Assembly: GCA_012719135.1 (NCBI GenBank)
Contig: JAAYAW010000085.1
Span: 2,067-66,066 of the forward strand
Length of the DNA: 64,000 nt
Origin: Chloroflexota bacterium
GTDB lineage: Bacteria; Chloroflexota; Anaerolineae; UBA1429
Reading direction: 5' to 3'
This document shows positions 1 to 64,000 of this stretch, in pieces. Under the pieces are notes generated by a model. It had not been told where the DNA came from, did not search any database, and worked only from the letters and a program-made list of their open reading frames with translations. How positions within the stretch are numbered: the first letter of the stretch is position 1; each line of letters starts with the position of its first letter. The position numbers were made by a program, and so were the translations under genes.

Positions 1-308
1 TGCATCGTGGCGCGATCGGCCCTTGCCTGGTCACGTTGGCCGATGTAGCGTGACACGAGGGCCATCCCCCCGGTGGAGAGCCCCATCATCGGTGAGATGA
101 GAACGACCCGCAGGGTCGTCGCCATCACCACCGACGCGACAGACATGCCGCCCACCAGCCCCATCCAGTACATGTCGGCGAGGCGCACGATGTTCATGGA
201 GGCTTGCTCGACAACGGAGGGTATCGCCAGGGCGAGAGTCTGCCGGGGTACGGATCCTTCTGTCAGTTCGCGAACAGCGGGGGACGAGAGCGGATTGGCC
301 GGTGGCAT
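1..308 (-). CDS. MATE family efflux transporter (N-terminal part; gene continues beyond window start)
   Basis: Minus-strand translation from ATG (comp. 306-308): MPPANPLSSPAVRELTEGSVPRQTLALAIPSVVEQASMNIVRLADMYWMGLVGG...GMALVSRYIGQRDQARA. This is the typical NorM/DinF N-terminus with the VSRYIGQ motif. Not in the ORF track because it is truncated at the window edge. The +strand ORF 73..330 is its antisense shadow. Confidence 0.75.
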   Translation of the reverse strand, partial: MPPANPLSSPAVRELTEGSVPRQTLALAIPSVVEQASMNIVRLADMYWMGLVGGMSVASVVMATTLRVVLISPMMGLSTGGMALVSRYIGQRDQARADRATM

Positions 309-378
309 AGGTGCTCCTCTTTGTGATTAGGGCATTCTACTCCCTCTCCCGTCGAGCGCAAGCCGTGGGGTGGACCGC

Positions 379-406
379 TTTGCTCAGCGTCCTTCTCGGG
401 TATAAT
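379..406 (+). promoter_or_regulatory. putative sigma70-type promoter (TTGCTC-15/16-TATAAT) upstream of the deacetylase gene
   Basis: tataat at 401-406 with a TTGCTC/TTTGCT -35-like hexamer 15-16 nt upstream. Lies in the 136-nt divergent intergenic region between the MATE gene and the 445 CDS. Confidence 0.35.
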
Positions 407-444
407 CGGCTCATGGCAGCTGCCCGTAACCTGGGGGCAACTCG

Positions 445-1479
445 ATGAGCGTTGGCTATGTCTACGATCCGATCTATCTCGAACACGTCACCGGGAATCA
501 TCCCGAGAGCCCCGCGCGTCTGGTGGCCATCATGGAGCACCTGCAGCGGACTGGGCTCTTGGCTGAGATGGTTCAGATACCGGCTATGGCCGCCACGCTC
601 AGGGATCTGAACCGTGCTCACTCCCGGCGAATGATCGACCTGGTGGAGAATCTGTCCGGGCGCGGGGGCGGTCGCATAGATCTGGATACGCTCGTAAGCC
701 GCCGATCCTACGAGGCTGCGCTCTACGCCGCCGGCGGCACGATCGCCGCCGCTCACGCCTGTCTCGACGGTCAGATGGAATCGGCTTTTGCGCTCGTGCG
801 GCCCCCCGGCCATCATGCCACGCCCCGGCAGTCCATGGGCTTTTGCCTGTTCAACAACGTTGCGGTGGCGGCCCAGTGGGCACGGCAGGTGGCCGGACTG
901 CAGCGCGTGTGCATTGTGGATTTTGACGTGCACCATGGCAATGGAACCGATGACCTGTTTGATGCTGATCGCTCTGTGCTGTACGTCTCGCTGCACCAGT
1001 ACCCGCTCTATCCTGGAACGGGTGATTGGCGCCGCCCTACGCACGTTCGGGGACCGCATAACAACCTGAACATCCCACTCCCGGCGGATACGGGTGACTC
1101 CGGCTACTGCCGTGCCTTTGACCTGCTGGTGAAGCCTGCCGTGAGACGTTTCCGGCCAGAGATGATCCTGGTATCGGCGGGCTACGATGCCCATTGGCTT
1201 GATCCGCTGGCAGGCCTGTGCCTGTCGCTGGCGACCTTTCGGCATCTGACAGAGGCACTGATGGAGATGAGCCGCGAGTTCTGTCCGGGGTGCCTCGTAT
1301 TCGTCCTGGAGGGCGGTTACGACCTTGATGTGCTGTCGCATGGCGTGGGGATGACGATCGCCACCCTTCTTGGGCGGGACTATGTAGATCCCTTCGGGGC
1401 GAGCCCGCGCCCTGAGGCCAGCATCGATGCCCTGATCCAGCGCCAGGCAGCATGGCACGAGATCGACATTCCTGACTAG
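445..1479 (+). CDS. histone deacetylase family protein (AcuC/acetoin utilisation / acetylpolyamine amidohydrolase-like)
   Basis: 344 aa; Arginase/deacetylase-superfamily motifs: RPPGHHA, FCLFNNVAVAA, VDFDVHHGNGT, SAGYDAH, EGGY. GGGGG RBS upstream of the ATG. Confidence 0.9.
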   Translation: MSVGYVYDPIYLEHVTGNHPESPARLVAIMEHLQRTGLLAEMVQIPAMAATLRDLNRAHSRRMIDLVENLSGRGGGRIDLDTLVSRRSYEAALYAAGGTIAAAHACLDGQMESAFALVRPPGHHATPRQSMGFCLFNNVAVAAQWARQVAGLQRVCIVDFDVHHGNGTDDLFDADRSVLYVSLHQYPLYPGTGDWRRPTHVRGPHNNLNIPLPADTGDSGYCRAFDLLVKPAVRRFRPEMILVSAGYDAHWLDPLAGLCLSLATFRHLTEALMEMSREFCPGCLVFVLEGGYDLDVLSHGVGMTIATLLGRDYVDPFGASPRPEASIDALIQRQAAWHEIDIPD

Positions 1480-1527
1480 ATCATGCAACTGAACCTCTGG
1501 GACCGAGCCGTAAACAAAGGAGAAGAG

Positions 1528-2514
1528 ATGCCGCGAATACCGATAGAGTCGCTGCAGCCCGGCGCTTCCGTGAGCAAGCAGGTGTTCCTTTTGAGGGACA
1601 AATCGCTGAGCCCCACACGTTCTGGCGTAAGCCTCATGCGCCTGGTCCTGGGCGACCGCTCCGGGTCTATCCCCGGCATCATGTTTGACGCTCCAGCGAA
1701 CTGGTTTCAGCAACTGGAGGTGGGACAGGGCGTGGAGGTGACCGGCAAGATCGAGGAGTACCGGGATACGCTGCAAATCCGGCTGGATCGGGTTACTCGC
1801 ACATCGATTGAGGACCTGGGGGAGTTCCTCCCCGGTGCCAGCAGGCCGATACCGGCCATGCAACGTGAACTGGACCAGGTGATCGCGTCGGTCCAGCACC
1901 CCGATCTGAGCCGGCTGCTCCTCGCGATACTGGGCCAGGGCAGTGAACTGCGAGGCGCCTTCTGCGAGGCTCCCGCAGCCAAGACGCTGCACCATGCCTG
2001 CCGCGGAGGTCTGCTCGAGCATACTCTCAGCGTCGTCAGCCTCGCCAACGCACCGTTCGAGGAGCGCACGCCTTCCACCCTGGAAGACGGAGGGCAAAGC
2101 CTCATGCGCGATCTCGCCATCACGCTGGGACTGCTTCACGATCTGGGCAAGGTGCGCGCCTATGACCGGACGACCTTTGAGCTGACAGACGAAGGTGCTC
2201 TCTTTGGGCACCTGTATATGAGCGCCTCTCTGGTGGAGGCCGCCATCGCGCTGTTGCCCGGCTTTGATCCTAATCTACGGCTTCGCGTCATCCACGGGAT
2301 CCTGGCGCACCACGGGACGCTCGAGCACGGCTCTCCGGTGGTGCCGATGACGCGCGAGGCGATTGCCGTTCACCACGCGGATGCCATGGATGCTGATCTG
2401 CAGGGGGCCACCGAGGTCATGGCGCGCCCGGATGCCCAGACCGGCGCATACACGGCCTACAGCCCCATGCACGAGACGCGTCTGTACCGCGGATTCGGCG
2501 ACGAGGTCATCTAG
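1528..2514 (+). CDS. yhaM: 3'-5' exoribonuclease YhaM-like (OB-fold + HD domain)
   Basis: N-terminal OB-fold (VLGDRSGSIPGIMFD...EVTGKIEEYRD) followed by an HD phosphohydrolase domain (HTLSVVSLAN...LLHDLGKV...HGILAHHG). Start moved to the ATG at 1528 (MPRIPIE), which is preceded by AAAGGAGAAG; the ORF track begins earlier at 1483. Confidence 0.8.
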   Translation: MPRIPIESLQPGASVSKQVFLLRDKSLSPTRSGVSLMRLVLGDRSGSIPGIMFDAPANWFQQLEVGQGVEVTGKIEEYRDTLQIRLDRVTRTSIEDLGEFLPGASRPIPAMQRELDQVIASVQHPDLSRLLLAILGQGSELRGAFCEAPAAKTLHHACRGGLLEHTLSVVSLANAPFEERTPSTLEDGGQSLMRDLAITLGLLHDLGKVRAYDRTTFELTDEGALFGHLYMSASLVEAAIALLPGFDPNLRLRVIHGILAHHGTLEHGSPVVPMTREAIAVHHADAMDADLQGATEVMARPDAQTGAYTAYSPMHETRLYRGFGDEVI

Positions 2515-2522
2515 GGCGCAGG

Positions 2523-3227
2523 CTAGATGACGCGCCCGCCATAGACCGGTATCGCCGCGCCATTGACGGCCTCTCCCGTGGGCCCGCAGAGCATCAGCAT
2601 CACCCGTGCAAGATCTTCCGCGGCGACTCGATCCCGCGCTTCGTCCGCGGATCTCTCCGCGACGATCGTGCTGGGGAGGATGACGTTGGCGCGGATTCCC
2701 TGTGCGCCATAGTCCACCGCGATCGAGCGCGTCAGGGCCACCAGGCCCGCCTTGGATACATTGTAGGGCGCCTGCCCCCCTCCGAGGCGCTCCACCGCGC
2801 GTGACCCGATGTGTATGATCCGGCCCCCGCCCTGGGCGATCATGGGCGGTATGACGGCACGGCTGATGTTGAATGCGGTGTGTAGGTTGGTCGCGATCAT
2901 CGCGTGCCAGACTTCATCGCTCAGGTCGGCCAGCTTTACGCCCCCGCCCCAGGTGCCCACCAGATTCAGCAGGCAGTCCACGCGGCCCCAGCGGTCGGTG
3001 ATCGCCCGAACGGCGTCCCCGGCTTCCTGAGGCCGAGAGAGGTCGGCCTGGCAACAGATCGCTTCGTCATCGGTGAGCCCCAGCCTGTCCATCAGGGCGC
3101 GCAACGGCTCCAACCGGCGCGCGAGGAGGCCCAGTCTTGCCCCCTCATCCCTAAAGGTCCGTGTCACCGCCTCTCCAAGCGTGCCACTCGCTCCGGCTAT
3201 CAGGACGATCTGCTCGGCAACCATCAT
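2523..3227 (-). CDS. short-chain dehydrogenase/reductase (SDR) family oxidoreductase
   Basis: 234 aa; glycine-rich NAD(P)-binding motif IAGASGTLGEA and the catalytic YxxxK (YNVSK) typical of classical SDRs. Confidence 0.85.
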   Translation of the reverse strand: MMVAEQIVLIAGASGTLGEAVTRTFRDEGARLGLLARRLEPLRALMDRLGLTDDEAICCQADLSRPQEAGDAVRAITDRWGRVDCLLNLVGTWGGGVKLADLSDEVWHAMIATNLHTAFNISRAVIPPMIAQGGGRIIHIGSRAVERLGGGQAPYNVSKAGLVALTRSIAVDYGAQGIRANVILPSTIVAERSADEARDRVAAEDLARVMLMLCGPTGEAVNGAAIPVYGGRVI

Positions 3228-3229
3228 CG

Positions 3230-4045
3230 TTAGCCTCCTGTCTTCTCCGCCTGACGTATGCAGCGGTCGATCCAGAGCACGATCTCATCACGGCTGCACC
3301 TGGGGGCGCCGTGCAGGGCGGTGCTGTCCAGCAGCCAGGTTGCGTTCTCTCCGGCGGAGCGCAGCAGAGCTTCCGAGGCTGCTCTTGGCACGATGGTATC
3401 GCGACCGCAGTGGACGATGAGCAACGGGCAAGCGGCGCGGTCGCCGATGACATCGATCGGCCAGCGCCCATGGTCGATGCGCGCCGATAGCCGGGCTCCC
3501 AGCAGCCGAGCGATGGGCCTGAGGGCCCCCGGCCGCCAGGTTCGGGCGGGCATCCAGGGAGGGCCGGCCGGGCACGATAGGCTGACGACACCATCCAGCC
3601 GAGCGCCCTGAGCGGCGGCGAAGATGGTTGCCGCTGCCCCGAGCGATACGCCAACGCCCAGCACGTGGGCGTAGCCGAGGTGGCGAGCCTCGGCCACGAG
3701 CTCCGAGAAGCATCGGCCTGCTCGGGACCAGTCTAGCGGTGCGACGCCGGTGCTCTGGCCGTGTCCCGGCTGATCGTAGGCGATCAGGTCCCAGTGTGGG
3801 AGCAGGATGTCGGCCAGTCCTAGCAGCTTGTGATCGTCCTTGCGCTTGAGCAGGCCGTGAGAGAGTATCACGACGCTTTTCCGCCCGCGATCTACGTGCC
3901 AGTATGAGATGCGTTCGCCGTCACCCAGAGCGAGCTCTCTCACCTGGGCATCTTGAGGAAGCTTGCCCCGGCCGAGCCACACATAGCGTGCGAGCACCCA
4001 GGCCAGCAGTCCCATGGCGCTCAGAAGATACAGAGGTTTCTTCAT
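3230..4045 (-). CDS. alpha/beta hydrolase fold protein
   Basis: 271 aa; signal-anchor-like N-terminus, HG oxyanion motif (ILSHGLL), nucleophile elbow GVGVSLGAA. 3-nt gap to the SDR gene downstream, so likely co-transcribed. Confidence 0.75.
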   Translation of the reverse strand: MKKPLYLLSAMGLLAWVLARYVWLGRGKLPQDAQVRELALGDGERISYWHVDRGRKSVVILSHGLLKRKDDHKLLGLADILLPHWDLIAYDQPGHGQSTGVAPLDWSRAGRCFSELVAEARHLGYAHVLGVGVSLGAAATIFAAAQGARLDGVVSLSCPAGPPWMPARTWRPGALRPIARLLGARLSARIDHGRWPIDVIGDRAACPLLIVHCGRDTIVPRAASEALLRSAGENATWLLDSTALHGAPRCSRDEIVLWIDRCIRQAEKTGG

Positions 4046-4109
4046 GGCGCCATTCTAGCGCCCGCACCATGTCTGGCAAGCCCGCCTCCAGGCATCACAG
4101 GCGGCAGCT

Positions 4110-4138
4110 TTGACGGTGGGCATCCCCGAGCGTAGAAT
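4110..4138 (+). promoter_or_regulatory. putative sigma70-type promoter TTGACG-17-TAGAAT for the DUF362 gene
   Basis: ttgacg (4110-4115), 17-nt spacer, tagaat (4133-4138), about 45 nt upstream of the ATG at 4186. In the divergent intergenic region. Confidence 0.5.
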
Positions 4139-4185
4139 CTGACCATTCTGCTTGACGAGTACCAATGAGACAGGGGGTGGCCTGC

Positions 4186-5292
4186 ATGACCACACGTGCA
4201 CGCGTTGCCGTGCTCAAGACCCAGCCTGAAAGCGTGCTGGCCGATTACGACCGGCTGCTTGGTTTGGCCCAGGTGGAACGCTATCTTCCTCTCGATAGTA
4301 CCGTGATTCTCAAGGATAACATCTCGTGGCACTACCCGTTCCCCAGCGCAAACACCACGCCCTGGCAGCTTGAGGGCACGGTTCTTGCGCTGCAACGCCG
4401 GGGCTATGGACAGCAGGTGTGCGTGCAGAACAAGACGGTGGTCACCAACGCCTTCAAGGGCGAGGACCTGAACAACTATGTGCCGATCTTTAGGCGGTAC
4501 AACATCCCCGTCCTCTACAACTTTAAGGACTCGGACATAAAGTGGAAGGTGTATGAGCCCAGAGCACGGATGAACGCACTGGATCGCGTCTACCCGGAAG
4601 GGATCCTCATGCCCGAGTACTTTAAGGGCAAGAGCATCGTGCACCTCCCCACGGTCAAGTGCCACATCTATACCACAACCACTGGCGCGATGAAGAACGC
4701 CTTCGGCGGCCTCCTGAACACCAAGCGGCACTATACGCATTCCTGGATTCACGAGACACTGGTGGATCTGCTGGCGATCCAGAGGGAGATTCACTCGGGG
4801 ATCTTTGCGGTGATGGATGGCACAACGGCAGGGAACGGAACTGGCCCGAGGGTGATGAAGCCCGTGGTGAAGAACGTGATTCTCGCCAGCGGCGATCAGG
4901 TGGCCATTGACGCGATCGCTGCCAAGCTGATGGGCTTTGATCCAATGTCGATCGGATACATCCGGCTGGCGCACGAACAGGGCTTGGGGGTGGGCGATCC
5001 GCGAGAGATCGAGGTGGTTGGCGACGATATCGCCGGTGAGAGCTGGGGTTTCAGCGTGGGCGTCAATCTGCACCGGGCCCTGGGATGGCTCTCCTGGTAC
5101 GGGCCCACCAAGGTTCTCCAGAGGCTGCTCTTTCACACGCCGCTCGTGCATGCCATGAGCTTTGTTTCGGAAGCCTACCATGACTACTTCCGCTGGCCTC
5201 TGCACGAGCGACACGTCTATGAACAGTGGCGCCAGGCGACGCCCTGGGGGCAGCTCTTTGATCGCTATCTAGCGGAGGGGCACCTGCGTTAG
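4186..5292 (+). CDS. DUF362 domain-containing protein (putative Fe-S/redox-associated)
   Basis: About 368 aa matching the conserved DUF362 core: LPTVKCHIYTTTTGAMKNAFGGLLNTKRHYTHSWIHETLVDLLAIQ. Start chosen at ATG 4186 after AGGGGGTGG; the track ORF starts at the GTG at 4165. Confidence 0.7.
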   Translation: MTTRARVAVLKTQPESVLADYDRLLGLAQVERYLPLDSTVILKDNISWHYPFPSANTTPWQLEGTVLALQRRGYGQQVCVQNKTVVTNAFKGEDLNNYVPIFRRYNIPVLYNFKDSDIKWKVYEPRARMNALDRVYPEGILMPEYFKGKSIVHLPTVKCHIYTTTTGAMKNAFGGLLNTKRHYTHSWIHETLVDLLAIQREIHSGIFAVMDGTTAGNGTGPRVMKPVVKNVILASGDQVAIDAIAAKLMGFDPMSIGYIRLAHEQGLGVGDPREIEVVGDDIAGESWGFSVGVNLHRALGWLSWYGPTKVLQRLLFHTPLVHAMSFVSEAYHDYFRWPLHERHVYEQWRQATPWGQLFDRYLAEGHLR

Positions 5293-5324
5293 CCTGCCGG
5301 CGCTGGAGCTGCGAGGAAAGCAAC

Positions 5325-5351
5325 GGGCCTCAGGGTTTACCCCTGAGGCCC
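5325..5351. terminator. GC-rich hairpin (11-bp perfect stem GGGCCTCAGGG/CCCTGAGGCCC) between convergent DUF362 and pyrG
   Basis: Perfect inverted repeat with a 5-nt loop located between two convergent stop codons (5292 and 5361). T-rich tract only on the minus side. Likely a bidirectional intrinsic terminator. Confidence 0.45.
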
Positions 5352-5360
5352 GACCTGTTA

Positions 5361-6968
5361 TCAGCCTTTGCTGGATCGGCCGATAGCGGCCCTGATGAAC
5401 TCGCGAAAGAGCGGATGCGGGCGATCCGGGCGCGTCTTGAACTCCGGATGGAACTGGCAGCCAACCATCCACGGGTGATCGCCGACCTCGCCCATCTCTA
5501 CGAGCATGTCGTCGGGCGAAACTCCACTCCAAACCAACCCCGCCTCGCGCAGTTGCTCGCGGTAATCGTTGTTGATCTCCCAGCGGTGGCGATGGCGCTC
5601 GTCTACCTGACCGGCATCGTAAGCAGACTGCGCCAGCGTGCCGCTCTGGAGCACGCAGGGATACCGCCCGAGCCGCATCGTTCCGCCCTTGTCTGCGATT
5701 CCCCGCTGTTGCAGCATGAGATCGACCACCGGATGCGGTGTGCTCTCGTCCATCTCGGTGCTGTTCGCTCCCTCCAGCCCCAGCACATTCCGGGCGTAGT
5801 CAATGACCATGACCTGAAGACCCAGGCACAGCCCAAGATAGGGCACGCGGTTCTCCCGCGCGTAGCGGGCCACGGCGATCATCCCTTCGACTCCCCGTGG
5901 CCCAAAGCCGCCGGGCACGATGATCCCGTCTGCCAGAGCCACGGACTCTGAAATGGCGCCGTGCTCCAGATCCTCAGAGTTCACCCAGTCAATGGATACG
6001 CGCTTGCCGTGCGCGGCGGCGGCGTGCACCAGCGCCTCCGCGACGCTCAAGTACGCATCATGCAGGCCCACGTATTTCCCGACCAGCGCTACGCGCACCT
6101 CCCCTTGGGGATTGAGCAGCCGGGACACCACGTCTCGCCAGCCGTTTAGCTGGGGCTCGGCGGCGTCGAGCTTGAGCCTCTCGACGAGATAGTCGCCCAG
6201 ACCGTACTCCTCCAGCGTGATCGGAACTTGATAGATCGTGCGGGTGGTCTCCAGAGGAATCACCGCTTTGCGATCTACGGCACCAAAGAGGGCGATTTTG
6301 TCGAGGAGGTCGTCGCCGATTGGATAGTCGGCGCGGCACAGGAGCACGTCCGGGCTGATGCCGATGCTGCGGAGCTCTGCAACGCTGTGTTGCGTCGGTT
6401 TGGTCTTGAGTTCGTCGGTGGCTCCGATGTGAGGCAGAAGCGTGATATGAACGTAGCAGCAGTTGTCGCCGCCCACGTCTCGACGCATTTGGCGGATCGC
6501 CTCCAGGAATGGCAGGCTCTCGATGTCGCCCACGGTGCCACCGATCTCAACAATGGCGACATCGGCGTTGCTTTCCTCTGCCGACGACCGTATGTGATGC
6601 TTGATCTCGTCAGTGATGTGGGGAATAACCTGGACGGTGCCACCGAGAAAGTCGCCATGGCGCTCGCGGGCGATCACTTCGGCATAGATGCGCCCGCTGG
6701 TCACATTGGCATGACGCCCGAGTTGCACATCGGTGAAGCGTTCATAGTGGCCGAGATCCAGGTCCGTCTCGGTGCCATCCTCCAGCACGTACACTTCGCC
6801 ATGCTGAAGGGGGGACATGGTGCCGGGGTCAAAGTTGATGTAGGGATCCAGTTTTTGCAGCGTGACACGCACGCCGCGGGACTTTAGGATCCGGCCGATC
6901 GAGGCTGCGGCCACGCCCTTGCCGACTGAAGAGACGACGCCACCGGTCACAAAAACAAAGCGGGTCAT
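5361..6968 (-). CDS. pyrG: CTP synthase
   Basis: Strong match throughout: N-terminal MTRFVFVTGGVVSSVGKG..., synthetase domain, and C-terminal glutamine amidotransferase (GLCLGLQ...HRHRWE). The track ORF extends 57 codons upstream to a GTG. The conserved start MTRFVFV is at track-derived coordinate 6968. Confidence 0.95.
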   Translation of the reverse strand: MTRFVFVTGGVVSSVGKGVAAASIGRILKSRGVRVTLQKLDPYINFDPGTMSPLQHGEVYVLEDGTETDLDLGHYERFTDVQLGRHANVTSGRIYAEVIARERHGDFLGGTVQVIPHITDEIKHHIRSSAEESNADVAIVEIGGTVGDIESLPFLEAIRQMRRDVGGDNCCYVHITLLPHIGATDELKTKPTQHSVAELRSIGISPDVLLCRADYPIGDDLLDKIALFGAVDRKAVIPLETTRTIYQVPITLEEYGLGDYLVERLKLDAAEPQLNGWRDVVSRLLNPQGEVRVALVGKYVGLHDAYLSVAEALVHAAAAHGKRVSIDWVNSEDLEHGAISESVALADGIIVPGGFGPRGVEGMIAVARYARENRVPYLGLCLGLQVMVIDYARNVLGLEGANSTEMDESTPHPVVDLMLQQRGIADKGGTMRLGRYPCVLQSGTLAQSAYDAGQVDERHRHRWEINNDYREQLREAGLVWSGVSPDDMLVEMGEVGDHPWMVGCQFHPEFKTRPDRPHPLFREFIRAAIGRSSKG

Positions 6969-7100
6969 GCATGCCCTCCGTGCTGGTGTGGGGCGTGCTG
7001 CCCGGGAAGTCATTCTAGTCCCGGCCGCCCCTCGCTCCAAATCACCTCCGAATCGCAGTCTCCCGGCGTGCGCAGAGAGAGCCCGGCGACGACCTGCCCC

Positions 7101-7131
7101 GTTGACACGCTCGCACGGCTGCTCGTATACT
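7101..7131 (+). promoter_or_regulatory. putative promoter TTGACA-18-TATACT upstream of the MFS gene
   Basis: ccgTTGACAcgctcgcacggctgctcgTATACTcgcc about 30 nt upstream of the 7160 start codon. Coordinates are +/-1. Confidence 0.45.
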
Positions 7132-7159
7132 CGCCGCACTTGAGGGGAGACGATGCTCC

Positions 7160-8419
7160 ATGTCCGACCAACACCCTTGGATACGCCGTAACCTGGTTCT
7201 CCTGACGATCGACTTTGTGTCTTTCTCGGTGGGTTTCACCTTCTTCGACCCGCTCGTCATCCTGCCGGCGTTCACGCGGCTCCTCACCGGCTCTGAGTTG
7301 TTGGTGGGTGCCCTCGCGGCACTCCGGATCGTGTTCATTACACTGCCCCAGGTGTTCGCCGCATCCGTTCTGGCCGCCAGTCCCAAGAAGCAACCGCTCC
7401 TCGTGTGGTCAAGCGCCGGTGGCAGGCTCCCCGTTGTCATTATGGCGTTGGTCACGCTCTTGTTCGGATCCCGATTTCCCTGGCTGGTCGTGGGTGTGAT
7501 GCTTCTCGCCGTGGCTTTGTTCAACACGTCGGAAGGGCTTAACTCGATCACCTGGCCCGACATCGTGGGCAAGCTGCTGCCGGCCCGCATACGGGGGCGC
7601 TTTCTGGGCACCGGGCAGTTGCTCTCATCGTTAGGCGCGCTGGCGGCCGGTTACCTGGTTCAACGGATCCTCGCATTGGAGGAACTGCCCTTTCCGCGGA
7701 GCTGGGCCCTGTTGTTCGGCTGCGCATCGATCGGCCTCTTTGGCTCCGTCCTGGCGTGCTCCCTGCTGCGCGAGCGCCCCGGCGCAACCGCCTCCGCTCA
7801 TGTTGATGTGCGGCGCAGCATCGCCTCGCTCGGCAGGTATCTGCGCGCGGATGCGCGGCTGCGGCGTGTTGTCATTGTCGAGATTCTGTTGGGCATCGCC
7901 AGTTCGGTCTTTACCTTCTTTGTACTGAGGGCGCAAGACCTGGTCCCCCAGGCACAGAGCGCGCTCGGTACCTACCTCATCGTACAGAACCTGGGCGGCA
8001 TGCTCGCGGCCGCGATATGCGGCAACATCGTGGATCACGTGGGCAGCTGGGCGGCCGTGCGCGTCACAACCGTGATGGAGACGCTCACTCTGGCCCTCGT
8101 CACCTTTGCGCCTCTTCTGGGCGCGACCTACCTGGTGTACCTCGGCGCCTTTGCGTTGCTCGGTTTCGTAACGGGCAGTTCATGGTGGACCTTTACCGCC
8201 TACCTCATGGACATCGCCGATGAGGAGCACCGCCCGTCGTATCTCGCCGCCAGCGGTGTGCTCAAGGCCCCGCTGTTTGTGGCCTCGCTGCTCGCCGGCG
8301 TCGGCTACCGTGCTGCCACGCCTGAAGTGCTCTTTGGCCTGGCGCTGCTCTTTTCAATTGCGGCGCTGGCCGTGAGCCTGACTCTGACGCGCATGCGCGC
8401 TGGCGTACCCGTCGAATGA
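7160..8419 (+). CDS. MFS transporter
   Basis: 419 aa, about 12 predicted hydrophobic helices, typical MFS loop 2-3 motif region. Divergent from pyrG. Confidence 0.8.
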   Translation: MSDQHPWIRRNLVLLTIDFVSFSVGFTFFDPLVILPAFTRLLTGSELLVGALAALRIVFITLPQVFAASVLAASPKKQPLLVWSSAGGRLPVVIMALVTLLFGSRFPWLVVGVMLLAVALFNTSEGLNSITWPDIVGKLLPARIRGRFLGTGQLLSSLGALAAGYLVQRILALEELPFPRSWALLFGCASIGLFGSVLACSLLRERPGATASAHVDVRRSIASLGRYLRADARLRRVVIVEILLGIASSVFTFFVLRAQDLVPQAQSALGTYLIVQNLGGMLAAAICGNIVDHVGSWAAVRVTTVMETLTLALVTFAPLLGATYLVYLGAFALLGFVTGSSWWTFTAYLMDIADEEHRPSYLAASGVLKAPLFVASLLAGVGYRAATPEVLFGLALLFSIAALAVSLTLTRMRAGVPVE

Positions 8420-8547
8420 TCGCGGTGCAGCCCTTATACGGCCGGAGGATAACACAAGGCATGGCGAAGTGCCATCGCCTCATGGCCCAAATGTCGATCC
8501 TGTAGCCGGTGGGTTCCACCCGGCCAGGGCACATGGAGTGAGACAAG

Positions 8548-8925
8548 TTGCTCAAGGATACGTATCTCCGATGTCGAACCTGCGGAAACAGCTTCCTGGT
8601 CACGAGCGCGCAACGACAGCTGCTGGCCGCGCGGTCAGCGCCCTTGCCCGAACGGTGTCCTGCCTGCTCGGCGCTGGAGGGTCTGGCGGAAAGGCACACC
8701 GGTCGGCTGGTGCGGTATGACCGGAGCCGCGGGTTTGGCTTTATCCAGGATGATGCAGGCGGATCTGTGTTCGTACATGCCTCTGCCCTGGGTCTCCGGC
8801 GCGGCGCTCGTCCCCCCGTGGGCAGCCCTCTCACGTATTATGTCGAGCATACGGAGCGCGGACTGCGCGCGGTGGCTGTCCGAGTGAGCGATCAGCCGCT
8901 GCTGCCTGGTGCTCCGTCGGATTGA
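8548..8925 (+). CDS. zinc-ribbon + cold-shock domain (CSD) protein
   Basis: 125 aa; N-terminal CxxC...CxxC (CRTCGNSF...CPAC) followed by a cold-shock RNP1-like motif GFGFIQDDAGGSVFVHASAL. TTG start preceded by GGAGTGAG. Confidence 0.7.
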   Translation: MLKDTYLRCRTCGNSFLVTSAQRQLLAARSAPLPERCPACSALEGLAERHTGRLVRYDRSRGFGFIQDDAGGSVFVHASALGLRRGARPPVGSPLTYYVEHTERGLRAVAVRVSDQPLLPGAPSD

Positions 8926-8928
8926 GGG

Positions 8929-8959
8929 TTGGCCGCCTGCGCGTCCCCATGCTATAATC
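8929..8959 (+). promoter_or_regulatory. putative promoter TTGGCC-18-TATAAT upstream of the membrane protein gene
   Basis: gctataatcg with tataat at 8954-8959 and ttggcc at 8929-8934. About 50 nt upstream of the 9012 start. Confidence 0.45.
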
Positions 8960-9011
8960 GCTTGTCGAGCAAGATCCGCGCCTCGGGTGCAGAGTCCAGC
9001 CGGGATAACAC

Positions 9012-9746
9012 ATGTGGCTCAAACCGTCCGGTTACATCGCTAGTGCCGTTGCAGCTGGGGCCGTGGCAGCGGCCGGTGTGAGTGCCGCCGTTGCGCAGGC
9101 GCACTCCCTGTTGGTCCTCTGGGTGCTCGTAGATTTGTGCATGGGTACTTTGGCCCGCAGCGTTCGCGTTCTGGCTCGTGGCAGTGCGCGCCGCTCCAAC
9201 TCGCCGGAGAGGCACCCTCTCTTCCCCGCCTGGAGTGCGGTGATCGGGTCACTGGCCGTGGGCGCAGGACTCTCTCTGACCGTGCCGGTGCCGCTGCGTG
9301 TCGCAGCCGGTGCGGTCGCGCTGCTTACGATCCTGGTGGGGCTGGGCATGCGGGGAATCTCAGTGCGGCGGGCGGAGGCTCTGGCCGGGGGGCTGCTGGT
9401 GGTGGCGGCCTGGACGATGTCCTGCTTGCTGCTGGACGGTCTCCCTCCTCTGTGTCTGGGCTTGGGTGCACTGGCGGGCCTGGGCACGCTGGCTCGGCTC
9501 TGGGAGGGTGCGGCGTCGCGCCCGTGGGGTCTGTGGCTGTGCCGCCTGAGCTGGGCCGGTCTGGCGGGGATTCTCGTGGCTGCAAAGCAGCCGCTCTTGG
9601 GGGGGATCGTGGTTCTTACGGCCTGCGCTGACGAGTTGCTTCGTCTTCAGCCGGCCCGGCGTGCACGAGCCGGCGCGCTGGCCGATGTAGCGTGGGCCTC
9701 GGCCTGGTTCCTCGTGGCCTTTGCCTCCACCTACTGGGCGACGTGA
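9012..9746 (+). CDS. hypothetical polytopic membrane protein
   Basis: 244 aa, Ala/Leu/Gly-rich with about 6 hydrophobic segments. Stop overlaps the start of the next gene (gtgATGgcg). A promoter-like element lies upstream. Recognisable only as a membrane protein. Confidence 0.45.
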   Translation: MWLKPSGYIASAVAAGAVAAAGVSAAVAQAHSLLVLWVLVDLCMGTLARSVRVLARGSARRSNSPERHPLFPAWSAVIGSLAVGAGLSLTVPVPLRVAAGAVALLTILVGLGMRGISVRRAEALAGGLLVVAAWTMSCLLLDGLPPLCLGLGALAGLGTLARLWEGAASRPWGLWLCRLSWAGLAGILVAAKQPLLGGIVVLTACADELLRLQPARRARAGALADVAWASAWFLVAFASTYWAT

Positions 9747-10462
9747 TGGCGATCTGGATCTTGCCCGCTGTGGCGCTGGTCGCCGCCCTGCTCTACTGGC
9801 TGCTCATCATCACGGAGGGGACCTACCTCGGTACACGCGCGGTCGTCGTGATGTATGATTGGACGGCGCGCAGGTATAATCGGATCAAGCGGCTGCATTC
9901 GGTATACGAAGTGTACTTTTTGGGCGTACCGATGTTGGAGGCGCTGGCGGCCGTGCCGGATGCGCGCGTCCTGGATGTGGCGACGGGAACAGGGCGCCTG
10001 CCGGCCGCCCTTGTGACCGGCGACGGCTTTCCCGGCCAGATCGTCGGCGTGGACCACTCCAGGCCGATGTTGGTGGAGGCTGCCGGCGCCCTGGATCCGG
10101 GCCTCTCTCAGGTCGCCTGGGTACAGGGTGACGCCCATGCGCTGATGTTTGCGGATGCCGTCTTTGATGGCGTTGCTTGTCTGGAAGCGCTAGAGTTCAT
10201 GCGTGATCCGCGTGCCGTGGTACGAGAGATGATTCGAGTGCTCAAGCCGGGAGGCATCATGCTGGTCTCCAACCGGATCGGCTGGGAGTCCTGGTTCTTC
10301 CCGGGGCGATACTGTCGGCGTGGCGCGATGGAGAGGCTGCTGCGGCGTGACGGTATGGAGGCCATCGATACCCATCTATGGCAGACCTATTACGATCTGA
10401 TATGGTGCGCCAAGCCTCGCGCTGGAATACCTGAGGATTTGAGGGGGGCAGATGAAGCGTGA
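9746..10462 (+). CDS. class I SAM-dependent methyltransferase with N-terminal transmembrane anchor
   Basis: N-terminal hydrophobic helix (MAIWILPAVALVAALLYWLLII), then MTase motif I VLDVATGTGRLP and post-I/II motifs (VDHS...AWVQGDAHAL...VLKPGGIMLV). Start set at the ATG at 9746, which overlaps the upstream stop. Confidence 0.75.
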   Translation: MAIWILPAVALVAALLYWLLIITEGTYLGTRAVVVMYDWTARRYNRIKRLHSVYEVYFLGVPMLEALAAVPDARVLDVATGTGRLPAALVTGDGFPGQIVGVDHSRPMLVEAAGALDPGLSQVAWVQGDAHALMFADAVFDGVACLEALEFMRDPRAVVREMIRVLKPGGIMLVSNRIGWESWFFPGRYCRRGAMERLLRRDGMEAIDTHLWQTYYDLIWCAKPRAGIPEDLRGADEA

Positions 10463-11375
10463 TTTCGTGGCTTTGGAGGACCTGCGGCCGGAGGAACTGC
10501 GCGAGATACTGGATCTGGCCGTCTCGATGAAGCGAGATTGGGTCGCTGGCCGGCGCGCCCCCCTCCTGCCGGAGCGCACGCTCTCCATGATCTTTCAAAA
10601 GCCCTCTCTGCGCACTCGCACGTCCTTTGACATCGGCATGTACCAACTGGGGGGCCATGCTGTGTATCTGTCGCCGGACGAGATCCAGCTTGGCCACCGC
10701 GAGAGCATCGCCGATGCTGCGCGCGTACTGAGCCGCTACAGCGACGCAATCATGGCGCGTGTCTTTGCACATAGCGATGTGGTGGATCTGGCGCGCTGGG
10801 CCTCGGTACCGGTGATCAACGGTCTGTCGGACTATGATCATCCTTGCCAGGGAGTTGCCGATTTCCTGACCATCCTGCAACGGCTCGGGCAGTTGAAGGA
10901 TGTGCGTCTGACCTACCTCGGGGACGGCAATAATGTGCTTCACTCCCTGCTGATTGGCGGTGCCATGCTCGGCATGCACATCGTGGCCGCTACGCCTGTG
11001 GATTACCGGCCTCTCCCCGGTGTTGTCCAGAAGGCCGAGGCGTTGGCCCGTTCGTCCGGAGGGAGCGTCACGCTCACCGCCGATCCCATCGAGGCCGTGC
11101 GCGAGGCTCACGTGCTCTACACGGATACATGGACCAGCATGGGGCAGGAAGAAGAGGCGGCTGCGCGGCGCCAAGTGTTCCCTGCCTACCAGATCAACGA
11201 CGCGCTGTTGGCAAGGGGCGCCGCGATAGAGGGCGTTATGCATTGCTTGCCCGCTCATCGCGGTGAGGAGATCACCGATGCAGTCGCTGATGGTGAACGG
11301 TCCTGGCTCTGGGATCAGGCCGAAAACCGCCTGCACGGGCAGAAGGCGATTCTGGTGCATCTGCTGAAGGAGTAA
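10452..11375 (+). CDS. argF: ornithine carbamoyltransferase
   Basis: 307 aa; carbamoyl-phosphate binding STRTR, ornithine-binding HPCQ and HCLP motifs. Full-length similarity to OTCases. Confidence 0.95.
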   Translation: MKRDFVALEDLRPEELREILDLAVSMKRDWVAGRRAPLLPERTLSMIFQKPSLRTRTSFDIGMYQLGGHAVYLSPDEIQLGHRESIADAARVLSRYSDAIMARVFAHSDVVDLARWASVPVINGLSDYDHPCQGVADFLTILQRLGQLKDVRLTYLGDGNNVLHSLLIGGAMLGMHIVAATPVDYRPLPGVVQKAEALARSSGGSVTLTADPIEAVREAHVLYTDTWTSMGQEEEAAARRQVFPAYQINDALLARGAAIEGVMHCLPAHRGEEITDAVADGERSWLWDQAENRLHGQKAILVHLLKE

Positions 11376-11378
11376 CGC

Positions 11379-12221
11379 GTGGCCAACATCCTGTGGCTCC
11401 TGTCCAGGCTGGATCTGCGCAATCTCATCGACATCCTGTTGGTGGCTGGCATCATCTACGGCGTGCTGGTAATGGTCCAGGGCACCCAGGCGGTGCAGCT
11501 CTTGCGTGGTGTGATCCTGTTGGCGATGGCCGTGTCGCTTTTTGGCAGCATCGCCGACCTGACGGCGATCAACTGGCTGCTGCGCAGCACGGGGCAGGCG
11601 CTGTTGGTGGTGGTGGCGATCGTCCTCCAGCCGGAGCTTCGTCGAGCACTGGACCGGCTTGGGCGTGCCGGGGGCATCACCCTGTGGACGAGCGGTCGCG
11701 AGATCCAGATCGACCGCGTGATCGCGGAGATCGCTTCCGCCTGCCGGCGCCTGTCGGAGAGACGCCACGGGGCGCTGATCGTGATCGAGCGTGACACGGG
11801 CCTGCAGGATCATATCGATACCGGCGTGCTCGTGGACAGCGCTGTGGCCGGGCCGCTTCTGCAGACGGTGTTCTACCCGAACACGGCGCTCCACGACGGC
11901 GCGGTGATCATCCGCGGTGACCGTATTGTCGCCGCCTCATGTGTGCTCCCTCTGGCAGAGACCATCGTCTCGGACAGCCACCTCGGTACCCGACATCGGG
12001 CAGCGGTGGGCATCACCGAACAGACCGACGCCATCGCCGTTGTGGTCAGCGAAGAGACGGGAATCATATCGATGGCGCGCAACGGGCGCATCGTCAGGCA
12101 TCTCGATGAACGCAGGCTGACGACCCTGCTCCAGGCGCTTCTCAGGCCTCGCCGCGAGAACTCTGGCGTGTTGAGCCGCAACCATCGGGCAGAAGGCGGC
12201 GGCACTGAAGGATCGACATAG
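11379..12221 (+). CDS. cdaA: diadenylate cyclase CdaA (c-di-AMP synthase)
   Basis: N-terminal TM helices plus DAC domain with DGA(V) and the GTRHRAA motif (HLGTRHRAAVGITEQTDAIAVVVSEETG). Confidence 0.9.
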   Translation: MANILWLLSRLDLRNLIDILLVAGIIYGVLVMVQGTQAVQLLRGVILLAMAVSLFGSIADLTAINWLLRSTGQALLVVVAIVLQPELRRALDRLGRAGGITLWTSGREIQIDRVIAEIASACRRLSERRHGALIVIERDTGLQDHIDTGVLVDSAVAGPLLQTVFYPNTALHDGAVIIRGDRIVAASCVLPLAETIVSDSHLGTRHRAAVGITEQTDAIAVVVSEETGIISMARNGRIVRHLDERRLTTLLQALLRPRRENSGVLSRNHRAEGGGTEGST

Positions 12222-12245
12222 GTTGAGCGAGAGCGGAGCACTCCC

Positions 12246-13541
12246 TTGAACAAGCAGACGCTGGAGCGCATCGGTACGGCTATGCTGGCCTTGGCGTTGT
12301 CCCTGATCATCTGGGTCAACGCCACGTACGAGACCGACAAGCCTAGCGAGGACTATTTCCCCGCGGAGATTCCGATTCAGGTCCTGGGCAGGCCCGACGA
12401 CCTTGCGGTCATGAATGGATCCGCGGATACAGTTCGTGTCCGCATACGTGCGTTTGCCTCAAGTTGGGAGACCCTGACGGAGGATGACTTTGTCGCCAGC
12501 GCCGACTGGAGCGATCTCACCACCGGAGTCCACGTGATTCCGATCAACGTCGTGGTGTCCGACCCCACGGTAACGATCGTGAGCGTGCATCCGCAAGCCA
12601 TGACGGTGCGCGTCGAGTTGCTCGCCACGAGCCTGCGGACGGTCGATATCCGCGTGTTGGGCGATAACGAGATTCCTATGGGATACAGGGCATCTGCACC
12701 AGTGGCCAATCCCGACGAGGTGACGATCTCTGGCCCCTCTACCGAGATCGACAAGGTGGTGAGGGTCGAGGGTGAGGTCTCGGTGGTGGGCCAACGGGCA
12801 GATCTGGACCGGCTGGTTACGCTGCGGCCACTGGACAGCGGTGGGCAGATCGTGGAGTCGGTGGATATCAACCCCGCTGCCGTGCGCGTCCAGGTAATGA
12901 TCGAAAAGCGTGAGGACTACCGCGAAGTGGCCGTCCGGGTGCGGACGACCGGCCAGCCCGCCCGCGGCTATTTTGTCAGCAGCGTCAACGTGCTTCCTGC
13001 CACCGTCACGCTGGTGGGGCCTCCGGCGGCGATCGAGGCTTTGGGCAGCCTGGTGGAGACACTGGAGGATCTCGACGTGACCCAGGCCAACCGCATGGTT
13101 GCTGCACGCATGGAGCTGGACCTCCCAGAGGGCGTCTCCGTGATGGGCGCCCCCGCAGGCGAACCCTATGAAGTGCTGGTGACCGTAGGCATCGATGCCG
13201 TGACTGGCGGCACGACGGTGGAGCTCCCCCTGCGTGCGCAGCGCCTCCAGGAGGGGCTACAGGTCGGGCAGTTCGTGCCCGTGATCGACGTAATCCTCAC
13301 CGGGCCAGCGGTGGTGCTTGACGAGTTGCAGACGGATCGCCTGAGTGCCGTGCTGGATCTCAGCGGGCTCGGTCCGGGAACCCACCAGATCCGGCCCATC
13401 GTGAATATCAATACCGACGGGGCCCCGGATCTCGCGGACCTTGAAGTCAAAGACGTGCTACCGCAGTACGTGGAAGTGACGATCACCGAGATCGCAACGC
13501 CTGCGCCAACGCCCTCGGCGCGTGCAACGCCCACACCCTGA
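12246..13541 (+). CDS. cdaR: CdaA regulatory protein CdaR (YbbR-like domains)
   Basis: 431 aa; N-terminal signal-anchor then repeated YbbR-like beta-domains. Canonical position immediately downstream of cdaA. Confidence 0.8.
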   Translation: MNKQTLERIGTAMLALALSLIIWVNATYETDKPSEDYFPAEIPIQVLGRPDDLAVMNGSADTVRVRIRAFASSWETLTEDDFVASADWSDLTTGVHVIPINVVVSDPTVTIVSVHPQAMTVRVELLATSLRTVDIRVLGDNEIPMGYRASAPVANPDEVTISGPSTEIDKVVRVEGEVSVVGQRADLDRLVTLRPLDSGGQIVESVDINPAAVRVQVMIEKREDYREVAVRVRTTGQPARGYFVSSVNVLPATVTLVGPPAAIEALGSLVETLEDLDVTQANRMVAARMELDLPEGVSVMGAPAGEPYEVLVTVGIDAVTGGTTVELPLRAQRLQEGLQVGQFVPVIDVILTGPAVVLDELQTDRLSAVLDLSGLGPGTHQIRPIVNINTDGAPDLADLEVKDVLPQYVEVTITEIATPAPTPSARATPTP

Positions 13542-13560
13542 TCTATAGATACGGAGTGAT

Positions 13561-14889
13561 ATGTCCTCAAAACCCGTGCTGGCCTTGGTTGGCCGGCCCA
13601 ACGTAGGCAAGTCTACCCTGTTCAACCGCCTTGTGGGCGGTCGCCAGGCGATCGTGGAGGACACGCCGGGCACCACGCGCGACAGGCACTATGCCGACGC
13701 CGAGTGGGGCGGGCGCGTTTTCTCCATTATCGATACTGGCGGCCTCATCCTTGCTGATACGGACAACCTCACCGAGCAGGTGCGGGCCCAGGCGGAGGTC
13801 GCCATTCAGGAGGCGGACGCTATCGTCTTCCTGACCGACGTCCTGGATGGTGTGACGGCAGACGACTACCTGATCGCTGATCTCTTGAGGCGGACAGAGA
13901 AGCCTGTTCTGCTGGTGGTCAACAAGGTGGACAGCCAGAAGCGTGATCTGGGAGCGCTCGAGTTCTACGCGCTTGGACTGGGCGATCCACTGTCGATCTC
14001 GGCCGAGCGCGGGCTGAACACCGGAGACCTGCTGGATGCGATCATCAAAGTGCTGCCCGATGCCCCCGCTGAAGAGGAGGACGCTGACGCCGTCCACATT
14101 GCGCTCGTAGGACGCACGAACGTCGGCAAGTCATCGCTCCTCAACCGTCTTCTGGGTGAGGAGCGCGTGATTGTGTCCGATATTCCGGGTACCACGCGCG
14201 ACACCATTGACACGCGCCTCAGCTATGATGGCCAGGATATCGTTCTCATCGATACGGCCGGGATTCGGAGGCGCGGCCGCATCGAGCAAGGCATCGAAAA
14301 GTACAGCGTCTTGCGCTCGATGCGAGCGATTGCGCGCGCGGACGTCACGCTGCTGATCGTCGATGCGACCGAGGGGGTGACGGCGCAGGATGCACATATC
14401 GCAGGGTATGTGCTGGAGGAGCGAAAGAGCGTCGTCGTCGTCGTCAACAAGTGGGATCTGGTGGAAAAGGACAGCCACACCCTCGCTGCCTATCAGCAGT
14501 ACGTTCTGGATGAGCTCAAGTTCATGCCCTGGGTGCCGGTGGTGTTCGTCTCGGCCCTGACAGGCCAGCGCGTGACGCGCCTGATGCCTATCGCCATGCG
14601 GGTCTATGAAGAGCGTCATGCTCGGATCACGACGGGGCGCCTGAACGCCCTCATGCGAGATGCCATCGCCAAGAGCTCCCCACCCACCTCTGCGGGCCGC
14701 AAACTGCGTTTCTACTATGGCACCCAGGCGAGCGGCGATCCGCCCAACTTTGTGTTCTTTGTAAACGACCCGGAGCTTGTGCACTTTGGCTACCGGCGCT
14801 ACCTGGAGAACCGCATTCGCGAGGCGTACGCCTTTGAGGGCACGCCCATCGAACTCACGTTCAGAGGGCGTGAGCCGGAACGGGATTAG
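13561..14889 (+). CDS. der: ribosome-associated GTPase Der (EngA)
   Basis: Two tandem GTP-binding domains (GRPNVGKST...DTPG; GRTNVGKSS...DTAG) and a C-terminal KH-like domain. 442 aa. Confidence 0.95.
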
Positions 14890-14938
14890 GCGTCCGGTAG
14901 CGGGCACAGACATAGGAGCCCGCCCCGAGCAGACGTGC

Positions 14939-16942
14939 TCAACGCAGTTGCAGGATGAGGACGTCCTTCGGCGCCAGCGTCAGCGTGCCCGCCATCTCGC
15001 GGCCGGAGAGAAGGTCCTGGGCAGGCGAGGGCATGGTGAGCTGGCACTCGGTGTCGAGGTGGTTCAACACGAGCGTGTAGGTCCGTCCGCCGGCGCTGCG
15101 CTGCGCGATCTCCACGCCCTCGCACGCCTCCAGCGGCGCCCGGATGCCCTTTTCATCGCACAGTGTGAGGACGAGATCGGTGAGTAAAGACTGCTCCATG
15201 TCACTGGCGACGTACAGGGCCCGCCCCTCTCCAAAGGTGTGGTCTGTGATGGCCGGGTACCCGGCGTAGAACTCGCCCGCGAATTGGGCACGGGCCACGG
15301 CTCCCTCGAGATGAAGCAGGTCACACAGCACGTGTGCAGAATAGGTGCCGCTGATTCGTCCCCAGCGCTCTGTCGAGACGGGAACGCCCTGTCCCTCCAG
15401 GAGCGCATCGTGCTCCTCCACCCAGATCCCCAGCACTTGGCGCAGACCGCCTGGATAGCCTTCTCCTGTCGCCAGGTCGTTCTCATCGACGATGCCGCTA
15501 AAGTGCCCGACGACCAGTGTCCCACCCTGCCGGACGTATTCGGTCAAGCGCTCGGCGACGCCGGGGCGGAGCATGTACAGCATCGGCGCTATGACGATGT
15601 CGTAGCTTTCCAGCGCTGAATCCGGGCTGACGACGTCGGTGGCGATGTTCGCGCTCCACAGGGCTCTGTAGTACTTTTTGCAGCTCGCGACATAGTCCAG
15701 ATCGCAGCTTGGCCGCACCGAGTAGTCGATCCCCCACCAGTTCTCCCAGTCAAACAGGACGGCACAGCGAGCGTTCTGCCGCGTGTCCACCAGCGCTTCT
15801 CCCAGGGACTCGAGCTCTGCACCCAGGCTGGCTACCTCCTGAAATACGCGTGTGCGCTCGTGGCCCACATGGTCGACGATCGCCCCGTGCATCTTCTCCG
15901 GCCCTCCACGAGCCCGTCGGAACTGGAAGAACATGACGGTGTCCGCACCGTGGGCCACGGCCTGGTAGCTCCAAAGCCGCATCACGCCTGGGCGCTTGAG
16001 TTGGTTTCTGGGCATCCAGTTCACCTGGCTTGGCGTCTGTTCCATCAGCATAAAGGGCTGCCCGCCCCGCAGCCCGCGCATCAACTCATGCTTGAAGGCG
16101 ACGCTGCTGGGGTGTTCGTCCGGGAAGGGGTAGCTGTCCCATGAGACGACATCGAGATAGGGCGCCCAGCTGTGGTAGTTGAGTGGCCTAAAGTGTCCCA
16201 TGAGGTTCGTGGTGATCGCCACATCCGGGCAGACGGACCTGATCGCGTCATACTCGTTTCGATAGCAGGCGAGCAGCGAGTCGTTCTGAAAGCGGTCATA
16301 GTCCAGGAGCATCGGCATGTTGTTACGCTCGCCGTTGGTCGTCGGCGTCTCGATCTCGGCCCATTGGGTTAGCCCATGGCTCCAAAAGTTGTTGTTCCAA
16401 GCGGCGTTGACGGCATCCAGCGATCCATACCTCGCCTTGAGCCAGTCACGAAAGGCCTCGGCACAGAGCTCACAGTAGCAGTGCGTACCGTACTCGTTAG
16501 CGATGTGCCAGGCGACGAGGGCGGAATGATCCTTGTAGCGTGTGGCCAGGCGCAGTGTTAGCTCGCGCGATAGCCGCCTGTAAGTCGGGCTGTTCGGGCA
16601 AAAGTTGGTACGCCCTCCGTGCTTGTGCCGGATGCCCTGTACGTCGGTGCGCAGGATGTCCGGATACCGCAGTGACATCCAGGCCGGTTGGGCGGCGGTC
16701 GAGGTCGCGATACACGCATAGACGCCGGCCGATGCGAGTTTGTCCAGGATTCGATCCAGCCAGGCAAAGTCGTACCGGTCCTCGACGGGTTGCAGCAGGG
16801 TCCAGCTGAACACTGGCAGGGTGACCACATCCACATGCGCGAGCTTCATCAGCTGCACGTCTTCGTCCCAGACTTCCTCGGGCCATTGGTCGGGGTTGTA
16901 GTCGGCGCCGTACCAGATCTTGTCGAGTTTGTGGCTGATCAT
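14939..16942 (-). CDS. beta-galactosidase, glycoside hydrolase family 42
   Basis: GH42 hallmarks (YGADYNPDQWPEEVW..., catalytic NEYG, C-terminal trimerisation/beta-sandwich domains). Start moved to the conserved MISHKLDKIWYGADYNP, M9 of the track ORF. Confidence 0.9.
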   Translation of the reverse strand: MISHKLDKIWYGADYNPDQWPEEVWDEDVQLMKLAHVDVVTLPVFSWTLLQPVEDRYDFAWLDRILDKLASAGVYACIATSTAAQPAWMSLRYPDILRTDVQGIRHKHGGRTNFCPNSPTYRRLSRELTLRLATRYKDHSALVAWHIANEYGTHCYCELCAEAFRDWLKARYGSLDAVNAAWNNNFWSHGLTQWAEIETPTTNGERNNMPMLLDYDRFQNDSLLACYRNEYDAIRSVCPDVAITTNLMGHFRPLNYHSWAPYLDVVSWDSYPFPDEHPSSVAFKHELMRGLRGGQPFMLMEQTPSQVNWMPRNQLKRPGVMRLWSYQAVAHGADTVMFFQFRRARGGPEKMHGAIVDHVGHERTRVFQEVASLGAELESLGEALVDTRQNARCAVLFDWENWWGIDYSVRPSCDLDYVASCKKYYRALWSANIATDVVSPDSALESYDIVIAPMLYMLRPGVAERLTEYVRQGGTLVVGHFSGIVDENDLATGEGYPGGLRQVLGIWVEEHDALLEGQGVPVSTERWGRISGTYSAHVLCDLLHLEGAVARAQFAGEFYAGYPAITDHTFGEGRALYVASDMEQSLLTDLVLTLCDEKGIRAPLEACEGVEIAQRSAGGRTYTLVLNHLDTECQLTMPSPAQDLLSGREMAGTLTLAPKDVLILQLR

Positions 16943-16987
16943 GTGGTCTCCCCCTTGCCTGCACAACGCCGGGTAACCCGCGCGTGG

Positions 16988-18322
16988 CTAGTGCCCGTCG
17001 TCCGTCTCCACATCGCCGATCATGGACCAGGGGCCCGTCCAGGTGATACGGACCCGCGCGAGGCGGCCCCTCCAGTCAGCTGGATCGTCAAAAAAGACGA
17101 GTTTGTTGCTGGCTGTTCGGCCGCGCCATCGGCCCCGCTGGCGATCCTCCACCAGGATCTCTACGGTCCTGCCCCGGAGGCGCGCATTGATTTCGCCGGT
17201 GATCTCGGTCTGCAGACTCTCCAGCGCGAGCCGTCGGCGTTCCTTTTCCTCTGGTGGCACGTCGTCCGGCCACGTCGCGGCCGCCGTTCCTGTGCGAACG
17301 GAATAGGCTGCGATGTGCACCTGGTCAAAACGGAGCTCCCGTGCGAGCTCCAGGGTTCTCTCGAACTGCTCCTCGGTCTCGCCGCAAAAACCTACGATGA
17401 TATCGGTGTTGATGGCTGCGCCGGGTATGGCGGCACGGATGCGGGCCACGACGTCTCGGTAGCGATCGATTGTGTACCCTCGCGCCATCCGCCGCAGCAC
17501 AGCGTCATCTCCCGCCTGTACCGGAAGCTCCCACGACGGGCAAACCTTGCCGAGCTGAGCGGCAGCGTCGATGATCCGCTGGCTCATCTCGCGAGGATGC
17601 GAGGTCAGGAAGCGCAATCGGAGCAGCCCGGGGATCTCATGCACGGCAGCAAGCACATCCGCGAGGTCCACACCGTCGTCCAGATCCGAACCGTAGGCGT
17701 CCACGTTCTGCCCAAGAAGGGTGATCTCTCGCGCTCCCCGTGAGACCAGATCCCGTGCTTCGGCAAGGATGTCGCTCAGCGGACGGCTTTGCTGTGGTCC
17801 GCGGCGTTCGGTGATGATGCAGTAGGTGCAGTGGTGGTCACAGCCATAGCTGATCGGCACCATCTCGCTCACCTGAACCGCCCGCAGAGGGCCCGATAGC
17901 TGTCCTTCCCCGTGCCGGCCATCCAGATAGGAGAGCAGGCCCTGGACGTCCGAGGGTGCAAAGAACCCGTCCACGTCACGAAAGCGAGCCGAGAGCTCGA
18001 CAGCATCGCCGACAATGCAACCCATGACGAGGAGTATCCGGCGGTGCTCCGGATCTCGAGCCAATGGCTCCAGCGATGATAGCCTCCCGACCACCTTGTC
18101 CTCGGCGCTCTGCCGGACGACGCAGGTGTTGAGGATCAGCACGTCGGCATCTTCCGGCCGGCGGGAAGCGGCGTAGCCCCGCGCCTCCAGCGCTTCTGCC
18201 AGACGCCGCGAGTCCGCTTGATTCATCTGGCAGCCGATGGTCCACAGATAGTACCGGCGCGCAGCATCCGTCGGTGGATCACCGGTGGTTGCGTCTGCAT
18301 CGATACCCGCACTAGGAGGCAT
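16988..18322 (-). CDS. miaB: tRNA-2-methylthio-N6-dimethylallyladenosine synthase
   Basis: MTTase N-terminal domain ([15 protein letters not shown]), radical [11 protein letters not shown] motif, C-terminal TRAM domain. Start taken at ATG 18322 (MPPSAGID), which overlaps the uvrA stop by 11 nt. Confidence 0.9.
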
Positions 18323-21242
18323 GGACCGATTCTCTGGTCGAATCTGGCTCCGAAACCGTCTCGGCGGGCGCCGTGCTCGACACACCCAGGAGCGGTCGCA
18401 GGAACTGACCTGTATAGGATTCGGCTACGCTGGCGACCTGCTCGGGCGTCCCCGTGGTAACGATCCGGCCGCCGGCATCGCCGCCATCGGGACCCAGATC
18501 GATGATCCAATCGGCGCTCTTGATCACATCCAGGTTGTGCTCAATGATGACGACGGTGTTTCCCGCATCGACGAGCCGCGAGAGCACCGTCAGAAGCCGG
18601 TCCACATCGGCCATGTGCAGGCCCACGGTTGGCTCATCGAGGATGTAAAAGGTCTGGCCCGTCGCGCGTCTGGCTAGCTCACGCGCCAGCTTGACGCGCT
18701 GAGCTTCGCCTCCGGACAGCGTTGTGGCTGGTTGGCCCAGTCGCACGTAGCCCAACCCGACCTCATGGAGCGTCTCCAGGCGGGGGCGGATGCGGGGCTG
18801 GTTCTCAAAGAATCCCAGCGCCTCGTCCACCGTCATATCCAGCGCGTCGGCGATGCTGGCACCCTTGTAGCGGATCTCTAGCGCCTCGCGGTTGTATCTC
18901 TTGCCATGGCAGACTTCGCATGGGACGTAGACGTCCGGCAGGAACTGCATCTCTATGCGGATGATCCCGGCCCCCTGGCACGCTTCACAGCGCCCGCCCC
19001 GTACGTTAAAGGAGAACCGTCCTGCCTTATAGCCACGGATCTTGGCCTCTGGCAGCGTGGCGTACAGTTCCCGCAGCGGACCAAAGATGCCTGTATAGGT
19101 CGCCGGATTGGACCGCGGCGTGCGCCCGATGGGCGATTGGTCGATATTGATGACTTTGTCGAGATACTCAAGCCCGAGCATCTCGTCGTGCTCAGCGGGA
19201 TGCTCCATCGCGCGATTCAGGTCGCGCGCCAGTCGCTTCTCGACGATCTCCATCAGCAGGCTGCTCTTGCCCGATCCGGAGACTCCGGTGATCGCTACAA
19301 GACGTCCGAGGGGGATCTCGGCGTCGATGTTCTTGAGGTTGTTGGCTCGCGCACCCACCACGCGCAGAACCTTGCCGTTACCGCTTCGGCGCCGGCGTGG
19401 CACGGGGACGGCCCGGGCGCCACTGATATACTGGCCGGTGGCCGACTCCTGGCAGGCGATGATGTCCTGCAGCGTGCCCTGAGCCGTGACATAGCCCCCG
19501 CGCTCACCGGCTCCCGGGCCCAGATCGACCACCCAATCCGCAGCACGGATGGTGGCCTCATCATGCTCTACCACGAGCACAGAATTGCCGAGGTCGCGCA
19601 GGCGGAGCAACGTATCGATCAGCTTCTCATTGTCTCTCTGATGCAGACCGATGCTGGGCTCATCGAGCACATAGAGTACACCGACGAGTTGCGAGCCGAT
19701 CTGGGTGGCGAGGCGGATGCGCTGTCCCTCCCCGCCCGATAGCGACGCTGCACCCCGGGCGAGCGTGAGATAATGCAGCCCGACGTCCTGCAGGAACCCG
19801 AGGCGAGACTCTAGCTCCTTGAGGATTTGGCGGGCGATCAGTTCATCGCGCTCGGAGAACTGGCCCGCCAGGGACTGGACAAAACCCATGCTCTGGCCGA
19901 TGGGCAACTGAGTGACCTCATAGATGTTCCGTCCACCCACGGTCACTGCCAGGCTCTCCGGCTTGAGCCGCTTGCCCTCACACGTGGGGCACGGCCGCTC
20001 CGTCATAAAGCTCTCGATCCAGCGTCTGATGCCGTCTGAACCGGTATCGTGATGCCGGCGCATCAGGTTGGGGATAACGCCTTCTACCGCCGAACGGTGT
20101 TGACGTTCCTCTCCCTGATGATTGACGTACCGCACGGTGACTGATTGCCCCCGGCTACCATATAGCACAGCGCGCCGGAACTCGGCTGGCAGCTGAGACC
20201 AGGGTGTATCCATTGATTGGCCATAGTGGTCGGCCACCGCCTGAAGCAAGCGGCGGTAGTACCCGTCGGCCTTGACAGCGGTGGCCCAGGGAGCGACGGC
20301 TCCGTCGTCTATCGAGAGCGAGTGGTCCGGCACGATCAGGGCGGGATCGATCTCGGCCTTGTATCCAAGGCCGGTGCAATCGGGACAGGCCCCATGGGGG
20401 CTGTTGAAGGAAAAGGTGCGCGGCTCGATCTCGGGCATCGTCGATCCGTGCTCGGGGCAGGCATAGTTCTGCGAGAACAGGATCTCCTCGCCCTCTACGA
20501 TTACCACGCGAAGCACGCCGTCGCCGAGTTCGAGTGACGTCTCCACCGAGTCGTTCAAACGGGCCCGATCGGAATCGGCGGCGTCATCGTCTCCCGCGGC
20601 GTATCTCCGGATCACCAGGCGATCCACTACGACCTCGATGGTGTGCATCTTGTACCGGTCCAGCACGATCTCGTGGTCCAGTTCGATGATCTCGCCGTTG
20701 ATACGGGCGCGCACGTACCCGGCCTTGACGAGGTCGTCCAGCAGCCGTTTGTGCTCCCCTTTTCGGTCCTTGATCATCGGCGCGAGCAGCATGATGCGCG
20801 TGCCATCGGGAAGCGAGCGGATCTCGTCCACGATCTGTTGTACCGTCTGGCGGGTGATCTCTCGCCCGCAGATGGGGCAGTGCGGGGTGCCCACGCGGGC
20901 GTAGAGGAGCCGGAGATAATCATAGATCTCGGTCACCGTGCCCACGGTGGAACGCGGGCTCCGGCTCGTGCTTCGCTGGTCGATGCTAATGGCTGGCGAC
21001 AAGCCCTCGATATGGTCCAGGTCGGGCTTGTCCATGCGCCCCAGGAACTGCCGCGCGTAGGCCGAAAGCGACTCTACATACCGGCGCTGCCCTTCGGCGT
21101 AGATGGTGTCGAACGCCAGGGAGGACTTGCCCGAACCTGAAAGCCCGGTGATCACCACGAGCTTGTCCCGGGGGATGTCGATATCGATGTTCTTGAGGTT
21201 GTGCTCGCGGGCACCACGAATACGGATGTCGTTATGTAGCAT
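18312..21242 (-). CDS. uvrA: excinuclease ABC subunit A
   Basis: About 976 aa; two ABC ATPase modules ([18 protein letters not shown]), Zn-finger cysteines, signature LSGGE motifs. Start at the conserved [21 protein letters not shown]; the track ORF extends 98 codons upstream. Confidence 0.95.
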
Positions 21243-21275
21243 GCCTGCTCCTGCAGAACCTGAGTGCGAAACCCG

Positions 21276-21304
21276 ATTATAGCCCAGTCCCCGCTCTCTC
21301 TCAA
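21276..21304 (-). promoter_or_regulatory. putative promoter TTGAGA-17-TATAAT (minus strand) upstream of uvrA
   Basis: Minus strand reads TTGAGAgagagcggggactgggcTATAATcggg...gcAGGAGcaggcATG. Near-consensus spacing, and the AGGAG RBS lies in front of the uvrA ATG. Confidence 0.55.
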
Positions 21305-21343
21305 CCGGAGGCGTGCCGCTGAGGCTGGATCGACACGCACATC

Positions 21344-22291
21344 CTAGTAGACGCGATCGAGTTCCTGGCGCCAGCCGTGCTCCAGCCCCAGGGCGTCGGC
21401 CGCATCCAGGACACGAGCATACTCCCGGTGGTACAGGCGCCGGCCCAGTACAGGGTGATCCACGACCTGGTGCGCGGGGAAATACTGGGACATGAGACTG
21501 ACGTGGATCCGTGGAGTCAGAGCCTGCGCAATCCACTTGAGCACCTCGATGCTCTGGGATAGCTCCCCAGGCAACACAAGGTGGCGGACAATCATCCCGC
21601 GCCTGGCGATCCCGGCCTCATCCACGAGCAACTCTGTGCCGACCTGGCGCCTTATCTCCAGCAACGCTGCCCGGTTGGCCTCCACGTATCCCACGAACCC
21701 CGAAAGCTCCAGTGCAACAGAGTCATCCGCGTACTTGGCATCGGGAAGATAGATGTCGACGATCCCGTCCAGCAAGGAGAGAGCCTCGAGGCTGTCATAC
21801 CCGCTGGTGTTGTACAGGATCGGGATGTGCAAGCCCTGCGGGAGGGCGAGCGAGACGGCCTCGATGATGCTCGGCACATAGTGTGTAGGCGTGACCAAGT
21901 TGATGTTGTGGCACCCCTTGCGCTGCAGGGCCAGCATCGCCTCGGCCAGGCGCCCCGTGCTCCATTCGTTACCTGTGCCCAGCTGGCTGATGGGATAGTT
22001 CTGGCAGAACAGGCAAGCCCCGGTGCAGAAGGAGAAGAACACGGTGCCGGATCCGCGCGTTCCACTGATGGGCGGCTCCTCCCAGTGGTGCGGACCATGG
22101 CTGGCTACTCGCGGAGTGGCCCCCGCACCGCAAAAGCCAAGCTCACCGGCCAGCCTGTTTACGCCGCAGCGCCTCGGGCACAGCACGCACGCCTCCAGGA
22201 GCGCTCGTGCCCGTTCCACGCGGCGTCCGAGTTCGTCGGCCCCCAGCGATACGTAGGCAGGAGGAGCATCCAGGCTGGAGAGAGGATCCAT
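21344..22291 (-). CDS. radical SAM protein, PflX/COG1313-like (pyruvate formate-lyase activase homologue of unknown function)
   Basis: CX3CX2C radical-SAM motif ([13 protein letters not shown]) plus an N-terminal CxxCPRRCxVNR...GFCG auxiliary Cys motif characteristic of the PflX family. Lies between uvrB and uvrA. Start at ATG 22291 (MDPLSSL) to avoid a 40-nt overlap with uvrB; the alternative is GTG 22336. Confidence 0.75.
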
Positions 22292-22296
22292 ACGGG

Positions 22297-24318
22297 CTAC
22301 CGCCGCTTTCGATCCATCTCGCGGTATCGTTCCCACTCTGGCCGCTCGTCCTGCGCCTGCAAGTCGCGCTGCAGCCCGAGAATCTGATCGCGCAGGAGCG
22401 CGGCCTTCTCAAACTCCAGATTCCTTGCAGCCGTCTTCATCTCCTCTTCCAGCACGCTGATCAGGTGCTGTGCTTCGTCTTCTGGCATCGACGCACCAGC
22501 CTGCCGCTTCTCCTCCGGCTCTGTGTGCAGCGAGTTTGTCAGCGAGTAGATCTCTTTAATAATGCTGGCTGGTGTGATGCTGTGGGCAAGGTTATATTCT
22601 TCCTGGATCGATCTTCGTCGATTCGTTTCTTCGATCGCCCTCCGCATCGAGTCCGTGATGGTATCCGCGTACATCACCACGCGACCGTTCACGTTTCGGG
22701 CAGCTCGCCCGATCGTCTGGATGAGCGAGTTGTCCGACCTCAGGAAGCCTTCCTTGTCGGCATCCAGGACGGCGACCAGCGAGACCTCCGGCAGGTCCAG
22801 CCCTTCACGCAGCAGGTTCACCCCGACAACGACGTCGTATACCCCGCCTCGCAGATCGCGCAGGATGTCCACGCGCTCGATGGTGGACACCTCCGAGTGC
22901 AGATAGTGCACGCTGAACCCCGCCTCGGCCAGATAGTCGGAGAGGTCCTCTGCCATGCGCTTGGTCAGCGTGGTTACCAGGGCGCGCTCTCCGCGCTGCG
23001 TAACGGCCCTCAACTCGCGGATCAGGTCGTCGATCTGTCCCTCGATCGGCCGGACCACCACGTCAGGGTCCACCAGGCCCGTCGGCCGGATGACCTGCTC
23101 AACGACGCGCGCACTCACCTGCCCCTCATACTCGCGCGGCGTAGCCGAGACAAAGATGCATTGGTTGACGTGATCCTCGAACTCTTCAAACGTGAGGGGC
23201 CGGTTGTCCATGGCCGAAGGCAGCCGGAAGCCAAAGTCCACGAGCACCTGCTTGCGGGCCCGGTCGCCGTTGTACATCCCCCGCACCTGAGGCACCGTCA
23301 TGTGTGATTCGTCGATGAACATCAGGTAGTCTGCGGGGAAATAGTCCAGCAGTGTCCAGGGGGGCTCCCCAGGCTGACGCTGCGACAGATGCCGCGAATA
23401 GTTCTCGATGCCCGAGCAGTAGCCCATCTCGCGCAACATCTCGAGATCGTAACGGGTGCGCTGTTCCAGGCGCTGGGCCTCCAGCAGCAACTCCTGGCTC
23501 CTCAGATGGGCCAGCTGAGCTTCCAGCTCGCCCTCAATCGCTTCCAGCGCAGTCCCGAGCCGGTCCTGAGGCGTCACAAAGTGCTTGGCCGGGAAGATGC
23601 TCAGCGTGCTGTGCTCGCGGAGCAACTCCCCTGTGAGAGCATCAACCTCGGCCATCCGATCGACCGTATCCCCCCAGAATTCGATCCGGTACACCGTATC
23701 GCCATAGGCAGGCATGACTTCGACCGTATCGCCGCGCACGCGGAACCGGCCGGGGGCCAGCGACGCATCGTTCCTGTCGTAAAAGATGGCGACCAGGTGC
23801 CTGAGCAGCCGGTTCCGCTGTATCACCTCACCCCGCGCCATCTGGATCACCGCCTGCCCGTACTCGTCCGGATCCCCCAGGCCGTATATGCACGATACCG
23901 AGGCCACGATGATCACGTCGCGCCGGCTAAAGAGAGCGGAGGTCGCTGCCAGACGCATCCGCTCGATCTCTTCGTTGATCTGCGCATCCTTCTCGATATA
24001 CGTGTCTGTGCGCGGGATGTAGGCCTCGGGCTGGTAATAGTCATAGTAGCTGACAAAGTAGGCGACAGCGTTCTCCGGGAAGAACTCGCGGAACTCTGAA
24101 TAGAGCTGTGCCGCGAGTGTCTTGTTGTGGGCGATCACGAGGGTTGGACGCTGGACCGCCTGAATGATGTTGGCCATCACAAAGGTCTTTCCGGAACCGG
24201 TCACGCCCTTGAGGGTCTGATATCGGTCGGAGGCCTCGATGCCGCGGACCAGCGCGGAGATCGCCTCTGGCTGGTCACCAGTTGGCCGAAAGTCGCTTAC
24301 TAGCTGGAACTCTGGCAT
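22297..24318 (-). CDS. uvrB: excinuclease ABC subunit B
   Basis: 673 aa; helicase motifs ([12 protein letters not shown]), beta-hairpin region, C-terminal UvrC-interaction coiled coil ([11 protein letters not shown]). Confidence 0.95.
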
Positions 24319-24414
24319 GGACGTCCCACCTCCATGGCGTACGCGGTGCGGTGGAAGATGTTAGCACATCCGTTCGCATTCCTGCAAACTCGCTCTTCCC
24401 TGTGGGCTTATGCC

Positions 24415-25458
24415 TCAGGAGGCGGGGGTACGGGCCAGCAGCGAGCCAAAACCTGAAGGGCGCTCCTGCACACCGGACTGTTCACGGAGGGGGATCAGCG
24501 ACAGGGCCCCGGAGGGACAGGTGGAAACGCACAGGCCGCAGCCCACGCAATGGCGCTCGTCCACCCGGGCGGGCCCAGCCTCGACTGCGATGGCGCCCAC
24601 GTGGCATCGGGTGACGCAACGCCCGCACTGCACACAGGCCTCTGCGTCTACTCGGGCGACGTACTGGCTGGAGGCGATCACCCGCTCTTTACCGTGTGCG
24701 GTCATGGCGCGAAGAAAGACGCAGCAGCATGGGCAGCAGTTGCAGATGACCCGCGGATGGGTGCTGTTTTCGGTGAGGTGCATGAGGCCGAGCGCCTCGC
24801 TGTGTTCCAGAATGCCCAGAGCCTCCTCCGCTGTGATCTCCCGCCCGATCTCCCGGGCGATCATGTACTCCGCCACCTCATTGAGGCCCAGGCAAGTCTC
24901 GGTTGGGTTACCGCACAGGCGCTCTCTGGTACGGCAGGGGCAATGCTCCACCGACAGGCGCTGGGCCTGCCTGATCTCGTCGACGATGCGCTCGTATGGC
25001 AGGGCCGTGCGCTGATCGGTGACCTGCTCCAGAACCGGGACGACGCGGAAGGGCCGTTGATCCCGCTCGGGATAGTCGTGCTCATGCACCAGCTCCTGGT
25101 TGTAGAACCGCTGCCAGGTATCCAGGAACACGTGACCGTACTCGAGATATCGCCGGTCAAAGAGAACCAGATCCATCAAAACGCCGGCATTCTCGATCGG
25201 CAGGTAGCGCGGATCCGGCCCTACCTCCGGATCGATCACGACGAGCCCACGCGAGTAGAGCGCCTCCAGGCCCTTGCGGACCTCGGCAACCGGTTCCCCC
25301 GTGGATGCAGAAAGGCCGGCGGCCGTTGCTGGCAGCGCGGCGATCCACGTCGCCTCGCGCTCGTCGACCATCGTGTCCCACAGCGATAGCAGAGCCTCGG
25401 AGCCCGGGTAACCGAGCCGGGCCACGATACCTGTTAGTGCGCGGCGCTTGGCGTCCAC
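24415..25458 (-). CDS. Cys-rich 4Fe-4S dicluster domain-containing protein (function unknown)
   Basis: 347 aa; two ferredoxin-type CxxCxxCxxxC(P) motifs (CVQCGRCVTRC; CVGCGLCVSTCP) plus an unusual CNCCPCCC cluster and a CPCRTRERLCG segment. Confidence 0.6.
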   Translation of the reverse strand: MDAKRRALTGIVARLGYPGSEALLSLWDTMVDEREATWIAALPATAAGLSASTGEPVAEVRKGLEALYSRGLVVIDPEVGPDPRYLPIENAGVLMDLVLFDRRYLEYGHVFLDTWQRFYNQELVHEHDYPERDQRPFRVVPVLEQVTDQRTALPYERIVDEIRQAQRLSVEHCPCRTRERLCGNPTETCLGLNEVAEYMIAREIGREITAEEALGILEHSEALGLMHLTENSTHPRVICNCCPCCCVFLRAMTAHGKERVIASSQYVARVDAEACVQCGRCVTRCHVGAIAVEAGPARVDERHCVGCGLCVSTCPSGALSLIPLREQSGVQERPSGFGSLLARTPAS

Positions 25459-25556
25459 ACGACCTCCAGATGCTAGTGGCCATCGATGGCATCGTAGCGG
25501 CTGCTCAGCCCTTCGTCAATGCGCCAGCGCCGTGTGATCGCGTAGAGTCACGATCG

Positions 25557-25584
25557 TTGACAGATGACGAGAATCCGGTACCAT
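25557..25584 (+). promoter_or_regulatory. putative promoter TTGACA-16-TACCAT upstream of the aconitase-family gene
   Basis: cgTTGACAgatgacgagaatccggTACCATgaagg about 100 nt upstream of the ATG at 25686, in the divergent intergenic region. Confidence 0.35.
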
Positions 25585-25685
25585 GAAGGACGGTGTGCGC
25601 TGAGGCGCGCCCTTCCTCGCGTTGCCGCGGAACGGTTTGTTAAAGCTTCTCCGCCCTAGCCTGCCCACGCCAGAAAGGATATGCC

Positions 25686-27611
25686 ATGACCCGAACCTTG
25701 GTCGAAAAGATCATCGGCGAGCATCTCGTAGAGGGACAGATGCTACCTGGAAGTGAGATCGGCCTGCGCATCGATCAGACACTGACCCAGGATGCCACCG
25801 GGACCATGACGTATCTGCAGTTCGAGGCCATCGGCATGGACCGAGTGCGGACGGAGCTATCGGTCAGTTATGTCGATCATAATATGCTGCAGACCGACTT
25901 TCGCAATGCGGACGATCATCGCTATCTGCAGACTGTTGCGGCGAGACACGGCATCCACTTCTCACGGCCTGGCAACGGCATCTGTCATCAGGTGCATCTG
26001 GAGCGTTTTGGAGCCCCTGGGAAGACGCTATTGGGTGCGGATAGCCACACGCCGACGGGCGGCGGGCTTGGCATGCTCGCCATTGGCTCGGGCGGGCTCG
26101 ATGTGGCTGTGGCGATGGCCGGCCGCCCCTACTACCTCCCCATGCCCGAGGTCGTTCTCGTGCGGCTCCTTGGACAGATGTCCCCCTGGGTCTCGGCAAA
26201 GGATGTGATTCTGGAGCTGCTGCGGCGCCTTTCTGTCAAGGGCGGCGTTGGCCGCGTGTTTGAGTACGGTGGCCCCGGAATCGCGAGCCTGAGCGTCCCG
26301 CAGCGCGCGACGATCACCAATATGGGCGCGGAGTTGGGGGCCACCTCATCGCTCTTCCCCAGCGACGAGCAGACCCTTCTGTTCCTGCGAGCCCAGGGAC
26401 GCGAACAGGATTGGCGTTCTCTCGCCGCCGATGACGGCGCCGGCTATGCGGAAACCATAGAGATCGACCTCTCGGCGCTGGAGCCACTCGTCGCGGTGCC
26501 GCACATGCCGGACCGGGTGGTGCCCGTACGCGAGGTGGCCGGAACCCCGATAGACCAGGTGTGTATCGGCAGCTGCACCAATTCGTCGGTTGTTGATCTC
26601 GAGAGCGTTGCGGCGATCCTCGAGGGCCAGGTGGTGGCCCCGGGGGTCTCACTGACCGTGAGCCCGGGGAGCCGACAGGCTCTGGCGATGATCGCTCGGA
26701 GCGGCGCGCTCCACGCCTTGATCTCGGCGGGCGCCCGTCTGCTGGACGCGGGCTGCGGCCCCTGCATCGGCATGGGTCAATCGCCCGCCAGCGGTGCGGC
26801 ATCGCTGCGCTCGTTTAACCGCAACTTTAGGGGGCGCAGCGGCACGGCCGACGCGGGCATCTACCTGGCCAGCGCCGAGGTGTGTGCCGCCTCCGCCATC
26901 ACCGGGGTACTCACCGATCCTCGGACGCTCGGCGAGGCTCCGCGCATCGAGATGCCCGCAGCCTTTACCGTGGATGATCGGTTGATCATCGCCCCACCCG
27001 AGAACAATGCCTCCGTCGAGGTGGTGCGTGGGCCAAACATAAAGCCTCTGCCCACCCGCGACGTTCTTGACGACACGCTTCAGGGCGAGGTTCTGCTGGT
27101 CACCGGTGACAACATCACCACGGATGACATCATGCCCGCGGGCTCGCAGGTCCTGCCCTTCCGCTCCAACATACCGGCCATGTCGCAGTACGTCTTTGGG
27201 ACCATCGACAAGAGCTTCCCTGAGCGGGCCCGGGCAGCAGGCGGGGGTTTTGTGATCGGTGGCGAGAACTATGGTCAGGGGTCAAGCCGCGAGCACGCCG
27301 CCCTGGTTCCCATGTATCTTGGCGTGCAGGCCGTCATCGCCAAGTCGTTTGCCCGCATCCATCACGCCAACCTGGCGAACGTGGGTATTGTGCCGTTGAC
27401 CTTTGTCGATGCGGCCGATGCTTCGCGCATTGAGCAGGATGATCTACTGCGCATCGCTGGGCTTGGCGACGCTCTGCGCTCGGGCCGGCCCGTGGTGGTG
27501 GAGAACGTCACCAAGGGGTGGGTGTTCCGCGCGCGGGCTGATCTTTCGCCTCGCCAGATCGACGTGTTGCTGGCCGGCGGCATGCTGAACCACATCAAGA
27601 TCAACAGTTAG
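25686..27611 (+). CDS. aconitase-family hydratase (probable aconitate hydratase; fused large + swivel domains)
   Basis: 641 aa; aconitase Fe-S ligand region ([16 protein letters not shown]), and a C-terminal swivel domain with the SR motif ([15 protein letters not shown]). Confidence 0.85.
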
Positions 27612-27624
27612 GATAGGAGCGGAG

Positions 27625-28644
27625 ATGAGTTATCCAGTAACGCTGATCCCCGGCGATGGCATCGGTGCCGAGGTAACCGCGGCGATGCGTCGCGTGGTTG
27701 ACGCCACGGGCGTACGTATTGAATGGGAAGTGCAGGAGGCCGGTGCGGCCGTCATCGAAGCCTATGGGACGCCCCTGCCGGAGCATGTGCTCGAATCCAT
27801 CCGCCGCAATCGCGTCGGCATCAAGGGCCCCGTCACCACGCCGATCGGAACCGGCTTTCGCAGCGTGAATGTTGCCCTGCGCAAGGCGCTTGATCTCTAT
27901 GCCAACCTGCGCCCTGCCCGCAGCATCCCCGGCGTGGCCTCACGCTACGAGGACATCGATCTCGTGATCGTGCGCGAGAACACCGAGGGCCTCTATGCCG
28001 GTATCGAGCATGACGTGATTCCCGATATGGCGGCGGAATCCATTCGCATCATCACCCGCCCGGCGACGGAGCGCATCGTGCGCTTTGCCTTTGAGTATGC
28101 GAGGGCCAATGGACGCAAGCAGGTGACGGCCGTCCACAAGGCGAACATCCTCAAGGCGACCGACGGTCTCTTCCTGCGGGTGGCGCAGCAAGTCGCGGCA
28201 CAGTACCCGGACATCGCCTTCAACGACCGCATTGTGGACAACTGCTGCATGCAGTTGGTGCAGCGCCCGCATGAGTACGACGTGCTGGTGCTTCCGAATC
28301 TCTTTGGGGATATCGTGAGTGACCTCTGCTCCGGCCTGGTGGGCGGCCTCGGCGTTGCGCCCGGCGCCAACATCGGCAAGGACATCGCCGTCTTTGAGCC
28401 CGTGCACGGCTCGGCGCCCAAATACGCCGGCCAGAACAAGGTCAACCCGACGGCCACGATCCTGAGTGGGGCGCTCATGCTTCGCCACTTGAGCGAGCGT
28501 GAGGCGGCCCTGCGCATTGAGAGCGCCGTGACCAAGGTCATCGCTGAGGGCCAATACGTCACATACGATCTCAAGGCTGAGCGAGACGATCCGAGTGCCG
28601 TGGGCACGCAGGAGATGGCGGACGCGATCATCGCGGCCTTGTAG
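27625..28644 (+). CDS. isocitrate/isopropylmalate dehydrogenase family protein (likely NAD-dependent isocitrate dehydrogenase)
   Basis: 339 aa; beta-decarboxylating dehydrogenase motifs ([27 protein letters not shown]). Directly follows the aconitase-family gene, which suggests IDH. Homoisocitrate DH cannot be excluded. Confidence 0.8.
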
Positions 28645-28665
28645 CCAGCGCCAGGATAGTCGTCA

Positions 28666-28707
28666 GGGCCCCGCCATCAAAGGGACGGCGGGGCCCTGCT
28701 TTGTCTC
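28666..28707 (+). terminator. intrinsic terminator hairpin (GGGCCCCGCC...GGCGGGGCCC) followed by TGCTTTGTCTC
   Basis: 10-bp perfect GC stem, 11-nt loop, T-rich 3' tail. Sits 20 nt after the IDH stop, between convergent genes. Confidence 0.55.
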
Positions 28708-28730
28708 GGCGGGAGGGCTGCTGCGGCGCG

Positions 28731-29933
28731 TCAGTGGCCTGTGGCCAGCTCCGCCGCTGCGGGGTTGGGCCTCCTTATCCTGGCGACGGCCAAGAGCGCA
28801 AGCAAACCGTTCACCAGGGCAATGAAGGGCAGGACCGCGAGCGTGCTGGCCAGGCCTGCCTGGTCGGCGAGCAAACCCAGGATCCAGGTGCCGACGGCAC
28901 CCGAGACAAAACCGAAACCCAGAAACACGCCGGACATCACGGCCATACGCTCAGGAGAACGCTGTTGACCGGTGACCAGTAGGAGCGTGTGCGAAGGACC
29001 GAGAAAGAGCCCGGCGATCACCAGCGAGACATAGCTGCCCATGCCCGTGAGGCGCACGTAGCCCCACAGCGCGGCCGCAGTCAGGAGCAGGCTCAACACC
29101 AGGATGCGCGCGATGCCGAGGCGGTCCGCGAGATACGCGCCCAGCACGCCGCCCGCCGCCACCGCCGCGAGAAAGAGCGAGTTCACACTGCCGTACACCG
29201 CCGCCGATACGCCCAGGTCCTCTTGGTACTTGGGCACATAGGTGACGATGGCCTGTTGCGTCAGGGCTCTCAACGCAATGGCCCCGAGAAGCACGGCCAA
29301 CACCAGCCATACCATTCGGCCTTGTTCGGCGGGTTCCCGCCCATCTGAAGCGGTTCCGGGAGCGGCGGCCCCGAGTCTCCGGGGCACCAGCCGGCGCACA
29401 ACCAGCAGCGCCAGGGCAATGTTGAGCACGGCGATGCTCACGAGCGAGACTCGGCCATAGTTCGCGATGAGCAAGCCCCCGAGGGCAGAGCCCAGGAGGG
29501 CCGTCCCCAGCGTGCCGCCGAAGAAGAACAGAGAAGTGGTGGTGGCGCCAAGCTTTGAGCCGCCCGCAAGCGTGGAGTTGGCCGTTCCCTGCGGGTGAAA
29601 GGCGCCAGAGCCCAGGCCGGCCAGGGCAATGAGCGTGGTGATGACCAGCTTGCTCTCGGCAAAGAGCGTCCCGGCAAAGAGCAGCGCCGTCCAGATGATG
29701 GCGCCCACGGCGAACAGCCGTCCACCGTAGCGCTCGCAAAGCCGCCCGAAAAAGGGCTGGGTGATGGAGGACACCGCCTGATAAAAGAGCAGCATCAGGC
29801 CAATGTCCGCGTTCGTCAGTCCCACCGTAGCGCTGATCGATGCCAGCAGAATCGGTGTGACGCCCTACCAGGTGTCATGCAGGGCGTGTGCGAGGCCTTC
29901 GCCGATGAGCGTGTTCCGAGCCGTTCGATCCAT
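28731..29933 (-). pseudogene. MFS transporter interrupted by an in-frame TAG at codon 23 (possible pseudogene, sequencing error, or reinitiation at GTG 29825)
   Basis: Track ORF 28731..29825 (364 aa) has clear MFS helices. The upstream in-frame segment MDRTARNTLIGEGLAHALHDTW-TAG-GVTPILLASISATVGLTNADIG (ATG at 29933, TAG at comp. about 29865-29867) restores a canonical 400-aa MFS N-terminus. Confidence 0.6.
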
Positions 29934-29985
29934 CCGAGCCAACCTCCGCGGTATGGGCAGATCCGGGCGTGCGAATGAGCAGCGG

Positions 29986-31005
29986 TTAGCAGATCCGCGG
30001 TAGTTGCTCGCCGGCGAGCCTGTCCAGCAGCCGGCGAGTGCCGAGTGCGGTCCGGAGCACCACGCGTCCCGCGTTGCCTTCCAGCACGCGGCCGATTGCG
30101 GTGGCCTCGGCCCCTAACGGGTGGGCACGCATAGCCGCCAGGAGCGCACCCGCCTCTCCTGCCGGGACAATGGCGATGAGCTTGCCCTCGTTGGCCACAT
30201 ACAGCGGGTCGAGCCCGAGCAGTTCGGCGGCGGCCGCGACCGGCGCGTGGACGGGTACGGCCTCCTCGGCAATCTCCATGCTCACGCCGCTCCGCTCGGC
30301 CAACTCGTTCAACGCCGTGGCCACGCCACCGCGTGTGGGATCTCTCAGTACATGGATTTGCGTGCACGCGGCCAGCATGCGGGCCACCAGGTCGTTCAGC
30401 GGGGCGCAATCGCTCGATAGCGGGCTGGCGAACTCCAGGCCCTCTCGACGGGTCATGATTGCAAGGCCGTGGTCGCCAACTGCTCCGCTAAGCAGGATAG
30501 CGTCCCCCGGCTGGGCATTGCCGGCCGAAATACGGACGCCATCGGGCACCAGCCCTATCCCGGCGGTGTTGATGAACACGCCATCTCCGCTGCCGCGCTC
30601 GACTACTTTGGTGTCACCGGCCACGATGCGCACGCCGGCCGCGCGGGCGGTGGCCGCCTGAGAGGCCGCGATCCGGTCCAGATCGGCCATCGGGAACCCC
30701 TCTTCGATGACATAGCCGGTGGTCAGGTACAGCGGACGGGCGCCTCTCATGGCGAGGTCGTTGACCGTGCCGCAGACCGAGAGCTTGCCGATATCGCCGC
30801 CCGGGAAGAAGAGCGGCTGCACGACGAAGGAATCCGTCGTCAAGGCCAGCGAGCCATGCGGCTCGCTCGGGAGAGGCACTATGGCCGCGTCTTCCATCCC
30901 CGAGAGCACGTCATCGGCCATGTGCCGGACAAAGATCTGCTCAATGAGTTCCTGGCTCAACGTACCGCCGCTGCCGTGCGCGAGCAGCACCACATTCTCT
31001 GTCAT
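29986..31005 (-). CDS. hypE: hydrogenase maturation protein HypE
   Basis: PurM-like fold; ends in the conserved C-terminal PRIC motif. Start at MTENVVLLAHGSGG (ATG 31005), a 4-nt overlap with hypD. Confidence 0.9.
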   Translation of the reverse strand: MTENVVLLAHGSGGTLSQELIEQIFVRHMADDVLSGMEDAAIVPLPSEPHGSLALTTDSFVVQPLFFPGGDIGKLSVCGTVNDLAMRGARPLYLTTGYVIEEGFPMADLDRIAASQAATARAAGVRIVAGDTKVVERGSGDGVFINTAGIGLVPDGVRISAGNAQPGDAILLSGAVGDHGLAIMTRREGLEFASPLSSDCAPLNDLVARMLAACTQIHVLRDPTRGGVATALNELAERSGVSMEIAEEAVPVHAPVAAAAELLGLDPLYVANEGKLIAIVPAGEAGALLAAMRAHPLGAEATAIGRVLEGNAGRVVLRTALGTRRLLDRLAGEQLPRIC

Positions 31006-32111
31006 ATGTCCATAATCCCCCGGTAGCGATAGTAAGCCGCACAGGAGCCCTCTGCGGAGACCATGCACGGCCCAACGGGATGCGCAGGCGTGCAGGCTGC
31101 GCCGAATAGGGGGCATTGAGGCGGCTCCACTACGCCGCGCAGAACCTCGCCGCAGCGGCAGCCGACGGCCGCCTCCGCATCGAGGGGACCTTCGGCCATC
31201 CCGGGCAGCCCAAACCGCTGCCGTGCGTCGTACCTGGCCAGCCCTGGCCTGATCGCCAGACCACTGCCCGGTATCACGCCCAGCCCACGCCAGGCCGCAT
31301 CGGTGGGCATGAACACCTCATCCATCAACCTCAAGGCCGTGCTGTTTCCAAGGGCAGAAACGCCGCGCCCGTATGCGTTGGTGATGCGCGGCTCTCCGCG
31401 AGCCTGATCCTCGGCACAGGCGAGCAGCGCCTGCAGGATGTCCAGAGGCTCAAAGCCCGCCACGGCGCAGGAGACGCCGTACTCCTCAGGCAAAAACGAC
31501 CAGGCCTGCCATCCCGTAATGGCGGCCACATGCCCGGGCCCGAGCACCGCGTCCACAGCCAGCTCCCCGGCGTCCAGAATGGCACGCATGGCTGGGGCGG
31601 TCAGCTTGTGCATGGAGTATACGGTAAAGTTGGCCAGGCCCTCGGATTCGGCCTGCCGCAGCGCGGCCGCGATCGTCGGCGCGGTGGTCTCGAACCCGAT
31701 TCCCAGCATCACCACCTCGCGCTGTGGAAGGGCCCGCGCCAGCTCCAGGGCGTCCAGCGCCGAGTAGATCACGCGGACGTCGGCTCCTCGCGCCCGGGCG
31801 CCCTGCAGGCTGGTGGTCGTCCCCGGAACACGGATCATGTCTCCGAATGTGGCGAGCGTGATCCCTGGGCGCCCGCTCAGGGCGATGGCCTGATCGATGT
31901 CCGCGCTGGCGGTAACGCACACGGGGCACCCCGGCCCCGACAGCAACTGTACCTGCGGCGCCAGGGCGCCTCGAAGGCCGTACCGCATGATCGCATGGGT
32001 GTGCCCACCGCAGAACTCGATGACTCTGAGGGTGCCCTGCACCGTCGCGCGGACCGCGTCCATCAAGCGGCTGGCGGCGGCTGGATCACGAAACCCCCGC
32101 ATGTAGCTCAC
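31002..32111 (-). CDS. hypD: hydrogenase maturation protein HypD
   Basis: 369 aa; conserved CGxH (FCGGHTH), GPGCPVC, FETT and C-terminal CPLFG...C motifs. Confidence 0.92.
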   Translation of the reverse strand: MSYMRGFRDPAAASRLMDAVRATVQGTLRVIEFCGGHTHAIMRYGLRGALAPQVQLLSGPGCPVCVTASADIDQAIALSGRPGITLATFGDMIRVPGTTTSLQGARARGADVRVIYSALDALELARALPQREVVMLGIGFETTAPTIAAALRQAESEGLANFTVYSMHKLTAPAMRAILDAGELAVDAVLGPGHVAAITGWQAWSFLPEEYGVSCAVAGFEPLDILQALLACAEDQARGEPRITNAYGRGVSALGNSTALRLMDEVFMPTDAAWRGLGVIPGSGLAIRPGLARYDARQRFGLPGMAEGPLDAEAAVGCRCGEVLRGVVEPPQCPLFGAACTPAHPVGPCMVSAEGSCAAYYRYRGIMDI

Positions 32112-32416
32112 GGTGTCGGCCCACCCAGACCCGTCTTTGCGTCCTCCACGCGAGCCGTGTCCTCCTCTTGCCTCGAGCGTTCCTCTTCTTCGACCTCGCG
32201 CGAGGCTTGCTCCAGTTCATCGAACAACTGGAGGGTCTCCATCGCCTCGGCTTCGTCGAGCACGCTGATCGCATAGCCGGTGTGTATCAGGACATAGTCA
32301 CCCAGCTGCGCCTCGGGCGTGAGTGCGAGGCTCACCAGGCGCTCCACGCCATCGAGTTCGACTCGGGCCATCTGTTCCTGTATTTCCATGATCCGTACCG
32401 GTATTGCCAGGCACAT
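32108..32416 (-). CDS. hypC: hydrogenase maturation protein HypC (HupF/HypC family)
   Basis: Starts MCLAIP (essential N-terminal Cys2), about 100 aa with an acidic C-terminal tail. 4-nt overlap with hypD. Confidence 0.9.
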   Translation of the reverse strand: MCLAIPVRIMEIQEQMARVELDGVERLVSLALTPEAQLGDYVLIHTGYAISVLDEAEAMETLQLFDELEQASREVEEEERSRQEEDTARVEDAKTGLGGPTP

Positions 32417-32419
32417 CGC

Positions 32420-34822
32420 TCAGTTCCTTTCGCCGTCATCTGTATGGTGAGCCGGCTTGGCGCTGCTCCAGAGGTAATGCGCAATATAGGCCTGCCCAAG
32501 AGAGAGCCCCCCATCGTTGGTGGGGACCAGCCGGTGGACGACCGGCTGGAAGCCGGCGCCGTCCAGCCGGGCAGTCGCCATCTCGAGCAGCAGCCGGTTC
32601 TGGAATACGCCACCGCTGAGAGCCACGCGGCGCAGACCGGTCTCTTCCCGCAGCGCAACGCAGACTGACACCAGCAGTTCCGCCAGAGCGGCATGAAAGC
32701 GCCAGGCGATCTCCGGCGCGGGGACCCCGCGATCCAGGTCCTGCACGATCGCGCCGAGAAGGGCGTCCAACTCGATGACGGCCGTCTGGCTAACGTGCCC
32801 GGAGGGCTGGCCCCAGTGTTCGGCCGTCGCCCGCCGGCGCACACTGAAGGGATAGAAGCTCTTGGACAGGCCCGTGGCTCCGGCCTGCGGCTCACTGGCT
32901 AGTGCCTCCAGTTCCATCGCCGCCTGGCCTTCATAGCTGGCATCACGCCGGATCCCCAGCAGGGCAGAGACCGCATCAAAGAGCCTTCCCATGGAACTCG
33001 TCTGCGTCACTCGGGTACCGCTGGCGATCATGCGGCGCAGCACCTGGCGTTCCGCTGGCTTCACCGGGACGCGTTCCGCTGCAGCCTCCCCCAGCGTGTG
33101 AGCCAGATAGGCCCAGGCGATCCGGTAGGGATGCAGCGTGGCGGCGTCTCCCCCGGGTAGAGGCATGTAGGCCAGGTGCGCCGCGCGCGTGAATCCTCGG
33201 GCGTCCCCCACGAGGACCTCGCCCCCCCAGATGCGGCCATCGAGGCCGTAGCCCGTCCCATCCCATATCACGCCGATGACCGGCTCATCCAGCTGGTTCT
33301 CTGCCAGAACAGAGGCCAGGTGTGCGTGGTGGTGCTGGATGCGCAGCACGGGCAGGCCACTCTGGGTCGCAATCCGACTGGTATGGTAATCCGGATGGAG
33401 GTCGCAGGCCACGACCTCAGGTCGAATACCAAAGAGGCTCTCGTAAAGCGCCAGCGTCGCAGCCTGATGGTCCAGCGTCTCGATGTTCTCCATGTCCCCG
33501 ATGTGCTGGCTGACAAAGGCATAGCGGTCACGCGTGAGCGTGAAGGTGTTCTTCAGCTCGGCCCCCAGCGCGAGCATGGGCGCCGTGGAGACCGGCAGTG
33601 TGATAGGGAACGGTGCATCCCCCCGTGCCCGCCGCACAGGCTGGGGCCGCCCCGCCGGCGCGAACCACACGCTGTCATCGTACCGGGAGTGGACCGGGCG
33701 ATCGTGCGTGAGGAAGGTGTCTGCCAACCTGGCCAGACGGTGCAGGGCCTCGTCGTTATCCTGCGCGATAGGTTCCTCGGAGAGGTTGCCGCTCGTCATC
33801 ACCAGCGGTCGGCCCACATCGTGCATCAGAATGTGATGCAGCGGGGTGTAGGGCAGCACCAGCCCCAAGGTGCCGACGCCGGGTGCCACCTCGCCAGCCA
33901 GATGCGAGCCGATTGCGCGCATCAGCACGATCGGAGCCGATGGGCGCCTGAGGAGTTCGCGTTCCGCATCCCCAACGACGCACAGGCGCTCCGCCATGGC
34001 CATATCGCTCACCATCACAGCAAAGGCCTTGTGCGGGCGCCTCTTGCGCTCTCTGAGCCCTGCAACGGCGGCCGCACTGGTGGCATCGCAAGCCAGCTGA
34101 AAGCCACCGAGACCCTTGATGGCCAAGATCTGCCCCGAAGCGATCCGCGCCGCCGCCTCCCTCATGGCCTCATCACCTTGGGCGAGGGGCTTGCCCGACG
34201 CGGCTCGCAGCGTGACCACAGGACCACACACCGGGCAGGCATTGGGTTGGGCGTGGAAGCGCCGGTCACCCGGGTCGTCATACTCGGCCTGGCACTGCGG
34301 GCACATCGTGAACCCCGCCATGGTGGTGGCCGGACGGTCATAAGGGATCGCTTTGATGATCGTAAAGCGCGGCCCGCAGTTCGTGCAGTTGGTGAACGGG
34401 TAGCGATAGCGCCGGTTCGCAGGATCGAACATCTCGCTCAGGCATTCCGGGCAGGTGGCGATGTCCGGGGAGATGAGCTGGTAGCCAGAGGGCTCACCAT
34501 GGCTGCTCAGGATCGAGAAACCGGATAGGCTGGCGATCTCGTCGAGTCTGTCGCTCACCAGGTTCTCGATCCTGGCGAGAGGCGGCGCCTCTCGGCGAAC
34601 GGCCTGCTCGAAGGCATCCAGCGTCTCTATCGGCCCCTCTGCGCGGATTTCGACGCCAGAGGATGTATTGCGCACCCAGCCTGTGATACCCATCCGGCCC
34701 GCAAGCCGGTATATGAACGGCCGAAAGCCGACGCCCTGGACGACGCCGGCCACTCGGATCTCACGAACCACCTGGTGGTTCGCTATTCGGCCCGGGCTAG
34801 GTTTTGCAACCAGCTCGTCCAC
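32420..34822 (-). CDS. hypF: carbamoyltransferase HypF
   Basis: 800 aa; acylphosphatase domain (VQGVGFRPF), two Zn-finger CxxC pairs, YrdC-like and Kae1-like carbamoyltransferase domains. GTG start with GGGGAAGGG upstream, overlapping hypB by 40 nt; an alternative GTG lies 17 codons downstream. Confidence 0.9.
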   Translation of the reverse strand: MDELVAKPSPGRIANHQVVREIRVAGVVQGVGFRPFIYRLAGRMGITGWVRNTSSGVEIRAEGPIETLDAFEQAVRREAPPLARIENLVSDRLDEIASLSGFSILSSHGEPSGYQLISPDIATCPECLSEMFDPANRRYRYPFTNCTNCGPRFTIIKAIPYDRPATTMAGFTMCPQCQAEYDDPGDRRFHAQPNACPVCGPVVTLRAASGKPLAQGDEAMREAAARIASGQILAIKGLGGFQLACDATSAAAVAGLRERKRRPHKAFAVMVSDMAMAERLCVVGDAERELLRRPSAPIVLMRAIGSHLAGEVAPGVGTLGLVLPYTPLHHILMHDVGRPLVMTSGNLSEEPIAQDNDEALHRLARLADTFLTHDRPVHSRYDDSVWFAPAGRPQPVRRARGDAPFPITLPVSTAPMLALGAELKNTFTLTRDRYAFVSQHIGDMENIETLDHQAATLALYESLFGIRPEVVACDLHPDYHTSRIATQSGLPVLRIQHHHAHLASVLAENQLDEPVIGVIWDGTGYGLDGRIWGGEVLVGDARGFTRAAHLAYMPLPGGDAATLHPYRIAWAYLAHTLGEAAAERVPVKPAERQVLRRMIASGTRVTQTSSMGRLFDAVSALLGIRRDASYEGQAAMELEALASEPQAGATGLSKSFYPFSVRRRATAEHWGQPSGHVSQTAVIELDALLGAIVQDLDRGVPAPEIAWRFHAALAELLVSVCVALREETGLRRVALSGGVFQNRLLLEMATARLDGAGFQPVVHRLVPTNDGGLSLGQAYIAHYLWSSAKPAHHTDDGERN

Positions 34823-35442
34823 GCATCCATCCCTTCCCCTGTGACACAGGAGACGGGGAACAGCTCTATATCAGGGTTCAGACTGCGTACGAGCTTTTGG
34901 AACGCCTCGAGGTCAAAGGGTAGATAGGGGAGCAGATCGATCTTGTTGATGACCAGCGCGTCGACGTTGGCATAGATCTTGGGGTACTTGTAGGGCTTGT
35001 CATCGCCCTCGGGAACGCTCGATATGGCGACGCGGGTGTGTTCGCCGAGCGCAAACCCCACCGGGCAGATCAGATTACCGACGTTCTCTATAAAGACCAG
35101 GTCAACCTCGTCCAGCGGGAATTCGTTTAGAGATTGGGCCACCTGCTTCGCATCCAGATGGCAGCCCCCGCCCGTGTTGATCTGCACCGCGGGCGCCCCA
35201 CCGGCCCGGACCTTGTCCGTATCGACTGTGGAAGCAACGTCTCCTTCGATGGCCCCGATGCGGAGTTCGCCCTGGAGGCGTCTCACGGTTTCGAGGATCA
35301 GGCTCGTCTTGCCCGCGCCCGGAGCGGCCATGATGTTGACCACATGCACGCCGTGCTCGTCGAAAATGCGGCGGTTGTCTGCCGCTTGAGTGTCGTTCGC
35401 GCCCATGATGCGCTCAATCACCGGTACTCTGCGTGTGCTCAT
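34783..35442 (-). CDS. hypB: hydrogenase nickel incorporation GTPase HypB
   Basis: 219 aa; P-loop MAAPGAGKTS, ENVGNLICP and the CH-containing metal-binding region. Canonical position after hypA. Confidence 0.9.
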   Translation of the reverse strand: MSTRRVPVIERIMGANDTQAADNRRIFDEHGVHVVNIMAAPGAGKTSLILETVRRLQGELRIGAIEGDVASTVDTDKVRAGGAPAVQINTGGGCHLDAKQVAQSLNEFPLDEVDLVFIENVGNLICPVGFALGEHTRVAISSVPEGDDKPYKYPKIYANVDALVINKIDLLPYLPFDLEAFQKLVRSLNPDIELFPVSCVTGEGMDAWTSWLQNLARAE

Positions 35443-35786
35443 CGGTCCTCCACCTCAATGCTGTCGACATAGAACTCACGCCCGCGGATGGCCTTCGCCC
35501 GCGAGGCACCGCAGGCGGGGCATCGCCAGTCCGCACTTCTGGGCTCCCACTGGTGCCCGCATGCGCCACATTCCAGCAGCACGCGGACACGGGAAAAGAC
35601 CAGGCGCGCGCCCTGGCTGGGCGTTCCCTCGCTGAGGTAGTCAAAGTAGAACTGCACGCTATCGTCGACGATGCTTGAGAGATCGCCGATCACCAGGTTG
35701 ATGGCGCTGACCTTACGGGCGCCCGCCTCCGCGGCGTGCCGGCTGACAATCTCGATGATGCTCTCCGTGACGGCTAGTTCGTGCAT
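35439..35786 (-). CDS. hypA: hydrogenase nickel insertion protein HypA
   Basis: 115 aa; MHE N-terminus and two CxxC pairs (CGACGH...CPACG). TATACT -10-like hexamer 9 nt upstream of the ATG on the minus strand. Confidence 0.9.
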   Translation of the reverse strand: MHELAVTESIIEIVSRHAAEAGARKVSAINLVIGDLSSIVDDSVQFYFDYLSEGTPSQGARLVFSRVRVLLECGACGHQWEPRSADWRCPACGASRAKAIRGREFYVDSIEVEDR

Positions 35787-35874
35787 ATCCCCACTAGTAT
35801 AGCCCGGAATCGGGCCCGGCCAAACCTGTGCTCGCCGAGCGAGCGATGGCAGAACGTGCCCTTACGCGACGCCT

Positions 35875-35902
35875 TGACCCGGTGCCCGCCGGCCGCTACC
35901 AT
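35875..35902 (+). promoter_or_regulatory. putative promoter TTGACC-16-TACCAT upstream of the fucosidase gene
   Basis: gccTTGACCcggtgcccgccggccgcTACCATccg about 40 nt upstream of ATG 35942. The track ORF's GTG start at 35828 would include it. Confidence 0.3.
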
Positions 35903-35941
35903 CCGATGCAGGGTGCCACTGCGTCCACGAGGAGGAACCCG

Positions 35942-37201
35942 ATGGCTAGTGGAGACAGGCTACGCTGGTGGGCCGATGCGCGCTATGGGATGTTCGTCCA
36001 TTGGGGTCTGTATGCCATCCCGGCTCGCGGCGAGTGGGTCATGTATCAGGAGCATATTCTGCCCGCCGAGTACGCCAGGCTGGCGGATCAGTTCAATCCC
36101 AGCGGGTATGATCCCGACGCGTGGGTTCGTCTGGCACGCGAGGCCGGGATGCGCTACATGGTGCTGACGAGCCGCCACCATGACGGCTACTCGCTCTTTG
36201 ACAGTGAGGTCTCATCGTTCTCCGCGACAAAGCGCGCCGCCGGGAGAGACCTGTTGCGTGCCTATGTGGAAGCCTGCCACCGAGGTGGAATGCCGGTGGG
36301 CTTTTACTACTCCCTGCTGGATTGGCGCTATCCCGCTTACTTTCGCGGCCCCCAGCGTGATCCGGAAGGCTGGGTAACGCTCGTTGATTATGTCCACTCG
36401 CAGGCGCGAGAGCTCTGCACCAACTATGGCCAGCTGGACATCCTCTGGTATGACGGGGCCTGGCCCTACACCGCTGAGGATTGGCGGTCGGATGAACTCA
36501 ATGCCATGGTGCGTGAGCTCCAGCCGGGCATCGTGATCAACAACCGTGCCGGCACTCCGGAGGACTATGACACGCCGGAGCAGCACATCGCCGCTTCCGA
36601 ACAGGGCCGGCCATGGGAAGCCTGCATGACGCTCAATGGCAGCTGGGGCTATAGCCGGGCCGACAAGGCCTGGAAGTCACCGGCCTCGGTGATCGAATCG
36701 CTGGTTCGATGCGCGTCACAGGGCGGGAACCTGCTTCTGAATGTTGGTCCGCAGGCAGATGGGAGCATCCCGGAGCCTTCCGAGCGCATTCTTCGTCAGG
36801 TAGGTGCCTGGCTGCGCGTTAATGGCGCCTCGATCTATGGCACAGAGGCGTGCCCGTTCTTCACTTCCGGCGGATTGACGACTGCGCGCGGCAGCACAGT
36901 GTTTGTGCATATGCTGCGCTGGCCCGGGCGTGAGATGGTCATACCCAGGGTGCTAAACCAGGTGCGCTCTGCTCACATGCTCGCAGGTGGACAGCCGGTT
37001 GCCTTTCAGCAGCGTGGCGACCGCGTCGTGCTGAGCAAGCTGCCGGCAAAGGCGCCGGATGCTCTCGATACGGTTATCGTTCTGGAGCTCGATGGGAGGC
37101 CCCGGGAGCTGGACTATTTCCAGGCAGGATTTGAGCCAGCGGAGGACGCGTCCTCCGAGGAGGAGCGCACGATCGCTGGAGGCAACGATGCGCCGGTGTG
37201 A
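35942..37201 (+). CDS. alpha-L-fucosidase, glycoside hydrolase family 29
   Basis: GH29 signatures: RYGMFVHWGLYA, TSRHHDGYSLFDS, W..Y...W...DGAWP. Start set at ATG 35942 (MASGDRLRWW), preceded by GAGGAGG. Confidence 0.85.
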   Translation: MASGDRLRWWADARYGMFVHWGLYAIPARGEWVMYQEHILPAEYARLADQFNPSGYDPDAWVRLAREAGMRYMVLTSRHHDGYSLFDSEVSSFSATKRAAGRDLLRAYVEACHRGGMPVGFYYSLLDWRYPAYFRGPQRDPEGWVTLVDYVHSQARELCTNYGQLDILWYDGAWPYTAEDWRSDELNAMVRELQPGIVINNRAGTPEDYDTPEQHIAASEQGRPWEACMTLNGSWGYSRADKAWKSPASVIESLVRCASQGGNLLLNVGPQADGSIPEPSERILRQVGAWLRVNGASIYGTEACPFFTSGGLTTARGSTVFVHMLRWPGREMVIPRVLNQVRSAHMLAGGQPVAFQQRGDRVVLSKLPAKAPDALDTVIVLELDGRPRELDYFQAGFEPAEDASSEEERTIAGGNDAPV

Positions 37202-37287
37202 CTCTGGTCACTGCGCCGTCTTGAGCGTACTGCCATAATGGATGCAGGCGTTCGGTGGAGCGAGTGACGAAAGATGAGGTTTGAAGC

Positions 37288-38496
37288 ATGAATCGCGACA
37301 ACAGCAACGATCGAAAGGCCGCTCTCAAGCAGATGATCACCGATCTGCACGCTGGAGTGGATCTGCAGCAGGTTCGCGAGCGTTTCGTTGCCTTGGTGGG
37401 GAGCGCCAGCGCGGTGGAGATCGCGCAGATCGAGCAGGAGCTCATCTCAGAGGGGTTGCCAGTGGAAGAGGTGCGCGCCATGTGTGACGTGCACGTTTCG
37501 GTGTTTGAACAGGGCCTGCAGTCGCCAGAGCATCCCGAACTGGTGCCCGGGCATCCGGTGCACACGTTCAAGTACGAGAACTTTGCGCTTTCAGAGATGC
37601 TCGCCCTGATCGAGGAGACGATCGCCGAGCTACCCTCGGAACGCGCAATGAACGCTCTCGCCAGCTATCTGGCGCAGATGAAGCAGTTCGACCGGATCTA
37701 CCTCCGCAAGGAGCATCTGCTGTTCCCTTATCTGGAGAAGCATGGCGTGAGCGGGCCTACGTCGGTGATGTGGAGCATCCACGACGACGTCCGCAATCAG
37801 GCCAAGACCCTCGAGGCGGCCGTCGCCGCCCACGACCCGGGGGCGATCCGCGACGCGTTTGCGCCGCTGGCCGAGAACATGCGCGCGATGATCTACAAGG
37901 AGGAAAACATCCTCTATCCGACGGCTCTCAAGGTGCTTGACGATGCCGAGTGGCTCGCCATCCGGGATTCCAGCGATGAGATCGGCTATTGCCTGGTGCG
38001 ACCGGGCGATCAGTGGCAGCCCGACCTGCCTGAAGGAGAGCGCGAGCCCGCGCTAGAGACCGTGCCGGCGTATCTCGGTGGCGAGATGCCACTGGAGGTG
38101 GGCGCCCTCACGCTGGAGCAATTGACGCAGCTGTTTCGCCACCTGCCGGTGGACCTGACCTTTGTGGACGAGAAGGACACGGTCCGTATCTACTCGGAAT
38201 CGATCCTGGGAAGGGTCTTTACACGAACACCCTCGGTTATCGGGCGCAAGGTGCAGAACTGCCATCCGCCTGCCAGCGTCCATGTGGTCAATCGGATCCT
38301 GGAGGATTTCCGTGCAGGCACGCGTGAATCGGCCTCCTTCTGGATCACCCTGCACGATCGATTTCTCTACATTCGGTACTTTGCGGTGCATGATGCGGCC
38401 GGAGCCTACATGGGGACTCTGGAAGTGGTGCAGGATGTGACCGAGATTCGGGGCCTTGAGGGACAGCGGCGTTTGCTGGATGACGTCGTGTCCTGA
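37288..38496 (+). CDS. DUF438 domain protein with hemerythrin-like and PAS-like regions
   Basis: 402 aa; DUF438-type N-terminus, a central hemerythrin HHE-like region (HLLFPYLEKHG...WSIHDDVRNQ), and a C-terminal PAS-like fold. Possible gas/redox sensor. Confidence 0.65.
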   Translation: MNRDNSNDRKAALKQMITDLHAGVDLQQVRERFVALVGSASAVEIAQIEQELISEGLPVEEVRAMCDVHVSVFEQGLQSPEHPELVPGHPVHTFKYENFALSEMLALIEETIAELPSERAMNALASYLAQMKQFDRIYLRKEHLLFPYLEKHGVSGPTSVMWSIHDDVRNQAKTLEAAVAAHDPGAIRDAFAPLAENMRAMIYKEENILYPTALKVLDDAEWLAIRDSSDEIGYCLVRPGDQWQPDLPEGEREPALETVPAYLGGEMPLEVGALTLEQLTQLFRHLPVDLTFVDEKDTVRIYSESILGRVFTRTPSVIGRKVQNCHPPASVHVVNRILEDFRAGTRESASFWITLHDRFLYIRYFAVHDAAGAYMGTLEVVQDVTEIRGLEGQRRLLDDVVS

Positions 38497-38530
38497 GGAG
38501 CGCGCATCGCGCACGCCGGGCCATACGAAA

Positions 38531-38558
38531 GCGGGGCAGCCTCTACAGGCTGCCCCGC
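38531..38558. terminator. hairpin GCGGGGCAGCC-tctaca-GGCTGCCCCGC between convergent DUF438 and AOR genes
   Basis: 11-bp perfect GC stem with a 6-nt loop between two stop codons (38496 and 38574). Likely a bidirectional terminator. Confidence 0.5.
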
Positions 38559-38573
38559 GATGTGTCTCCTGGG

Positions 38574-40457
38574 TCAGTCTAGAGCAGCAAGCTGATCGTA
38601 CACCCAGGCGATATCCAGTTCCTGGAGCTTGCCTCTCGTCGGCTTGCCGGTCTCCCTGTCCCAGCCCATCATCTCGTAGAAGGTCTCCTTGGCCTCTTCC
38701 AGGACCTCCGGATCGACGGGCTCTTCGTTCAATGTGCTCGTGACGTGGTACTGCTGCATGCGGAGGGGCAGCCGGTCGTCATCGCGCGTCAGACCCTCGC
38801 GCATGTTAAACGCCCTGGCCATAGTCACCCCACGTTCGCCAGCGCGCATCAACTCCCACACATTGGTCTGCCACCCAGTGATGGCCGAGACGATGTCCGC
38901 CATCTGCTGACGTGTCCAGTTGATGAACATGCAGTTGCCCAGATGGTTGAACACCCACTGCCAGTTGCTGACGTACATGTACGCTCGAACTTTGTCCGGG
39001 CTCAGATCGGTGCGCGGAACCGACGTGTAGATGCCGAGTTCCTGGACGCCTTGTCCCAGCGGCTCGTTGGCGATGCTCTCGTCCCAAAAGTTGTGCATAT
39101 GGTCGGCGCCGGTGGGCGACAGCGCATATCCCAACGCCTGGCCATGCCGGGTTCGGCACTCGTGCATCGGGAAGGGCTGCCCCTTGACCGTGATCGAGAA
39201 CTCCATGGCGTTTCCGCCGATACTGGCAGCTGCGGCGTCGGTGCCCTCCGCCAGCAGCGCCCCCAGCCCCTCGCGGCGGCAGATCATCTCCACCAGCTTG
39301 AGCATGGATGCGGCGTTGCCAAAGGAGAGATCCAGGCCGCCGGTTGATTCCAGCGTCAGCAGGTTGTTCTCGTAGCACTCCATCGCGAACGAAACCGCCA
39401 TGCCGCACGAGATCGTGTCCAGGCCGTAGGCGTTGCACAGCTCGTGGGCCTTGCTGATCGCCTTCAGGTCGTCGATGCCGCAGTTGGAGCCAAACGCCCC
39501 GATGGTTTCGTACTCGGGCCCGCCGTACTGCGGATCGATGTCCATTCCGAGCTCGTGGACTTCCACGACGCGCTTGCAGCGCACCGGGCACGCATAGCAG
39601 CCTTCGCGGCCGGTCATGATCGTGTCACGCAGGGTGGTGCCGGTGATCTTTTCCGCTTGCTCGAACTGGCCATCCTGGAAGTTGCGCGTCGGGAGCGCAC
39701 CGATCTGGCTCAGGCCCACCAACCCTCCCGGCGTGCCCACATCGTGCTGTGCCCAGCTCATCTCTTTCCAGTGATCGGTCATGAACCGGGAGAGCTCGCG
39801 GAACTTGTCCTGATCCGCGACCGGCAGACGGCCCTTGCCTCTGGCCGCGATCGCCTTGAGCTTCTTGGATCCCATGACCGCACCGGTTCCGCTTCGGCCA
39901 GCCGAGTGCCGCAAGTCATTGATCACACATGCGTATTTTACGAGGTTCTCGCCCCCGGGGCCGATCATGGCTAGCCGGATGCGGGAATCACCACCCAACT
40001 CAGCCTGGATCGCCTCCTGGGTCTCGAGAGTGTTCTCGCCCCAGATATGGGAGGCGTCACGGATCTCTACGTTCCCGTCGTTGATCCAGAGGTAGACAGG
40101 CTTTGGCGATATGCCCTGGACCACGACAGCATCATACCCGGCCTGCTTTAGCTCTGCCCCGAAAAAGCCGCCCACGTCCGCGCTGCCGTACCCTCCGGTG
40201 AGGGGTGACTTGCAGCCCACGCTGCTGCGTCCCGCTCCTGTGATCGGCAGCCCTGTGAACGTCCCCGTAGCGAACACCAGCAGGTTGTCCGGTCCCAGCG
40301 CGTCTACTCCCGAAGCCATCTCGTGGAGCAGATAGTACGCGATGAAGCCATTCCCGCCGAGATAGCGCCGGTAAAAGCTATCCGGCATCTCGTCTACCCA
40401 CGTCCTGCCGTCGGATAGATCGACACGCAGGATGCGCCCAGTAAATCCAGCAACCAT
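38574..40457 (-). CDS. aldehyde:ferredoxin oxidoreductase (tungsten-containing AOR family)
   Basis: Full-length AOR similarity (N-terminal domain, CxxC...C Fe-S ligands CYACPVRCKR). Start moved to the ATG at 40457 (MVAGFTGRIL), preceded by TAAAGGAGAGAG; the track ORF starts at a TTG 6 codons upstream. Confidence 0.9.
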   Translation of the reverse strand: MVAGFTGRILRVDLSDGRTWVDEMPDSFYRRYLGGNGFIAYYLLHEMASGVDALGPDNLLVFATGTFTGLPITGAGRSSVGCKSPLTGGYGSADVGGFFGAELKQAGYDAVVVQGISPKPVYLWINDGNVEIRDASHIWGENTLETQEAIQAELGGDSRIRLAMIGPGGENLVKYACVINDLRHSAGRSGTGAVMGSKKLKAIAARGKGRLPVADQDKFRELSRFMTDHWKEMSWAQHDVGTPGGLVGLSQIGALPTRNFQDGQFEQAEKITGTTLRDTIMTGREGCYACPVRCKRVVEVHELGMDIDPQYGGPEYETIGAFGSNCGIDDLKAISKAHELCNAYGLDTISCGMAVSFAMECYENNLLTLESTGGLDLSFGNAASMLKLVEMICRREGLGALLAEGTDAAAASIGGNAMEFSITVKGQPFPMHECRTRHGQALGYALSPTGADHMHNFWDESIANEPLGQGVQELGIYTSVPRTDLSPDKVRAYMYVSNWQWVFNHLGNCMFINWTRQQMADIVSAITGWQTNVWELMRAGERGVTMARAFNMREGLTRDDDRLPLRMQQYHVTSTLNEEPVDPEVLEEAKETFYEMMGWDRETGKPTRGKLQELDIAWVYDQLAALD

Positions 40458-40715
40458 TGCTCTCTCCTTTACCAACCAGACTATGTGAACCCCCCGATTT
40501 CGGACGGGAATATGTTAGCGCAACTGCGCCGCGGGAACAAGCAAGGGCGCCGAGCCAAGCGATTGACACAGGCCCCGCGCGATGATATAGTCGCGGGGCT
40601 TTACGGGCGGTGGTGGTCGCACGGACACCCCTTCCCGCCTCGTTCCAACCCCAACGTAGAACAGAAGAACGCGCGTCTTCCGGCCTGGCACGGGCCGGAT
40701 GTTGAGGAGTGGACC

Positions 40716-42986
40716 ATGCCCAAGACTGAGAATGGCCGGCAACAGGTGGTGGTGTTCGCCGGCACGCAAGGGCTCGCGATGCTGCTCTCCGCCTATCGAG
40801 ACGCCCCGTGGGATATCACCGGTGTGGTGCCGCCCGCCAATGCGGGAGCCGCCTTTGCCCAATTGCACTCGAGCCTGGGGGCCACCGCCGAGGAAGTCCT
40901 GATACCCACGCTGGACCGCGTGGAAGTGTGTGCTGAGCTGAGCGACGCCTCGCATCTCATCGGAGAGGCGGCCATAACGGCAGGCCGCGAGGGAGCCTCC
41001 ATCCGGCGTGTCTTTCTCGTCTCGGATTCGCCTGGCCGCCCGCAGACGGACTTTCGTCCTACACCAGAGCTCCTGGCGGCCCTCCGAACTGCAGACGCAA
41101 TCGTGATCGGTCCGGGCTCGCTCTTTACCAACCTGATCCCCTCTCTTCTGATCAGAGAGATCAACGACACCGTGCGGCAGAGCATGGCGCGCAAGATCTT
41201 TATCTGTAACCTGATGACTCAGCCGAACCAGACCGACGGGTACTCGGTGGCCGATCACGTCCGCACCATCCAGCAGCACTGTGGCCTTCGCTTTGACTAT
41301 GTTCTGGCGCACTCGGGCGGCATGATCAGCCCCGAGGTGTTGCAGCGTTACCGCGATAGCGCGGCGGATCTGGTTGTCGCGCAGTTGGTCGTAAACGATG
41401 GCTCCCAGGTAGCCATCTTTCCCGACTCGCCGCAGGAGATCGTCCTGGTAGAGGGCGCGATCCTGATGCAGCGCGATCTCGCGATGGAGGTGCTGCAGGA
41501 GGATCCTCTGACCGGCGAGCGCCATCTGGTCGTGCGCCATGATCCCAGCAAGCTCGGAGAGGCGCTGCGCTCTGTGTTGCACGACTATGCTCTGGAGAAA
41601 AAGCTCTCGGTAAGCCGCGCCATCTTCCGGGAGTACGATATCCGCGGCATCGTGGGCGCCGAGTTGACCACATCGGCCCTGGAGGCGATGGGTCGCGCTT
41701 TTGGCACCTATATCCTCCGCCGGACCGGCCGAGGCCAGATCGTGATCGGGCACGATGCGCGCCCCAGCTCGCTCCCCTTTAGCCAGGCGGCCGTCAGGGG
41801 ATTGCTCGAGAGTGGGTGTGAGGTTCTCGATATCGGGCAGGTGCCAACCCCGCTGACTTCTTTTGCCGTCAACCACTTTTGGGTGGACGGAGCCATCCAG
41901 GTGACGGCGAGCCACAACCCGGCCGAGTTCAACGGGCTCAAGCTGCAAGTCGGGATGGAGCCCCTCGCCGGCGCGGAACTTCAAAAGGTCGAGCGGCTCA
42001 TCGCCAGCGGCGCTTTTGCCTCCGGGCGGGGTCAGCGACTGGCCCGTGACGTGATCTACCCCTACCTCAACTGTCTGCTGCACAAGGTTGCCGTCTCGCG
42101 CCCTTTCAAGGTGGCGGTAGATGCTGGCCATGGCGTGAATGGCCCTCTGGCTTTGCGGCTCCTGCGGGAGCTGGGATGCCAGGTGGTCCCGCTCTACTGC
42201 GAGCCGGACGGCACCTTCCCCGCTCACGCGCCGGATCCGTCCGAAGAGGAGAACCTGGCTGATCTCGCTCAAGCTGTGCTGGAACACGGCTGTGACCTGG
42301 GTGTCGCCTTTGACGGAGATGGCGACCGTATCGGGATCGTGGACGAGAGGGGGCAAATCCTTCCTCCCGACGTGTTCCTGCTGCTGTTTGCCCGTGAGGC
42401 CCTGCGTGACGGGCCCGGTAAGGCCGTCTTTGAAGTGCGTTGCTCGGAGATGCTGTTCGACGGCGTGCAAAAGTACGGCGGCATGCCGATTATGTCACGT
42501 TGTGGCAATACCTCCATTCTGCCTCGGATGCTCCAGGAGCGCGCTCTGATCGGCGGCGAGCTGAGCGGGCACATCTTTTTCAACGATCCACCGATCGAGT
42601 TCGATGATGCGCTCTTTGCGGCGGCCAAGCTCCTGGAGTACATCGACCGGGCGGGGATGCCACTCAGCCAGATGGTCGATCACCTGCTGGACGGCCTGCC
42701 CCGGTACGTCAGCTCCCCCGAAATACGCATTGATTGCCCGGACTATCTCAAGGAAGAGGTTGTGGATGCCGTGCGAGATAGCTACAGTTCCCGATTCCGG
42801 GTGATCGATATCGATGGCGCACGGGTCTACTACGACGAGAAGGACTGGGCCCTGATCAGGGCATCCAACACGTCGCCCAAGCTCTCGCTGCGCTTTGAGG
42901 CGCTCGACGAGGTCCGGCTCGCCACGATGAAAGAGTCCATGCGGGAGGAGTTGCTCCGCTACCTGCCGGAGGTCCGCTCTTTCTAG
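40716..42986 (+). CDS. fusion protein: YvcK/GlmR (CofD/UPF0052)-like domain + alpha-D-phosphohexomutase (PMM/PGM-type, COG1109)
   Basis: Residues 1 to about 300: ADAIVIGPGSLFTNLIPSLLIREINDTVRQSMARKIFICNLMTQPNQTDGYSVADHVRTIQQHCG closely matches the YvcK C-terminal half, but the N-terminal DDGGSSG-type motif is replaced by PPANAGAAF. Residues about 310-756: FREYDIRG, active-site TASHNP, GDGDR. One uninterrupted reading frame. Start at ATG 40716 after GAGGAG; the track ORF begins 77 codons upstream. Confidence 0.8.
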   Translation: MPKTENGRQQVVVFAGTQGLAMLLSAYRDAPWDITGVVPPANAGAAFAQLHSSLGATAEEVLIPTLDRVEVCAELSDASHLIGEAAITAGREGASIRRVFLVSDSPGRPQTDFRPTPELLAALRTADAIVIGPGSLFTNLIPSLLIREINDTVRQSMARKIFICNLMTQPNQTDGYSVADHVRTIQQHCGLRFDYVLAHSGGMISPEVLQRYRDSAADLVVAQLVVNDGSQVAIFPDSPQEIVLVEGAILMQRDLAMEVLQEDPLTGERHLVVRHDPSKLGEALRSVLHDYALEKKLSVSRAIFREYDIRGIVGAELTTSALEAMGRAFGTYILRRTGRGQIVIGHDARPSSLPFSQAAVRGLLESGCEVLDIGQVPTPLTSFAVNHFWVDGAIQVTASHNPAEFNGLKLQVGMEPLAGAELQKVERLIASGAFASGRGQRLARDVIYPYLNCLLHKVAVSRPFKVAVDAGHGVNGPLALRLLRELGCQVVPLYCEPDGTFPAHAPDPSEEENLADLAQAVLEHGCDLGVAFDGDGDRIGIVDERGQILPPDVFLLLFAREALRDGPGKAVFEVRCSEMLFDGVQKYGGMPIMSRCGNTSILPRMLQERALIGGELSGHIFFNDPPIEFDDALFAAAKLLEYIDRAGMPLSQMVDHLLDGLPRYVSSPEIRIDCPDYLKEEVVDAVRDSYSSRFRVIDIDGARVYYDEKDWALIRASNTSPKLSLRFEALDEVRLATMKESMREELLRYLPEVRSF

Positions 42987-43004
42987 TCTCCTGCCAAAAG
43001 TCAA

Positions 43005-43044
43005 GGGGGCATGCACAGCACGTGCATGCCCCCTTGCTCTACTT
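43005..43044. terminator. bidirectional intrinsic terminator (12-bp stem GGGGGCATGCAC/GTGCATGCCCCC)
   Basis: Perfect 12-bp stem, 5-nt loop, T-rich tracts on both sides (TTGCTCTACTT on plus; TTGACTTTTGGC on minus). Between the convergent fusion gene and glmS. Confidence 0.6.
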
Positions 43045-43056
43045 GGAAACCGGATC

Positions 43057-44901
43057 CTACTCCACGGTAACGCTCTTGGCCAGGTTGCGGGGCTGGTCCA
43101 CGTCGCAGCCGCGCAGGACGGCCATGTGATAGGCAAAGAGCTGCAGCGGGATGGATGCCAGAATGGCGGTCACATAGTCTCCCGCTCTGGGGATCCAGAT
43201 GACATCGTCGGCCTTTTCGGCCACTTCCATGTCACCATCGGACGCTATGGCGATCACCCGGCCACCCCGCGCCTTGACCTGTTCGACATTGCTCAGCATC
43301 TTGGAGCGCACGCGATCGTCCGGGCAGATGGCTACCACGGGCATGCTTTCGTCGATCAGGGCGATCGGGCCGTGCTTCATCTCGCCCGCCGGGTATCCTT
43401 CGGCGTGGATATACGAGATCTCTTTGAGCTTGAGCGCACCCTCAAGTGCGATGGGATAGTTCATCCCTCGCCCCAGGTACAAGAAGTCATCGCAGTTCAT
43501 GTACCGGCGAGCCATGCTCTCATAGTCGGCCGCGCGCCCGAGGAGTTCCCCCGCCAAGCTGGGCAGCCGGCTCGCTTCCGCCAGGAGGCTCGCACGGCGC
43601 TCACGGCTGAGCGTTCCGCGCTTGTTCCCCAGGTACACGGCGAGAAGCAGCCCGGCGGCGACCTGCGACGTGAAAGCCTTGGTTGAGGCTACCCCAATTT
43701 CTGGGCCCGCATTGATGGAGATCACGCCATCGGCTAGGCGGGCCGCTTGGCTTCCGGGGACGTTCACCAGCGCAATGGACTGCATCCCCCGTTCGCGGGC
43801 GGTCTCCATTGCGGCCAGCGTGTCCACCGTCTCCCCAGATTGTGTGATGACGAGCACCACCGATCCGGGTTCGAGCAGCGGGTCCCGGTACCGGAACTCG
43901 GAACCGTAATCCACCTCCACTGGGAGGCGCGCCAGGTCCTCGATCATGAACTTGGCCATCAGGCAGGCATGCCACGCCGTCCCGCAGGCCACCGCGTGCA
44001 GCCGGCGAAGGTGCGGGAGGATCGGTTCGACGCCGGCCAGATCATGCAGCACGACCTGGTCCTCGCTCAGATCCACTCGGCCTCGCAGCGCATCGGTCAG
44101 CGACTGAGGCTGATCGTAGATTTCCTTGAGCATAAAGTGACGGTACCCCTGCTTGGCCGCCATCACGGGGTCTCCGGTTAGTGTGGCCACCGGCCGCTCC
44201 AGAGGTGCGCCTGCTCGATCCATGATGCGCACGTCATCGCGGGTGACGGTCGCGACGTCGCCATCCTCCAGGAAGATGACGTGCCGCGTCTGCGGGAGCA
44301 GCGCAAGCGTGTCAGACGCGACGAAATTCTCTCCCTCTCCCAAACCGATCACCGTCGCCCCAGCGTGCCCCTTTCGGGCTGCTACCAGCAACTCCGGCTC
44401 CAGCTGGCTCATGACCACGATGGCGCTGGGACCCTCTAGTTCCGCTAGGGTCAGCCGGACGGCCTCGGCAAGCGGCTTTTGGCCGCCCCCGTAATGCCGG
44501 GATACGAGATGGGCGATTACCTCGGTGTCCGTCTGTGAGCGAAAGTCGACGCCCTCCGCTTCCAACGAAGACTTGAGCGCCCGGTAGTTCTCCACAATGC
44601 CGTTCTGGACGATGGCGATGTTGCCCTCTGCATCGATGTGAGGGTGGCAGTTGCTCTCCGTGACGGCGCCATGGGTCGCCCAGCGCGTATGTCCCAGCCC
44701 CAGCCCGCCGGATAGGTCGGCTTCTCCAACCCTGGCGGCAAGATCTCGGATGCGCCCGACGCTGCGGCATCGCTCGATGCCATGCTCACCGTATACGGCG
44801 ATGCCGGCAGAGTCGTATCCCCGGTATTCCAACCGCTCCAGACCCTCGAGTACGATGTCTGCGGCGCGACGTGTGCCCACATAACCAACAATACCGCACA
44901 T
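43057..44901 (-). CDS. glmS: glutamine--fructose-6-phosphate aminotransferase
   Basis: 614 aa; starts MCGIVGY (catalytic Cys2), two SIS domains, C-terminal ...VTVE. Confidence 0.97.
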   Translation of the reverse strand: MCGIVGYVGTRRAADIVLEGLERLEYRGYDSAGIAVYGEHGIERCRSVGRIRDLAARVGEADLSGGLGLGHTRWATHGAVTESNCHPHIDAEGNIAIVQNGIVENYRALKSSLEAEGVDFRSQTDTEVIAHLVSRHYGGGQKPLAEAVRLTLAELEGPSAIVVMSQLEPELLVAARKGHAGATVIGLGEGENFVASDTLALLPQTRHVIFLEDGDVATVTRDDVRIMDRAGAPLERPVATLTGDPVMAAKQGYRHFMLKEIYDQPQSLTDALRGRVDLSEDQVVLHDLAGVEPILPHLRRLHAVACGTAWHACLMAKFMIEDLARLPVEVDYGSEFRYRDPLLEPGSVVLVITQSGETVDTLAAMETARERGMQSIALVNVPGSQAARLADGVISINAGPEIGVASTKAFTSQVAAGLLLAVYLGNKRGTLSRERRASLLAEASRLPSLAGELLGRAADYESMARRYMNCDDFLYLGRGMNYPIALEGALKLKEISYIHAEGYPAGEMKHGPIALIDESMPVVAICPDDRVRSKMLSNVEQVKARGGRVIAIASDGDMEVAEKADDVIWIPRAGDYVTAILASIPLQLFAYHMAVLRGCDVDQPRNLAKSVTVE

Positions 44902-45014
44902 TGAACAACCTCCAATGGTGCGTGTAACAAGGACGGGCAGGCAGAGTACGCCAGCCTCGTGCAGTTCCGATCAGATGATGGGTGCCACCGGATCACCGAT
45001 TGGCTCGCCGGTCG

Positions 45015-45190
45015 CCCGGCGCCTTTGTGATGACCCTTGTTGTGGGAGGGTGTGTTCGGGGTGTGGCTCACCCCGGGGGCTTCCGCTGATCTCTCGATTT
45101 TCCCCGGCTCGTCGCCGGGTTAGGCCCGCTGCGGTGCGGGCAACCCCTTCCTCGTCAGCTGCCGTTCGGCAGCCCGTGCGCTAGAACCCT
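45015..45190 (-). ncRNA. glmS ribozyme: glmS ribozyme (GlcN6P-responsive self-cleaving riboswitch) in the glmS 5' leader
   Basis: Minus-strand leader: UAG|CGCACGGGCUGCCGAACGGCAGCUGACGAGGAAGGGG...AUCGAGAGAUCAGCGGAAGCCCCCGGGGUGAG...ACAAGGGUCAUCA. It aligns with the conserved glmS core (A|GCGCC..CGAAC..UGACGAGGA.GG ... CGGCGGAUGCCUCCCGGCUGAG ... CAAGGGGGUGA). Sits in the 325-nt gap between the DUF512 stop and the glmS ATG. Boundaries are approximate. Confidence 0.65.
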
Positions 45191-45226
45191 CCGCGCGCGT
45201 CGTTTCGCTAGGCTTGCCTCCCTTCT

Positions 45227-46552
45227 TCAGGCTCCCAGACTGTACAGCAGATCCACGATCTCGCCAAGGCTAGAGACCGCCTCCACCGGGACGCCCAGGC
45301 TCTCGGCAAGGGAACCGATGCTCATGTCATCGAGCGTGCGCTCTCCGGTCTCATCCAGCATCGCCTTCGGGAGGCACACCATGTCGCCGGCGGGTCTGGA
45401 GCGCAGTGCGGCGAGAACATCGGCGCCGGTGAGAAGGCCGGACACGGTTACGGTAGCGCCAAAGAAGCGGTTCTGCACGGGCAGCACCGTCAGCCGGGCG
45501 CCCGTGATCTCGCTCATCTCCCCTGCTAGCGATTGCAGAATCGGTGCGATGAGCTCGCCGCACACGAGCGTCACTCGGAGGCCCGCGAACAGGCCGGGCT
45601 TGATGTCGTTCTTTGTGTAGGCCCAATCATCCAGCAGGTCGCGCACAAGGCCGACGCCGTTCTCAGATTGGGCTCTGTCATCATAGTGCTCGGCGGGCGG
45701 TACATCCTGGCCGGCGAGCAGGTACATCTCATCGGAGGGGTATAGCCAAGTGCATCCTGTGCGCCCGTGGATCGTGCCGGCAAGCTCTCGCGCCAAATCC
45801 AGGACGGCGGCTGCCTCTGCCGGCTTCAGAGTCCTCTGGTCGTTACCGCGGTAGCGCGTGAGTCCCACCGGAACGATTGCGAGCGTTTGAACCGTGGGCC
45901 ACTGCTCCAGCAGTGCAAGAACGGTCTGTCGCAGGATCGGTCCGTCGTTCTGTTCCGGAAGGAGCACCACCTGGGTGTGGACGCGGATGTTCATGTGGCC
46001 AAGGCGTTCGATTTGTCTGACGATATCGCCGGCTCGCCCGTTGCCCAGCAGGGCTCGCCGCACGTGCAGATCCGTCGCGTGGACCGATACGTACAGCGGG
46101 CTCAGGTTCTGCTCGCCGATGCGCTGCCAGTCATCCTCCTGAAGGTTGGTCAGCGTCACAAAGCTGCCGTGCAAGAATGACAGTCTGTAATCATCATCGC
46201 GGACGTAGAGCGTCTTGCGCATGCCCCTGGGCATCTGCGCCACAAAGCAGAACGGGCAACGGTTTGAACACTGGCGCAGGCCGTCAAAGAGGGGCTCCGC
46301 AAAGACCAATCCGAGGGATTCGTCATACTCCCGCTCGACCTGGATACGATGCAGACGCCCGCCACGGAGTATCTGCAGCGTCAGCTCTTCTTCGGCGCCG
46401 TAGAACTGGTAGTCGATCATGTCGCGCAGCGGGTGTCCATTGATCGAGACCAGGAGATCGCCGGGCTCTGCGCCGATCTCGTCGCCGATGCTACCTGGTT
46501 CTACATGGGCGATGCGGCCACCGCGCGTCCTGCGAGCATTACGCCCCAGCAT
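45227..46552 (-). CDS. PDZ domain + DUF512 (radical-SAM-like Fe-S) protein
   Basis: 441 aa; N-terminal PDZ (GSIGDEIGAEPGDLLVSING) and a DUF512 core with the CSNRCPFCFV cysteine motif. Confidence 0.7.
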   Translation of the reverse strand: MLGRNARRTRGGRIAHVEPGSIGDEIGAEPGDLLVSINGHPLRDMIDYQFYGAEEELTLQILRGGRLHRIQVEREYDESLGLVFAEPLFDGLRQCSNRCPFCFVAQMPRGMRKTLYVRDDDYRLSFLHGSFVTLTNLQEDDWQRIGEQNLSPLYVSVHATDLHVRRALLGNGRAGDIVRQIERLGHMNIRVHTQVVLLPEQNDGPILRQTVLALLEQWPTVQTLAIVPVGLTRYRGNDQRTLKPAEAAAVLDLARELAGTIHGRTGCTWLYPSDEMYLLAGQDVPPAEHYDDRAQSENGVGLVRDLLDDWAYTKNDIKPGLFAGLRVTLVCGELIAPILQSLAGEMSEITGARLTVLPVQNRFFGATVTVSGLLTGADVLAALRSRPAGDMVCLPKAMLDETGERTLDDMSIGSLAESLGVPVEAVSSLGEIVDLLYSLGA

Positions 46553-47237
46553 CGTTCATCTCCTCGGTGCCGCGCACAAGGTCCAGGATGCGCGCCACGA
46601 CCTGATCAATATCCAGCCGCGTCGTGTCCAGATATTGGGCACCCTTGGCACGGCTCAGTGGAGCCACCTCTCGTGAGCTATCGATTCTGTCGCGGTTCGC
46701 CAGATCGGCGACGACCTCCGCAAAGGGGACGCGCGCGCCACGTTCTGCGGATTCCACAAAGCGCCGCCGGGCGCGCTCGTGCAGCGACGCATCGAGGTAC
46801 ACCTTGACCTGGGCCTCCGGCAGGACCACGGTGCCGATGTCCCGACCAACCATCACCACCCCGCCCTGCATGCCGATCCGGCGCTGTTGTTCCGTCAGCG
46901 CGCTGCGAACGCCTCTGTAAGCGGAAACCGGCGATACGCCGCGGTTGACCTCGGCACCTCTGATCCCCCAGGTGATATCGACGTCGTCGGCGAACACCGT
47001 GTACTGGCGCCCGTCTGATACGGTTGGGGGCTCCACCCGAATGGCGAGCGTTTCAGCCAGCGCCGTCACGGCTGGCTCGTCGGCGATGTCAATGCCTCGA
47101 TCGATGGCTGCCCACGTCACGGCACGGTACATCACCCCCGTGTCAAAGTACAGGTAGCCCAACGCGGCGGCGACGCGCTCTCCCACCGTGCTCTTGCCCG
47201 AGGCGGCTGGTCCATCAATCGCTATCGTTATGCGTGC
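46539..47237 (-). CDS. cmk: cytidylate kinase
   Basis: P-loop IAIDGPAASGKST, plus YFDTGVMYR and NRD motifs. Start proposed at the TTG at 47237 (LARITIAIDGP), 9 nt after GAAAGGAGAG; the track ORF starts at ATG 47267. Confidence 0.9.
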   Translation of the reverse strand, partial: ARITIAIDGPAASGKSTVGERVAAALGYLYFDTGVMYRAVTWAAIDRGIDIADEPAVTALAETLAIRVEPPTVSDGRQYTVFADDVDITWGIRGAEVNRGVSPVSAYRGVRSALTEQQRRIGMQGGVVMVGRDIGTVVLPEAQVKVYLDASLHERARRRFVESAERGARVPFAEVVADLANRDRIDSSREVAPLSRAKGAQYLDTTRLDIDQVVARILDLVRGTEEMNDAGA

Positions 47238-48027
47238 CAAGACCGTGGCTCTCCTTTCGATCGCCATCGCTCAAACCGGTGATCCTGCGCAGCGCCGATA
47301 CCTCAGATTCGCTTAGCGGGCGGTATTGCCCGGTCTGCAGTTCGCCAAGTTCCAGGCTCGCGATGCGAACCCGGATGAGCCGCTGAACGCTCAAGCCCAG
47401 GTGTGCCATAAGCTCGCGAATCTCGCGCTTGTGTCCTTCGCGCAGTACCAGGCCGATCCACTGGCACCCGCTTGGCACAGGCTCACCACGCCAGAGCCAG
47501 CCCGCTGGCAGGTCCCGGACGTGAGCGCGCGCCGGCAATGCCTTATCCTGGAGGCTTACCCCGCTCGCGAGTTGCCGGCGTGCCTCCTGAGTCAAGGTTC
47601 CCCGGATCGATACGCGATACTCCTTCTCATGGCCATAGCGTGGATGCGTCAGCCGTAAGGCGAGCGGGCCATCGTTGGTATATAGCATCAGGCCTTCGCT
47701 ATCTCGATCCAGCCGGCCGACGGGGTACACGCGCACGATCGCTGGCACGAGATCGCTCGCCAACAGAGTGGCGTGCGGATCGCGGTTCGAGGATACATAG
47801 CCCACGGGCTTGTACAATGCCCCGTAGACCGGGACTTTGGCCACTGGAAGGTCGGCTCCATCAACGGTGATCCGGTCTATCCCGGCTCTCACCCGCGTCC
47901 CCAGCTCTGTGATCACCAAGCCGTTGACCGAAACACGGCCAGAGAGGATCATGGCCTCACTCGCGCGCCTGGAAGCAACCCCCGCCTGGGCCATCACCTT
48001 CTGAAGGCGCTCCGCCTCATCGGGCAT
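47215..48027 (-). CDS. rluB: rRNA pseudouridine synthase (RluB/RsuA family)
   Basis: S4 domain (RLQKVMAQAGVASRR) plus catalytic GRLD motif (VYPVGRLDRDSEGL). Confidence 0.9.
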   Translation of the reverse strand: MPDEAERLQKVMAQAGVASRRASEAMILSGRVSVNGLVITELGTRVRAGIDRITVDGADLPVAKVPVYGALYKPVGYVSSNRDPHATLLASDLVPAIVRVYPVGRLDRDSEGLMLYTNDGPLALRLTHPRYGHEKEYRVSIRGTLTQEARRQLASGVSLQDKALPARAHVRDLPAGWLWRGEPVPSGCQWIGLVLREGHKREIRELMAHLGLSVQRLIRVRIASLELGELQTGQYRPLSESEVSALRRITGLSDGDRKESHGLGTHNDSD

Positions 48028-49123
48028 ACAGAGGCGCCTCCATCAGAGGGCGCCCTGCCAGGAGCACCTCGAGAGTACCGATGGGTTCATCTGCAGCCGG
48101 GTTCACCACGGGATTGTGAATCCGCCGCACGATGGTTACCGAGCCTGTCTGCCAGGAGCGCACAAGCATCGTCAACGGCTCACGAAGGCCAAAAGCATGC
48201 AGGTTGCCCTCAGTATCCACATATCGGTTCAGCGGCGATTCGGGCAGGTCAAAATGGAGTTCCGCATAGTGGCCGTAAAAGTGGTCCAGGAGGCTCACAG
48301 AGTCGGCATATCGGTCCGTCGATCCAAGCACCACCGCAAGCGCATCCCCCTGAGGCCGGCGGACCAGAGTGATGAGGCACTCGCCCGCGAGTTCCTCTGT
48401 TCCCGTCTTGATGCCTACCGTTCCCGAGTACCTGGTGAGCATCTCGTTGGTGTTGACGAGGCGCCGATCCGCGGCGATGATCTCTGGAGTGGCGAGTATC
48501 TCCCGGAGGAAGGGAACGCTCTCGGCGTACAGCGCGATCTGTGCCATGTCCCACGCGGACGTATAGTTCTCTTCATCATCGAGGCCGTGAGGATTGGCAA
48601 AGTGCGTGTTCCTCAGGCCGTGTGACTCTACCCACTGGTTCATCCATCCCACAAAGACGTCGGCGGTGCCGCCGAGGGTGCGCGCGATGGTCACGCCCGC
48701 TGTGTTATCGGAAGGGATCAGCAGGACATGGAGCATCTCGTCCAGCGTCAGCGTTTCCTGCTCGTGGAGACCGATCATGGTCCAGATCTGGAGGTCTTCC
48801 TCGGTGACCGTCACCGTCTGATCGAGGTCGCCTCGCTCCAGAGCAACGATGGCCGTGACGAGCTTGGTCAGGCTCGCCGGCGCCCGCCGGGCGTGCTCAT
48901 TCTGCGCCAGGATGACCTGGCCGGTGGTGGGGTTCACGAGGAGCGCCGCTGGTGCCGTCACGGCCGGCAAGGGCTCATCGCGCATGAGCGCGATCTGCTG
49001 TGGTGTCAGCGACTTGAGCGGCTCGTCCGCATCGGTCAGCCGCGGCGGGCCAAAACCAAAGCAGGGCACCACCAGGACGATGAGAAGGAGGATTGCGAGA
49101 CGACGTGTCACTGTATGCTCCAC
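48017..49123 (-). CDS. D-alanyl-D-alanine carboxypeptidase (serine peptidase S11, PBP5/DacB-like)
   Basis: Signal peptide; SxxK (PASLTK), SxN (PSDN) and KTG (GIKTGT) motifs. GTG start. Confidence 0.85.
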   Translation of the reverse strand: MEHTVTRRLAILLLIVLVVPCFGFGPPRLTDADEPLKSLTPQQIALMRDEPLPAVTAPAALLVNPTTGQVILAQNEHARRAPASLTKLVTAIVALERGDLDQTVTVTEEDLQIWTMIGLHEQETLTLDEMLHVLLIPSDNTAGVTIARTLGGTADVFVGWMNQWVESHGLRNTHFANPHGLDDEENYTSAWDMAQIALYAESVPFLREILATPEIIAADRRLVNTNEMLTRYSGTVGIKTGTEELAGECLITLVRRPQGDALAVVLGSTDRYADSVSLLDHFYGHYAELHFDLPESPLNRYVDTEGNLHAFGLREPLTMLVRSWQTGSVTIVRRIHNPVVNPAADEPIGTLEVLLAGRPLMEAPLYAR

Positions 49124-49241
49124 CGGGAATGGGACTCGGTACGATTCTACCTGTGGGCGGCGGAGGCGTCAAAAGGTTCGGACGGTGATCTTGCCGTGTG
49201 CCTTGCCCGCAGGAGGTGGAGGCAGCGTTGCATGGCATGCC

Positions 49242-49270
49242 TTGACAACCATACCCCCCTATGGTATATT
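49242..49270 (+). promoter_or_regulatory. putative promoter TTGACA-17-TATATT upstream of the CoADR-fusion gene
   Basis: ccTTGACAaccatacccccctatggTATATTcgc. It overlaps the 5' end of the track ORF (49261), arguing for the downstream ATG 49309, which is preceded by GGGGAGG. Confidence 0.55.
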
Positions 49271-49308
49271 CGCACAGATTCTCGCATAGCTTGCGTTGGG
49301 GAGGCTTC

Positions 49309-51801
49309 ATGAGCACAGTCGTGATCGTTGGGGGAGTGGCCGGAGGGGCGACCGCAGCCACGCGTCTGCGCAGGCTGGACGAGTCGCTGGAGATCGTACT
49401 GATCGAGCGAGGGGAACACATCTCGTTTGCCAACTGCGGCCTACCCTATCACGTCGGCGGTGTCATATCCAGCCGTGAGAGTCTCTTGATGGCCACCCCT
49501 GAGACGCTCATCGGCAACTACGCCGTGGACGTACGCGTGCGCCAGGAAGTGACCGCGATCAGACCCGAGGACCGCGTGGTCACGGTGCGGGACTTGGTCT
49601 CGGGGAGAGAGTATGAGCAGCATTATGACAAGCTGATTCTCTCGCCGGGCGCTACGCCCGTGGTGCCTCCTCTGTCCGGCCTGGACCTGGACGGGGTGTA
49701 CACCCTGCGGAATATCCCGGACATGGATGCGATCATCGATCGCATCGGCCGCCCGGATGCCAAGGATGCGCTGGTCGTGGGCGGCGGGTTCATTGGCCTG
49801 GAGATGGCAGAAAACCTTCACGCTCGCGGCCTCTCTGTAACGATCGTCGAGATGCTGCCTCAAGTCATGTCCACGATCGATCCGGACATGGCCAGCCTGG
49901 TGCACCGCGAGCTCTTGCGCAACAACATCCGGCTGGGCCTTGGGGACGGGCTGCAGTCTGTTGAGAAGACCGAATCCGGTCGATTGAAGGTCAACTTATC
50001 CAGCGGGCGCTCCGGCGAGGCCGACGTCGTCCTATTGGCGATCGGCGTGCGACCAGAGTCGCGCCTGGCTGTGGAAGCGGGGCTGGAAGTTGGTCCTCGC
50101 GGGCACATCGTCGTAGACGAGCAGATGCGCACCTCTCACCCGGACATCTATGCCGTGGGAGATGCCGTTCAGGTAAAGGATCCCATCACCGGCCGGATGA
50201 CGGGCATACCGCTGGCGGGCCCTGCCAACCGGCAGGCGCGCATCGCGGCGGACGCCATTGCCGGCCGTGACTCGGCCTATGTGGGAACGATCGGCACGGC
50301 CATCGTGAAGGTGTTCGATCTGACGGTCGCCAGCACAGGCGCAAGCAGCCGTGCCCTGGACCAGGCCGGAATCAGCTATGCCACGAGCATCACCCAGAGT
50401 TACGATCACGCCAGCTACTACCCCGGGGGCACCTACCAGACCATCAAACTGATCTACGCCCCAGAGGGTGGCCGATTGCTGGGCGCGCAGGCGGTGGGAA
50501 TCGCGGCGATAGATCGCACGATCGACGTTCTAGCCACTGCTCTGACGAACCGAATGACCGTGCACGATCTCGAGCATCTTGAGCTGGCCTACGCTCCACC
50601 CTACGGCGCGGCCAAGGACCCGGTCAACATCGCCGGGTACGTGGCTGCCGGGCGCCTGCGCGGCGACTCCACGGCGGCTACCTGGCGGGATGTGTTGGAC
50701 CGGGATCCCGAAGAGACGGGCTTGCTGGACGTCCGGACCGATATCGAGTGGAATCTGGGGCACCTGGAGGGCGCGATCCATATCCCGCAGGACCAGCTGA
50801 GGGGGCGCTTGAACGAGATGGATCGTGGACGCAGGTGGATCGCCTACTGCTCGGTGGGTCAGCGATCCTACGCGGCTGAGCGGACTCTGAAGCAGAACGG
50901 GTTTGAGGCCGCGACTCTCAGTGGCGGATACACCAACTTTATCGCTGTGACGGAGAAGCAGGACAACTGGGATAGCTGGCGTCCTGCAGGCGAGGAGGGC
51001 CCGGCTATGGCAGAGGAGATGCAGTCGCGTCAGGGCGGCGTTCTTGTGCCGGCCCCTGGCGCGGCACTACCGGTCATCGAGCTGGATGCCTGCGGTCTTC
51101 AGTGCCCCGGGCCGATCATGGCGGTGTACCGTCGAATGCAGGAGCTGCCAGAGGGCCAACGGCTGCAGGTGGAGGCCACGGATCCCGGCTTTGTGCGCGA
51201 TATCGCCACCTGGGCGCAGCAGACCGGCAACTCGCTCCTGGACCTGCGGCAAGAGAAGGGGCGGATCACGGCTTTGCTGGCCAAGGGAAAGGCAGCGCCG
51301 GAACTGCGCGTATCAGAGAGCGGCGCGCTACCCAAGGCCAAGACGCTCATCGTCTTCTCGGGGAACCTGGATCACGCGATGGCGGCCATGATCATCGCCA
51401 ACGGAGCGGCCGCCATGGGCCAGCCCGTGAGCATCTTTTTCACCTTCTGGGGCCTGAACATCCTGCGCCGCCGCGATGGCGTTCACGTGAAAAAGAACCT
51501 GATTGAGAAGATGTTTGGCCTGATGATGCCTCGCGGAGCGCGGGCCCTCAAGCTTTCCAGGCTGAACATGGGTGGTGCGGGCACGGCGTTGATGAAGAGC
51601 GTCATGCGCTCCAAGAACATCGACTCGTTGGAGTCGCTGATCGCCTCGGCTCAGCAGGCCGGAGTGCGCCTGATCGCTTGCCAGATGACCATGGACATGA
51701 TGGGCATCAAGGAAGAGGAACTGATCGATGGCGTCGACATCGGCGGGGTGGCCACGATGATCGGGGAGACGGACAAGGGCAACGCAACCTGGTTCGTATA
51801 A
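49309..51801 (+). CDS. multidomain CoA-disulfide reductase / rhodanese / TusA / DsrE fusion (probable NAD(P)H-dependent persulfide-polysulfide reductase)
   Basis: FAD/NAD Rossmann motifs (VVIVGGVAGG; VVGGGFIGLE), CoADR redox Cys (SFANCGLPY), rhodanese active site (AYCSVGQRS), TusA CPGP motif (LDACGLQCPGPIM), and a C-terminal DsrE/DsrF-like domain (KTLIVFSGNLDHAMAA...). Confidence 0.85.
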   Translation: MSTVVIVGGVAGGATAATRLRRLDESLEIVLIERGEHISFANCGLPYHVGGVISSRESLLMATPETLIGNYAVDVRVRQEVTAIRPEDRVVTVRDLVSGREYEQHYDKLILSPGATPVVPPLSGLDLDGVYTLRNIPDMDAIIDRIGRPDAKDALVVGGGFIGLEMAENLHARGLSVTIVEMLPQVMSTIDPDMASLVHRELLRNNIRLGLGDGLQSVEKTESGRLKVNLSSGRSGEADVVLLAIGVRPESRLAVEAGLEVGPRGHIVVDEQMRTSHPDIYAVGDAVQVKDPITGRMTGIPLAGPANRQARIAADAIAGRDSAYVGTIGTAIVKVFDLTVASTGASSRALDQAGISYATSITQSYDHASYYPGGTYQTIKLIYAPEGGRLLGAQAVGIAAIDRTIDVLATALTNRMTVHDLEHLELAYAPPYGAAKDPVNIAGYVAAGRLRGDSTAATWRDVLDRDPEETGLLDVRTDIEWNLGHLEGAIHIPQDQLRGRLNEMDRGRRWIAYCSVGQRSYAAERTLKQNGFEAATLSGGYTNFIAVTEKQDNWDSWRPAGEEGPAMAEEMQSRQGGVLVPAPGAALPVIELDACGLQCPGPIMAVYRRMQELPEGQRLQVEATDPGFVRDIATWAQQTGNSLLDLRQEKGRITALLAKGKAAPELRVSESGALPKAKTLIVFSGNLDHAMAAMIIANGAAAMGQPVSIFFTFWGLNILRRRDGVHVKKNLIEKMFGLMMPRGARALKLSRLNMGGAGTALMKSVMRSKNIDSLESLIASAQQAGVRLIACQMTMDMMGIKEEELIDGVDIGGVATMIGETDKGNATWFV

Positions 51802-51821
51802 CCTTTGGCGCGCAAAGAGGT

Positions 51822-51847
51822 GGGGCCGTCCCATTGCGGACGGCCCC
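51822..51847. terminator. hairpin GGGGCCGTCC-cattgc-GGACGGCCCC between convergent genes
   Basis: 10-bp perfect stem. Minus-strand T-rich tail (CCTCTTTGCGCGCC) after the stop of the lytic transglycosylase gene. Confidence 0.45.
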
Positions 51848-51855
51848 GCCTCTCG

Positions 51856-54339
51856 TCACTCCTCGGCTTCGATAGCGGCAGGCCGGTAGATCTGGCGGTA
51901 CCGGCTGTACTGCTCGTAGATGTAGCGCACATAGTCCTGCGCCTGTTGAGACGGCAGCGTCTCGAAGAAGAGATCATGGTCCACGATCGGCTGCCCGCCG
52001 GTCCAGTTGGCCACATTTCCGGGCCCCGCGTTGTAGCCCACCAGCGCCGCGATCCAATCCCGGTCGTACATGCTCAGGAGCAGCGCATAGTACCAGGCGC
52101 TGTAGCGCAGATTCAGAACGGGGCGCAGAAGCAATTCGTCGGCATACTCTTCTGGGCCGATCTGCGTGGCTATCCACTCGCCCGTGGCCGGCATGATCTG
52201 GGCCAGGCCGAGCGCTCCGGCAGACGAGCGTGCCTCGGCGTTGAACAGGCTCTCCTGGCGGATCAGCGCGAGCATCAGCAGGGGATCCAGATCATAGTAG
52301 CTGGCATACTCCTGCACGAGCCGGCCGTACAGATCCGGATAGGCGAGCGCGTTCAGTGCTTGGGGGATCTCCGCCATGCCAGCATCGCGCGCCAGCCTGG
52401 CGAGACGTTGGCCGCACCAGATCATCGTCGGGTAGGCTTCCCAGCGCACGGCGGACTCGGCCAGGTGCAGCACCTCGTAGGGGCTGTCCTTGATCTGCTG
52501 CTGCAGAGCCTGTGTGGAGAGGTTCGCCTCGGTTGACCAGCCGAGCGCGTGAAGGGCATCGGCCTCCTGGTAGCCCGGATCCTCGAGAAGGGTCACTCCG
52601 GTGGATGTCGTCCAGGAGCTGGCCCATACGCGGAGGCCCTCCCAGTCCGCTTCAGAGAGCGTGTCTGGAGCGAGCGTTGCGGAGAGCCCGGATGCCAGCC
52701 GTGGCGGCGCGTGCTGGAGCAGATCGGCCGCCCGCAGGCCATAGTACGAATCGGGAGAGATGCGCACGGCCTCATGCCAGTAGACGTCCGCTTGCTCCAG
52801 TTGACCCGCCTGCTTGGCCGCCAGGCCGATCCACACGACCAGGCGAACCCGCAAGGGAACGTCCGTTGTGACGTCCAGCCGCTCCCTCCACGTCGTACTG
52901 GCGGTGTACGCATCACCGGAGGCATAGTACGCCAGTCCTTGCCGGAAGGCGGCGTCACCGGCGCGATCATCGCTGGGGTACTTTTCGGCCAGTAGCGCAT
53001 AGTAGCTCGCGGCCTGCGTCCAGTTGCCGGCGTGTTCCGAGGCCACAGCTGCCTCCCAGAGCGCCTCTGCGGCACGCGGATGTTCCGGATGGTTGACGTA
53101 GAACTCGTGGTAGAACGGCGCCGCGTCGCTTCCGCTGGCGCCGATCGTCCAGGCATTGGCGAACCAGGCGTCGGCCAGCAGGGCCTGGTCGCCAGCCGAT
53201 TCGATCGCCACAGTGTAGTGAGCCAGGGCCTCCTCGTACTGCCCCTTCTTCGCGAGCGTCAGGCCAAGGTAATAGTGTGCCTCAGCAGCCCCACGCTCGG
53301 GCTCGTCGTGGAGGTAATAGTTCAGGTACTCCAGAGCCAGGTTGTACTCTTGCGAGTGGTAGTGGATCTTGCCCCTTGTGAGATCCGTCAGAACGAGCGA
53401 TGTGCTCGTCGGAGTAATCGATTCGGTGCTCCGGACGGTCTCCGATTCCGGCAGCGCCGCCAACTCCTGCAGGGACAGGAAAGCCGCGAAGGACTCCGGC
53501 GCAGTGTTGGCGACATGGAGGAAGGATGCCACCGCCTCCTCTTCATGGCTGGCCTCCCGCAACGTCTCTCCCTTGTAGTGGCTGATGAGGGCGCGATAGT
53601 CCGGAAGCTGCGAAAACGCCAGAATGCGGTCATACACCTCGATGGCGCTGTTGGGATCGCTGTTGGCGCGATAGGCCGTGGCGAGCTCGCTCAGTACCTC
53701 GGCGCGGAACGAGGGCTGCAGCCGGTCGGCGTCAATTGATTCGAGCGCTCGGATCTGGCTGGTGATATCGCCCACGGCTTTGTGATCTCGAGCGATTCGC
53801 CACCAGACGTAGGGCGCCGCACGGCCGTCTGCGGACACATAGGCTTCAAGTGCTGTCGCTGCGGCACGCCAGTTACCGACGGCTTCCTGGGCGCTCCCCA
53901 GGAGGCCAAGGGCCTCCGCGTGCAAGGGCGCGGGCGCATCCACGGCCACGGCCCAGGAGGCTTGTGCAATCGCCATGTCTGCCTGGCCGGCGCGCAGATA
54001 GAGCCTCCCCAGCTCTAGCACGTGGGCCACGCGCTGCTCATCGGGGCTCTGCTCCACGATCTGTCGCCATAGCTCGGTGGCGCGTTCCAGATCCCCTTCC
54101 GTAGCCGCTGTCCGTGCCTCGGAGATCAGGGCCACGAGAGCGCTGTCCACGGGAACGGTCTCGGTGGGCTCTGAGGCCGTTTGGTCCGTGGGCTGGAGCG
54201 TCTCGGCAGCCGCAGTGGGGAGCTCCACGGTCTCCGGCGCCAGCGCCTCCTGGGGGGCCTCCCGCCCAACGGCACATCCCACCAACAATGTGGCCCACAG
54301 GGCGGCCGCCAGCACGAGGCGTAGGGGCCTCAGCGTCAT
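51856..54339 (-). CDS. TPR-repeat lytic murein transglycosylase lipoprotein (Slt-like)
   Basis: Lipoprotein signal with lipobox (LLVGC); long TPR/superhelical region; C-terminal SLT domain (LIRQESLFNAEARSSAGALGLAQIMPATGEW). Confidence 0.85.
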   Translation of the reverse strand: MTLRPLRLVLAAALWATLLVGCAVGREAPQEALAPETVELPTAAAETLQPTDQTASEPTETVPVDSALVALISEARTAATEGDLERATELWRQIVEQSPDEQRVAHVLELGRLYLRAGQADMAIAQASWAVAVDAPAPLHAEALGLLGSAQEAVGNWRAAATALEAYVSADGRAAPYVWWRIARDHKAVGDITSQIRALESIDADRLQPSFRAEVLSELATAYRANSDPNSAIEVYDRILAFSQLPDYRALISHYKGETLREASHEEEAVASFLHVANTAPESFAAFLSLQELAALPESETVRSTESITPTSTSLVLTDLTRGKIHYHSQEYNLALEYLNYYLHDEPERGAAEAHYYLGLTLAKKGQYEEALAHYTVAIESAGDQALLADAWFANAWTIGASGSDAAPFYHEFYVNHPEHPRAAEALWEAAVASEHAGNWTQAASYYALLAEKYPSDDRAGDAAFRQGLAYYASGDAYTASTTWRERLDVTTDVPLRVRLVVWIGLAAKQAGQLEQADVYWHEAVRISPDSYYGLRAADLLQHAPPRLASGLSATLAPDTLSEADWEGLRVWASSWTTSTGVTLLEDPGYQEADALHALGWSTEANLSTQALQQQIKDSPYEVLHLAESAVRWEAYPTMIWCGQRLARLARDAGMAEIPQALNALAYPDLYGRLVQEYASYYDLDPLLMLALIRQESLFNAEARSSAGALGLAQIMPATGEWIATQIGPEEYADELLLRPVLNLRYSAWYYALLLSMYDRDWIAALVGYNAGPGNVANWTGGQPIVDHDLFFETLPSQQAQDYVRYIYEQYSRYRQIYRPAAIEAEE

Positions 54340-55124
54340 CGCCCTGGCTCTTCTGCGTGCACCGGCGCACCAGGCTTGCGGGCAACCCAGAACACGCGAG
54401 TGGTGTACTCGTCAGGCGGGCGTTCGGAAAAGCAGGCGTAGCTCGCCTCTACTCGAAAGCCCGCGTCGCTCAGCAGGGTGGCCACATGCTCATTCGGATA
54501 GGCTTGCTCCAGGTGTGTCTCCTGGATCTTGCGGTACAGGTCGCCGGTCCGTTGAAAGCAGGTGACCGTTACGGTGGTGCGGTGGATGGCCTGGTCGTGG
54601 TCGCTGTCCATGATCACCGTGAGTTCCGGAGAGTCGGTGACGTAGGTCTGGTCCGCCCAGTACGTTTCCAGCGCATAGGCCGTGTTCATGTCCGCAAAGA
54701 AAAGGCCGCCCGGCCGGAGGGCCGCATGGACGCGGCGAAACGTCGCGAGCAGATCCTGATCGGTGAGCATATAGTTCAGGCTGTCGTACAGGCAGGTTGC
54801 GAGGTCGACGGGCGTATCGAGCCGAAAGTGACGCATGTCTCCGTGGCGCCACAGGAGAGCGCCGGAAGGAAGCGCATCGCCCAGCGCACGAGCCTTCTCG
54901 CGGGCTTCTGTGAGCATCGCCTCAGAGCCATCGAGGCCCGTTACTTCCCAGCCCTGCAGAGCCATGGCAATGGCCACGGTGCCCGTCCCACAAGCCAGAT
55001 CAAGCAGGCGACCCCGGGGGACGGGATGCCGGGCCAGGACGCGCCCGAGATACGGGATCATCTGCTCGCTAAAGCTTATCTGCCCGGAAGCATCGTAGAC
55101 GGCGGCATAGTCCTTGTAGATCAA
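54336..55124 (-). CDS. class I SAM-dependent methyltransferase
   Basis: MTase motif I (LLDLACGTGTVA) and post-I motifs. Start proposed at the TTG at 55124 (MIYKDYAAVYD). The remainder of track ORF 54336..55478 overlaps the divergent promoter region. 4-nt overlap with the downstream SLT gene. Confidence 0.7.
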   Translation of the reverse strand: MIYKDYAAVYDASGQISFSEQMIPYLGRVLARHPVPRGRLLDLACGTGTVAIAMALQGWEVTGLDGSEAMLTEAREKARALGDALPSGALLWRHGDMRHFRLDTPVDLATCLYDSLNYMLTDQDLLATFRRVHAALRPGGLFFADMNTAYALETYWADQTYVTDSPELTVIMDSDHDQAIHRTTVTVTCFQRTGDLYRKIQETHLEQAYPNEHVATLLSDAGFRVEASYACFSERPPDEYTTRVFWVARKPGAPVHAEEPGR

Positions 55125-55181
55125 GTCACACCTGTTCGTTTGTTCGTTTGTGCGGGCCGAGCCCGATGAGATATGGTGCGG

Positions 55182-55211
55182 ATTATAGCGACGTGCCACG
55201 CTCCCCGTCAA
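55182..55211 (-). promoter_or_regulatory. putative promoter TTGACG-18-TATAAT (minus strand) for the methyltransferase-SLT operon
   Basis: Minus strand reads aTTGACGgggagcgtggcacgtcgcTATAATccgcacc. Back-to-back with the plus-strand promoter below. Confidence 0.5.
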
Positions 55212-55237
55212 TCCGTGGCCCGGCGGCCGTGCCGTTA

Positions 55238-55267
55238 TTGACAGCGCCCAAGCGCCGGGCCTATACT
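55238..55267 (+). promoter_or_regulatory. putative promoter TTGACA-18-TATACT for the GNAT gene (near-leaderless)
   Basis: TTGACAgcgcccaagcgccgggccTATACTcgcgcgcGTGgac. The GTG start codon is only 7 nt downstream of the -10 element. Confidence 0.5.
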
Positions 55268-55274
55268 CGCGCGC

Positions 55275-56102
55275 GTGGACAGCTACACTATCCGCGAGGC
55301 GTCTACCAGTATCGATGATGCCGAGGCTCTCTCTCGCGTTGAGGCCGTCACGCTCGGAGATAGCGACCTCTCTGCGAACGAGATGCTTGCCGTCCTCTCT
55401 CAGCCCGGACAGTATATCTACCTCGCCCACGATCTCGACGGTACGTGTATCGGCATGCTGGCCAGCTTTGACAGGCATTGTGAAACCGGGGAACGCCTGG
55501 AGCTGGACATGCTTGGCGTTGTCGCACCGTGGCGTGGACGGGGCGTGGCTCGCAACCTGGTAGGCCGCGCGATTGACGACGGACGATCCAGAGGGTGTAC
55601 AGAGTACCGCGCCGTCGTTGCCGTTGACAATCTCGCCAGCAGGCGTGTGTTCGAACGTTGCGGGCTGGCATCCCGTGGGCCAGGCTACCGCTTGATGACG
55701 CGCGTGTTCGCGGGTTTTGCCTCCGTGCCGCTTTTGCCCGATGGCTGGGCACAGGAGTCCACACCGGCCCTGGCGGAGCGCGATTGGGCGTATCCTGTGG
55801 GGTCCGGTTGGTGCTCCGCCTGGGAGGGGATCAGGCTGCTGGACGCCTCAGGGAAGCAGGCCGCCGTGGTGGCCCTGCAGCGTGTGGACACGATCGCCTA
55901 CTCCGGCTACTGGATCGAAGGCCTCTGGAGCCAGAATCTCGCCAGCGGCCAGCTCGCGCTGGATGTGGCCGCTGAGTATGCCAAGAGCTGTGAGCTCGAC
56001 GAAGTGGGGATGCTGATTCCTATGGGAGATGATCTCTGGCAGGCCGCCATGGCTGCTGGCTACGAACACGCCGGCGACTATGGCGTCCTGGTGGCGGGTT
56101 GA
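55275..56102 (+). CDS. GNAT family N-acetyltransferase with C-terminal extension
   Basis: Acetyl-CoA binding motif (LGVVAPWRGRGVARNLV). A C-terminal region of about 130 aa is of unknown function. Confidence 0.6.
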   Translation: MDSYTIREASTSIDDAEALSRVEAVTLGDSDLSANEMLAVLSQPGQYIYLAHDLDGTCIGMLASFDRHCETGERLELDMLGVVAPWRGRGVARNLVGRAIDDGRSRGCTEYRAVVAVDNLASRRVFERCGLASRGPGYRLMTRVFAGFASVPLLPDGWAQESTPALAERDWAYPVGSGWCSAWEGIRLLDASGKQAAVVALQRVDTIAYSGYWIEGLWSQNLASGQLALDVAAEYAKSCELDEVGMLIPMGDDLWQAAMAAGYEHAGDYGVLVAG

Positions 56103-56103
56103 G

Positions 56104-56784
56104 ATGAGCCGTCGAAGCACCTGGGCGCTGGCGGTTCTTGGAGCGATCGTTCTGGTCGGGGCATCTATCTGGGTGGCGCGCTCCGGTCTGTTGGACCGCT
56201 TTAGTGATTGGGATGCAATGGATGCGCTCCTCGGGCGGTTGGGTCCCTGGAGCGCCGTGTTCCTGTGGGTCGCACAGATCGTCCAGGTGCTTGTGCCGGT
56301 CATCCCCAGCCAGCTGTTGGGCATGGCCTCCGGCTATCTCTACGGCCCAATCTGGGGAACGTTGTTGTCCGGCCTGGGCGTTATCGTGGGCTCCTGGGTG
56401 GCCATCCGTCTGGCCAGACGCTATGGAAGGCCGTTCGTGGAGCGCCACGCCAGTGTGGAAACCATCGACCGCGTGGACGAGCTCTCCCATCGCTACGGGT
56501 CCTGGGCGTTCTTCCTCGTCGCGTTGATCCCGGTTCTGCCCACCGATGTCGGTTGTTTCGTGGCGGGGCTCACGCCCCTCAAGACGAGAACACTCCTTCT
56601 GCCCATCATGCTCGGCCGGCTTCCAGGGGTACTCTTGCTCAACATCCTGGGGGCGACTTCCACCGCGATCAGCCTGGAGACGATGCTCATCGTCACGGCG
56701 GTGACTCTGTGCGTCGCGGCGCTCCTCTTTCAGTTGCGCGGGAGGCTGGAGGCCGCGGCGCACAGAGCGCTGCAAAAGCTGTAG
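56104..56784 (+). CDS. DedA/TVP38 family membrane protein
   Basis: Conserved DedA core (VLVPVIPSQLLGMASGYLYGPIWG...G). ATG at 56104 follows the GNAT stop by 1 nt; the track ORF begins upstream inside the GNAT gene. Confidence 0.7.
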   Translation: MSRRSTWALAVLGAIVLVGASIWVARSGLLDRFSDWDAMDALLGRLGPWSAVFLWVAQIVQVLVPVIPSQLLGMASGYLYGPIWGTLLSGLGVIVGSWVAIRLARRYGRPFVERHASVETIDRVDELSHRYGSWAFFLVALIPVLPTDVGCFVAGLTPLKTRTLLLPIMLGRLPGVLLLNILGATSTAISLETMLIVTAVTLCVAALLFQLRGRLEAAAHRALQKL

Positions 56785-56807
56785 AGCGGCCGGCGGCGCG
56801 CCGGATT

Positions 56808-58904
56808 CTAGATCAGCAACTCGTCGATGGCTGTGCGGAGCTCGCCCAGCCCAAAGGGCTTCATCAGGTACGGCAGATTCTTTCTGGTCAGGAAAAAGTG
56901 GGTGCTGCTGCCGATGCTGTCCCCGGTGATAAAGAGCACCCTGCCCTCCAGGCCGGGATAGTAGGTCTGGATTTCCTCATAGAGACGCGCGCCGCCCATG
57001 TTCGGCATCCGGATGTCGCTGATCACCAGATCGAACGGAACGCCGCGCTCGTGGGCCTGCCGCAGATACCGAAGCGCCTCCTCTCCATCCCTGCCGAGAA
57101 GCACGCGATGGCCGTCCTGATTGAGCACGCGCTGTACGACGCGCGCCACGGGTTCCTCATCCTCCACCAGGAGCACCAGCTTGTTGGTCACCCGAGGGCT
57201 CTGGTCCACCTCGTCCTCTGCTGAGCTCTCGGGGACCTCGTCGGTGTAGGGCAACGCCACGACAAACTCGGCCCCCTCAACGGACTCCTCATTGGCCCAG
57301 ATGCGCCCGTTATGTTCGCCTACGATGCCAAAGCAGATGCTCAGGCCGAGGCCAGTGCCCTTCCCGACCTCTTTGGTGGTGTAAAAGGGCTCAAAGAGAT
57401 GGCGCTTGGTCTCCTCGCTCAGGCCAGGCCCGCTATCGGCGATGTGGACGTGGACCATGTGCCCGGCCCGTTCCGTCCACACGCGCAGCCGGCCGCCGCC
57501 AGAAGAGGCCGTCATCGCATCCCGTGCATTGGAGATCAGGTTAAAGAACACCTGTTGTAGTTGGTGAGGATCCCCCATGACCGCAAGGGCATCGTCGGAG
57601 AGTTGGAGTTCGACGGAGATATTCTCGATGCGCAGTTGGTAGGCCTGAAGCTCAAGCGTCTGCTGAAGCAGGAGGTTGATGTCCGTCGGGCGTCGCATGG
57701 AGGAGTGCTCCCGCGCAAACGTCAGAAGGTTCCGCACGATGCGAGCCGCTCGCTGGGCCTGCTCGTGGATGCGTGTCACATCCTGCCGCACCTGGGGATC
57801 CAGTCCATCGGTCATCTGTAGCAACTGGGCATAGCCGCTGATGGCAGCCAGAGGGTTGTTCAGTTCGTGCGTTATGCCGGCGATCAGCTGTCCGATGGCC
57901 GAGAGTTTCTCGGACTGAATCAGCTGCGCTTGCGTGTCCCGGAGATGCTCCAGGCTGTCCTGTAGATCCTGGAACAGGTCCGCGTTGTAGATCGCCGCGG
58001 CCGCCAGCGTCGCCAGTGTCATCAGCAGGCGCTCGTCGTCATGATCAAAGGCATTGGGATGTGACGAGTCCACGCTCAGGGTTCCGATTGGGTGCTCGCG
58101 GAAGATGATCGGCGCCGTCAGGAGCGAGCCGATGTGGCGCTGGTTGCCCGTTGGGAAGAATCGCGTGTCTTGAGTGGCATCCGCGATATTGACGACGCTC
58201 CCGGTGGAGAGCGCCAGTCCAGCCGCACCGATCCCGGGGCGCAGCGCGCTCGAGCGTGCACGGGGAACTCGCCTGTCCCCTTCCGCAAAGAGCACACGGG
58301 TGGCCACCAGGCGCTCGCCAGCCTCATCCAGGAGATGCAGCACGCAGTTCTTGGCGTTGGCAATCGTCTCGACACAGGAGCTCACCACCAGATCCAGGAG
58401 AGGGTCGAGTTCCACTGTGGACATAAAGGCCTGGCTGACGCGGAACAAGACGTTTTCCTGCTTGGCCTCCGCATCGCGCTCCTCGCGCATCGAGGCGGTC
58501 TCCAGGGCCAGAGAGAGCATGGCCCCAAGGGAGTCGAGAAGGCGCTCGTCGGGGGATGTGGCGCCGTAGCGAAGCACCAACAATACCGTGTCGCCGCTTG
58601 ATGTGCGGCTTCTCCAGGCCAACACTCCCAGCGACACTTCGGGAGCTCTGATCACTCCACGGAGAAAGAGACCGCTCTGATCCAGTGCTGCGGCCTCGCG
58701 CGCGCGAGCGAGATCCGGCGTTTGAGGCAGATTGTGCTCCCGCAGGCAGGAAAACCCCTTCTCATCGATCGAGTAGATCCCTCCACCTTCGGCCCGGCTG
58801 TAGTCCAGGGCAACATCCAGGATGTGAGCCGGGAGGGATTCGGCGTTTCTGCTGCGGATCCTGGCCAGTCCTGCCGACCATGATTCGGGTGTGCGAGATG
58901 TCAA
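56808..58904 (-). CDS. hybrid sensor histidine kinase/response regulator with GAF domains
   Basis: Two GAF-like N-terminal domains, HisKA H-box (ITHELNNPL), HATPase_c (N, G1 DSGPGL, G2 GTGLGLS), and a C-terminal receiver domain (LLVEDEE...D...K). Confidence 0.9.
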   Translation of the reverse strand: MTSRTPESWSAGLARIRSRNAESLPAHILDVALDYSRAEGGGIYSIDEKGFSCLREHNLPQTPDLARAREAAALDQSGLFLRGVIRAPEVSLGVLAWRSRTSSGDTVLLVLRYGATSPDERLLDSLGAMLSLALETASMREERDAEAKQENVLFRVSQAFMSTVELDPLLDLVVSSCVETIANAKNCVLHLLDEAGERLVATRVLFAEGDRRVPRARSSALRPGIGAAGLALSTGSVVNIADATQDTRFFPTGNQRHIGSLLTAPIIFREHPIGTLSVDSSHPNAFDHDDERLLMTLATLAAAAIYNADLFQDLQDSLEHLRDTQAQLIQSEKLSAIGQLIAGITHELNNPLAAISGYAQLLQMTDGLDPQVRQDVTRIHEQAQRAARIVRNLLTFAREHSSMRRPTDINLLLQQTLELQAYQLRIENISVELQLSDDALAVMGDPHQLQQVFFNLISNARDAMTASSGGGRLRVWTERAGHMVHVHIADSGPGLSEETKRHLFEPFYTTKEVGKGTGLGLSICFGIVGEHNGRIWANEESVEGAEFVVALPYTDEVPESSAEDEVDQSPRVTNKLVLLVEDEEPVARVVQRVLNQDGHRVLLGRDGEEALRYLRQAHERGVPFDLVISDIRMPNMGGARLYEEIQTYYPGLEGRVLFITGDSIGSSTHFFLTRKNLPYLMKPFGLGELRTAIDELLI

Positions 58905-60276
58905 CGATCCCCCTGTTCTCCGTTTGCTGACGGGCGAGACGGTGCGGAGTTCATGCGCTGGCGGCGCCGTTGCAGCCTCGCGAGTCTCCGGCTGAGATGC
59001 TGTAGCGCCATATCCGGGTTCGGATGCGCGATCATCCCCGTAGCGAGCCCCTGCATGGCGCGCGTGACCAGGATTTCGGCATCGCCGTATGCCTTCACGG
59101 TGTGCTCATAGTACTTGGCCAGTTCGACGTACGAGTACAGGGCGTTGTCGGCCAGACCGTCCAGCCACAGCGGCACAGCCTCCTGTACACGCCCGCTACG
59201 CTTGAGCATCGCCGCGAGCCTGCGACGAGCATCCTGCCGGATCGAGGCGTCGTTCACCGTCAGGCCCGCTCGATAGGCTTCAGCTGCCAGATCGGCGCTC
59301 TCATCGGCCTCCCGGATCCGTCCGAGGGCCGCGGGGTCGTAGGCGCCCCTCTCTGCGGCCGCCGGGGGATCGGCCAGCGCGCTCGCGGCCTCGGCCGCCA
59401 GGGTAACCATGCTCAGGATATCATACCGGTTGTGGTAATAGACCCGTGCGACGTTCTCTGTCTCGCCGGTGGCAAGGTACTCGGCATAGATTGCCGGTAT
59501 CTCATAGCCGGGGATGTCGCTATCTCCGCGCGCCACCTTGAGCAGATCCGATTCCAGGGCGCTGAGCGCACAGGAGGCCAGAAGCCGGCCCCAGAGCCGC
59601 CTGGCTGTGGGCAAAAGATCCAGGTGCGCCATGCCCGAGAGCGGCGAACGCTCCCATCCGTTCAGAATGTAGCGTGTCTCGAGTACCGGCAGGTCAAAAC
59701 TGCGCCCGTTAAAGCTGATCAGGCCTGCAGCGTTGGCCGCCTCCGCCTCGATTCGTTCCAGGAGAAGGGGCTCATCGCCATAGTCGGGCGCCAAGTACTG
59801 GCGCACAACGAACGAATCGGCACCCACGTCAACTCGGCCGATGCCCACCATAAAGGCAAACGTGCCTGGCCCCCTGCCCAGACCCGTGGTCTCCGTATCG
59901 ATCAGCAGCGCACCGGCCAGATCGAACGGCTCCCGCCGGGTGTAAAGGAGCGCGGGCCAGTCCGCTTGGGCTCCGACGACAAATTCGCGCAGCATCCGCT
60001 CGCCGTGTCGCTCGCTCAGCGGAACACGCGTCTCGCCCACATACAACGAATGCCCGGCGGAGCGGAGCCAATAGCCAGGGACAAGCGACTCCAGCGGGGG
60101 TGCCGTGCGGCCAACCGATATGGCCTTCGCCCCGTTGTTGCTCTGCTGACCAAGGATGTTGGTGATTCGATCCCGGATATCCACCGTCACTCCGGTTGCG
60201 TGCCTCTGGCCCCAGTTCGCCCGAGAGGGCGTTTCAGCGATTATAGCATCGGCCGAGCACCCGAAAAAGCGGATCG

Positions 60277-60280
<4 letters not shown>
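58901..60280 (-). CDS. RNase H-like 3'-5' exonuclease with TPR-like C-terminus (YprB/MrfB-like, COG3359)
   Basis: DEDD exonuclease motifs (LLIDTETTGL; SFNGRSFDLPVL; YHNRYDILS) and a C-terminal helical repeat region. 4-nt overlap with the upstream helicase gene. Confidence 0.75.

Positions 60281-64000
<3,720 letters not shown>

Follow-up and report, generated by a model that had tools for sequence, protein, structure and literature searches.

A PflX-type radical SAM gene paired with uvrB in an Anaerolineae-type clade of Chloroflexota

Why should a radical SAM gene stand between uvrB and uvrA, and does its place there tell us what its product does? The original prediction for this locus was that a PflX-type radical SAM protein (here rSAM) is co-transcribed with the nucleotide excision repair genes and, with spore photoproduct lyase as the best-known precedent, might carry out a radical reaction on a DNA or nucleotide lesion. 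We evaluated this prediction within the window (the whole 64,000-nucleotide stretch of DNA that was analysed) and across related loci.

Layout of the locus

All four genes of the block lie on the minus strand in the order uvrB, rSAM, uvrA and miaB (Table 1). The rSAM gene was found between uvrB and uvrA as predicted, its product being 315 rather than 316 aa long, and the measured gaps of 5 nt (uvrB TAG to rSAM ATG) and 101 nt (rSAM to uvrA) match the 5 and about 100 nt that had been claimed, as does the 11-nt overlap of uvrA with miaB. UvrB and UvrA were both identified at equivalog level, the former by NCBIfam NF003673 (1058.8 bits versus a cut-off of 743, with TIGR00631 at 1039.3 bits) and the full Pfam set of UvrB_inter, UvrB, Helicase_C and UVR, the latter by NF001503 (1508.9 bits) and Pfam UvrA_DNA-bind and UvrA_inter, with an AGGAG Shine-Dalgarno sequence upstream of its ATG. 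MiaB matched TIGR01574 (361.8 bits versus 355.3) together with Pfam UPF0004, Radical_SAM and TRAM, and neither the UvrABC genes nor miaB show anything out of the ordinary. Long plus-strand ORFs (e.g., 16688-17743 and 22207-23307) were set aside as shadows that run antisense to the minus-strand genes in this 63% GC DNA, a weak terminator-like hairpin inside the rSAM coding sequence (22058..22039) was not counted as functional, and Rfam gave zero RNA family matches across the whole window.

Table 1. Positions of genes and putative regulatory sites in the window
Feature	Position	Strand	Remarks
uvrB	22297..24318	-	673 aa; first cistron of the proposed uvrB-rSAM unit
PflX/COG1313-type rSAM	21344..22291	-	315 aa; ATG at 22291, stop 21346-21344
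uvrA	18312..21242	-	976 aa; first cistron of the proposed uvrA-miaB unit
miaB	16988..18322	-	444 aa; ATG at 18322
Putative uvrB operator and -10 element	24358..24375	-	GAACGGATGTGC (24375..24364), followed directly by TAACAT
Second GAAC-N4-GTGC site	21256..21267	+	Between uvrA -10 element and uvrA ATG
uvrA promoter	21276..21304	-	TTGAGA-17-TATAAT, 11/12

Family and fold of the radical SAM protein

The rSAM protein is 100% identical to NLT74627.1 ('MAG: radical SAM protein [Chloroflexi bacterium]'), and its place in the radical SAM superfamily is supported by PF04055, the sole Pfam model to pass its cut-off (32.2 bits versus 29.5), and by the predicted CX3CX2C motif. This triad provides the standard ligands of the [4Fe-4S] cluster at which SAM is cleaved to a 5'-deoxyadenosyl radical, and here it reads C89-x3-C93-x2-C96. 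The N-terminal CxxCPRRCxVNR motif that had also been claimed was seen as C35VLC38PRRC42GVNR...C54. Both motifs were unchanged in comparisons with 45 and with 43 homologues, and C35, C38, C42 and C54 are probable ligands of a second Fe-S or Zn site. Full-length homology together with the N-terminal CxxCPRxC...C pattern identifies the ORF as a genuine PflX/COG1313 protein, one of a large and still uncharacterised radical SAM family, with the same invariant CxxCPRxC...C and CX3CX2C motifs and no difference at the protein level, such that its only peculiarity is a clade-specific operon place behind uvrB. Homologues at 62-78% identity bear the JGI name 'putative pyruvate formate lyase activating enzyme', a cluster at 47% identity is named 'uncharacterized Fe-S radical SAM superfamily protein PflX', and the family gave >8000 word-index matches and 6133 clusters at 50% identity (E<=1e-3). 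For the genome scan, homologues were sought with the narrower alignment A3, as the diverse alignment A2 held no sufficiently conserved stretch.

The statement that PflX proteins have no assigned function holds across Pfam, NCBIfam, PDB and literature searches. NCBIfam has no model for the PflX family and none of its models scored rSAM above cut-off, while full-text searches returned no papers on PflX as a radical SAM protein, on COG1313 or on MJ0674, and nothing relevant that links radical SAM to the uvrB gene neighbourhood. PADLOC models of anti-phage radical SAM enzymes (prokaryotic viperins and others) matched 0 families.

Structural comparison revealed a PFL-AE-like fold, with E. coli PFL-AE the closest match by a clear margin; rSAM has a compact core similar to that of PflA (PDB 3c8f, 3cb8, 8fo0), to which PflX adds an N-terminal extension of ~60-85 residues with four invariant Cys. 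This match, and the observation that the only sub-threshold NCBIfam matches are all activases (NrdG2, trans-4-hydroxyproline dehydratase activase and AmmeMemoRadiSam enzyme), would fit a true activase that puts a glycyl radical on a partner encoded elsewhere. We consider such a role very unlikely, however, because the curated activase models were failed by far (14.8 bits versus 131 for NrdG2 and 12.2 versus 425 for trans-4-hydroxyproline dehydratase activase), identity to PFL-AE is only 14-15%, with a weak profile match to PFL-AE being all that a search for PDB sequence relatives returned, and PFL-AE lacks the N-terminal Cys4 extension. Glycyl-radical enzyme families were also absent among the recurrent neighbour clusters of 164 PflX loci and among the 25 Pfam families most often met in genes next to PflX in 80 species, both surveys leaving room for single cases. 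Lastly, PflX is present in Ktedonobacteria (L014, L021), which are aerobes and in which glycyl radicals would be oxygen-labile.

Spore photoproduct lyase was the analogy that had been put forward. Although SplB (PDB 4fhc) is likewise a radical SAM enzyme and the rSAM gene here adjoins DNA-repair genes, rSAM showed neither sequence nor specific structural similarity to spore photoproduct lyase, and no NCBIfam model of SPL or of another DNA-repair radical SAM enzyme matched it even at E<=10.

Conservation and transcription of the uvrB-rSAM pair

An adjacency unique to this genome could be put down to chance, and comparison of neighbourhoods revealed that uvrB->rSAM recurs in 33-34 further loci, with flanking genes that differ entirely between loci, which argues that the adjacency is not coincidence. 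The gap was <=30 nt in 21 of 33 linked loci, seven of these 21 having an ATGA 4-nt overlap. Among the loci surveyed, the pair is confined to one Anaerolineae-type Chloroflexota clade, on whose tree both basal and derived branches carry the linkage and at least five losses took place independently, with downstream uvrA scattered over the same clade; at species level, uvrB lay upstream of rSAM in 5 of 15 assessable Chloroflexota species. The uvrA-miaB order is also found in L001, L087, L089 and L105, and in L009 a NERD nuclease-related gene stands between uvrB and rSAM. The uvrB-rSAM pairing is, judging from its distribution on the tree, ancestral to this clade and inherited, and its retention at roughly 60-78% protein identity amid reshuffling would also be expected under selection for co-regulation.

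Scanning the uvrB/rSAM gap revealed no promoter of its own and no strong Shine-Dalgarno sequence, and a scan of the locus showed no terminator-like site between the two genes. Short gaps and overlaps of this kind leave no space for a promoter or terminator between uvrB and rSAM, and we infer translational coupling of rSAM to uvrB. That rSAM is independently transcribed and came to lie behind uvrB by pure positional accident would agree with the strong promoter within the block, 5' of uvrA, and with a family-wide neighbour composition that is almost random (175 Pfam families matched among adjacent same-strand genes of 80 species, the highest count being 4), but the tight spacing in the window and its relatives, the recurrence of the pair amid differing flanks and the missing terminator-like site make this highly improbable.

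The promoter predicted before uvrA was also seen (Table 1), and it is the top promoter-like site in the 11.5 kb scanned and conserved in nine loci. Its -10 element occupies the same place in L001, L027, L087, L089, L105, L106, L112 and L132, the sequences of L001, L087, L105 and L132 also show, when read by eye, a -35 element at 17-nt spacing, and the promoter persists even in loci with an extra gene between rSAM and uvrA. Because uvrA has this conserved promoter of its own, the block is probably split between rSAM and uvrA into two transcription units (uvrB-rSAM and uvrA-miaB), and with a sigma-70-type promoter at hand co-transcription of uvrA with uvrB-rSAM would not be a necessity. Of the proposed co-transcription of the whole block, the uvrB-rSAM part is supported by tight gaps and overlaps, whereas the inclusion of uvrA is not supported.

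LexA-controlled uvrBA operons occur in Bacillus subtilis and other Gram-positive bacteria, and our locus resembles them in having uvrB 5' of uvrA on the same strand with a candidate GAAC-N4-GTTC-type box at the uvrB promoter, whereas here an unrelated radical SAM gene is inserted behind uvrB, uvrA has its own conserved promoter and miaB is appended to uvrA. Of 24 loci compared, nine (the window and 8 of 23 related loci) have the LexA-like box lying over the uvrB -10 element, and across loci the box takes the form GAAC-N4-GT(G/A)C, one half-site departing from GTTC. GAAC-N4-GTGC followed by TAT(G/A)AT, 53-66 nt 5' of uvrB, was found in L001, L003, L005, L007, L087, L089, L103 and L105, and GAAC-N4-GTGC has only two sites in the 64-kb window, one of them the uvrB box. 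GAAC-N4-GTTC is the LexA motif in Firmicutes and Actinobacteria, with variants reported in Chloroflexi (PMC4951493). The box makes it probable that DNA damage induces rSAM in some members of the clade. The second site in the window, which precedes uvrA, is not kept in orthologous rSAM-uvrA spacers and is weaker evidence than the uvrB box, and LexA control of uvrA was dropped since the box is not conserved there in relatives.

PflX contexts beyond the clade and candidate roles

Outside the clade, uvr neighbours were found in 0 of 55 assessable non-Chloroflexota species and in 0 of 8 Dehalococcoidia. Other contexts recur instead, with pyrC-carA-rSAM-carB in 12 loci of a sister clade (55-58% identity) that holds the nearest orthologues outside the uvrB-linked clade, HAD_2-rSAM-EamA in 11 loci of an Atribacterota clade and an RlmI-type methyltransferase gene upstream of rSAM in seven loci. 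The carA-pflX-carB arrangement of Geobacter, Nitrospirota and related metagenome contigs, whose orthologues share 52-58% identity with rSAM, again has PflX wedged between two subunit genes of a housekeeping complex, all three co-directional and closely spaced, but its host operon supplies carbamoyl phosphate for pyrimidine and arginine synthesis and does not serve DNA repair.

Two apparent fusions were examined and rejected. A HAD::rSAM protein (P0192) that might have served as a Rosetta-stone link is a singleton on one 7.9-kb contig and possibly a frameshift or gene-calling artefact of the HAD and rSAM genes, which overlap in Atribacterota, such that the HAD-rSAM evidence consists of the adjacency in 11 loci with this fusion excluded. 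A 696-aa 'rSAM' ORF in L115, considered as a fusion with the RluA::RlmI gene, is really an out-of-frame upstream extension in high-GC DNA.

Several independent contexts, namely uvrB, carAB/pyrBC, the RluA::RlmI fusion, miaB, the HAD phosphatase and the NERD nuclease-like gene, have to do with nucleic acids or with pyrimidine nucleotides.

Evaluating these contexts for what they say about function, one possibility is that rSAM is an SOS-regulon DNA-damage enzyme that works alongside UvrB by radical chemistry on a DNA lesion or on a nucleotide that has been damaged, such as a pyrimidine adduct arising in the absence of oxygen or of light-dependent repair. The tight and conserved uvrB-rSAM pair, the LexA-type box over the uvrB -10 element, the NERD gene of L009 and the pyrimidine-related character of other contexts (carA/carB, pyrC and pyrB; RluA::RlmI in pyrimidine RNA modification) are consistent with this. 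We nonetheless regard it as unlikely, given that repair neighbours are missing throughout the assessable species of other phyla and Dehalococcoidia, the linkage was lost repeatedly within the clade, orthologues at 55-58% identity sit in a carAB operon and DNA-repair radical SAM models went unmatched. The proposal of a DNA-lesion role from uvr linkage is partly supported, by the conserved pair and its LexA-type box, and is weakened by the losses within the clade, the other phyla and the carAB contexts, and as a repair enzyme rSAM is a candidate for which position gives a weak hint.

Nucleotide- or DNA-directed chemistry may be compatible with several independent PflX contexts, and a more specific version would have PflX acting on pyrimidines that are damaged or non-canonical, whether these belong to DNA or to the nucleotide pool, and recruited into the LexA-controlled uvrB operon as a repair or sanitising enzyme. 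This we hold to be quite unlikely. If true, one pyrimidine chemistry would cover the uvrB, carA-pflX-carB, pyrBC, HAD-type phosphatase and RluA::RlmI contexts as well as the viperin-like secondary fold matches, and Anaerolineae-type Chloroflexota would possess a pyrimidine repair or sanitising activity based on oxygen- and light-independent radical chemistry.

The explanation that we favour, and consider fairly probable, is that PflX serves as an activase-like radical SAM enzyme with a housekeeping role, co-expressed in this lineage through the uvrB promoter and acting on a substrate that is not peculiar to nucleotide excision repair. In the proposed scheme, uvrB-rSAM-uvrA-miaB would have been the starting arrangement of the Anaerolineae-type clade. 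In this genome rSAM follows uvrB as second cistron and lacks a promoter of its own, and transcription would start from the uvrB promoter, over whose -10 element the LexA-type box lies. Later breaks would have been frequent at the promoter-bearing rSAM|uvrA junction and rarer at the promoter-less uvrB|rSAM junction, such that the pair would persist because rSAM depends on the uvrB promoter rather than because of a shared biochemical task. The enzyme would perform activase-like hydrogen abstraction in a housekeeping role, with fold and context pointing to a macromolecule (RNA or protein) or a nucleotide as the most probable substrate, and in this lineage it would merely be co-expressed with uvrB, possibly in a damage-inducible manner. 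As its relatives in other bacteria occupy unrelated operons, position hints only weakly at a part in DNA repair. Weighing against this explanation are the retention of the pair amid reshuffled flanks, as selection for co-regulation would also produce, the probable damage-inducibility of rSAM in part of the clade, and the several contexts that concern nucleic acids or pyrimidine nucleotides.

Because the PflX contexts are mutually discordant, they offer a lead for experiments rather than a functional assignment. PflX/COG1313 is among the larger radical SAM families without a function, with >6000 clusters (50% identity) across many bacterial phyla, and the conserved, probably damage-inducible uvrB-pflX operon points the search for a phenotype to one condition, DNA damage, and to one lineage, while carA-pflX-carB in Geobacter-type organisms, a group with some genetically tractable members, provides a second entry point.

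Gene order and transcription units in the window

In the window, whose GC content is 62-68%, Pfam and NCBIfam matches bore out the proposed order uvrB-rSAM-uvrA-miaB, in which rSAM denotes the PflX-type radical SAM gene; UvrB, UvrA and MiaB each clear an equivalog-level NCBIfam model. Two details needed minor correction, as all four genes lie on the minus strand and the protein encoded between uvrB and uvrA has 315 aa, not 316. Shortly before uvrB, and in the same orientation, lies a gene (24415-25458, minus) for a protein of 347 aa whose C-terminus carries a 2x[4Fe-4S] ferredoxin domain.

The gap between uvrB and rSAM is too short to house a promoter or terminator, and no clear Shine-Dalgarno sequence precedes the rSAM start, which fits translational coupling of rSAM to uvrB. 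The TTGAGA-17-TATAAT promoter predicted before uvrA was located at 21304..21276 (score 11/12) and is the best promoter-like site of the 11.5 kb scanned. All nine loci with uvrA downstream of rSAM have a -10 element (TATAAT/TATACT) ~35-45 nt ahead of the uvrA ATG, even L089 and L106, where an extra gene is inserted, and in several of these nine spacers a -35 element can be made out at a spacing of 17 nt. Such conservation argues that uvrA, with miaB, is driven by its own promoter. The proposed co-transcription with the uvr genes is thus favored by the tight uvrB-rSAM coupling and probably does not extend to uvrA as part of the same unit, given its own conserved promoter.

Upstream of uvrB, GAACGGATGTGC overlaps a -10-like TAACAT (24358-24375, minus). 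Within the 64 kb, GAAC-N4-GTGC occurs at two sites alone, at uvrB and just before uvrA (21256-21267), the latter not conserved among orthologous rSAM-uvrA spacers. Of 23 related loci whose upstream sequence is complete, 8 carry the uvrB box 53-66 nt ahead of uvrB, followed there by TAT(G/A)AT, and five of the eight share the identical core GAACAGATGTGC. The conserved box reads GAAC-N4-GT(G/A)C and directly abuts the uvrB -10 element. In Firmicutes and Actinobacteria the LexA motif is GAAC-N4-GTTC, and variants of it have been described from Chloroflexi (PMC4951493); the second half-site of the window box is GTGC, not GTTC. GAAC-N4-GT(G/A)C probably serves this Chloroflexota lineage as its LexA operator, and in part of the clade uvrB-rSAM would be an operon under LexA control.

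Features of the window (positions without a locus handle) and of other contigs carrying rSAM homologues (L numbers)
Feature	Position or loci	Strand	Details
uvrB	24318..22297	minus	673 aa
rSAM ORF	22291..21344	minus	315 aa; ATG 5 nt past uvrB TAG
rSAM-uvrA spacer			101 nt, between rSAM and uvrA
uvrA	21242..18312	minus	976 aa
miaB	18322..16988	minus	11-nt overlap with uvrA
GH42 beta-galactosidase gene		minus	next in order after miaB
Box upstream of uvrB	L001 5915; L003 5969; L005 about 5906; L007 about 1227; L087, L089, L103, L105		
carA-PflX-carB	L011 8738-14468; L019, L044, L140, L142, L146, L147, L148, L156, L162, L164, L165		
HAD_2-PflX-EamA	L012 1014-3638; L144, L150-L154, L158, L159, L163, L166		

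Linkage to uvrB among relatives

All four long contigs with 62-71%-identity homologues carry uvrB upstream on the same strand, and their outer flanks are unrelated. L001, an Anaerolineae contig (71% identity), repeats the entire window order, with window 12246-28644 syntenic as ybbR-der / GH42-miaB-uvrA-rSAM-uvrB / aconitase-isocitrate/isopropylmalate dehydrogenase; the ferredoxin-domain gene is missing there and aconitase directly flanks uvrB. From the block, L003, L005 and L006 keep uvrB and rSAM alone, separated in L006 by a 249-aa ORF and an RlmI-type methyltransferase.

Scanning one genome per species (GTDB) with the family alignment yielded 80 loci from ~25 phyla, whose uvr neighbors were sought by tblastn with the window UvrB, UvrA and MiaB. 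This placed uvrB upstream of rSAM in 5 of 15 assessable Chloroflexota and in none of 55 assessable species outside that phylum, with no linkage in the eight Dehalococcoidia loci. The upstream uvrB is directly adjacent in L007 and L010 (Anaerolineae), one 240-aa ORF away in L014 (Ktedonobacterales), 5.6 kb off in L021 (Dictyobacter), and separated by a NERD-domain gene in L009 ('Chloroflexia' MAG); L027, cut at its 5' end, has uvrA downstream. The L009 insert (8763-9998) encodes a 411-aa NERD (nuclease-related domain) protein, its stop overlapping the PflX start.

A further 80 loci came from scanning metagenomes with the close-relative alignment, and among those with >=57% identity and >=500 nt of upstream sequence a manual count found uvrB upstream in 25 and absent in 20, compared with 0/25 more distant loci. 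The uvrB stop lies <=30 nt from the rSAM start in 21 of 33 measured linked loci, seven as 4-nt ATGA overlaps. The full block also occurs in L001, L087, L089 and L105 and a partial one in L027, L106, L112 and L132. Near the uvr genes, miaB is found in at least six loci, in L006 divergent from uvrB.

On a neighbor-joining clade tree without bootstrap, uvrB linkage sits on both basal and derived branches, which suggests that it is ancestral within the clade. The tree shows no fewer than five separate losses of this linkage, and loci with uvrA downstream are dispersed across the uvrB-linked clade. The ancestral four-gene row would have broken repeatedly at the promoter-bearing rSAM|uvrA junction and less often at the promoterless uvrB|rSAM junction, rSAM presumably persisting behind uvrB because it lacks a promoter of its own. 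The uvr adjacency is not peculiar to this genome, since uvrB followed by rSAM recurs with unrelated outer flanks.

An activase-like enzyme in several operons

The rSAM protein, identical to NLT74627.1 (Chloroflexota MAG), passes the general Radical_SAM model alone in Pfam (32.2 bits, cut-off 29.5) and matched no NCBIfam family at default threshold. At E<=10, activase-type NCBIfam models alone appeared, all far below threshold (NrdG2, 14.8 vs 131 bits; AmmeMemoRadiSam enzyme; hydroxyproline-dehydratase activase). Both predicted motifs, C35VLC38PRRC42GVNR and C89x3C93x2C96, are present, and together with C54, R46, H68, E71 and E72 they are invariant or near-invariant in aligned homologues, 45 of them close and 43 distant. 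A confident AlphaFold2 model from 45 sequences (mean pLDDT 91.6, pTM 0.92) retrieved the E. coli pyruvate formate-lyase activating enzyme (PFL-AE) first in a Foldseek search of the PDB (E 4e-10 to 1e-9), with SkfB, viperin-like enzymes, MiaB, LipA, QueE and HydE at 1e-5 or worse, and PFL-AE was the sole match of the family profile to all PDB sequences (E 4e-4). The protein is therefore an activase-like radical SAM enzyme; PFL-AE is its closest fold match, whereas the N-terminal Cys4 extension is specific to the PflX family. No specific relationship to spore photoproduct lyase was seen, and no PADLOC defence model matched.

The family is large (>8000 word-index matches; 6133 clusters at 50% identity with E<=1e-3, 1174 reaching 1e-30), and its members are named 'putative pyruvate formate lyase activating enzyme' or 'uncharacterized Fe-S radical SAM superfamily protein PflX', in line with the COG1313 label of the original prediction. 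Full-text literature searches gave no paper on it. Some members hold inteins beside the cluster-binding CX3CX2C region (P0232, 517 aa; P0238, 787 aa), that of P0238 (Thermoflexus sp., 23 cluster members) carrying a LAGLIDADG homing endonuclease.

Clustering all ORFs <=3.5 kb from rSAM in 164 loci, with Pfam annotation of cluster representatives, revealed three further lineage-specific operons. Twelve loci of a Geobacter/Nitrospirota group, which both trees place as sister to the uvrB-linked clade (52-58% identity), hold (pyrB-)pyrC-carA-rSAM-carB, pyrC lying upstream and sometimes pyrB too, such that PflX is wedged, as between uvrB and uvrA, between genes for two subunits of one complex. Eleven Atribacterota-type loci hold HAD_2 hydrolase-rSAM-EamA transporter; a HAD_2::PflX fusion, P0192 (512 aa), was distrusted as a metagenome singleton that may be a gene-calling artefact. 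In seven loci, drawn from three lineages, an upstream gene encodes an RlmI-type PUA/SAM methyltransferase, which in some of them forms a fusion with an RluA-type pseudouridine synthase. This fusion spans 625 aa in L137 (181-2058), is partial in L115 and L120, and is immediately adjacent to PflX in L115; several of these contigs are Anaerolineae-type with uvrB linkage lost. The gene is unfused before PflX in L006 and L046 (Eisenbacteria). Across the 80 species-level loci, 102 directly adjacent same-strand ORFs match 175 Pfam families, the commonest being DEAD/Helicase_C (half of them UvrB) and Metallophos at four times each, with no family-wide partner; neither neighbor survey found a recurrent glycyl-radical enzyme.

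Function and meaning of the arrangement

Because orthologues of 55-58% identity lie inside a carAB operon and the majority of family members have unrelated genes beside them, a function specific to nucleotide excision repair is unlikely. The enzyme would cleave SAM reductively at the C89/C93/C96 cluster and abstract hydrogen from a substrate bound within an open barrel like that of PFL-AE, with the N-terminal Cys4 site acting as a second metal center; we judge that substrate to be a macromolecule (RNA or protein) or a nucleotide. The suggested role in DNA lesions would gain weight from the several contexts of nucleic-acid or pyrimidine flavor, but no tool result points directly there and we consider it improbable. 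The uvrB-rSAM arrangement is real and more than coincidence. It amounts to a clade-restricted operon layout built around an orphan family that was already on record, and is no evidence of new repair chemistry. It offers a modest, testable lead, namely putative damage-inducible co-expression of rSAM with uvrB in Anaerolineae-type Chloroflexota.

Follow-up and report, generated by a model that had tools for sequence, protein, structure and literature searches.

What is the role of a protein that joins a YvcK/GlmR-like module to a phosphohexomutase and is encoded tail to tail with glmS? The question arises from the window, a 64,000-nucleotide stretch of DNA from an uncultured Chloroflexota bacterium, in which a CofD/YvcK module and a complete PMM/PGM-type mutase form one protein. 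The module is a shortened relative of GlmR/YvcK, a regulator of cell-wall precursors.

Architecture and conservation of the fusion

The fusion gene consists of the following elements:

40563..40591, forward strand: promoter-like site TTGACA-17-TATAGT, with TG, by consensus match only (11 of 12 positions), giving the fusion gene a leader of about 125 nt
40716..42986, forward strand: fusion coding sequence (short YvcK-like module, short linker and PMM/PGM-type phosphohexomutase), 756 aa
40716..41585, forward strand: short YvcK (sYvcK) module, residues 1-290, with the CofD/YvcK fold, without YvcK residues ~51-122 and without the catalytic Asp-Asp
41586..41618, forward strand: linker helix YALEKKLSVSR, residues 291-301, conserved in sequence and of low model confidence
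41619..42983, forward strand: phosphohexomutase, residues 302-756

As the preliminary description had held, a single open reading frame, open from 40485 to 42986, carries both a YvcK-type domain and a complete mutase. The start is placed at the ATG at 40716 because the database protein P0001, which is 100% identical to the window fusion, and the other short-form homologues are also about 756 aa in length; a GAGGAG sequence lies 7 nt 5' of this codon. The promoter-like site is the only one found in a scan of 40300..45400, and the fusion-gene leader in the window matches no Rfam family, the glmS ribozyme included. The Pfam CofD family (PF01933) matches residues 52-221 (E 3e-40; 138.6 bits, cut-off 30), over profile positions 108-271 of 290 only, and PGM_PMM_I to IV match residues 302-744 (E 8e-34, 7e-31, 1e-17, and 6e-08), all above their cut-offs. 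In the AF2 model (pTM 0.63), pLDDT falls below 50 at residues 291-316, the linker, and the interdomain interface, which the preliminary description had proposed to model, did not appear with confidence.

The fusion is real, is under constraint, and is kept in more than 100 related sequence clusters. The CofD plus PGM architecture is present in 118 of the 120 best 90%-identity clusters, all from Chloroflexota/Anaerolineae metagenome-assembled genomes, which answers the proposed check of its conservation in related genomes, and it recurs in independent clusters from JGI, ENA, NCBI, and Logan assemblies. The linker sequence is conserved among the fusions, and dN/dS is 0.08-0.11 for the N-terminal module and 0.05-0.10 for the mutase. 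The deeper-branching (long-form) fusions, like the unfused relatives described below, carry a two-helix transmembrane (2-TM) anchor, which the clade of the window has lost. A literature search found no paper describing a YvcK–mutase fusion, in agreement with its having been called apparently undescribed.

An assembly or frameshift artefact, or a decaying pseudogene, was also considered, and has almost no probability. Its sole support is the sub-threshold scores against several protein families given below; it is refuted by the 118-cluster conservation, by the alignment with its conserved linker, and by dN/dS values near 0.1, and the catalytic loops of the mutase are intact.

A YvcK module without its predicted catalytic residues

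The N-terminal module has the CofD/YvcK fold, and all of the motifs quoted in the preliminary description (GPGSLFT, ICNLMTQ..TDGY, and PPANAGAAF in this module; FREYDIRG, TASHNP, and GDGDR in the mutase) are present. Its C-terminal half is strongly conserved with GlmR/YvcK (UPF0052, TIGR01826) of B. subtilis and L. monocytogenes and with mycobacterial CuvA, sharing GPGSL[FY]T and CN.MTQ..T[DE]GY. Profile searches of the two halves, which had been proposed as a check, thus succeeded with Pfam and fell short with TIGR01826, against which sYvcK scores 130.5 bits (cut-off 196) over profile positions 115-269 of 310 only. Relative to canonical YvcK, the module lacks a block of about 66-70 residues, a feature missed in the preliminary description, and a clade-specific insertion of about 45 aa follows R211-Y212. 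The deletion could remodel the shape of the pocket.

The canonical DDGGSSG-type loop is replaced in the window fusion by the following motif:

40830..40856, forward strand: motif P39-PANAGAA-F47, in place of the canonical [TV]-V-A-D-D-G-G-S-S loop (D to N42, D to A43)

All of the 75 fusions compared share P40, G44, and F47, and across them the replacement motif PPxxxGxxF does not vary. The predicted catalytic residues of the GlmR uridyltransferase are D38/D39 in B. subtilis and D40/D41/N198 in L. monocytogenes (PMC10128056, PMC13046274). D37/D38 of B. halodurans YvcK align with N42/A43 of the window fusion, and other fusions have G/S at both positions; the equivalent of L. monocytogenes N198 is S143 in the window and S/A/T elsewhere. 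With all three predicted uridyltransferase residues lost, sYvcK is probably non-catalytic. The module keeps N165, Y212, and R274-H275-D276, of which N165, Y212, and R274 align with N218, Y265, and R301 of B. subtilis GlmR and are invariant or nearly so in the 75 fusions. The substitutions Y265A and R301A abolish UDP-GlcNAc binding by B. subtilis GlmR, and YvcK binds UDP-Glc as well as UDP-GlcNAc (PMC5482804). The equivalent of T14, a minor UDP-sugar residue, is shifted in sYvcK (T17/Q18). Because the binding residues are kept and the predicted catalytic residues are lost, sYvcK looks like a non-catalytic ligand binder, and binding of UDP-GlcNAc or UDP-Glc may be inferred from the three aligned residues. 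The loop had been described as degenerate, with the suggestion that the module is no longer a ligand binder; the replacement is confirmed, and the conclusion drawn from it is not, since the loop is the predicted catalytic site and the UDP-GlcNAc residues are retained.

The fusion might instead be a two-step enzyme, in which sYvcK would carry out nucleotidyl or phospho transfer on the hexose-1-phosphate made by the mutase, using the PPANAGAAF loop in place of the Asp-Asp site. Enzymes with this fold include CofD, FbiA, and GlmR, the replacement motif shows strict conservation, and a canonical YvcK fused to an NTP_transferase domain at another locus (L168) indicates that YvcK–enzyme fusions occur in nucleotide-sugar pathways. 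We nevertheless consider this quite improbable, as the three predicted uridyltransferase residues are replaced by N, A, and S/A/T, the deleted ~66-70 residues lie beside the active-site loop, and one locus (L177) encodes a complete GlmU-type enzyme beside sYvcK, which makes a second transferase unnecessary.

The sYvcK clade, as defined in this analysis, is marked by the deletion of about 66 aa, the absence of Asp-Asp, an insertion after R-Y containing ..[LV]VEGA.., and a C-terminal RHDP.KL. These marks are common to the fusions and to four unfused proteins of 405-425 aa (P0124, P0297, P0299, and P0162, with the insertion as ..LVEGA..) that are annotated only as "CofD/UPF0052 family", and the canonical Chloroflexota TM-YvcK proteins P0317, P0378, and P0399 lack them. 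The unfused proteins differ from the window module in being encoded by separate genes, in keeping the 2-TM anchor, and in being only 31-39% identical to it; they share a homologous TM domain with the long-form fusions. The window module differs from GlmR/YvcK in its covalent attachment to a mutase and in an ancestral anchor of two TM helices. It also stands without yvcJ/rapZ–whiA neighbours: a yvcJ/rapZ (and whiA) synteny rule has been given for GlmR/YvcK (PMC7525490), and the annotated genes near the fusion, in the window and at about 20 fusion loci, include no RapZ/YvcJ- or WhiA-type gene.

The mutase, glmS and the gene neighbourhood

By sequence, including GELSGH and RASNTSP, the mutase half is an AlgC-type PMM/PGM and not a GlmM-type enzyme. 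It is 39% identical to P. aeruginosa PMM/PGM (AlgC) over the full length (E 1e-104) and shares with this member of the alpha-D-phosphohexomutase superfamily the four domains and four aligned loop signatures: T397-ASHNP in the catalytic Ser loop, D533-GDGDR in the Mg loop, G613-GELSGH in the sugar loop, and R715-ASNTSP in the phosphate loop. It differs from AlgC and related PMM/PGM in the 300-aa N-terminal sYvcK module and in the sugar loop, which has GELSGH in place of GEMSGH. The scores remain below the cut-offs for PgmG (NF046027, 386 bits against 600), PRK09542 (287 against 618), bacterial GlmM (TIGR01455, 168.7 against 447.55), and archaeal-type GlmM (TIGR03990, 354.4 against 439), and identity to solved GlmM structures is only 23-27%. 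GlmM (TIGR01455, TIGR03990) belongs to the same superfamily, and gene context suggests the same pathway step. As the mutase scores below every NCBIfam equivalog cut-off, GlcN-6-P may not be its substrate.

The surroundings of the fusion gene in the window include the following features:

43005..43033, between the convergent stops: perfect 12-bp inverted repeat GGGGGCATGCAC-agcac-GTGCATGCCCCC, read from the sequence
43057..44901, reverse strand: glmS (glutamine--fructose-6-phosphate transaminase), 614 aa; TIGR01135 779.7 bits (cut-off 418), Pfam GATase_6/7 and two SIS domains
44990..45193, reverse strand: glmS ribozyme of a divergent subtype in the glmS leader, with the cleavage-site motif UAGCGC; Rfam RF00234, a covariance model of our own, and covariation
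45227..49123, reverse strand: DUF512 radical-SAM gene, cmk, pseudouridine synthase, and D-Ala-D-Ala carboxypeptidase (Pfam), a syntenic block 5' of glmS
11379..12221, forward strand: cdaA (DAC domain)
12246..13541, forward strand: cdaR (YbbR)
13561..14889, forward strand: der

The fusion gene and glmS face each other directly, as the preliminary description had noted, with 70 nt between their stop codons, and this convergent orientation means that the two are not co-transcribed. The palindrome between them is probably a shared bidirectional terminator; a simple terminator scan did not call it, as a strict T run is absent. The 45227..49123 block is context outside the module; in relatives the same block follows the fusion with or without an intervening glmS. 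Domain matches at 11379..14889 agree with the earlier reading that cdaA-cdaR is followed by der, and no mutase or glmM gene was found 3' of cdaR in the window; the cdaA-cdaR pair recalls the cdaA-cdaR-glmM arrangement of Firmicutes, but the fusion does not adjoin it.

The glmS ribozyme that the preliminary description had placed in the glmS leader is real but divergent. A whole-window Rfam search at the gathering score gave no matches; in E-value mode, RF00234 matches 45023..45193 on the reverse strand over the full model with 24.1 bits (gathering score 37; E 0.0017). Despite this sub-gathering score, leaders at the same position in three relatives (L092, L097, and L110) reach 48.5-52.7 Rfam bits, and covariation supports the assignment: an eight-sequence alignment contains 49 pairs, 24 of them with compensatory changes, and 91.8% of cells are paired, as against 35-49% when slid, with none of 500 shuffles as high, the structure being taken from the same alignment. 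R1, a covariance model built in this analysis with the window sequence among its training sequences, scores 45044..45192 at 136.7 bits. The element shares with RF00234 the full P1-P4, the core sequences AGCGC, GACGAGG, and AAAAUCG..GAUCAGCGGA.GCC, and a position in the 5' leader of glmS on the same strand; its low score results from large insertions and a GC-rich periphery. GlcN6P-dependent self-cleavage would be expected of this leader. In one sublineage of fusions only, a glmS ribozyme occupies the leader of the fusion gene itself (L097, L171, and L172; 58-62 Rfam bits), and this copy has G, not A, at position -1.

The preliminary description had asked whether the fusion always neighbours glmS, and it does not. 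About 10 of the 16 informative short-form loci have a glmS gene no more than 4.5 kb away, convergent each time; it is absent near the fusion in six informative short-form loci and in all long-form loci, and is common only in the clade closest to the window, and the adjacency largely reflects shared ancestry. Independent gene context links the fusion to UDP-GlcNAc synthesis and hexosamine metabolism, through the ribozyme-led sublineage and through unfused sYvcK genes that directly follow glmS at two loci (L177 and L178). The L177 operon runs glmS, sYvcK, GlmM-like mutase, GlmU-like enzyme (Arch_GlmM-like, 368 bits; alt_bact_glmU, 419 bits, cut-off 225). A recurrent genomic link to glmS is shared with GlmR/YvcK, and canonical yvcK adjoins glmS at four loci (L160, L162, L165, and L145). 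The earlier reading as a hexosamine-flux control module is partly supported.

The fusion could also be a generic PMM/PGM that supplies Glc-1-P or Man-1-P for UDP-Glc, GDP-Man, and envelope glycans, with an N-terminal module that senses UDP-Glc or merely localises the enzyme; the proximity of glmS would then be inherited synteny with no functional meaning. The best matches of the mutase, P. aeruginosa PMM/PGM and PgmG, favour this reading, as do the binding of UDP-Glc by YvcK (PMC5482804), the variable neighbours of the fusion (GH42, PAP2, HAD, and class A PBP), and the long forms, which adjoin one or two further PMM/PGM paralogues and never glmS. It is unlikely, in our estimate, given the unfused sYvcK within the L177 operon, the GlcN6P-specific ribozyme ahead of the fusion in one lineage, and the loci examined, none of which showed a bacterial-type GlmM, so that one of the PMM/PGM-type paralogues may serve as GlmM.

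Proposed function and its meaning

The explanation we prefer, to which we give an even chance, is that the fusion is a mutase of amino-sugar-nucleotide synthesis with a built-in, non-catalytic module for UDP-sugar sensing or for coupling to GlmS. The sYvcK module would descend from the membrane-anchored YvcK/GlmR of Chloroflexota, having lost about 66-70 residues, the three predicted catalytic residues, and, in the clade of the window, the 2-TM anchor. The AlgC-type mutase, predicted to be catalytically competent, would interconvert hexos(amin)e 6-phosphate and 1-phosphate in the synthesis of UDP-GlcNAc precursors, and sYvcK would sense the nucleotide-sugar end product and tune the mutase, link it to GlmS in the manner of free GlmR in Bacillus, or both, while the neighbouring glmS would be controlled separately by its GlcN6P ribozyme. 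The architecture, its conservation, the residue pattern, the fold, and the gene contexts are observed; ligand binding, the regulatory role, and the substrate are inferred. Counting against this explanation, it is counter-intuitive that GlcN6P should repress an enzyme that consumes it, and the ribozyme ahead of the fusion is confined to one sublineage and absent in the window.

An overlapping account places the emphasis on activation of GlmS and not on allostery of the mutase. The fusion would be a scaffold, or metabolon, in which sYvcK binds and stimulates GlmS and tethers the mutase, so that GlcN-6-P is handed on directly, and in which the complex comes apart when a UDP-sugar binds. In B. subtilis, GlmR stimulates GlmS and is switched between partners by UDP-GlcNAc (PMC7525490), the positions of sYvcK after glmS in L177 and L178 and of the fusion beside glmS in the clade of the window fit such a complex, and a GlcN6P-repressed leader makes regulatory sense for an activator of GlmS. 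However, the GlmR–GlmS interaction was not found in Listeria (PMC10128056), the surface of GlmR that binds GlmS might lie within the ~66-70 residues deleted here, and the long-form fusions are never near glmS; we rate this account as somewhat unlikely.

Beyond the fusion itself, we tentatively propose, while leaning modestly against it, that sYvcK is a natural GlmR pseudoenzyme, which would have lost its uridyltransferase chemistry and, under strong selection, been retained within the UDP-GlcNAc pathway to sense UDP-GlcNAc or to couple to GlmS. In glmS-sYvcK-glmM-glmU operons it would be a separate, membrane-anchored protein, in Anaerolineae it would be fused to the mutase, and in one lineage the fusion would also have been drawn into a GlcN6P ribozyme regulon. 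If this is true, that lineage would provide an example in which a glmS ribozyme governs a gene that is not glmS, and the regulatory role of the GlmR fold would be separable from its catalytic one and enough by itself for retention.

The fused gene and its two halves

The preliminary description had proposed that one gene joins a YvcK-like domain to a PMM/PGM-type phosphohexomutase, and the fusion has proved genuine, as shown by a reading frame without a stop codon from 40485 to 42986, an architecture kept in 118 of the top 120 clusters formed at 90% identity, and strong purifying selection on both halves. The ATG at 40716 (MPKTENG...), which has GAGGAG 7 nt to its 5' side, fits the length of about 756 residues of P0001, a database protein of 100% identity, and of other homologues of the short form, which lacks a membrane anchor. 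Both halves are recognized by Pfam, as had been expected of them: CofD (PF01933) covers residues 52–221 (E 3e-40), PGM_PMM_I–IV cover residues 302–744, and it is these two domains that occur together in the clusters, all of which derive from Chloroflexota/Anaerolineae MAGs wherever the source names an origin. Short-form fusions (~756 aa) are at least 68% identical to the window protein over their full length, and long-form fusions (~855–877 aa) are 52–66% identical. The surplus of about 100 residues in the long form consists of two hydrophobic helices and not of the block deleted from YvcK, and its identification as the missing YvcK segment was rejected. The dN/dS ratios of 0.08–0.11 for the N module and 0.05–0.10 for the mutase are approximate, with synonymous sites near saturation. 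When genome contigs were scanned with a profile of the full-length fusion alignment, mostly generic PGMs were recovered through FDGDGDR, and the related locus L001 was the sole fusion.

The N module is a short YvcK (sYvcK) module. Against the YvcK crystal structures 2hzb and 2o2z, fusion residues 9–55 align weakly with YvcK 4–50 and residues 63–221 align strongly with YvcK 123–273; the two blocks skip the middle, and YvcK residues ~51–122 are therefore absent from the fusion. In the alignment with YvcK, the canonical GGGTGL is replaced by AGTQGL, VADDGGSSG by PPANAGAAF (the aspartates becoming N42 and A43), and Listeria N198 ("LPNLL") by S143. The replacement loop PPxxxGxxF is itself constrained, as P40, G44, and F47 do not vary across 75 sequences. 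Catalysis by the Listeria GlmR uridyltransferase is predicted to depend on D40, D41, and N198, and the triple mutant is ~100-fold less active (PMC10128056); B. subtilis GlmR D38A D39A does not complement (PMC13046274). The UDP-GlcNAc site of GlmR has been mapped to T14, N218, Y265, and R301, of which Y265 and R301 are critical (PMC5482804), and the fusion residues aligned to N218, Y265, and R301 of canonical YvcK (N165, Y212, and R274 within R274-H275-D276) are invariant. The preliminary description had taken the degenerate DDGGSSG-type loop as a sign that ligand binding was lost; the degeneracy itself stands, and since the catalytic D/D/N are replaced and the binding-residue equivalents kept, the inference is reversed: what has been lost in the N module appears to be catalysis, not ligand binding.

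The signature loops of the mutase half are all intact (T397ASHNP, D533GDGDR, G613GELSGH, and R715ASNTSP). This half is far nearer to P. aeruginosa PMM/PGM (E 1e-104 by sequence comparison; 39% identity and TM 0.94 by Foldseek) than to solved GlmM structures, with which it shares 23–27% identity. The NCBIfam models PgmG (386 bits, cut-off 600), Arch_GlmM (354 bits, cut-off 439), and bacterial glmM (169 bits, cut-off 447) all score below their cut-offs, and the scores therefore fix no substrate specificity. A model of the N module alone, built from eight sequences, reached a pLDDT of 52 and was set aside for an AlphaFold2 model of the full-length fusion, in which the interdomain interface that had been looked for is not confidently predicted (linker pLDDT below 50, pTM 0.63).

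We hold with about even confidence that the fusion is a mutase of amino-sugar-nucleotide synthesis bearing a non-catalytic sYvcK module predicted to bind a UDP-sugar. The module would regulate the mutase allosterically or couple it to GlmS; the coupling variant, which overlaps with the broader reading, is tentative and taken by itself somewhat unlikely.

glmS, its ribozyme and the fusion neighbourhoods

The following features of the window are relevant to the genomic setting of the fusion.

Features around the fusion gene and at the cda locus
11379..12221, cdaA
12246..13541, cdaR
13561..14889, der
40563..40591 (+), promoter-like site TTGACA-17-TATAGT with TG, a near-consensus match
43005..43033, perfect 12-bp inverted repeat with a 5-nt loop
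43057..44901 (-), glmS (TIGR01135, 780 bits), convergent with the fusion

The convergent arrangement is as previously described, with the stop codons of the fusion and glmS 70 nt apart; the inverted repeat lies in this gap and is probably a shared bidirectional terminator. In L100, a related locus, the corresponding gap (12301..12364) gives spurious palindromic "mir-587" matches on both strands. It was likewise borne out that cdaA–cdaR is followed by der, with no mutase after cdaR.

A search of the whole window with Rfam at the gathering score returned nothing. In E-value mode, the glmS ribozyme model RF00234 is matched over its full length at 45023..45193 (-), reaching 24.1 bits (E 0.0017) where the gathering score is 37, and the equivalent leader position scores 49.5 bits in L092, 52.7 in L097, and 48.5 in L110, with 27–31 bits in the L081, L093, and L100 leaders. 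Eight aligned glmS leaders share the invariant core AGCGC, GACGAGG, AAAAUCG..GAUCAGCGGA.GCC, and RNAalifold folds them into 10 helices with 49 pairs, of which 24 show compensatory changes. Paired cells amount to 91.8%, compared with 35–49% when the partners are slid, and none of 500 shuffles was as high, the structure being derived from the same alignment. The ribozyme claimed earlier for the glmS leader is thus upheld by the full-model match, the stronger matches in relatives, and the covariation, which together identify the window leader as a predicted glmS ribozyme, real but divergent. The L171 glmS leader (16103..16504, -) contains two matches (16162..16317 and 16323..16503) to R1, our own covariance model of these leaders, in whose building the window sequence was included; Rfam places a 5' segment at 16395..16504 with a 3' segment at 16103..16260, and the double match could reflect a tandem arrangement, a partial duplication, or a large insertion within a single ribozyme. 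In L108 (5033..8762), glmS adjoins the fusion across a 26-nt gap, and neither Rfam (E up to 0.1) nor R1 detected a ribozyme 5' of this glmS.

The possibility that the fusion always neighbours glmS did not survive the comparison of loci. Among short forms, a convergent glmS is directly adjacent (26–192 nt) at six distinct loci (window/L091, L092, L093/94, L100, L108, and L110), lies 2.5–4.4 kb away with genes inserted between at four (L081/82, L087, L097, and L171), and is missing from six informative loci (L083/84, L113, L088, L095, L174/175, and L176), in two of which (L083/84 and L113) the fusion directly faces the DUF512 operon; glmS was never found near long-form fusions in the loci examined. 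Short forms share the block AFOR–fusion–(glmS)–DUF512–cmk–rluB–dac, and much of the glmS adjacency is therefore shared ancestry. The main rival explanation builds on such inheritance, taking the protein for a generic PMM/PGM and its proximity to glmS in the window's clade for inherited synteny; we consider this unlikely.

Other neighbours were also recorded. In the window, a DUF438, hemerythrin, and PAS_10 protein (37288..38496, +) lies just upstream of the fusion; an aldehyde:ferredoxin oxidoreductase (38574..40475, -) is divergent from it, and the two are syntenic in several relatives; and an 846-aa ORF (49261..51801, +) resembles a fusion for sulfur trafficking, joining pyridine-nucleotide-disulphide oxidoreductase, rhodanese, TusA, and DsrE-like domains. 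Long forms are accompanied by a PMM/PGM paralogue 41–46% identical to the window mutase domain, which adjoins the fusion on its downstream side in the ~65% identity group and on its upstream side in the ~52% group; in the latter a third paralogue, of AlgC-like type, often lies ~4 kb away. At L001, L126, L127, L131, L132, L134, L135, and L137, all of the ~52% group, three PMM/PGM-type paralogues lie within 10 kb: the upstream one, the fused one, and an opposite-strand AlgC-like one (TGSHNP/GEMSGH), with pairwise identities of 41–47%.

Unfused relatives and independent links to hexosamine metabolism

A HMMER search with residues 1–300 against 1.84 billion representatives returned one fusion-type representative (P0121) and a set of unfused proteins of 390–430 aa that cover the whole module in a single stretch. 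Alignments of N-module relatives resolve three tiers.

Tiers of N-module relatives
Tier 1, canonical Chloroflexota YvcK, ~450 aa: P0378 (Tepidiforma), P0317 (Anaerolineae), P0399 (Dehalococcoidia); DDGGS and full middle segment
Tier 2, unfused membrane-anchored sYvcK: P0124, P0297, P0299, P0162; shared by all four are the deletion, the missing DD, and, after R-Y, an insertion containing ..LVEGA..
Tier 3, fusions

The tier-1 proteins have an N-terminal two-transmembrane domain homologous to the anchor of the sYvcK relatives. The most parsimonious order of events would lead from membrane-anchored YvcK to membrane-anchored sYvcK, then to the long-form mutase fusion, and finally, by anchor loss, to the short form of the window. 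A conserved N-terminal domain of two hydrophobic helices (..KRWL..YYLTLQFIPR..RGLLF..) was observed in P0378, P0317, P0399, P0355, and P0302, and GlmR appears to be membrane-anchored in Chloroflexota. A 603-aa ORF in L168 (9680..11491, +) combines a full canonical CofD/YvcK domain (DDGGS) with a sugar-1-phosphate NTP_transferase (PF00483) and is, as judged from its domains, a second, independent YvcK fusion to a nucleotide-sugar enzyme.

On both contigs examined (L177 and L178), the unfused sYvcK gene immediately follows glmS on the same strand, and 5005..10969 (+) of L177 is predicted to be a complete UDP-GlcNAc operon.

Genes of the L177 operon
5005-6870 (+), glmS
6890-8140 (+), membrane-anchored sYvcK
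8181-9683 (+), Arch_GlmM-like mutase (TIGR03990, 368 bits)
9680-10969 (+), alt_bact_glmU (TIGR03991, 419 bits, cut-off 225)

The order in L178 is glmS, sYvcK, and a GNAT-type gene; searches of both glmS operons revealed no glmS ribozyme. A full GlmU is present beside unfused sYvcK, and none of the three catalytic residues is left in the module; both observations speak against a new catalytic role for sYvcK, which we consider very unlikely. Two proposed generalizations were rejected: the paralogue beside long-form fusions is not an orthologue of the L177 GlmM-like gene (identities all 31–36%), and unfused YvcK-like genes do not generally lie beside PGM genes (no PGM in L140–L170, mostly canonical YvcK loci). 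Four of ~30 distant canonical yvcK loci (L160, L162, L165, and L145) have glmS within 2 kb.

In the sublineage of proteins 95% identical to the fusion P0021, a glmS-type ribozyme scoring 58–62 bits in Rfam occurs in the 5' leader of the fusion gene itself.

Ribozymes in fusion-gene leaders
L097, 9538..9753 (+), 58.1 Rfam bits (gathering score 37)
L171 (GCA_012515695.1), 7042..7257 (+), 62.2 Rfam bits (gathering score 37)
L172, 9576..9741 (+)

The ribozyme lies ~210–260 nt before the start codon, is more strongly conserved than other parts of the leader, and has G at position -1 instead of the usual A; glmS further downstream retains its own ribozyme. No ribozyme was found 5' of the fusion gene in 80%-identical relatives or in the window. 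The reading of the fusion as an amino-sugar-nucleotide mutase leaves unexplained the AlgC-type mutase in a hexosamine context and the repression by GlcN6P of an enzyme that would consume GlcN6P.

Significance for GlmR biology and Anaerolineae

Source databases label the fusion proteins variously as "hypothetical", "YvcK family", "CofD family", or "PMM/PGM", and full-text literature searches turned up no description of a YvcK–mutase fusion, in keeping with its having been called apparently undescribed. The mechanism of GlmR/YvcK is contested, the protein being viewed either as a UDP-GlcNAc-controlled activator of GlmS or as an accessory uridyltransferase with an essential Asp-Asp (PMC7525490, PMC10128056, and PMC13046274), and recent GlmR papers note that little is known of GlmR-like proteins outside Gram-positive bacteria. 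With its catalytic residues gone and the predicted ligand-binding ones kept, the sYvcK clade offers a natural separation-of-function case for this debate, and it is tied to UDP-GlcNAc genes by operon position, by gene fusion, and, in one lineage, by a GlcN6P ribozyme. To our knowledge, the glmS ribozyme is the only ribozyme with a metabolite cofactor, and its placement before a gene other than glmS would widen its known regulon. For Anaerolineae, a group plentiful in digesters and sediments and difficult to grow in culture, the findings suggest how the flux of cell-wall precursors is organised by means of PMM/PGM-type mutases.

Follow-up and report, generated by a model that had tools for sequence, protein, structure and literature searches.

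A predicted divergent glmS ribozyme-riboswitch of an Anaerolineae subclass, with an inserted two-hairpin module and an additional helix across the cleavage site

The glmS ribozyme has been known as a class since 2004. Its canonical members (Rfam RF00234; B. subtilis, B. anthracis and Thermoanaerobacter tengcongensis) lie in the glmS 5' UTR and combine an A/GCGC cleavage motif (the slash marks the scissile bond), P1, a GACGAGG core strand, a P2/P2.1/P2.2 double pseudoknot, P3 with P3.1, and a P4/P4.1 domain that bears a GNRA L4 and an internal loop rich in A, all of which have counterparts at the locus described here, although the 3' side of that loop is divergent. Judging from the Rfam consensus and the B. 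subtilis sequence, the canonical members are not known to have an equivalent of the extra helix that we call P0. Repression in B. subtilis proceeds through RNase J1-dependent decay of the cleavage product bearing a 5'-OH (PMC10810187), and glmS ribozymes have been described as operating without a platform that sequesters the Shine-Dalgarno (SD) sequence (PMC2258182, PMC10810187). A 2013 RegPrecise survey found a glmS-regulating motif in five of five Chloroflexi genomes and three in Deinococcus-Thermus (PMC3766115, Additional File 4). That survey covered cultured Chloroflexi, with Herpetosiphon aurantiacus and Roseiflexus castenholzii mentioned by name in the main text, and structures were not described. 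The novelty that the first-pass annotation implied for a non-Firmicute host is thus lost, since PMC3766115 already lists the motif in Chloroflexi. Full-text searches combining glmS with Anaerolinea or Chloroflexota returned nothing.

We analyzed a glmS leader on the minus strand of the window, by which we mean the whole 64,000-nt stretch of DNA under study. The downstream reading frame (43057..44901, 614 aa) encodes a true GlmS, with Pfam GATase and two SIS domains and a score of 780 bits against a cutoff of 418 for the NCBIfam equivalog TIGR01135. Direct reading places its start codon at 44899-44901 and an SD GGAGG at 44909-44913. An exact-sequence lookup with the window GlmS gave no match, and a GlmS scan of genome contigs returned at least 80 relatives (L001-L080) of approximately 55% identity from unrelated phyla, which were unusable for leader comparison. 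The leader is 325 nt long (44902-45226), as first annotated. Hand mapping with a script check delimits the ribozyme to 209 nt at 44984..45192, bounded by the 5' strand of P0 and the 3' strand of P3.1, on the same strand as glmS and with 83 nt between its 3' end and the start codon. The 3' end of 45015 proposed in the first-pass annotation falls 31 nt short, because the P4/P4.1 domain and the P3.1 3' strand GUGGC (44984-44988) extend past it. A search of the interval separating the ribozyme from the upstream gene detected no sigma-70-like promoter.

The RF00234 model aligned end to end (model positions 1-167) at 45023-45193 with E = 9.6e-4 in a local scan. The score of 24.1 bits is below the Rfam gathering score of 37, and at gathering level the model had zero matches across the whole window. 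A sub-threshold score had been named beforehand as grounds for discarding the identification; we overrule that verdict because related orthologous leaders reach 45-54 bits and because two insertions missing from the model, together with a divergent internal loop in P4, account for the deficit. Where gene order is conserved, the orthologous leaders score 53.8, 49.6, 46.1 and 45.1 bits, grading down to the lineage of the window, whose score is the lowest among the relatives examined, and the same element precedes glmS in 9/9 related loci, which bears out the original call. Five of seven compact variants also score under 37 bits. Sub-threshold scores are therefore typical of the subclass, and the gathering score is a database threshold rather than a biological property.

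The double-pseudoknot core is intact. Alignment to the AGCGC of RF00234 places the predicted cleavage site between A(-1) and G1 (45181..45182), and the A, G, C and G of this motif are invariant in 31/31 aligned sequences. The coordinate first proposed, 45181/45182, was right, whereas the string given with it, UAG/CGC, has to be read as UA/GCGC (45183-45178), with homology setting the bond between A45182 and G45181. P1 is a 7-bp hairpin (45157..45174) of GGCUGCC and GGCAGCU closed by a GAAC loop, and it is supported by covariation: five of its six basal pairs vary on both sides and 94.6% of cells are paired. Its C10-G23 pair is the counterpart of the L4 receptor, the role played by G33 in P1 of B. 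subtilis (PMC11602151).

The motifs of the first-pass annotation, including GACGAGGAAGG (45146-45156) and CAGCGGAAGCCCCCGGGGUGAG (45067-45088), are all present on the minus strand in the order claimed. The catalytic core strand GACGAGGAA (45148..45156) equals B. subtilis G36-U44; it contains GACGAGG at 45150-45156, with ACGAGG invariant in 31/31, and holds the P2.1 5' strand C28 G29 A30. P2.1, without which the identification had been said to fail, can form between CGA (45152-45154) and UCG (45095-45097), and its pairs C28-G87, G29-C86 and A30-U85 are invariant across the 31 sequences. In the numbering of PMC11602151, these residues correspond to A37, C38-G55 and G39-C54 of B. subtilis, and an A.(C-G) triple is predicted. 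P2.2 joins C2 G3 C4 (45178..45180) to G96 C97 G98 (45084-45086), with C2-G98, G3-C97 and C4-G96 (C/U-G) retained in every sequence; its fourth pair is an A.A (A5/A95) in the window and is unpaired in 18/31. P2 pairs GGGG (45144..45147) with CCCC (45076-45079), is 98.7% paired overall and shows exchanges between GC and AU at three pairs; the window has only four Watson-Crick pairs and one A.C in this helix.

The 3' core strand AUCGAGAGAUCAGCGGAAG (45080..45098) supplies the 3' strands of P2.1 (45095-45097) and P2.2 (45084-45086) and has the length of B. subtilis A52-G70; the correspondence runs position by position over A52-C72. The equivalents of G67 and A68, the active-site G and cofactor-pocket A of B. 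subtilis, lie at 45082-45083. In the GCGGA(A/U)GCC strand (GCGGAAGCC, 45078-45086), the columns G, C, G, G, A, G, C and C are invariant in 31/31, and the window agrees with all 32 invariant columns of the 31-sequence alignment. Equivalents of all critical B. subtilis residues are present (A37, C38, G39, A40, C54, G55, A56, U61, G66, G67 and A68), together with those of the P1 receptor G33, A128 of L4 and A114-116. Over the same alignment, 93.5% of cells are paired, compared with 72.9% after shuffling and 36-45% with the partner strand slid. Nearest-neighbor folding without constraints finds P1, P2, both insertion hairpins, P3 and P4.1.

Outside the core, the P3 hairpin (GGGG/CCCC, 45058..45074; 90.6% paired in eight close relatives) carries in its 9-nt loop the P3.1 5' strand GCCAC (45063-45067), which pairs with GUGGC at 44984..44988. 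A comparison of cognate with non-cognate strands supports P3.1 (z = -5.0, 0/5000 in a permutation test that ignores phylogeny), and compensatory variants occur as ACCAC/GUGGU (L089), GGCAC/GUGCC (L128) and GCUAC/GUAGC (L158). J3/4 (ACAAGG, 45035..45040; ACAAGG or UAAAGG in close relatives) aligns to the "uuAg" of RF00234. The segment ACAAGGGUCA (45031-45040), earlier taken for a pseudoknot-like element, comprises J3/4 and the first part of P4, and the pseudoknots proper are P2.1, P2.2 and P3.1.

The P4/P4.1 domain (44990..45035) consists of the P4 strands, an internal loop, P4.1 (CGCCGG/CCGGCG) and L4 GCGA at 45012-45015. P4.1 has 6 bp under its GNRA loop, covaries and is 87.2% paired; a GNRA-capped P4.1 was collected in 63 relatives, a count fixed by construction as the search demanded a GNRA loop. 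L4 and the receptor pair C10-G23 are both present, and docking of L4 on P1 is predicted. The P4 internal loop has AAAGG on its 5' side and AGCCAAUCG on its 3' side, where the consensus has ACAaAG, a conserved stack of purines. Its 5' AAA is present (45024-45026), and the 3' side CCAAUC keeps two of the three A139-141 equivalents. One relative, L104, has a 3' strand GACAAUCGG one base from that of the window, and only 38/63 subclass members have AAA on this side. In the window, P4 may take either a register with a UC bulge, which relatives do not share (57% paired), or the homologous register, GUCAU/GUGAU, which is weaker.

Two features set the subclass apart from the Rfam consensus, and both are common to approximately 90 metagenomic relatives according to our sequence comparisons. 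One is a module inserted between P2 and P2.1 (45099..45141), composed of hairpin A (45124-45141), a CUAA linker, hairpin B (45103-45119) and GAAA. All six pairs of each hairpin vary on both sides, and 97.8% (A) and 90.8% (B) of cells are paired. In the canonical ribozyme, approximately 3 nt separate the 5' strand of P2 from the 3' strand of P2.1; in the window, these 43 nt take their place. The spacing from GACGAGG to AUCGA is at least 33 nt in 92/92 parsed relatives and 16 nt in B. subtilis, as reconstructed from the numbering of PMC11602151. The "GC-rich lineage-specific insertions" of the first-pass annotation are thus real as insertions, but they form a conserved two-hairpin module throughout the subclass, AT-rich members included.

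The other feature is P0, a covarying helix of 6-9 bp in the subclass that joins the upstream flank to a segment 3' of P3. In the window, GGAGGGU (45186..45192; RNA positions -11 to -5, on the 5' side of the scissile bond) pairs with ACCCUCC (45045..45051), an extra segment between P3 and J3/4 that is also complementary to the SD. The 5' strand of this extra helix starts at 45192. The window has approximately 22 nt of additional sequence between P3 and J3/4, the core of which is the P0 3' strand; RF00234 places this segment in a loop insertion because its consensus leaves only approximately 4 nt between P3 and P4, and the 5' flank is unpaired in that consensus. Cognate strands gave stronger predicted duplexes than non-cognate ones in 87 relatives (z = -10.1, 0/10000 permutations), and did so again when the dominant GGGAAAG family was set aside (50 sequences, z = -8.3), in alignment-free duplex tests that differ from column-wise pair counts and whose permutations ignore phylogeny. 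Part of this signal reflects matched purine and pyrimidine tracts, because the reversed-strand control still gave z = -5.9, although this control is impure as a null because reversed tracts remain partly complementary. In most members, 2-3 nt separate the end of P0 from the scissile bond, and the helix is retained in compact variants without P3.1 and P4. Most relatives also have an AUG at +5 to +7, approximately 10 nt after the SD-like P0 strand, which could open a small ORF; the window has ACG at this place, which speaks against such an ORF here.

Taken together, the leader reads as a genuine, though divergent, self-cleaving glmS riboswitch of a type common to Anaerolineae (Chloroflexota), and its homology, its intact core, the covariation and the purifying selection support control of glmS in cis by this predicted ribozyme. 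We consider it highly probable that 44984-45192 holds a functional ribozyme-riboswitch belonging to an Anaerolineae-wide structural subclass with the insertion module and P0. The analysis shows homology, position, the intact core, helix covariation and purifying selection; we infer that the RNA depends on its ligand and cleaves itself, how cleavage leads to repression, and what P0 and the insertion do. In the proposed model, the RNA would fold into the canonical double-pseudoknot core (P1, P2, P2.1, P2.2), supported by P3/P3.1 and the GNRA-capped P4/P4.1 domain. When abundant, glucosamine-6-phosphate (GlcN6P), the product of GlmS, would bind as cofactor, and the bound RNA would cleave itself between A45182 and G45181, which would lower glmS expression. 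P0 would pair positions -11 to -5 with the segment 3' of P3 and so clamp the upstream strand onto the ribozyme body.

The weak Rfam score raises the question of whether the element is a ribozyme at all, or still one. A chance resemblance within a GC-rich intergenic region would fit a score that is sub-threshold, yet the alignment covers the full model at the right position and strand before glmS, the element is conserved with covariation in approximately 90 relatives, and its orthologs score above the threshold; we regard coincidence as negligible. A decaying, catalytically dead relic would account for a score lower than that of any relative examined, and also for the divergent 3' strand of the P4 loop, the weaker P2 and the A.A mismatch in P2.2. 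However, every core invariant is intact, the same A5/A95 arrangement occurs in 18/31 members, the internal-loop strand is nearly identical in L104, and sub-37-bit scores are found in 5/7 compact variants. Relative to a 98% twin from a sister lineage, the ribozyme differs at 1/209 positions (0.5%), whereas divergence reaches 7.3% in the spacer downstream of it and 4.7% in the CDS. Relative to an 84% relative, 19.6% of the ribozyme is substituted versus 57-65% of the flanking non-coding DNA, and the core carries no substitution. Substitutions avoid the ribozyme, the pattern of purifying selection, and decay seems very improbable.

Within the reading of a functional ribozyme, the role of P0 can be understood in two ways. 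P0 and the two-hairpin insertion may be purely architectural: by a tether on the 5' flank and a brace on P2/P2.1 they would stabilize or guide the folding of a marginally stable double-pseudoknot core, partly replace the P4 domain and exert no separate regulation; we give this slightly less than an even chance. P0 persists in compact members without P3.1 and P4, several of which also have no CCUCC (L103, L177, L101, L113, L136, L145), and its end lies within 2-3 nt of the scissile bond in most members. The canonical peripheral domain is known to stabilize the core, and a 66-nt core is active alone (PMC11602151, PMC7125110). A scaffold leaves unexplained, however, the conserved UCC beyond P0 and the covariation of SD flanks. 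The usual sequence of the post-P3 strand is ...CUUUCCCUCC, in which the UCC reaches past P0 and is therefore not accounted for by that helix. The complementarity of the post-P3 segment (usually CCCUCC) to the SD suggests a cleavage-coupled translational switch: in the uncleaved RNA, GGAGGGU would sequester the anti-SD-like CCCUCC and leave the ribosome-binding site free, and after GlcN6P-induced cleavage the 5' fragment, then held only in trans, would be displaced or degraded, freeing CCCUCC to block the SD. Such an expression platform would shut off translation without need for RNase J1, and we hold it as a tentative possibility. Across the family, cognate SD regions and post-P3 segments are more complementary than non-cognate ones (z = -4.3, 0/5000; same-sense control z = +0.3), the nucleotide that follows CCUCC can pair with the one that precedes GGAGG in 64% of sequences versus 40% after shuffling (0/5000), and the mean extension of the SD helix is 1.43 versus 0.82 bp (z = 4.1). 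Both the complementarity and the covariation of the flanks, although significant, are of modest size, any CCUCC trivially complements any SD, and the SD shuffles ignore shared ancestry. In two members (L137, L204), the SD is GGAGAA and the element is CUUUCUCC. Compact AT-rich members have no CCUCC. Partition-function folding of 74 leaders raised the expected SD-to-post-P3 pairing from 2.41 to 2.95 bp after the predicted cleavage (Wilcoxon p = 3e-6), with 24/74 leaders gaining more than 1 bp and four showing a loss, yet predicted SD accessibility is nearly flat family-wide (0.213 versus 0.205). The window itself gives the switch its weakest support: its SD can form only 5 bp with CCUCC (-10.7 kcal/mol versus -14.0 for P0), and in its minimum-free-energy folds the SD sits in a hairpin loop whether or not the RNA is cleaved, with unchanged predicted accessibility, while CCUCCC has its partner in a distal GGGAGG (45217-45222). 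An 8-bp trans helix, moreover, need not come apart fast.

Whichever role P0 plays, much of the Anaerolineae subclass lies below the Rfam gathering score. Its elements are missed by standard annotation because they score under that threshold (24 bits in the window, under 37 in 5/7 compact members), and a subclass-specific model would recover members. At least one relative has an 88-aa gene annotated across the ribozyme. The tie of the 5' leaving strand by P0, the structured insertion in the pseudoknot linker and the members that dropped P4 may serve as natural experiments on how a periphery supports a marginal core, and the anti-SD-like partner of P0 offers a concrete, testable alternative to RNase J1-dependent decay outside Firmicutes.

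As a glmS ribozyme, the element is ordinary, since the class is well known, also outside Firmicutes. It resembles the instances of PMC3766115 as an RF00234 motif regulating glmS in a non-Firmicute, often high-GC phylum, and differs from canonical RF00234 members in its divergent P4-loop 3' side and its score below the gathering threshold. A pattern for the canonical, insertion-free core gave 53 chance matches in coding DNA and zero ribozymes in viral contigs. Our literature searches, from which the main reviews of glmS ribozyme distribution fell outside, found no earlier description of P0 or the insertion. That Anaerolineae glmS ribozymes contain a built-in platform, the first scission-operated translational switch independent of RNase J-type decay, with P0 replacing the periphery in compact members without P4, is an idea we advance with considerable doubt. 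According to PMC4152352, E. coli glmS is under translational control by the sRNA GlmZ through anti-antisense activation. The gene and the metabolite logic are the same, and, if the switch holds, a strand rich in purines (located in cis here, 5' of the cleavage site) would keep the ribosome-binding site accessible by occupying its inhibitor. GlmZ, in contrast, is a trans-acting sRNA under RapZ and RNase E, with no ribozyme and no sequence homology, and the analogy is hypothetical and functional only. The proposed arrangement would also resemble the SD-sequestering platforms of translational riboswitches, with a pyrimidine-rich anti-SD segment and two mutually exclusive partners; those platforms switch by ligand-induced refolding, whereas the trigger proposed here is irreversible strand scission.

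Our data support the assignment of the element upstream of glmS to the glmS ribozyme class. At gathering thresholds, no Rfam family reached its cutoff anywhere in the entire 64-kb window, not even a tRNA. A permissive scan of the leader gave an RF00234 (glmS) match at 45023-45193 (model positions 1-167, 24.1 bits, E = 9.6e-4), against a gathering score of 37 bits. The first-pass annotation had regarded a subthreshold score as grounds for rejecting its proposed ribozyme, and taken literally this is what the search returned; the result is overruled by orthologues scoring up to 53.8 bits. RF00234 matches were present in the pre-glmS gap of nine of the nine relatives' contigs examined, with scores above threshold (53.8, 49.6, 46.1, 46.1 and 45.1 bits) and below it (31.8, 30.9 and 27.4 bits, and 24.1 bits for the window's 98% twin). 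These graded scores therefore place the window at the lower end of an unbroken series of orthologues. In its RF00234 alignment, 50 nt of the window are inserted behind the P2 5' strand, and the P4 domain is largely collapsed. The alignment of the relative scoring 53.8 bits shows that credit in P4 comes from AAA...GUGA...ACAaAG; the window keeps AAA and GUGA, but its third motif is CCAAUC instead of ACAaAG. Two large unmodelled insertions are absorbed by RF00234 in both sequences.

Direct reading of the minus-strand leader confirmed every core motif claimed earlier, in the order claimed, and the database score threshold is the only measure by which the reading as a glmS ribozyme fell short. The span first proposed, 45015-45190, falls short of the ribozyme, whose limits are 44984-45192 (-), and ACAAGGGUCA, described as pseudoknot-like, corresponds to J3/4 and the start of P4.

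The 325-nt leader is bordered upstream by a DUF512/TIGR03279 radical-SAM gene (45227-46552, minus strand) and downstream by glmS (43057-44901, minus strand). The 614-aa glmS product is a true GlmS, with a GATase and two SIS domains (TIGR01135, 780 bits versus a cutoff of 418), and the closest named database proteins come from Anaerolineae, Anaerolineales and Chloroflexi/Chloroflexota MAGs, with identity falling from 98% to about 60%. Among contigs encoding nine close GlmS proteins, the order rluB-cmk-DUF512-(300-430 nt gap)-glmS is kept down to 68% identity. A search of 44850-45650 found no sigma-70-like promoter, and glmS may thus share a transcript with rluB-cmk-DUF512. Convergent with glmS, a fusion protein is encoded at 40485-42986 (+); the gene at the same position in relatives is called at 756 aa. 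The protein begins with a partial CofD-family domain, nearest to UDP-GlcNAc-binding YvcK yet under the TIGR01826 cutoff (130 versus 196 bits), and ends in a phosphohexomutase of four domains, nearest to PgmG and archaeal-type GlmM yet under the TIGR03990 cutoff (354 versus 439 bits). In B. subtilis, GlmS is stimulated by YvcK/GlmR, and a GlmR-like/GlmM-like fusion adjoining a riboswitch-controlled glmS would make a tidy functional cluster.

Residues of the minus-strand ribozyme were numbered from G1 = 45181, with coordinates verified by script and B. subtilis equivalents taken from PMC11602151 and PMC7125110. P2.2 comprises C2-G98, G3-C97 and C4-G96, and P1 (G8-U25) has 7 bp and a GAAC loop and holds C10-G23, the L4 receptor equivalent. 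The core strand G26ACGAGGAA34 contributes to P2.1 (C28-G87, G29-C86 and A30-U85), and P2 pairs G35-38 with C103-106. The 3' core strand, A84UCGAGAGAUCAGCGGAAGCC104, equals B. subtilis A52-C72 in length and is identical at 16 of 21 positions, with C54, G55, A56, U61, G66, G67 and A68 all matched. P3 joins G108-111 to C121-124, P3.1 joins G115-C119 to G194-C198, and J3/4 reads ACAAGG. AAA156-158 forms the 5' side of the P4 internal loop, and P4.1 (C161-G166 with C171-G176) is capped by the GNRA loop GCGA.

Covariation supports this fold. In a 31-sequence alignment, pairing held in 93.5% of cells, versus 72.9% after shuffling and 36-45% with the partner slid; five of six basal P1 pairs and three of five P2 pairs changed on both sides, whilst P2.1 and P2.2 pairs one to three were invariant. 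In a duplex test, cognate P3.1 strands outperformed non-cognate ones (z = -5.0, 0/5000), with compensatory variants ACCAC/GUGGU, GGCAC/GUGCC and GCUAC/GUAGC. Comparison with the 98% twin shows a single difference across the 209 ribozyme positions (0.5%); divergence is 7.3% in the spacer that follows and 4.7% over the opening 300 nt of glmS. For the 84% relative, the differences are 19.6% in the ribozyme, 57% in the spacer, 65% in 5' intergenic DNA and 27% in the CDS, with zero changes in the core strands. The low divergence of the ribozyme relative to spacer and CDS, together with the unchanged core strands, argues against a dead relic.

The cleavage site is flanked by an additional helix, P0 (45186-45192 with 45045-45051). 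In the subclass of Anaerolineae-type ribozymes, a stretch of 6-9 nt that stops 2-5 nt 5' of the scissile bond is complementary to the segment directly 3' of P3, and both covary: GGAGGGU/ACCCUCC in the window, and GCAGGUG/CACCUGC, GCGAAGG/CCUUCGC, UUGGGAU/AUCCCAA, UGGAAAA/UUUUCCA and GAAGGAAG/CUUCCUUC in relatives. Cognate duplexes averaged -11.2 versus -9.0 +/- 0.22 kcal/mol under permutations that ignore phylogeny (n = 87, z = -10.1, 0/10000), and leaving out the dominant GGGAAAG family (50 sequences remaining) gave z = -8.3. A reversed-strand control still gave z = -5.9, because purine/pyrimidine tracts stay partly complementary when reversed. P0 crosses P3.1, forming an additional pseudoknot. 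Positions +5 to +7 read AUG in many aligned members, about 10 nt 3' of the SD-like P0 5' strand, ACG in the window (45175-45177) and AAG in L084; the likeness to a translation start that straddles the cleavage site may be coincidence.

Judged from sequence, the canonical account is best supported: GlcN6P would act as cofactor, the RNA would cleave at A-1|G1 and glmS expression would then fall. In B. subtilis, RNase J1 degrades the 5'-OH cleavage product (PMC10810187). P0 may be an architectural clamp, a reading favoured by its persistence in members that lack P4 and by what is known of the periphery as a stabilising element (PMC11602151). A compatible but rather unlikely reading makes P0 one arm of a switch controlling the SD. 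The post-P3 strand usually reads ...CUUUCCCUCC, with its UCC outside P0; the SD region complements its own post-P3 segment more than those of others (z = -4.3; same-sense control +0.3), and the bases flanking CCUCC and GGAGG pair in 64% of sequences versus 40% when shuffled. Cleavage is predicted to raise SD-to-post-P3 pairing in 24 leaders and to lower it in 4 (p = 3e-6), but predicted SD accessibility is essentially constant, at 0.21 both uncleaved and cleaved. The window itself permits GGAGG:CCUCC alone (5 bp), its SD stays in a predicted hairpin loop in both states, and the predicted folds match CCUCCC to a distal GGGAGG (45217-45222), not to the proximal strand.

This purine run (-) directly follows the upstream gene's stop codon and is not conserved in relatives; in the full-length leader it replaces the cleavage-proximal GGAGGG as minimum-free-energy partner of CCUCCC (45044-45049). 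Folding predictions put the glmS start codon into a small CAUUG...CAAUG hairpin whose loop holds the SD (44899-44919, minus strand), identically before and after cleavage.

A metagenome scan with the clade-type 3' core ATCGANNGATCNGCGGANGCC recovered at least 120 loci, from which about 90 distinct ribozymes were parsed. All carry a two-hairpin insert between P2 and P2.1 (45099-45141 in the window), a universality stated for the parsed loci rather than for Chloroflexota at large, as the scan pattern may itself favour the subclass. Hairpin A (~7 bp, its loop usually GCRR) is followed by a YUAAC linker, hairpin B and GAAA; six of six pairs in each hairpin changed on both sides in the 31-sequence alignment. 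Seven loci (L099, L103, L116, L129, L132, L142 and L177) appear to lack P3.1 and P4 and retain P0 and the insert; they score 28-42 bits, two above threshold and five below, and for one of them the named proteins closest to the encoded GlmS are from Anaerolineaceae. Such compact variants, with apparent P3.1/P4 loss, occur in low-GC Anaerolineaceae (L103:2230-2420, L099:6884-7042). RF00504 glycine riboswitch aptamers lie on the opposite strand shortly upstream of the ribozyme in two unrelated Anaerolineae-type contigs (L142:3684-3778, 58.6 bits; L116:689-781, 39.9 bits). At L087:2054-2320, an 88-aa gene call without a Pfam hit overlaps the 5' portion of a glmS ribozyme scoring 46 bits (2118-2382) and is probably a false call caused by the unannotated RNA.

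A non-Firmicute host, initially implied to be novel, is not new: glmS-motif-regulated genes were catalogued in 2013 in five of five Chloroflexi genomes, along with 3 in Deinococcus-Thermus (PMC3766115, Additional File 4). As far as Rfam and the literature searched show, the Anaerolineae architecture of P0, two-hairpin insert and optional P4 loss is an undescribed variant, with an earlier description possible in the McCown 2011 primary survey. The RF00234 consensus has an unpaired 5' flank and separates P3 from P4 by about 4 nt, and P0 is therefore not part of the curated model. In all parsed relatives, GACGAGG and AUCGA are spaced by 33 nt or more (54-66 in most), against 16 nt in B. subtilis.

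Follow-up and report, generated by a model that had tools for sequence, protein, structure and literature searches.

A four-domain CoADR-rhodanese-TusA-DsrE gene from Anaerolineales, a probable sulfane-sulfur reductase with a candidate CsoR-family operator in its promoter

What does a gene do that places a flavoprotein reductase, a rhodanese, a TusA-like carrier and a DsrE-like domain in one reading frame, and what controls it? The question is raised by an ORF of 830 amino acids plus stop on the forward strand of the window, i.e., the 64,000-nucleotide stretch of Chloroflexota (Anaerolineales) DNA analyzed here, which an initial annotation had described as such a fusion with a promoter of its own. 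The gene is delimited by the following features:

49309-51801, forward strand: coding sequence of the 830-aa four-domain protein, stop codon included (ORF list, Pfam, orthologue alignment, gene call on a near-identical MAG contig)
49298-49304, forward strand: Shine-Dalgarno sequence GGGGAGG (from the sequence; GGAGG is kept in the closest orthologues)
51806-51858, no strand assigned: GC-rich hairpin between convergent stop codons, without a T tract (RNA fold)

A longer ORF starting from an ATG at 49261 was rejected, since this ATG lies upstream of the -10 hexamer, the orthologues align from the Met at 49309, and an independent gene call on the near-identical MAG contig likewise yields 830 aa. 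Misassembly of two genes, which the initial annotation had named as a result that would overturn it, was ruled out: GC and GC3 do not shift from one domain to the next, and the same fusion recurs in complete genomes and across hundreds of species. The ORF is a real single gene encoding a four-domain fusion, and it is monocistronic. The hairpin behind it is strong (-40.6 kcal/mol, z = -6.3, 0 of 200 shuffles equally stable) and is likely a bidirectional terminator, if one lacking the T tract. The genes flanking the fusion are housekeeping genes, with no sulfur-metabolism gene among them, which counts against the function that we favor below.

Pfam recovered the four domains in the order initially proposed (CoADR, rhodanese, TusA, DsrE), with matches to Pyr_redox_2 (residues 3-307, E-value 1.8e-61), Pyr_redox_dim (331-432) and also Pyr_redox, followed by Rhodanese (469-545, 4e-14), TusA (590-657, 3.9e-19, PF01206) and DrsE_2 (678-827, 2.6e-58, PF13686). 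On the DNA, these domains and the linkers between them are arranged as follows:

49315-50604, forward strand: CoADR-type FAD/NAD(P)H disulfide oxidoreductase and dimerization domain, residues 3-432 (Pfam; Cys43 codon at 49435-49437)
50713-50943, forward strand: rhodanese domain, residues 469-545, loop C514-S-V-G-Q-R (Cys codon at 50848-50850)
50950-51072, forward strand: variable linker 1, residues 548-588 (mean top-residue frequency 0.23; length 29-67 residues, n = 117)
51076-51279, forward strand: TusA domain, residues 590-657, C599PGP (Cys codon at 51103-51105)
51283-51339, forward strand: variable linker 2, residues 659-677 (mean top-residue frequency 0.33; length 15-31 residues)
51340-51789, forward strand: DsrE-like DrsE_2 domain, residues 678-827 (Pfam; Cys791 codon at 51679-51681)

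The Rossmann motifs GGVAGG and VVGGGFIGLE correspond to the class I pyridine-nucleotide disulfide oxidoreductase fold, and the single redox cysteine of the SFxxCxLPY type (SFANC43GLPY) aligns with its counterpart in Npsr and with C42 of the Enterococcus faecalis CoA-persulfide reductase EfCoAPR. The rhodanese carries a six-residue CxxGxR loop (YC514SVGQRS), in which C514SVGQR aligns with CQVGLR of Npsr and C508HSGLR of EfCoAPR. The CPxP motif of the TusA domain is present (C599PGP) and the domain matches E. coli TusA (1DCJ/3LVJ), while C791 of the DrsE_2 domain (IAC791QMT) aligns with the active-site Cys of 3PNX, the closest solved structure, and of 2QS7. Across the set of 117 full-length homologues used for all cysteine and linker counts, C43, C514, C599 and C791, one per domain, are invariant (117/117), so that the loss of catalytic cysteines, which had also been put forward as a possible refutation, did not materialize. 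The protein has five cysteines in total, and an extra one in the TusA domain, Cys595, occurs in 92 of the 117. The linkers vary in both sequence and length between conserved domains, and the enzyme functions as a dimer.

Over its first ~545 residues, the protein shares 49% identity with Npsr (3NTA) and with EfCoAPR (8A56), and a comparison of residues 1-547 with the PDB gave E-values of 6e-159 for Npsr 3NTA, 7e-158 for EfCoAPR 8A56 and 1.7e-152 for BaCoADR-RHD 3ICR. These CoADR-RHD enzymes (E. faecalis CoAPR 8A56, S. loihica Npsr 3NTA, B. anthracis 3ICR/3ICS) share with the fusion both catalytic cysteines, the FAD and NAD(P)H Rossmann motifs, the dimerization domain and the rhodanese loop, but they end after the rhodanese, where the fusion adds covalently attached TusA and DsrE-like domains; E. 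faecalis encodes further single-domain rhodaneses (RhdA, RhdB) in separate genes. The C-terminal three domains in turn have the Rhd+TusA+DsrE content of S. aureus CstA, in which persulfide has been shown to move from Rhd to TusA. However, CstA lacks a flavoprotein reductase and belongs to an oxidative pathway (SQR and the CstB persulfide dioxygenase), whereas the fusion joins the relay to a reductase. The same three carrier domain types are found in YrkE (DsrE), YrkF (Rhd) and YrkI (TusA) of B. subtilis/licheniformis, and both the CstA and the Yrk systems are under CsoR-family control (CstR/YrkD). Cys-to-Cys sulfur transfer between members of these domain families is further described for Allochromatium vinosum (Rhd_2599 to TusA to DsrEFH to DsrC) and Metallosphaera cuprina (DsrE3A/TusA), although these relays are separate proteins feeding oxidative dissimilatory enzymes (DsrAB, sHdr) and sulfur in the fusion presumably flows towards reduction.

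Two equivalog models stayed below their cutoffs, the CoA-disulfide reductase model TIGR03385 at 465.5 bits (cutoff 578.8) and the DsrE2 model NF047629 at 93.7 bits (cutoff 210), and a substrate can therefore not be transferred automatically. The appropriate annotation is a persulfide reductase-type CoADR-RHD with TusA and DsrE fused to it, rather than a "CoA-disulfide reductase."

At least 595 species genomes from many phyla, mostly anaerobic, encode the four-domain architecture, with the ORF intact in 73 of the best 80 species loci, and its carriers are chiefly anaerobic fermenters and sulfur/thiosulfate reducers (Halanaerobium, Desulfosporosinus, Clostridia, Anaerolineae). Neither the fusion nor its proposed mechanism is new: Pcar_0429 of Pelobacter carbinolicus is the same four-domain protein, for which essentially the same mechanism was proposed in 2012 (PMC3543383), and the same architecture was tabulated in 2018 for BF638R_0572 of Bacteroides fragilis (PMC6158253). 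The domain boundaries given for the latter (CoADR 14-440, Rhod 462-540, TusA 589-657, DrsE_2 671-825; PMC6158253) are nearly identical to those in the window protein (3-432, 469-545, 590-657, 678-827). With all four domains in one polypeptide, in the same order and with comparable boundaries, the window protein is a member of the Pcar_0429/BF638R_0572 family, an assignment that rests on the architecture and on Bacteroidota homologues (L070, L086), and the window locus is an ordinary member of this previously noted family, although it comes from Chloroflexota (Anaerolineales) and the two earlier cases from other phyla. Our literature search for a biochemical characterization or enzymatic assay of any four-domain member returned only these two genomic/genetic descriptions. 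In B. fragilis, BF638R_0572 is repressed by BmoR (50-fold up in a bmoR mutant), its loss leads to diamide sensitivity, and it is co-regulated with a DoxDA thiosulfate:quinone oxidoreductase operon (PMC6158253). The diamide phenotype fits general disulfide stress as well as it fits sulfane sulfur.

Upstream of the gene, three elements overlap or adjoin each other:

49242-49247, forward strand: -35 hexamer TTGACA (11/12 promoter match; TTGAC invariant in six orthologous intergenic regions)
49265-49270, forward strand: -10 hexamer TATATT with TG extension (TATATT, TATACT or TATAAT in orthologues)
49251-49267, no strand assigned: candidate CsoR-family operator ATACCCCCCTATGGTAT (TAC-N9-GTA pseudo-palindrome with a C6 tract; fills the spacer and overlaps the -10 hexamer)

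The predicted promoter is a near-consensus sigma-70 promoter with a spacer of 17 nt, and its -10 hexamer ends 38 nt before the ATG at 49309. The window holds only six sites that score at least 11/12, where random Markov-1 sequence would be expected to give 0.03. Across the aligned intergenic regions of six orthologues, the -35, the spacer core and the -10 form the sole conserved island, and the TTGACA-17-TATATT promoter first noted about 40 nt upstream of the gene was thus borne out by both match (11/12) and conservation.

Known CsoR/CstR operators contain both a TAC/GTA pseudo-palindrome and a tract of four or more G or C residues (PMC10318464, PMC8643695), and the pseudo-palindrome, the G/C tract and the overlap with the promoter are all found at 49251-49267. 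The 17-mer is unique in the window, and its cores TACCCCC and GTATA are invariant in the six orthologues (operator pattern ATACCCCC-N4-GGTAT). The S. mitis cst operator ATATACCCTTATGGGGTATAT has the same TAC-N9-GTA spacing, C6/G6 tract and promoter overlap, with 15/21 identity between the window site and its core on the best strand, and the CoADR-RHD gene of streptococci and enterococci is itself controlled by CstR through an operator of this geometry. In metagenomes, the exact 17-mer is tied to CsoR-family genes, with a CsoR-family ORF in 92 of 120 loci and the site no more than 200 nt upstream of it in 82 of 120. The exact operator also precedes DsrE-DsrM-TusA-DsrK-CsoR(C-Y-C) operons and a rhodanese-CoADR pair. 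At 10 metagenome loci without a CsoR gene, the ORFs were mostly unrelated or unannotated by Pfam, and these 17-mer matches are probably due to chance, except for one next to a Pyr_redox_2 gene (L162). By contrast, the motif is absent upstream of ~75 homologues in other clades, and a search for TAC-(C/G run)-GTA upstream of 80 species loci and their adjacent arsR genes found it only in the Anaerolineales clade of the window. Taken together, this predicts that the promoter carries a CsoR-family operator in the Anaerolineales clade, which is described here for the first time.

The CsoR-family subtypes at exact 17-mer loci were copper-type C-H-C in 44 cases, C-H-H in 22 and CstR-like C-Y-C in 21. 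The first two hence outnumber the CstR-like loci, and since three subfamilies use the exact 17-mer, the operator does not fix the inducer. No C-Y-C regulator was traced to Anaerolineae, the named profile matches falling only in Thermodesulfobacteriota, Deltaproteobacteria and Syntrophaceae.

The suggestion that a CstR/SqrR-like regulator be sought was answered in part, by the candidate operator inside the promoter but by no regulator ORF within the 64-kb window: neither tblastn queries drawn from the CsoR-like and ArsR-type proteins of homologous loci nor a six-frame profile search with HMMs from 89 CsoR-family and 38 ArsR-type sequences (best E-value about 2) returned a candidate. Within the window, the regulator is thus unlinked to the four-domain gene, unlike in B. 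fragilis, where the MarR-type BmoR is encoded directly downstream. In other phyla, the gene for the enzyme has an ArsR-type or MarR-type regulator as its neighbor. The ArsR-type, its cysteines conserved, lies beside the gene in 35 of 80 species; no MarR was seen at the two Bacteroidota loci examined. Pfam assigned 10 small neighbors at loci without ArsR to MazE, DUF134, GNAT, DUF4190 and similar, with no recurrent family.

The best explanation for this locus, to which we assign a probability of roughly 0.6, is a self-contained NAD(P)H-dependent reductase of sulfane sulfur (persulfide or polysulfide), with a tethered relay and a promoter repressed by a CsoR-family protein. We favor a sulfane-sulfur reductase because of the 49% identity to Npsr and EfCoAPR, and together with the CstA-like domain content this supports, as the best inference from sequence, the original proposal of an NAD(P)H-driven enzyme with a Rhd/TusA/DsrE relay acting on persulfide, polysulfide or CoA-persulfide. 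For EfCoAPR, in vivo persulfidation of C508, a requirement for C42 and C508, a swinging-arm model and control by CstR have been reported. On the model of CoAPR, Npsr and BaCoADR-RHD, sulfane sulfur would be taken up as a Cys persulfide by C791 of the DsrE-like domain and C599 of TusA, both on length-variable linkers, and then passed to C514 of the rhodanese, from which bound CoA, through its swinging pantetheine arm, would carry it to C43 beside the flavin. H2S would be released with formation of a C43-S-S-CoA mixed disulfide, itself reduced by FADH2 that NAD(P)H recharges. The reductant is probably NADH, as suggested by the Glu ending the second Rossmann strand (VTIVEM); the direction of sulfur flow and the dependence on CoA are likewise inferred. 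In the Anaerolineales clade, a CsoR-family repressor bound to ATACCCCCCTATGGTAT would occlude the promoter, so that the enzyme would be made only when the sensor is inactivated, most plausibly by reactive sulfur species, with copper as the alternative. The physiological role would then lie in detoxification or homeostasis of sulfane sulfur and in thiol-disulfide stress.

The same chemistry could instead serve energy and redox balance rather than stress defense, the protein being a terminal reductase of S0/polysulfide in the cytoplasm or a fermentative electron sink that re-oxidizes NADH while converting S0 or polysulfide to H2S. Such a catabolic role was proposed explicitly in the Pelobacter genome paper (PMC3543383), and it would suit the sulfur-respiration context (Shewanella) in which Npsr, the best PDB match, was characterized, the concentration of the family in fermenters and sulfur reducers, and a strong, repressor-gated promoter as expected for substrate induction. 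Yet the gene stands alone in a housekeeping neighborhood that contains neither polysulfide uptake nor membrane components, the homologues in E. faecalis, S. mitis and B. fragilis belong to stress regulons, and carriers suited to protein-bound persulfides are not obviously required for bulk S0 reduction, all of which makes this role appear unlikely to us.

The authors of the B. fragilis study, whose mutant was diamide-sensitive, read the protein as part of general thiol-disulfide homeostasis (PMC6158253), in which a CoA-disulfide or protein-disulfide reductase acts under oxidative or disulfide stress and the C-terminal domains are redox-active accessory or targeting modules. This would agree with the top NCBIfam matches, which are CoA-disulfide reductase models, and with the thioredoxin gene that adjoins the fusion in four loci. 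However, the TIGR03385 score is below the equivalog cutoff, plain CoADRs have no rhodanese domains, persulfide reduction is the activity of the CoADR-RHD enzymes that share its two cysteines, and the retention of one Cys in all three sulfurtransferase-type domains would make little sense if no sulfur were transferred; we therefore regard it as distinctly improbable. Even less can be said for a cytoplasmic NAD(P)H-dependent thiosulfate/tetrathionate reductase, whose DsrE-like and TusA domains would carry a Cys-S-thiosulfonate for reduction by the flavoprotein. Thiosulfonate transfer from tetrathionate is documented for M. cuprina DsrE3A/TusA, members of the family occur in thiosulfate reducers (e.g., Halanaerobium congolense), and the B. 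fragilis gene shares its regulation with the DoxDA operon, but the domain is of the DrsE_2/YrkE type, far short of the DsrE2 cutoff, and no YeeE thiosulfate transporter was adjacent in the loci examined, so that we consider this very improbable.

If the sulfane-sulfur reductase reading is correct, the enzyme apparently joins a complete cysteine-persulfide relay to its own reductase, in a family widespread among anaerobes, including gut Bacteroides and Clostridia. A single characterized member would then reveal the route by which anaerobes that have neither SQR nor persulfide dioxygenase get rid of sulfane sulfur, and whether TusA/DsrE carriers can work in the reductive direction; for the window itself, the gain is a corrected annotation and a regulatory prediction, the CsoR-family operator in the promoter. 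Going further, it is possible, though doubtful, that the TusA and DsrE domains are mobile arms stripping persulfides from proteins and small thiols at the expense of NADH, and that different phyla have independently wired the enzyme to three unrelated thiol-based sensors, which may be of the CsoR family (window), ArsR-type (Bacillota and others) and MarR-type (BmoR, Bacteroides). The protein would in that case be a single-polypeptide protein depersulfidase, the anaerobe counterpart of CstA plus CoAPR. As a variant of this scheme, the Anaerolineales sensor may be a copper-type CsoR, linking copper stress to sulfane-sulfur reduction.

The gene at positions 49309–51801 (+) had been described in the initial annotation as a fusion of four domains with their catalytic cysteines in place. 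Pfam annotation bears this out, with CoADR-type, rhodanese, TusA and DrsE_2 domains all well above threshold:

49309–51801, + strand: four-domain CDS, a single ORF of 830 residues
residues 3–307, + strand: Pyr_redox_2
residues 331–432, + strand: Pyr_redox_dim
residues 469–545, + strand: Rhodanese
residues 590–657, + strand: TusA
residues 678–827, + strand: DrsE_2

The start codon assigned at 49309 agrees with both ortholog alignments and a separate gene call on a near-identical MAG contig (GCA_036774445.1), likewise 830 aa. A longer ORF from 49261 was rejected, as it would start upstream of the −10 hexamer and ortholog alignments begin at the 49309 methionine. A misassembled join of genes, one of the concerns raised initially, is excluded by the even GC and GC3 across all domains and by the recurrence of the same fusion in complete genomes (e.g., Anoxybacter fermentans CP016379).

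The protein contains five cysteines in total. The motifs quoted initially are there (SFANC43GLPY, YC514SVGQRS and C599PGP), and C43, C514 and C599, together with C791 of the DsrE-like domain (IAC791QMT), are invariant across 117 aligned full-length homologs (49–100% identical). C595, which forms a CxxxC motif with C599 (context CGLQCPGP; 51091–51105, residues 595–599), is kept in 92 of these homologs (79%). In the others, a close Anaerolineales relative among them, R, T or S takes its place, so C595 is not essential; it could be an optional resolving cysteine, a role already suggested for a cysteine of this type in the Pelobacter carbinolicus genome paper (PMC3543383). The linkers 548–588 and 659–677 show little conservation (mean frequency of the top residue 0.23 and 0.33) and vary in length (29–67 and 15–31 residues), with domain lengths fixed within one residue, a pattern that fits putative carrier domains on flexible tethers. 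One close relative, P0016 (716 aa, 78% identical, 80% query coverage, from a 256-kb contig), has no DrsE_2 or DsrE Pfam match; it may represent a naturally occurring three-domain form, or its gene call may be truncated.

Residues 1–547 match the two-domain CoADR-rhodanese enzymes Npsr of Shewanella loihica (3NTA; E 6e-159, 49% identity), CoA-persulfide reductase of Enterococcus faecalis (EfCoAPR, 8A56; E 7e-158, 49% identity) and CoADR-RHD of Bacillus anthracis (3ICR; E 1.7e-152), with the two catalytic cysteines and the rhodanese CxxGxR loop aligned. In EfCoAPR, C508 of the rhodanese domain carries a persulfide in vivo, the ~27 Å between the two active sites is spanned by a bound, swinging CoA, and the gene is derepressed via CstR (PMC9405070). 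For the C-terminal 250 residues, the matches are E. coli TusA (1DCJ, 3LVJ) and two uncharacterised DsrE-like structures, 3PNX and 2QS7, the cysteine being aligned in the latter two. Since its scores fall below the cutoffs of two curated equivalog models, plain CoA-disulfide reductase and DsrE2, neither name is transferable. Its rhodanese, TusA and DsrE content is shared with the multidomain sulfurtransferase CstA of S. aureus, whereas B. licheniformis encodes the same domain types as separate proteins (YrkF, YrkI and YrkE; PMC9918477).

The family is large: a protein search gave at least 8000 matches, the best 120 nearly all 800–860 aa long with every domain, and a scan of one genome per species, queried with the rhodanese-TusA-DsrE part only, confirmed at least 595 relatives. 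The best 80 of these come from Chloroflexota, Bacillota (including Clostridium, Desulfosporosinus, Halanaerobium and Anoxybacillus), Spirochaetota, Planctomycetota, Armatimonadota, Bacteroidota, Fusobacteriota, Fibrobacterota and Omnitrophota; 73 of the 80 loci carry an intact four-domain ORF, the other seven being cut by a contig end or interrupted. The architecture has already been published for P. carbinolicus Pcar_0429, with the proposal that NADH reduces FAD with release of sulfide, possibly as a terminal S0 reductase (PMC3543383). The same four domains, with boundaries nearly identical to those found here, are tabulated for Bacteroides fragilis BF638R_0572, which is repressed by the MarR-type BmoR encoded directly downstream (~50-fold derepression) and whose mutant is more sensitive to diamide (PMC6158253). 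No enzymological study of any four-domain member was found in the literature searched. The functional interpretation in the initial annotation is therefore sound as far as it can be checked, and repeats a published hypothesis; with the family previously noted, a CsoR-family operator and the swapping of regulators across phyla are modest additional findings.

The consensus promoter first noticed in the sequence holds up as an 11/12 match, and contains a predicted operator:

49242–49247, + strand: −35 hexamer TTGACA, 17-nt spacer to the −10
49251–49267: predicted CsoR-family operator ATACCCCCCTATGGTAT, a TAC-N9-GTA pseudo-palindrome with a C6 tract, in the spacer and overlapping the −10
49265–49270, + strand: −10 hexamer TATATT with TG extension, ending 38 nt before the ATG, which GGGGAGG just precedes

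A TAC/GTA pseudo-palindrome, a C/G tract and promoter overlap are hallmarks of CsoR-family operators (PMC10318464). The geometry equals that of ATATACCCTTATGGGGTATAT, the cst operator of S. mitis. That operator governs rhdB-coaP-rhdA, an operon encoding a CoA-persulfide reductase (PMC8643695), and shares 15 of 21 positions with the opposite strand of the site. Alignment of the intergenic regions of six orthologs leaves just three invariant blocks, TTGAC, TACCCCC and GTATA. Conservation of the right operator half could be promoter-driven because it coincides with the −10, but the left half sits in the spacer, free of promoter sequence constraint. In front of the four-domain gene, the operator is restricted to the clade of the window (the window itself and loci L001, L003, L008, L011 and L106), and was not found upstream of ~75 homologs from other lineages. 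The 64-kb window holds no second copy (up to 3 mismatches allowed, 0.00 expected) and no CsoR-family gene.

Public metagenome contigs, scanned for the exact 17-mer, gave at least 120 loci. Among the matches listed, 92 of 120 have a CsoR-family ORF, and in 82 the 17-mer lies at most 200 nt upstream of that gene's conserved RxxGQ codon, that is, in its own promoter; one operator-linked ORF was confirmed as PF02583 by Pfam. Because of this location in CsoR-family gene promoters, we regard the predicted site as a genuine CsoR-family operator. The adjacent regulators, among the matches listed, are of C-H-C (44, copper-CsoR-like), C-H-H (22) and C-Y-C type (21, without the copper-ligand His, like CstR), and since three subfamilies use the identical 17-mer, operator sequence alone cannot separate copper from persulfide sensors. 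Where the 17-mer lies over sulfur-carrier genes, the visible operon regulator is of C-Y-C type. In loci L128 (2238–5500, 17-mer over the promoter), L141 and L190, and partly in L172 and L198, the order is DrsE_2, DsrM-like membrane cytochrome (Nitrate_red_gam), TusA, DsrK-like CCG/Fe-S protein and C-Y-C repressor; here the sulfur relay is joined to a membrane module of heterodisulfide-reductase type instead of a flavoprotein. In L097 (3331–4094) the operator precedes a single-domain rhodanese and a CoADR-type gene cut by the contig end, a layout resembling the enterococcal/streptococcal cst-like operon. Given these analogous targets, the window operator is more likely to be bound by a regulator that senses persulfide; named matches of the C-Y-C regulators come from Thermodesulfobacteriota rather than Anaerolineae. 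At L162 (7427–8244; contig GC 64%, like the window), the operator is followed after 94 nt by the gene of a different Pyr_redox_2 oxidoreductase, truncated at the contig end, whose product gave no match to the CoADR domain studied here at E ≤ 1e-4.

In other lineages the regulator differs. An ArsR/HTH_5 gene (~95 aa) directly adjoins the four-domain gene in 35 of the 80 best species loci (within L012–L088), in most cases just upstream and in the same orientation, 2–215 nt away (in L062, 3321–3602 with the fusion starting at 3627). Its cysteines C25, C36 and C44 (L062 numbering) are conserved in 27–30 of 38 sequences. PagR and BigR are the closest relatives that have been characterised, and the regulator probably serves this enzyme specifically as a thiol-based sensor. 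Three unrelated repressor families (CsoR-family, ArsR-type and MarR-type BmoR) thus appear to gate the same enzyme across phyla, which points to an inducible function, of stress or substrate type, over constitutive housekeeping. Four Bacillota loci (L025, L026, L060 and L072) have a thioredoxin gene (WCGPC) no more than 1.5 kb from the fusion.

Upon the established architecture, invariant cysteines, homology to persulfide reductases, promoter and operator, a mechanism can be proposed. The tethered DsrE-like (C791) and TusA (C599) domains would capture sulfane sulfur as persulfide and hand it on to rhodanese C514; bound CoA would then carry it to C43, releasing H2S and forming a C43-S-S-CoA disulfide, which FADH2 would reduce, with NAD(P)H re-reducing the FAD. 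A Glu ending the second Rossmann strand (VTIVEM) suggests NADH as the donor. Catabolic S0/polysulfide reduction, general reduction of CoA or protein disulfides, and thiosulfonate handling are rival explanations, and depart from this persulfide relay mainly in physiological role or substrate.

The fusion gene has minus-strand neighbours on both sides, a D-Ala-D-Ala carboxypeptidase (Peptidase_S11) upstream and a lytic transglycosylase (TPR-SLT) downstream, and is therefore monocistronic. The surrounding housekeeping block (glmS, DUF512 radical SAM, cmk, pseudouridine synthase) and the gene arrangement are kept in Anaerolineales relatives at 59–79% protein identity. Between the reductase and SLT genes, a hairpin at 51806–51858 (−40.6 kcal/mol, z = −6.3; 16-bp GC-rich core stem, no T tract) occupies the 54 nt that separate the convergent stop codons and is likely a bidirectional terminator. 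Six promoter sites of 11/12 quality occur in the 64-kb window, where Markov-1 random sequence would be expected to give 0.03, and near-consensus promoters are evidently in use by the host organism. The other five sigma-70-type sites are at 7102, 40563 and 55238 (+) and at 55211 and 21304 (−); those at 55238 and 55211 stand face-to-face and nearly fully overlap (footprints 55238–55267 and 55182–55211), just upstream of an acetyltransferase gene at 55275.
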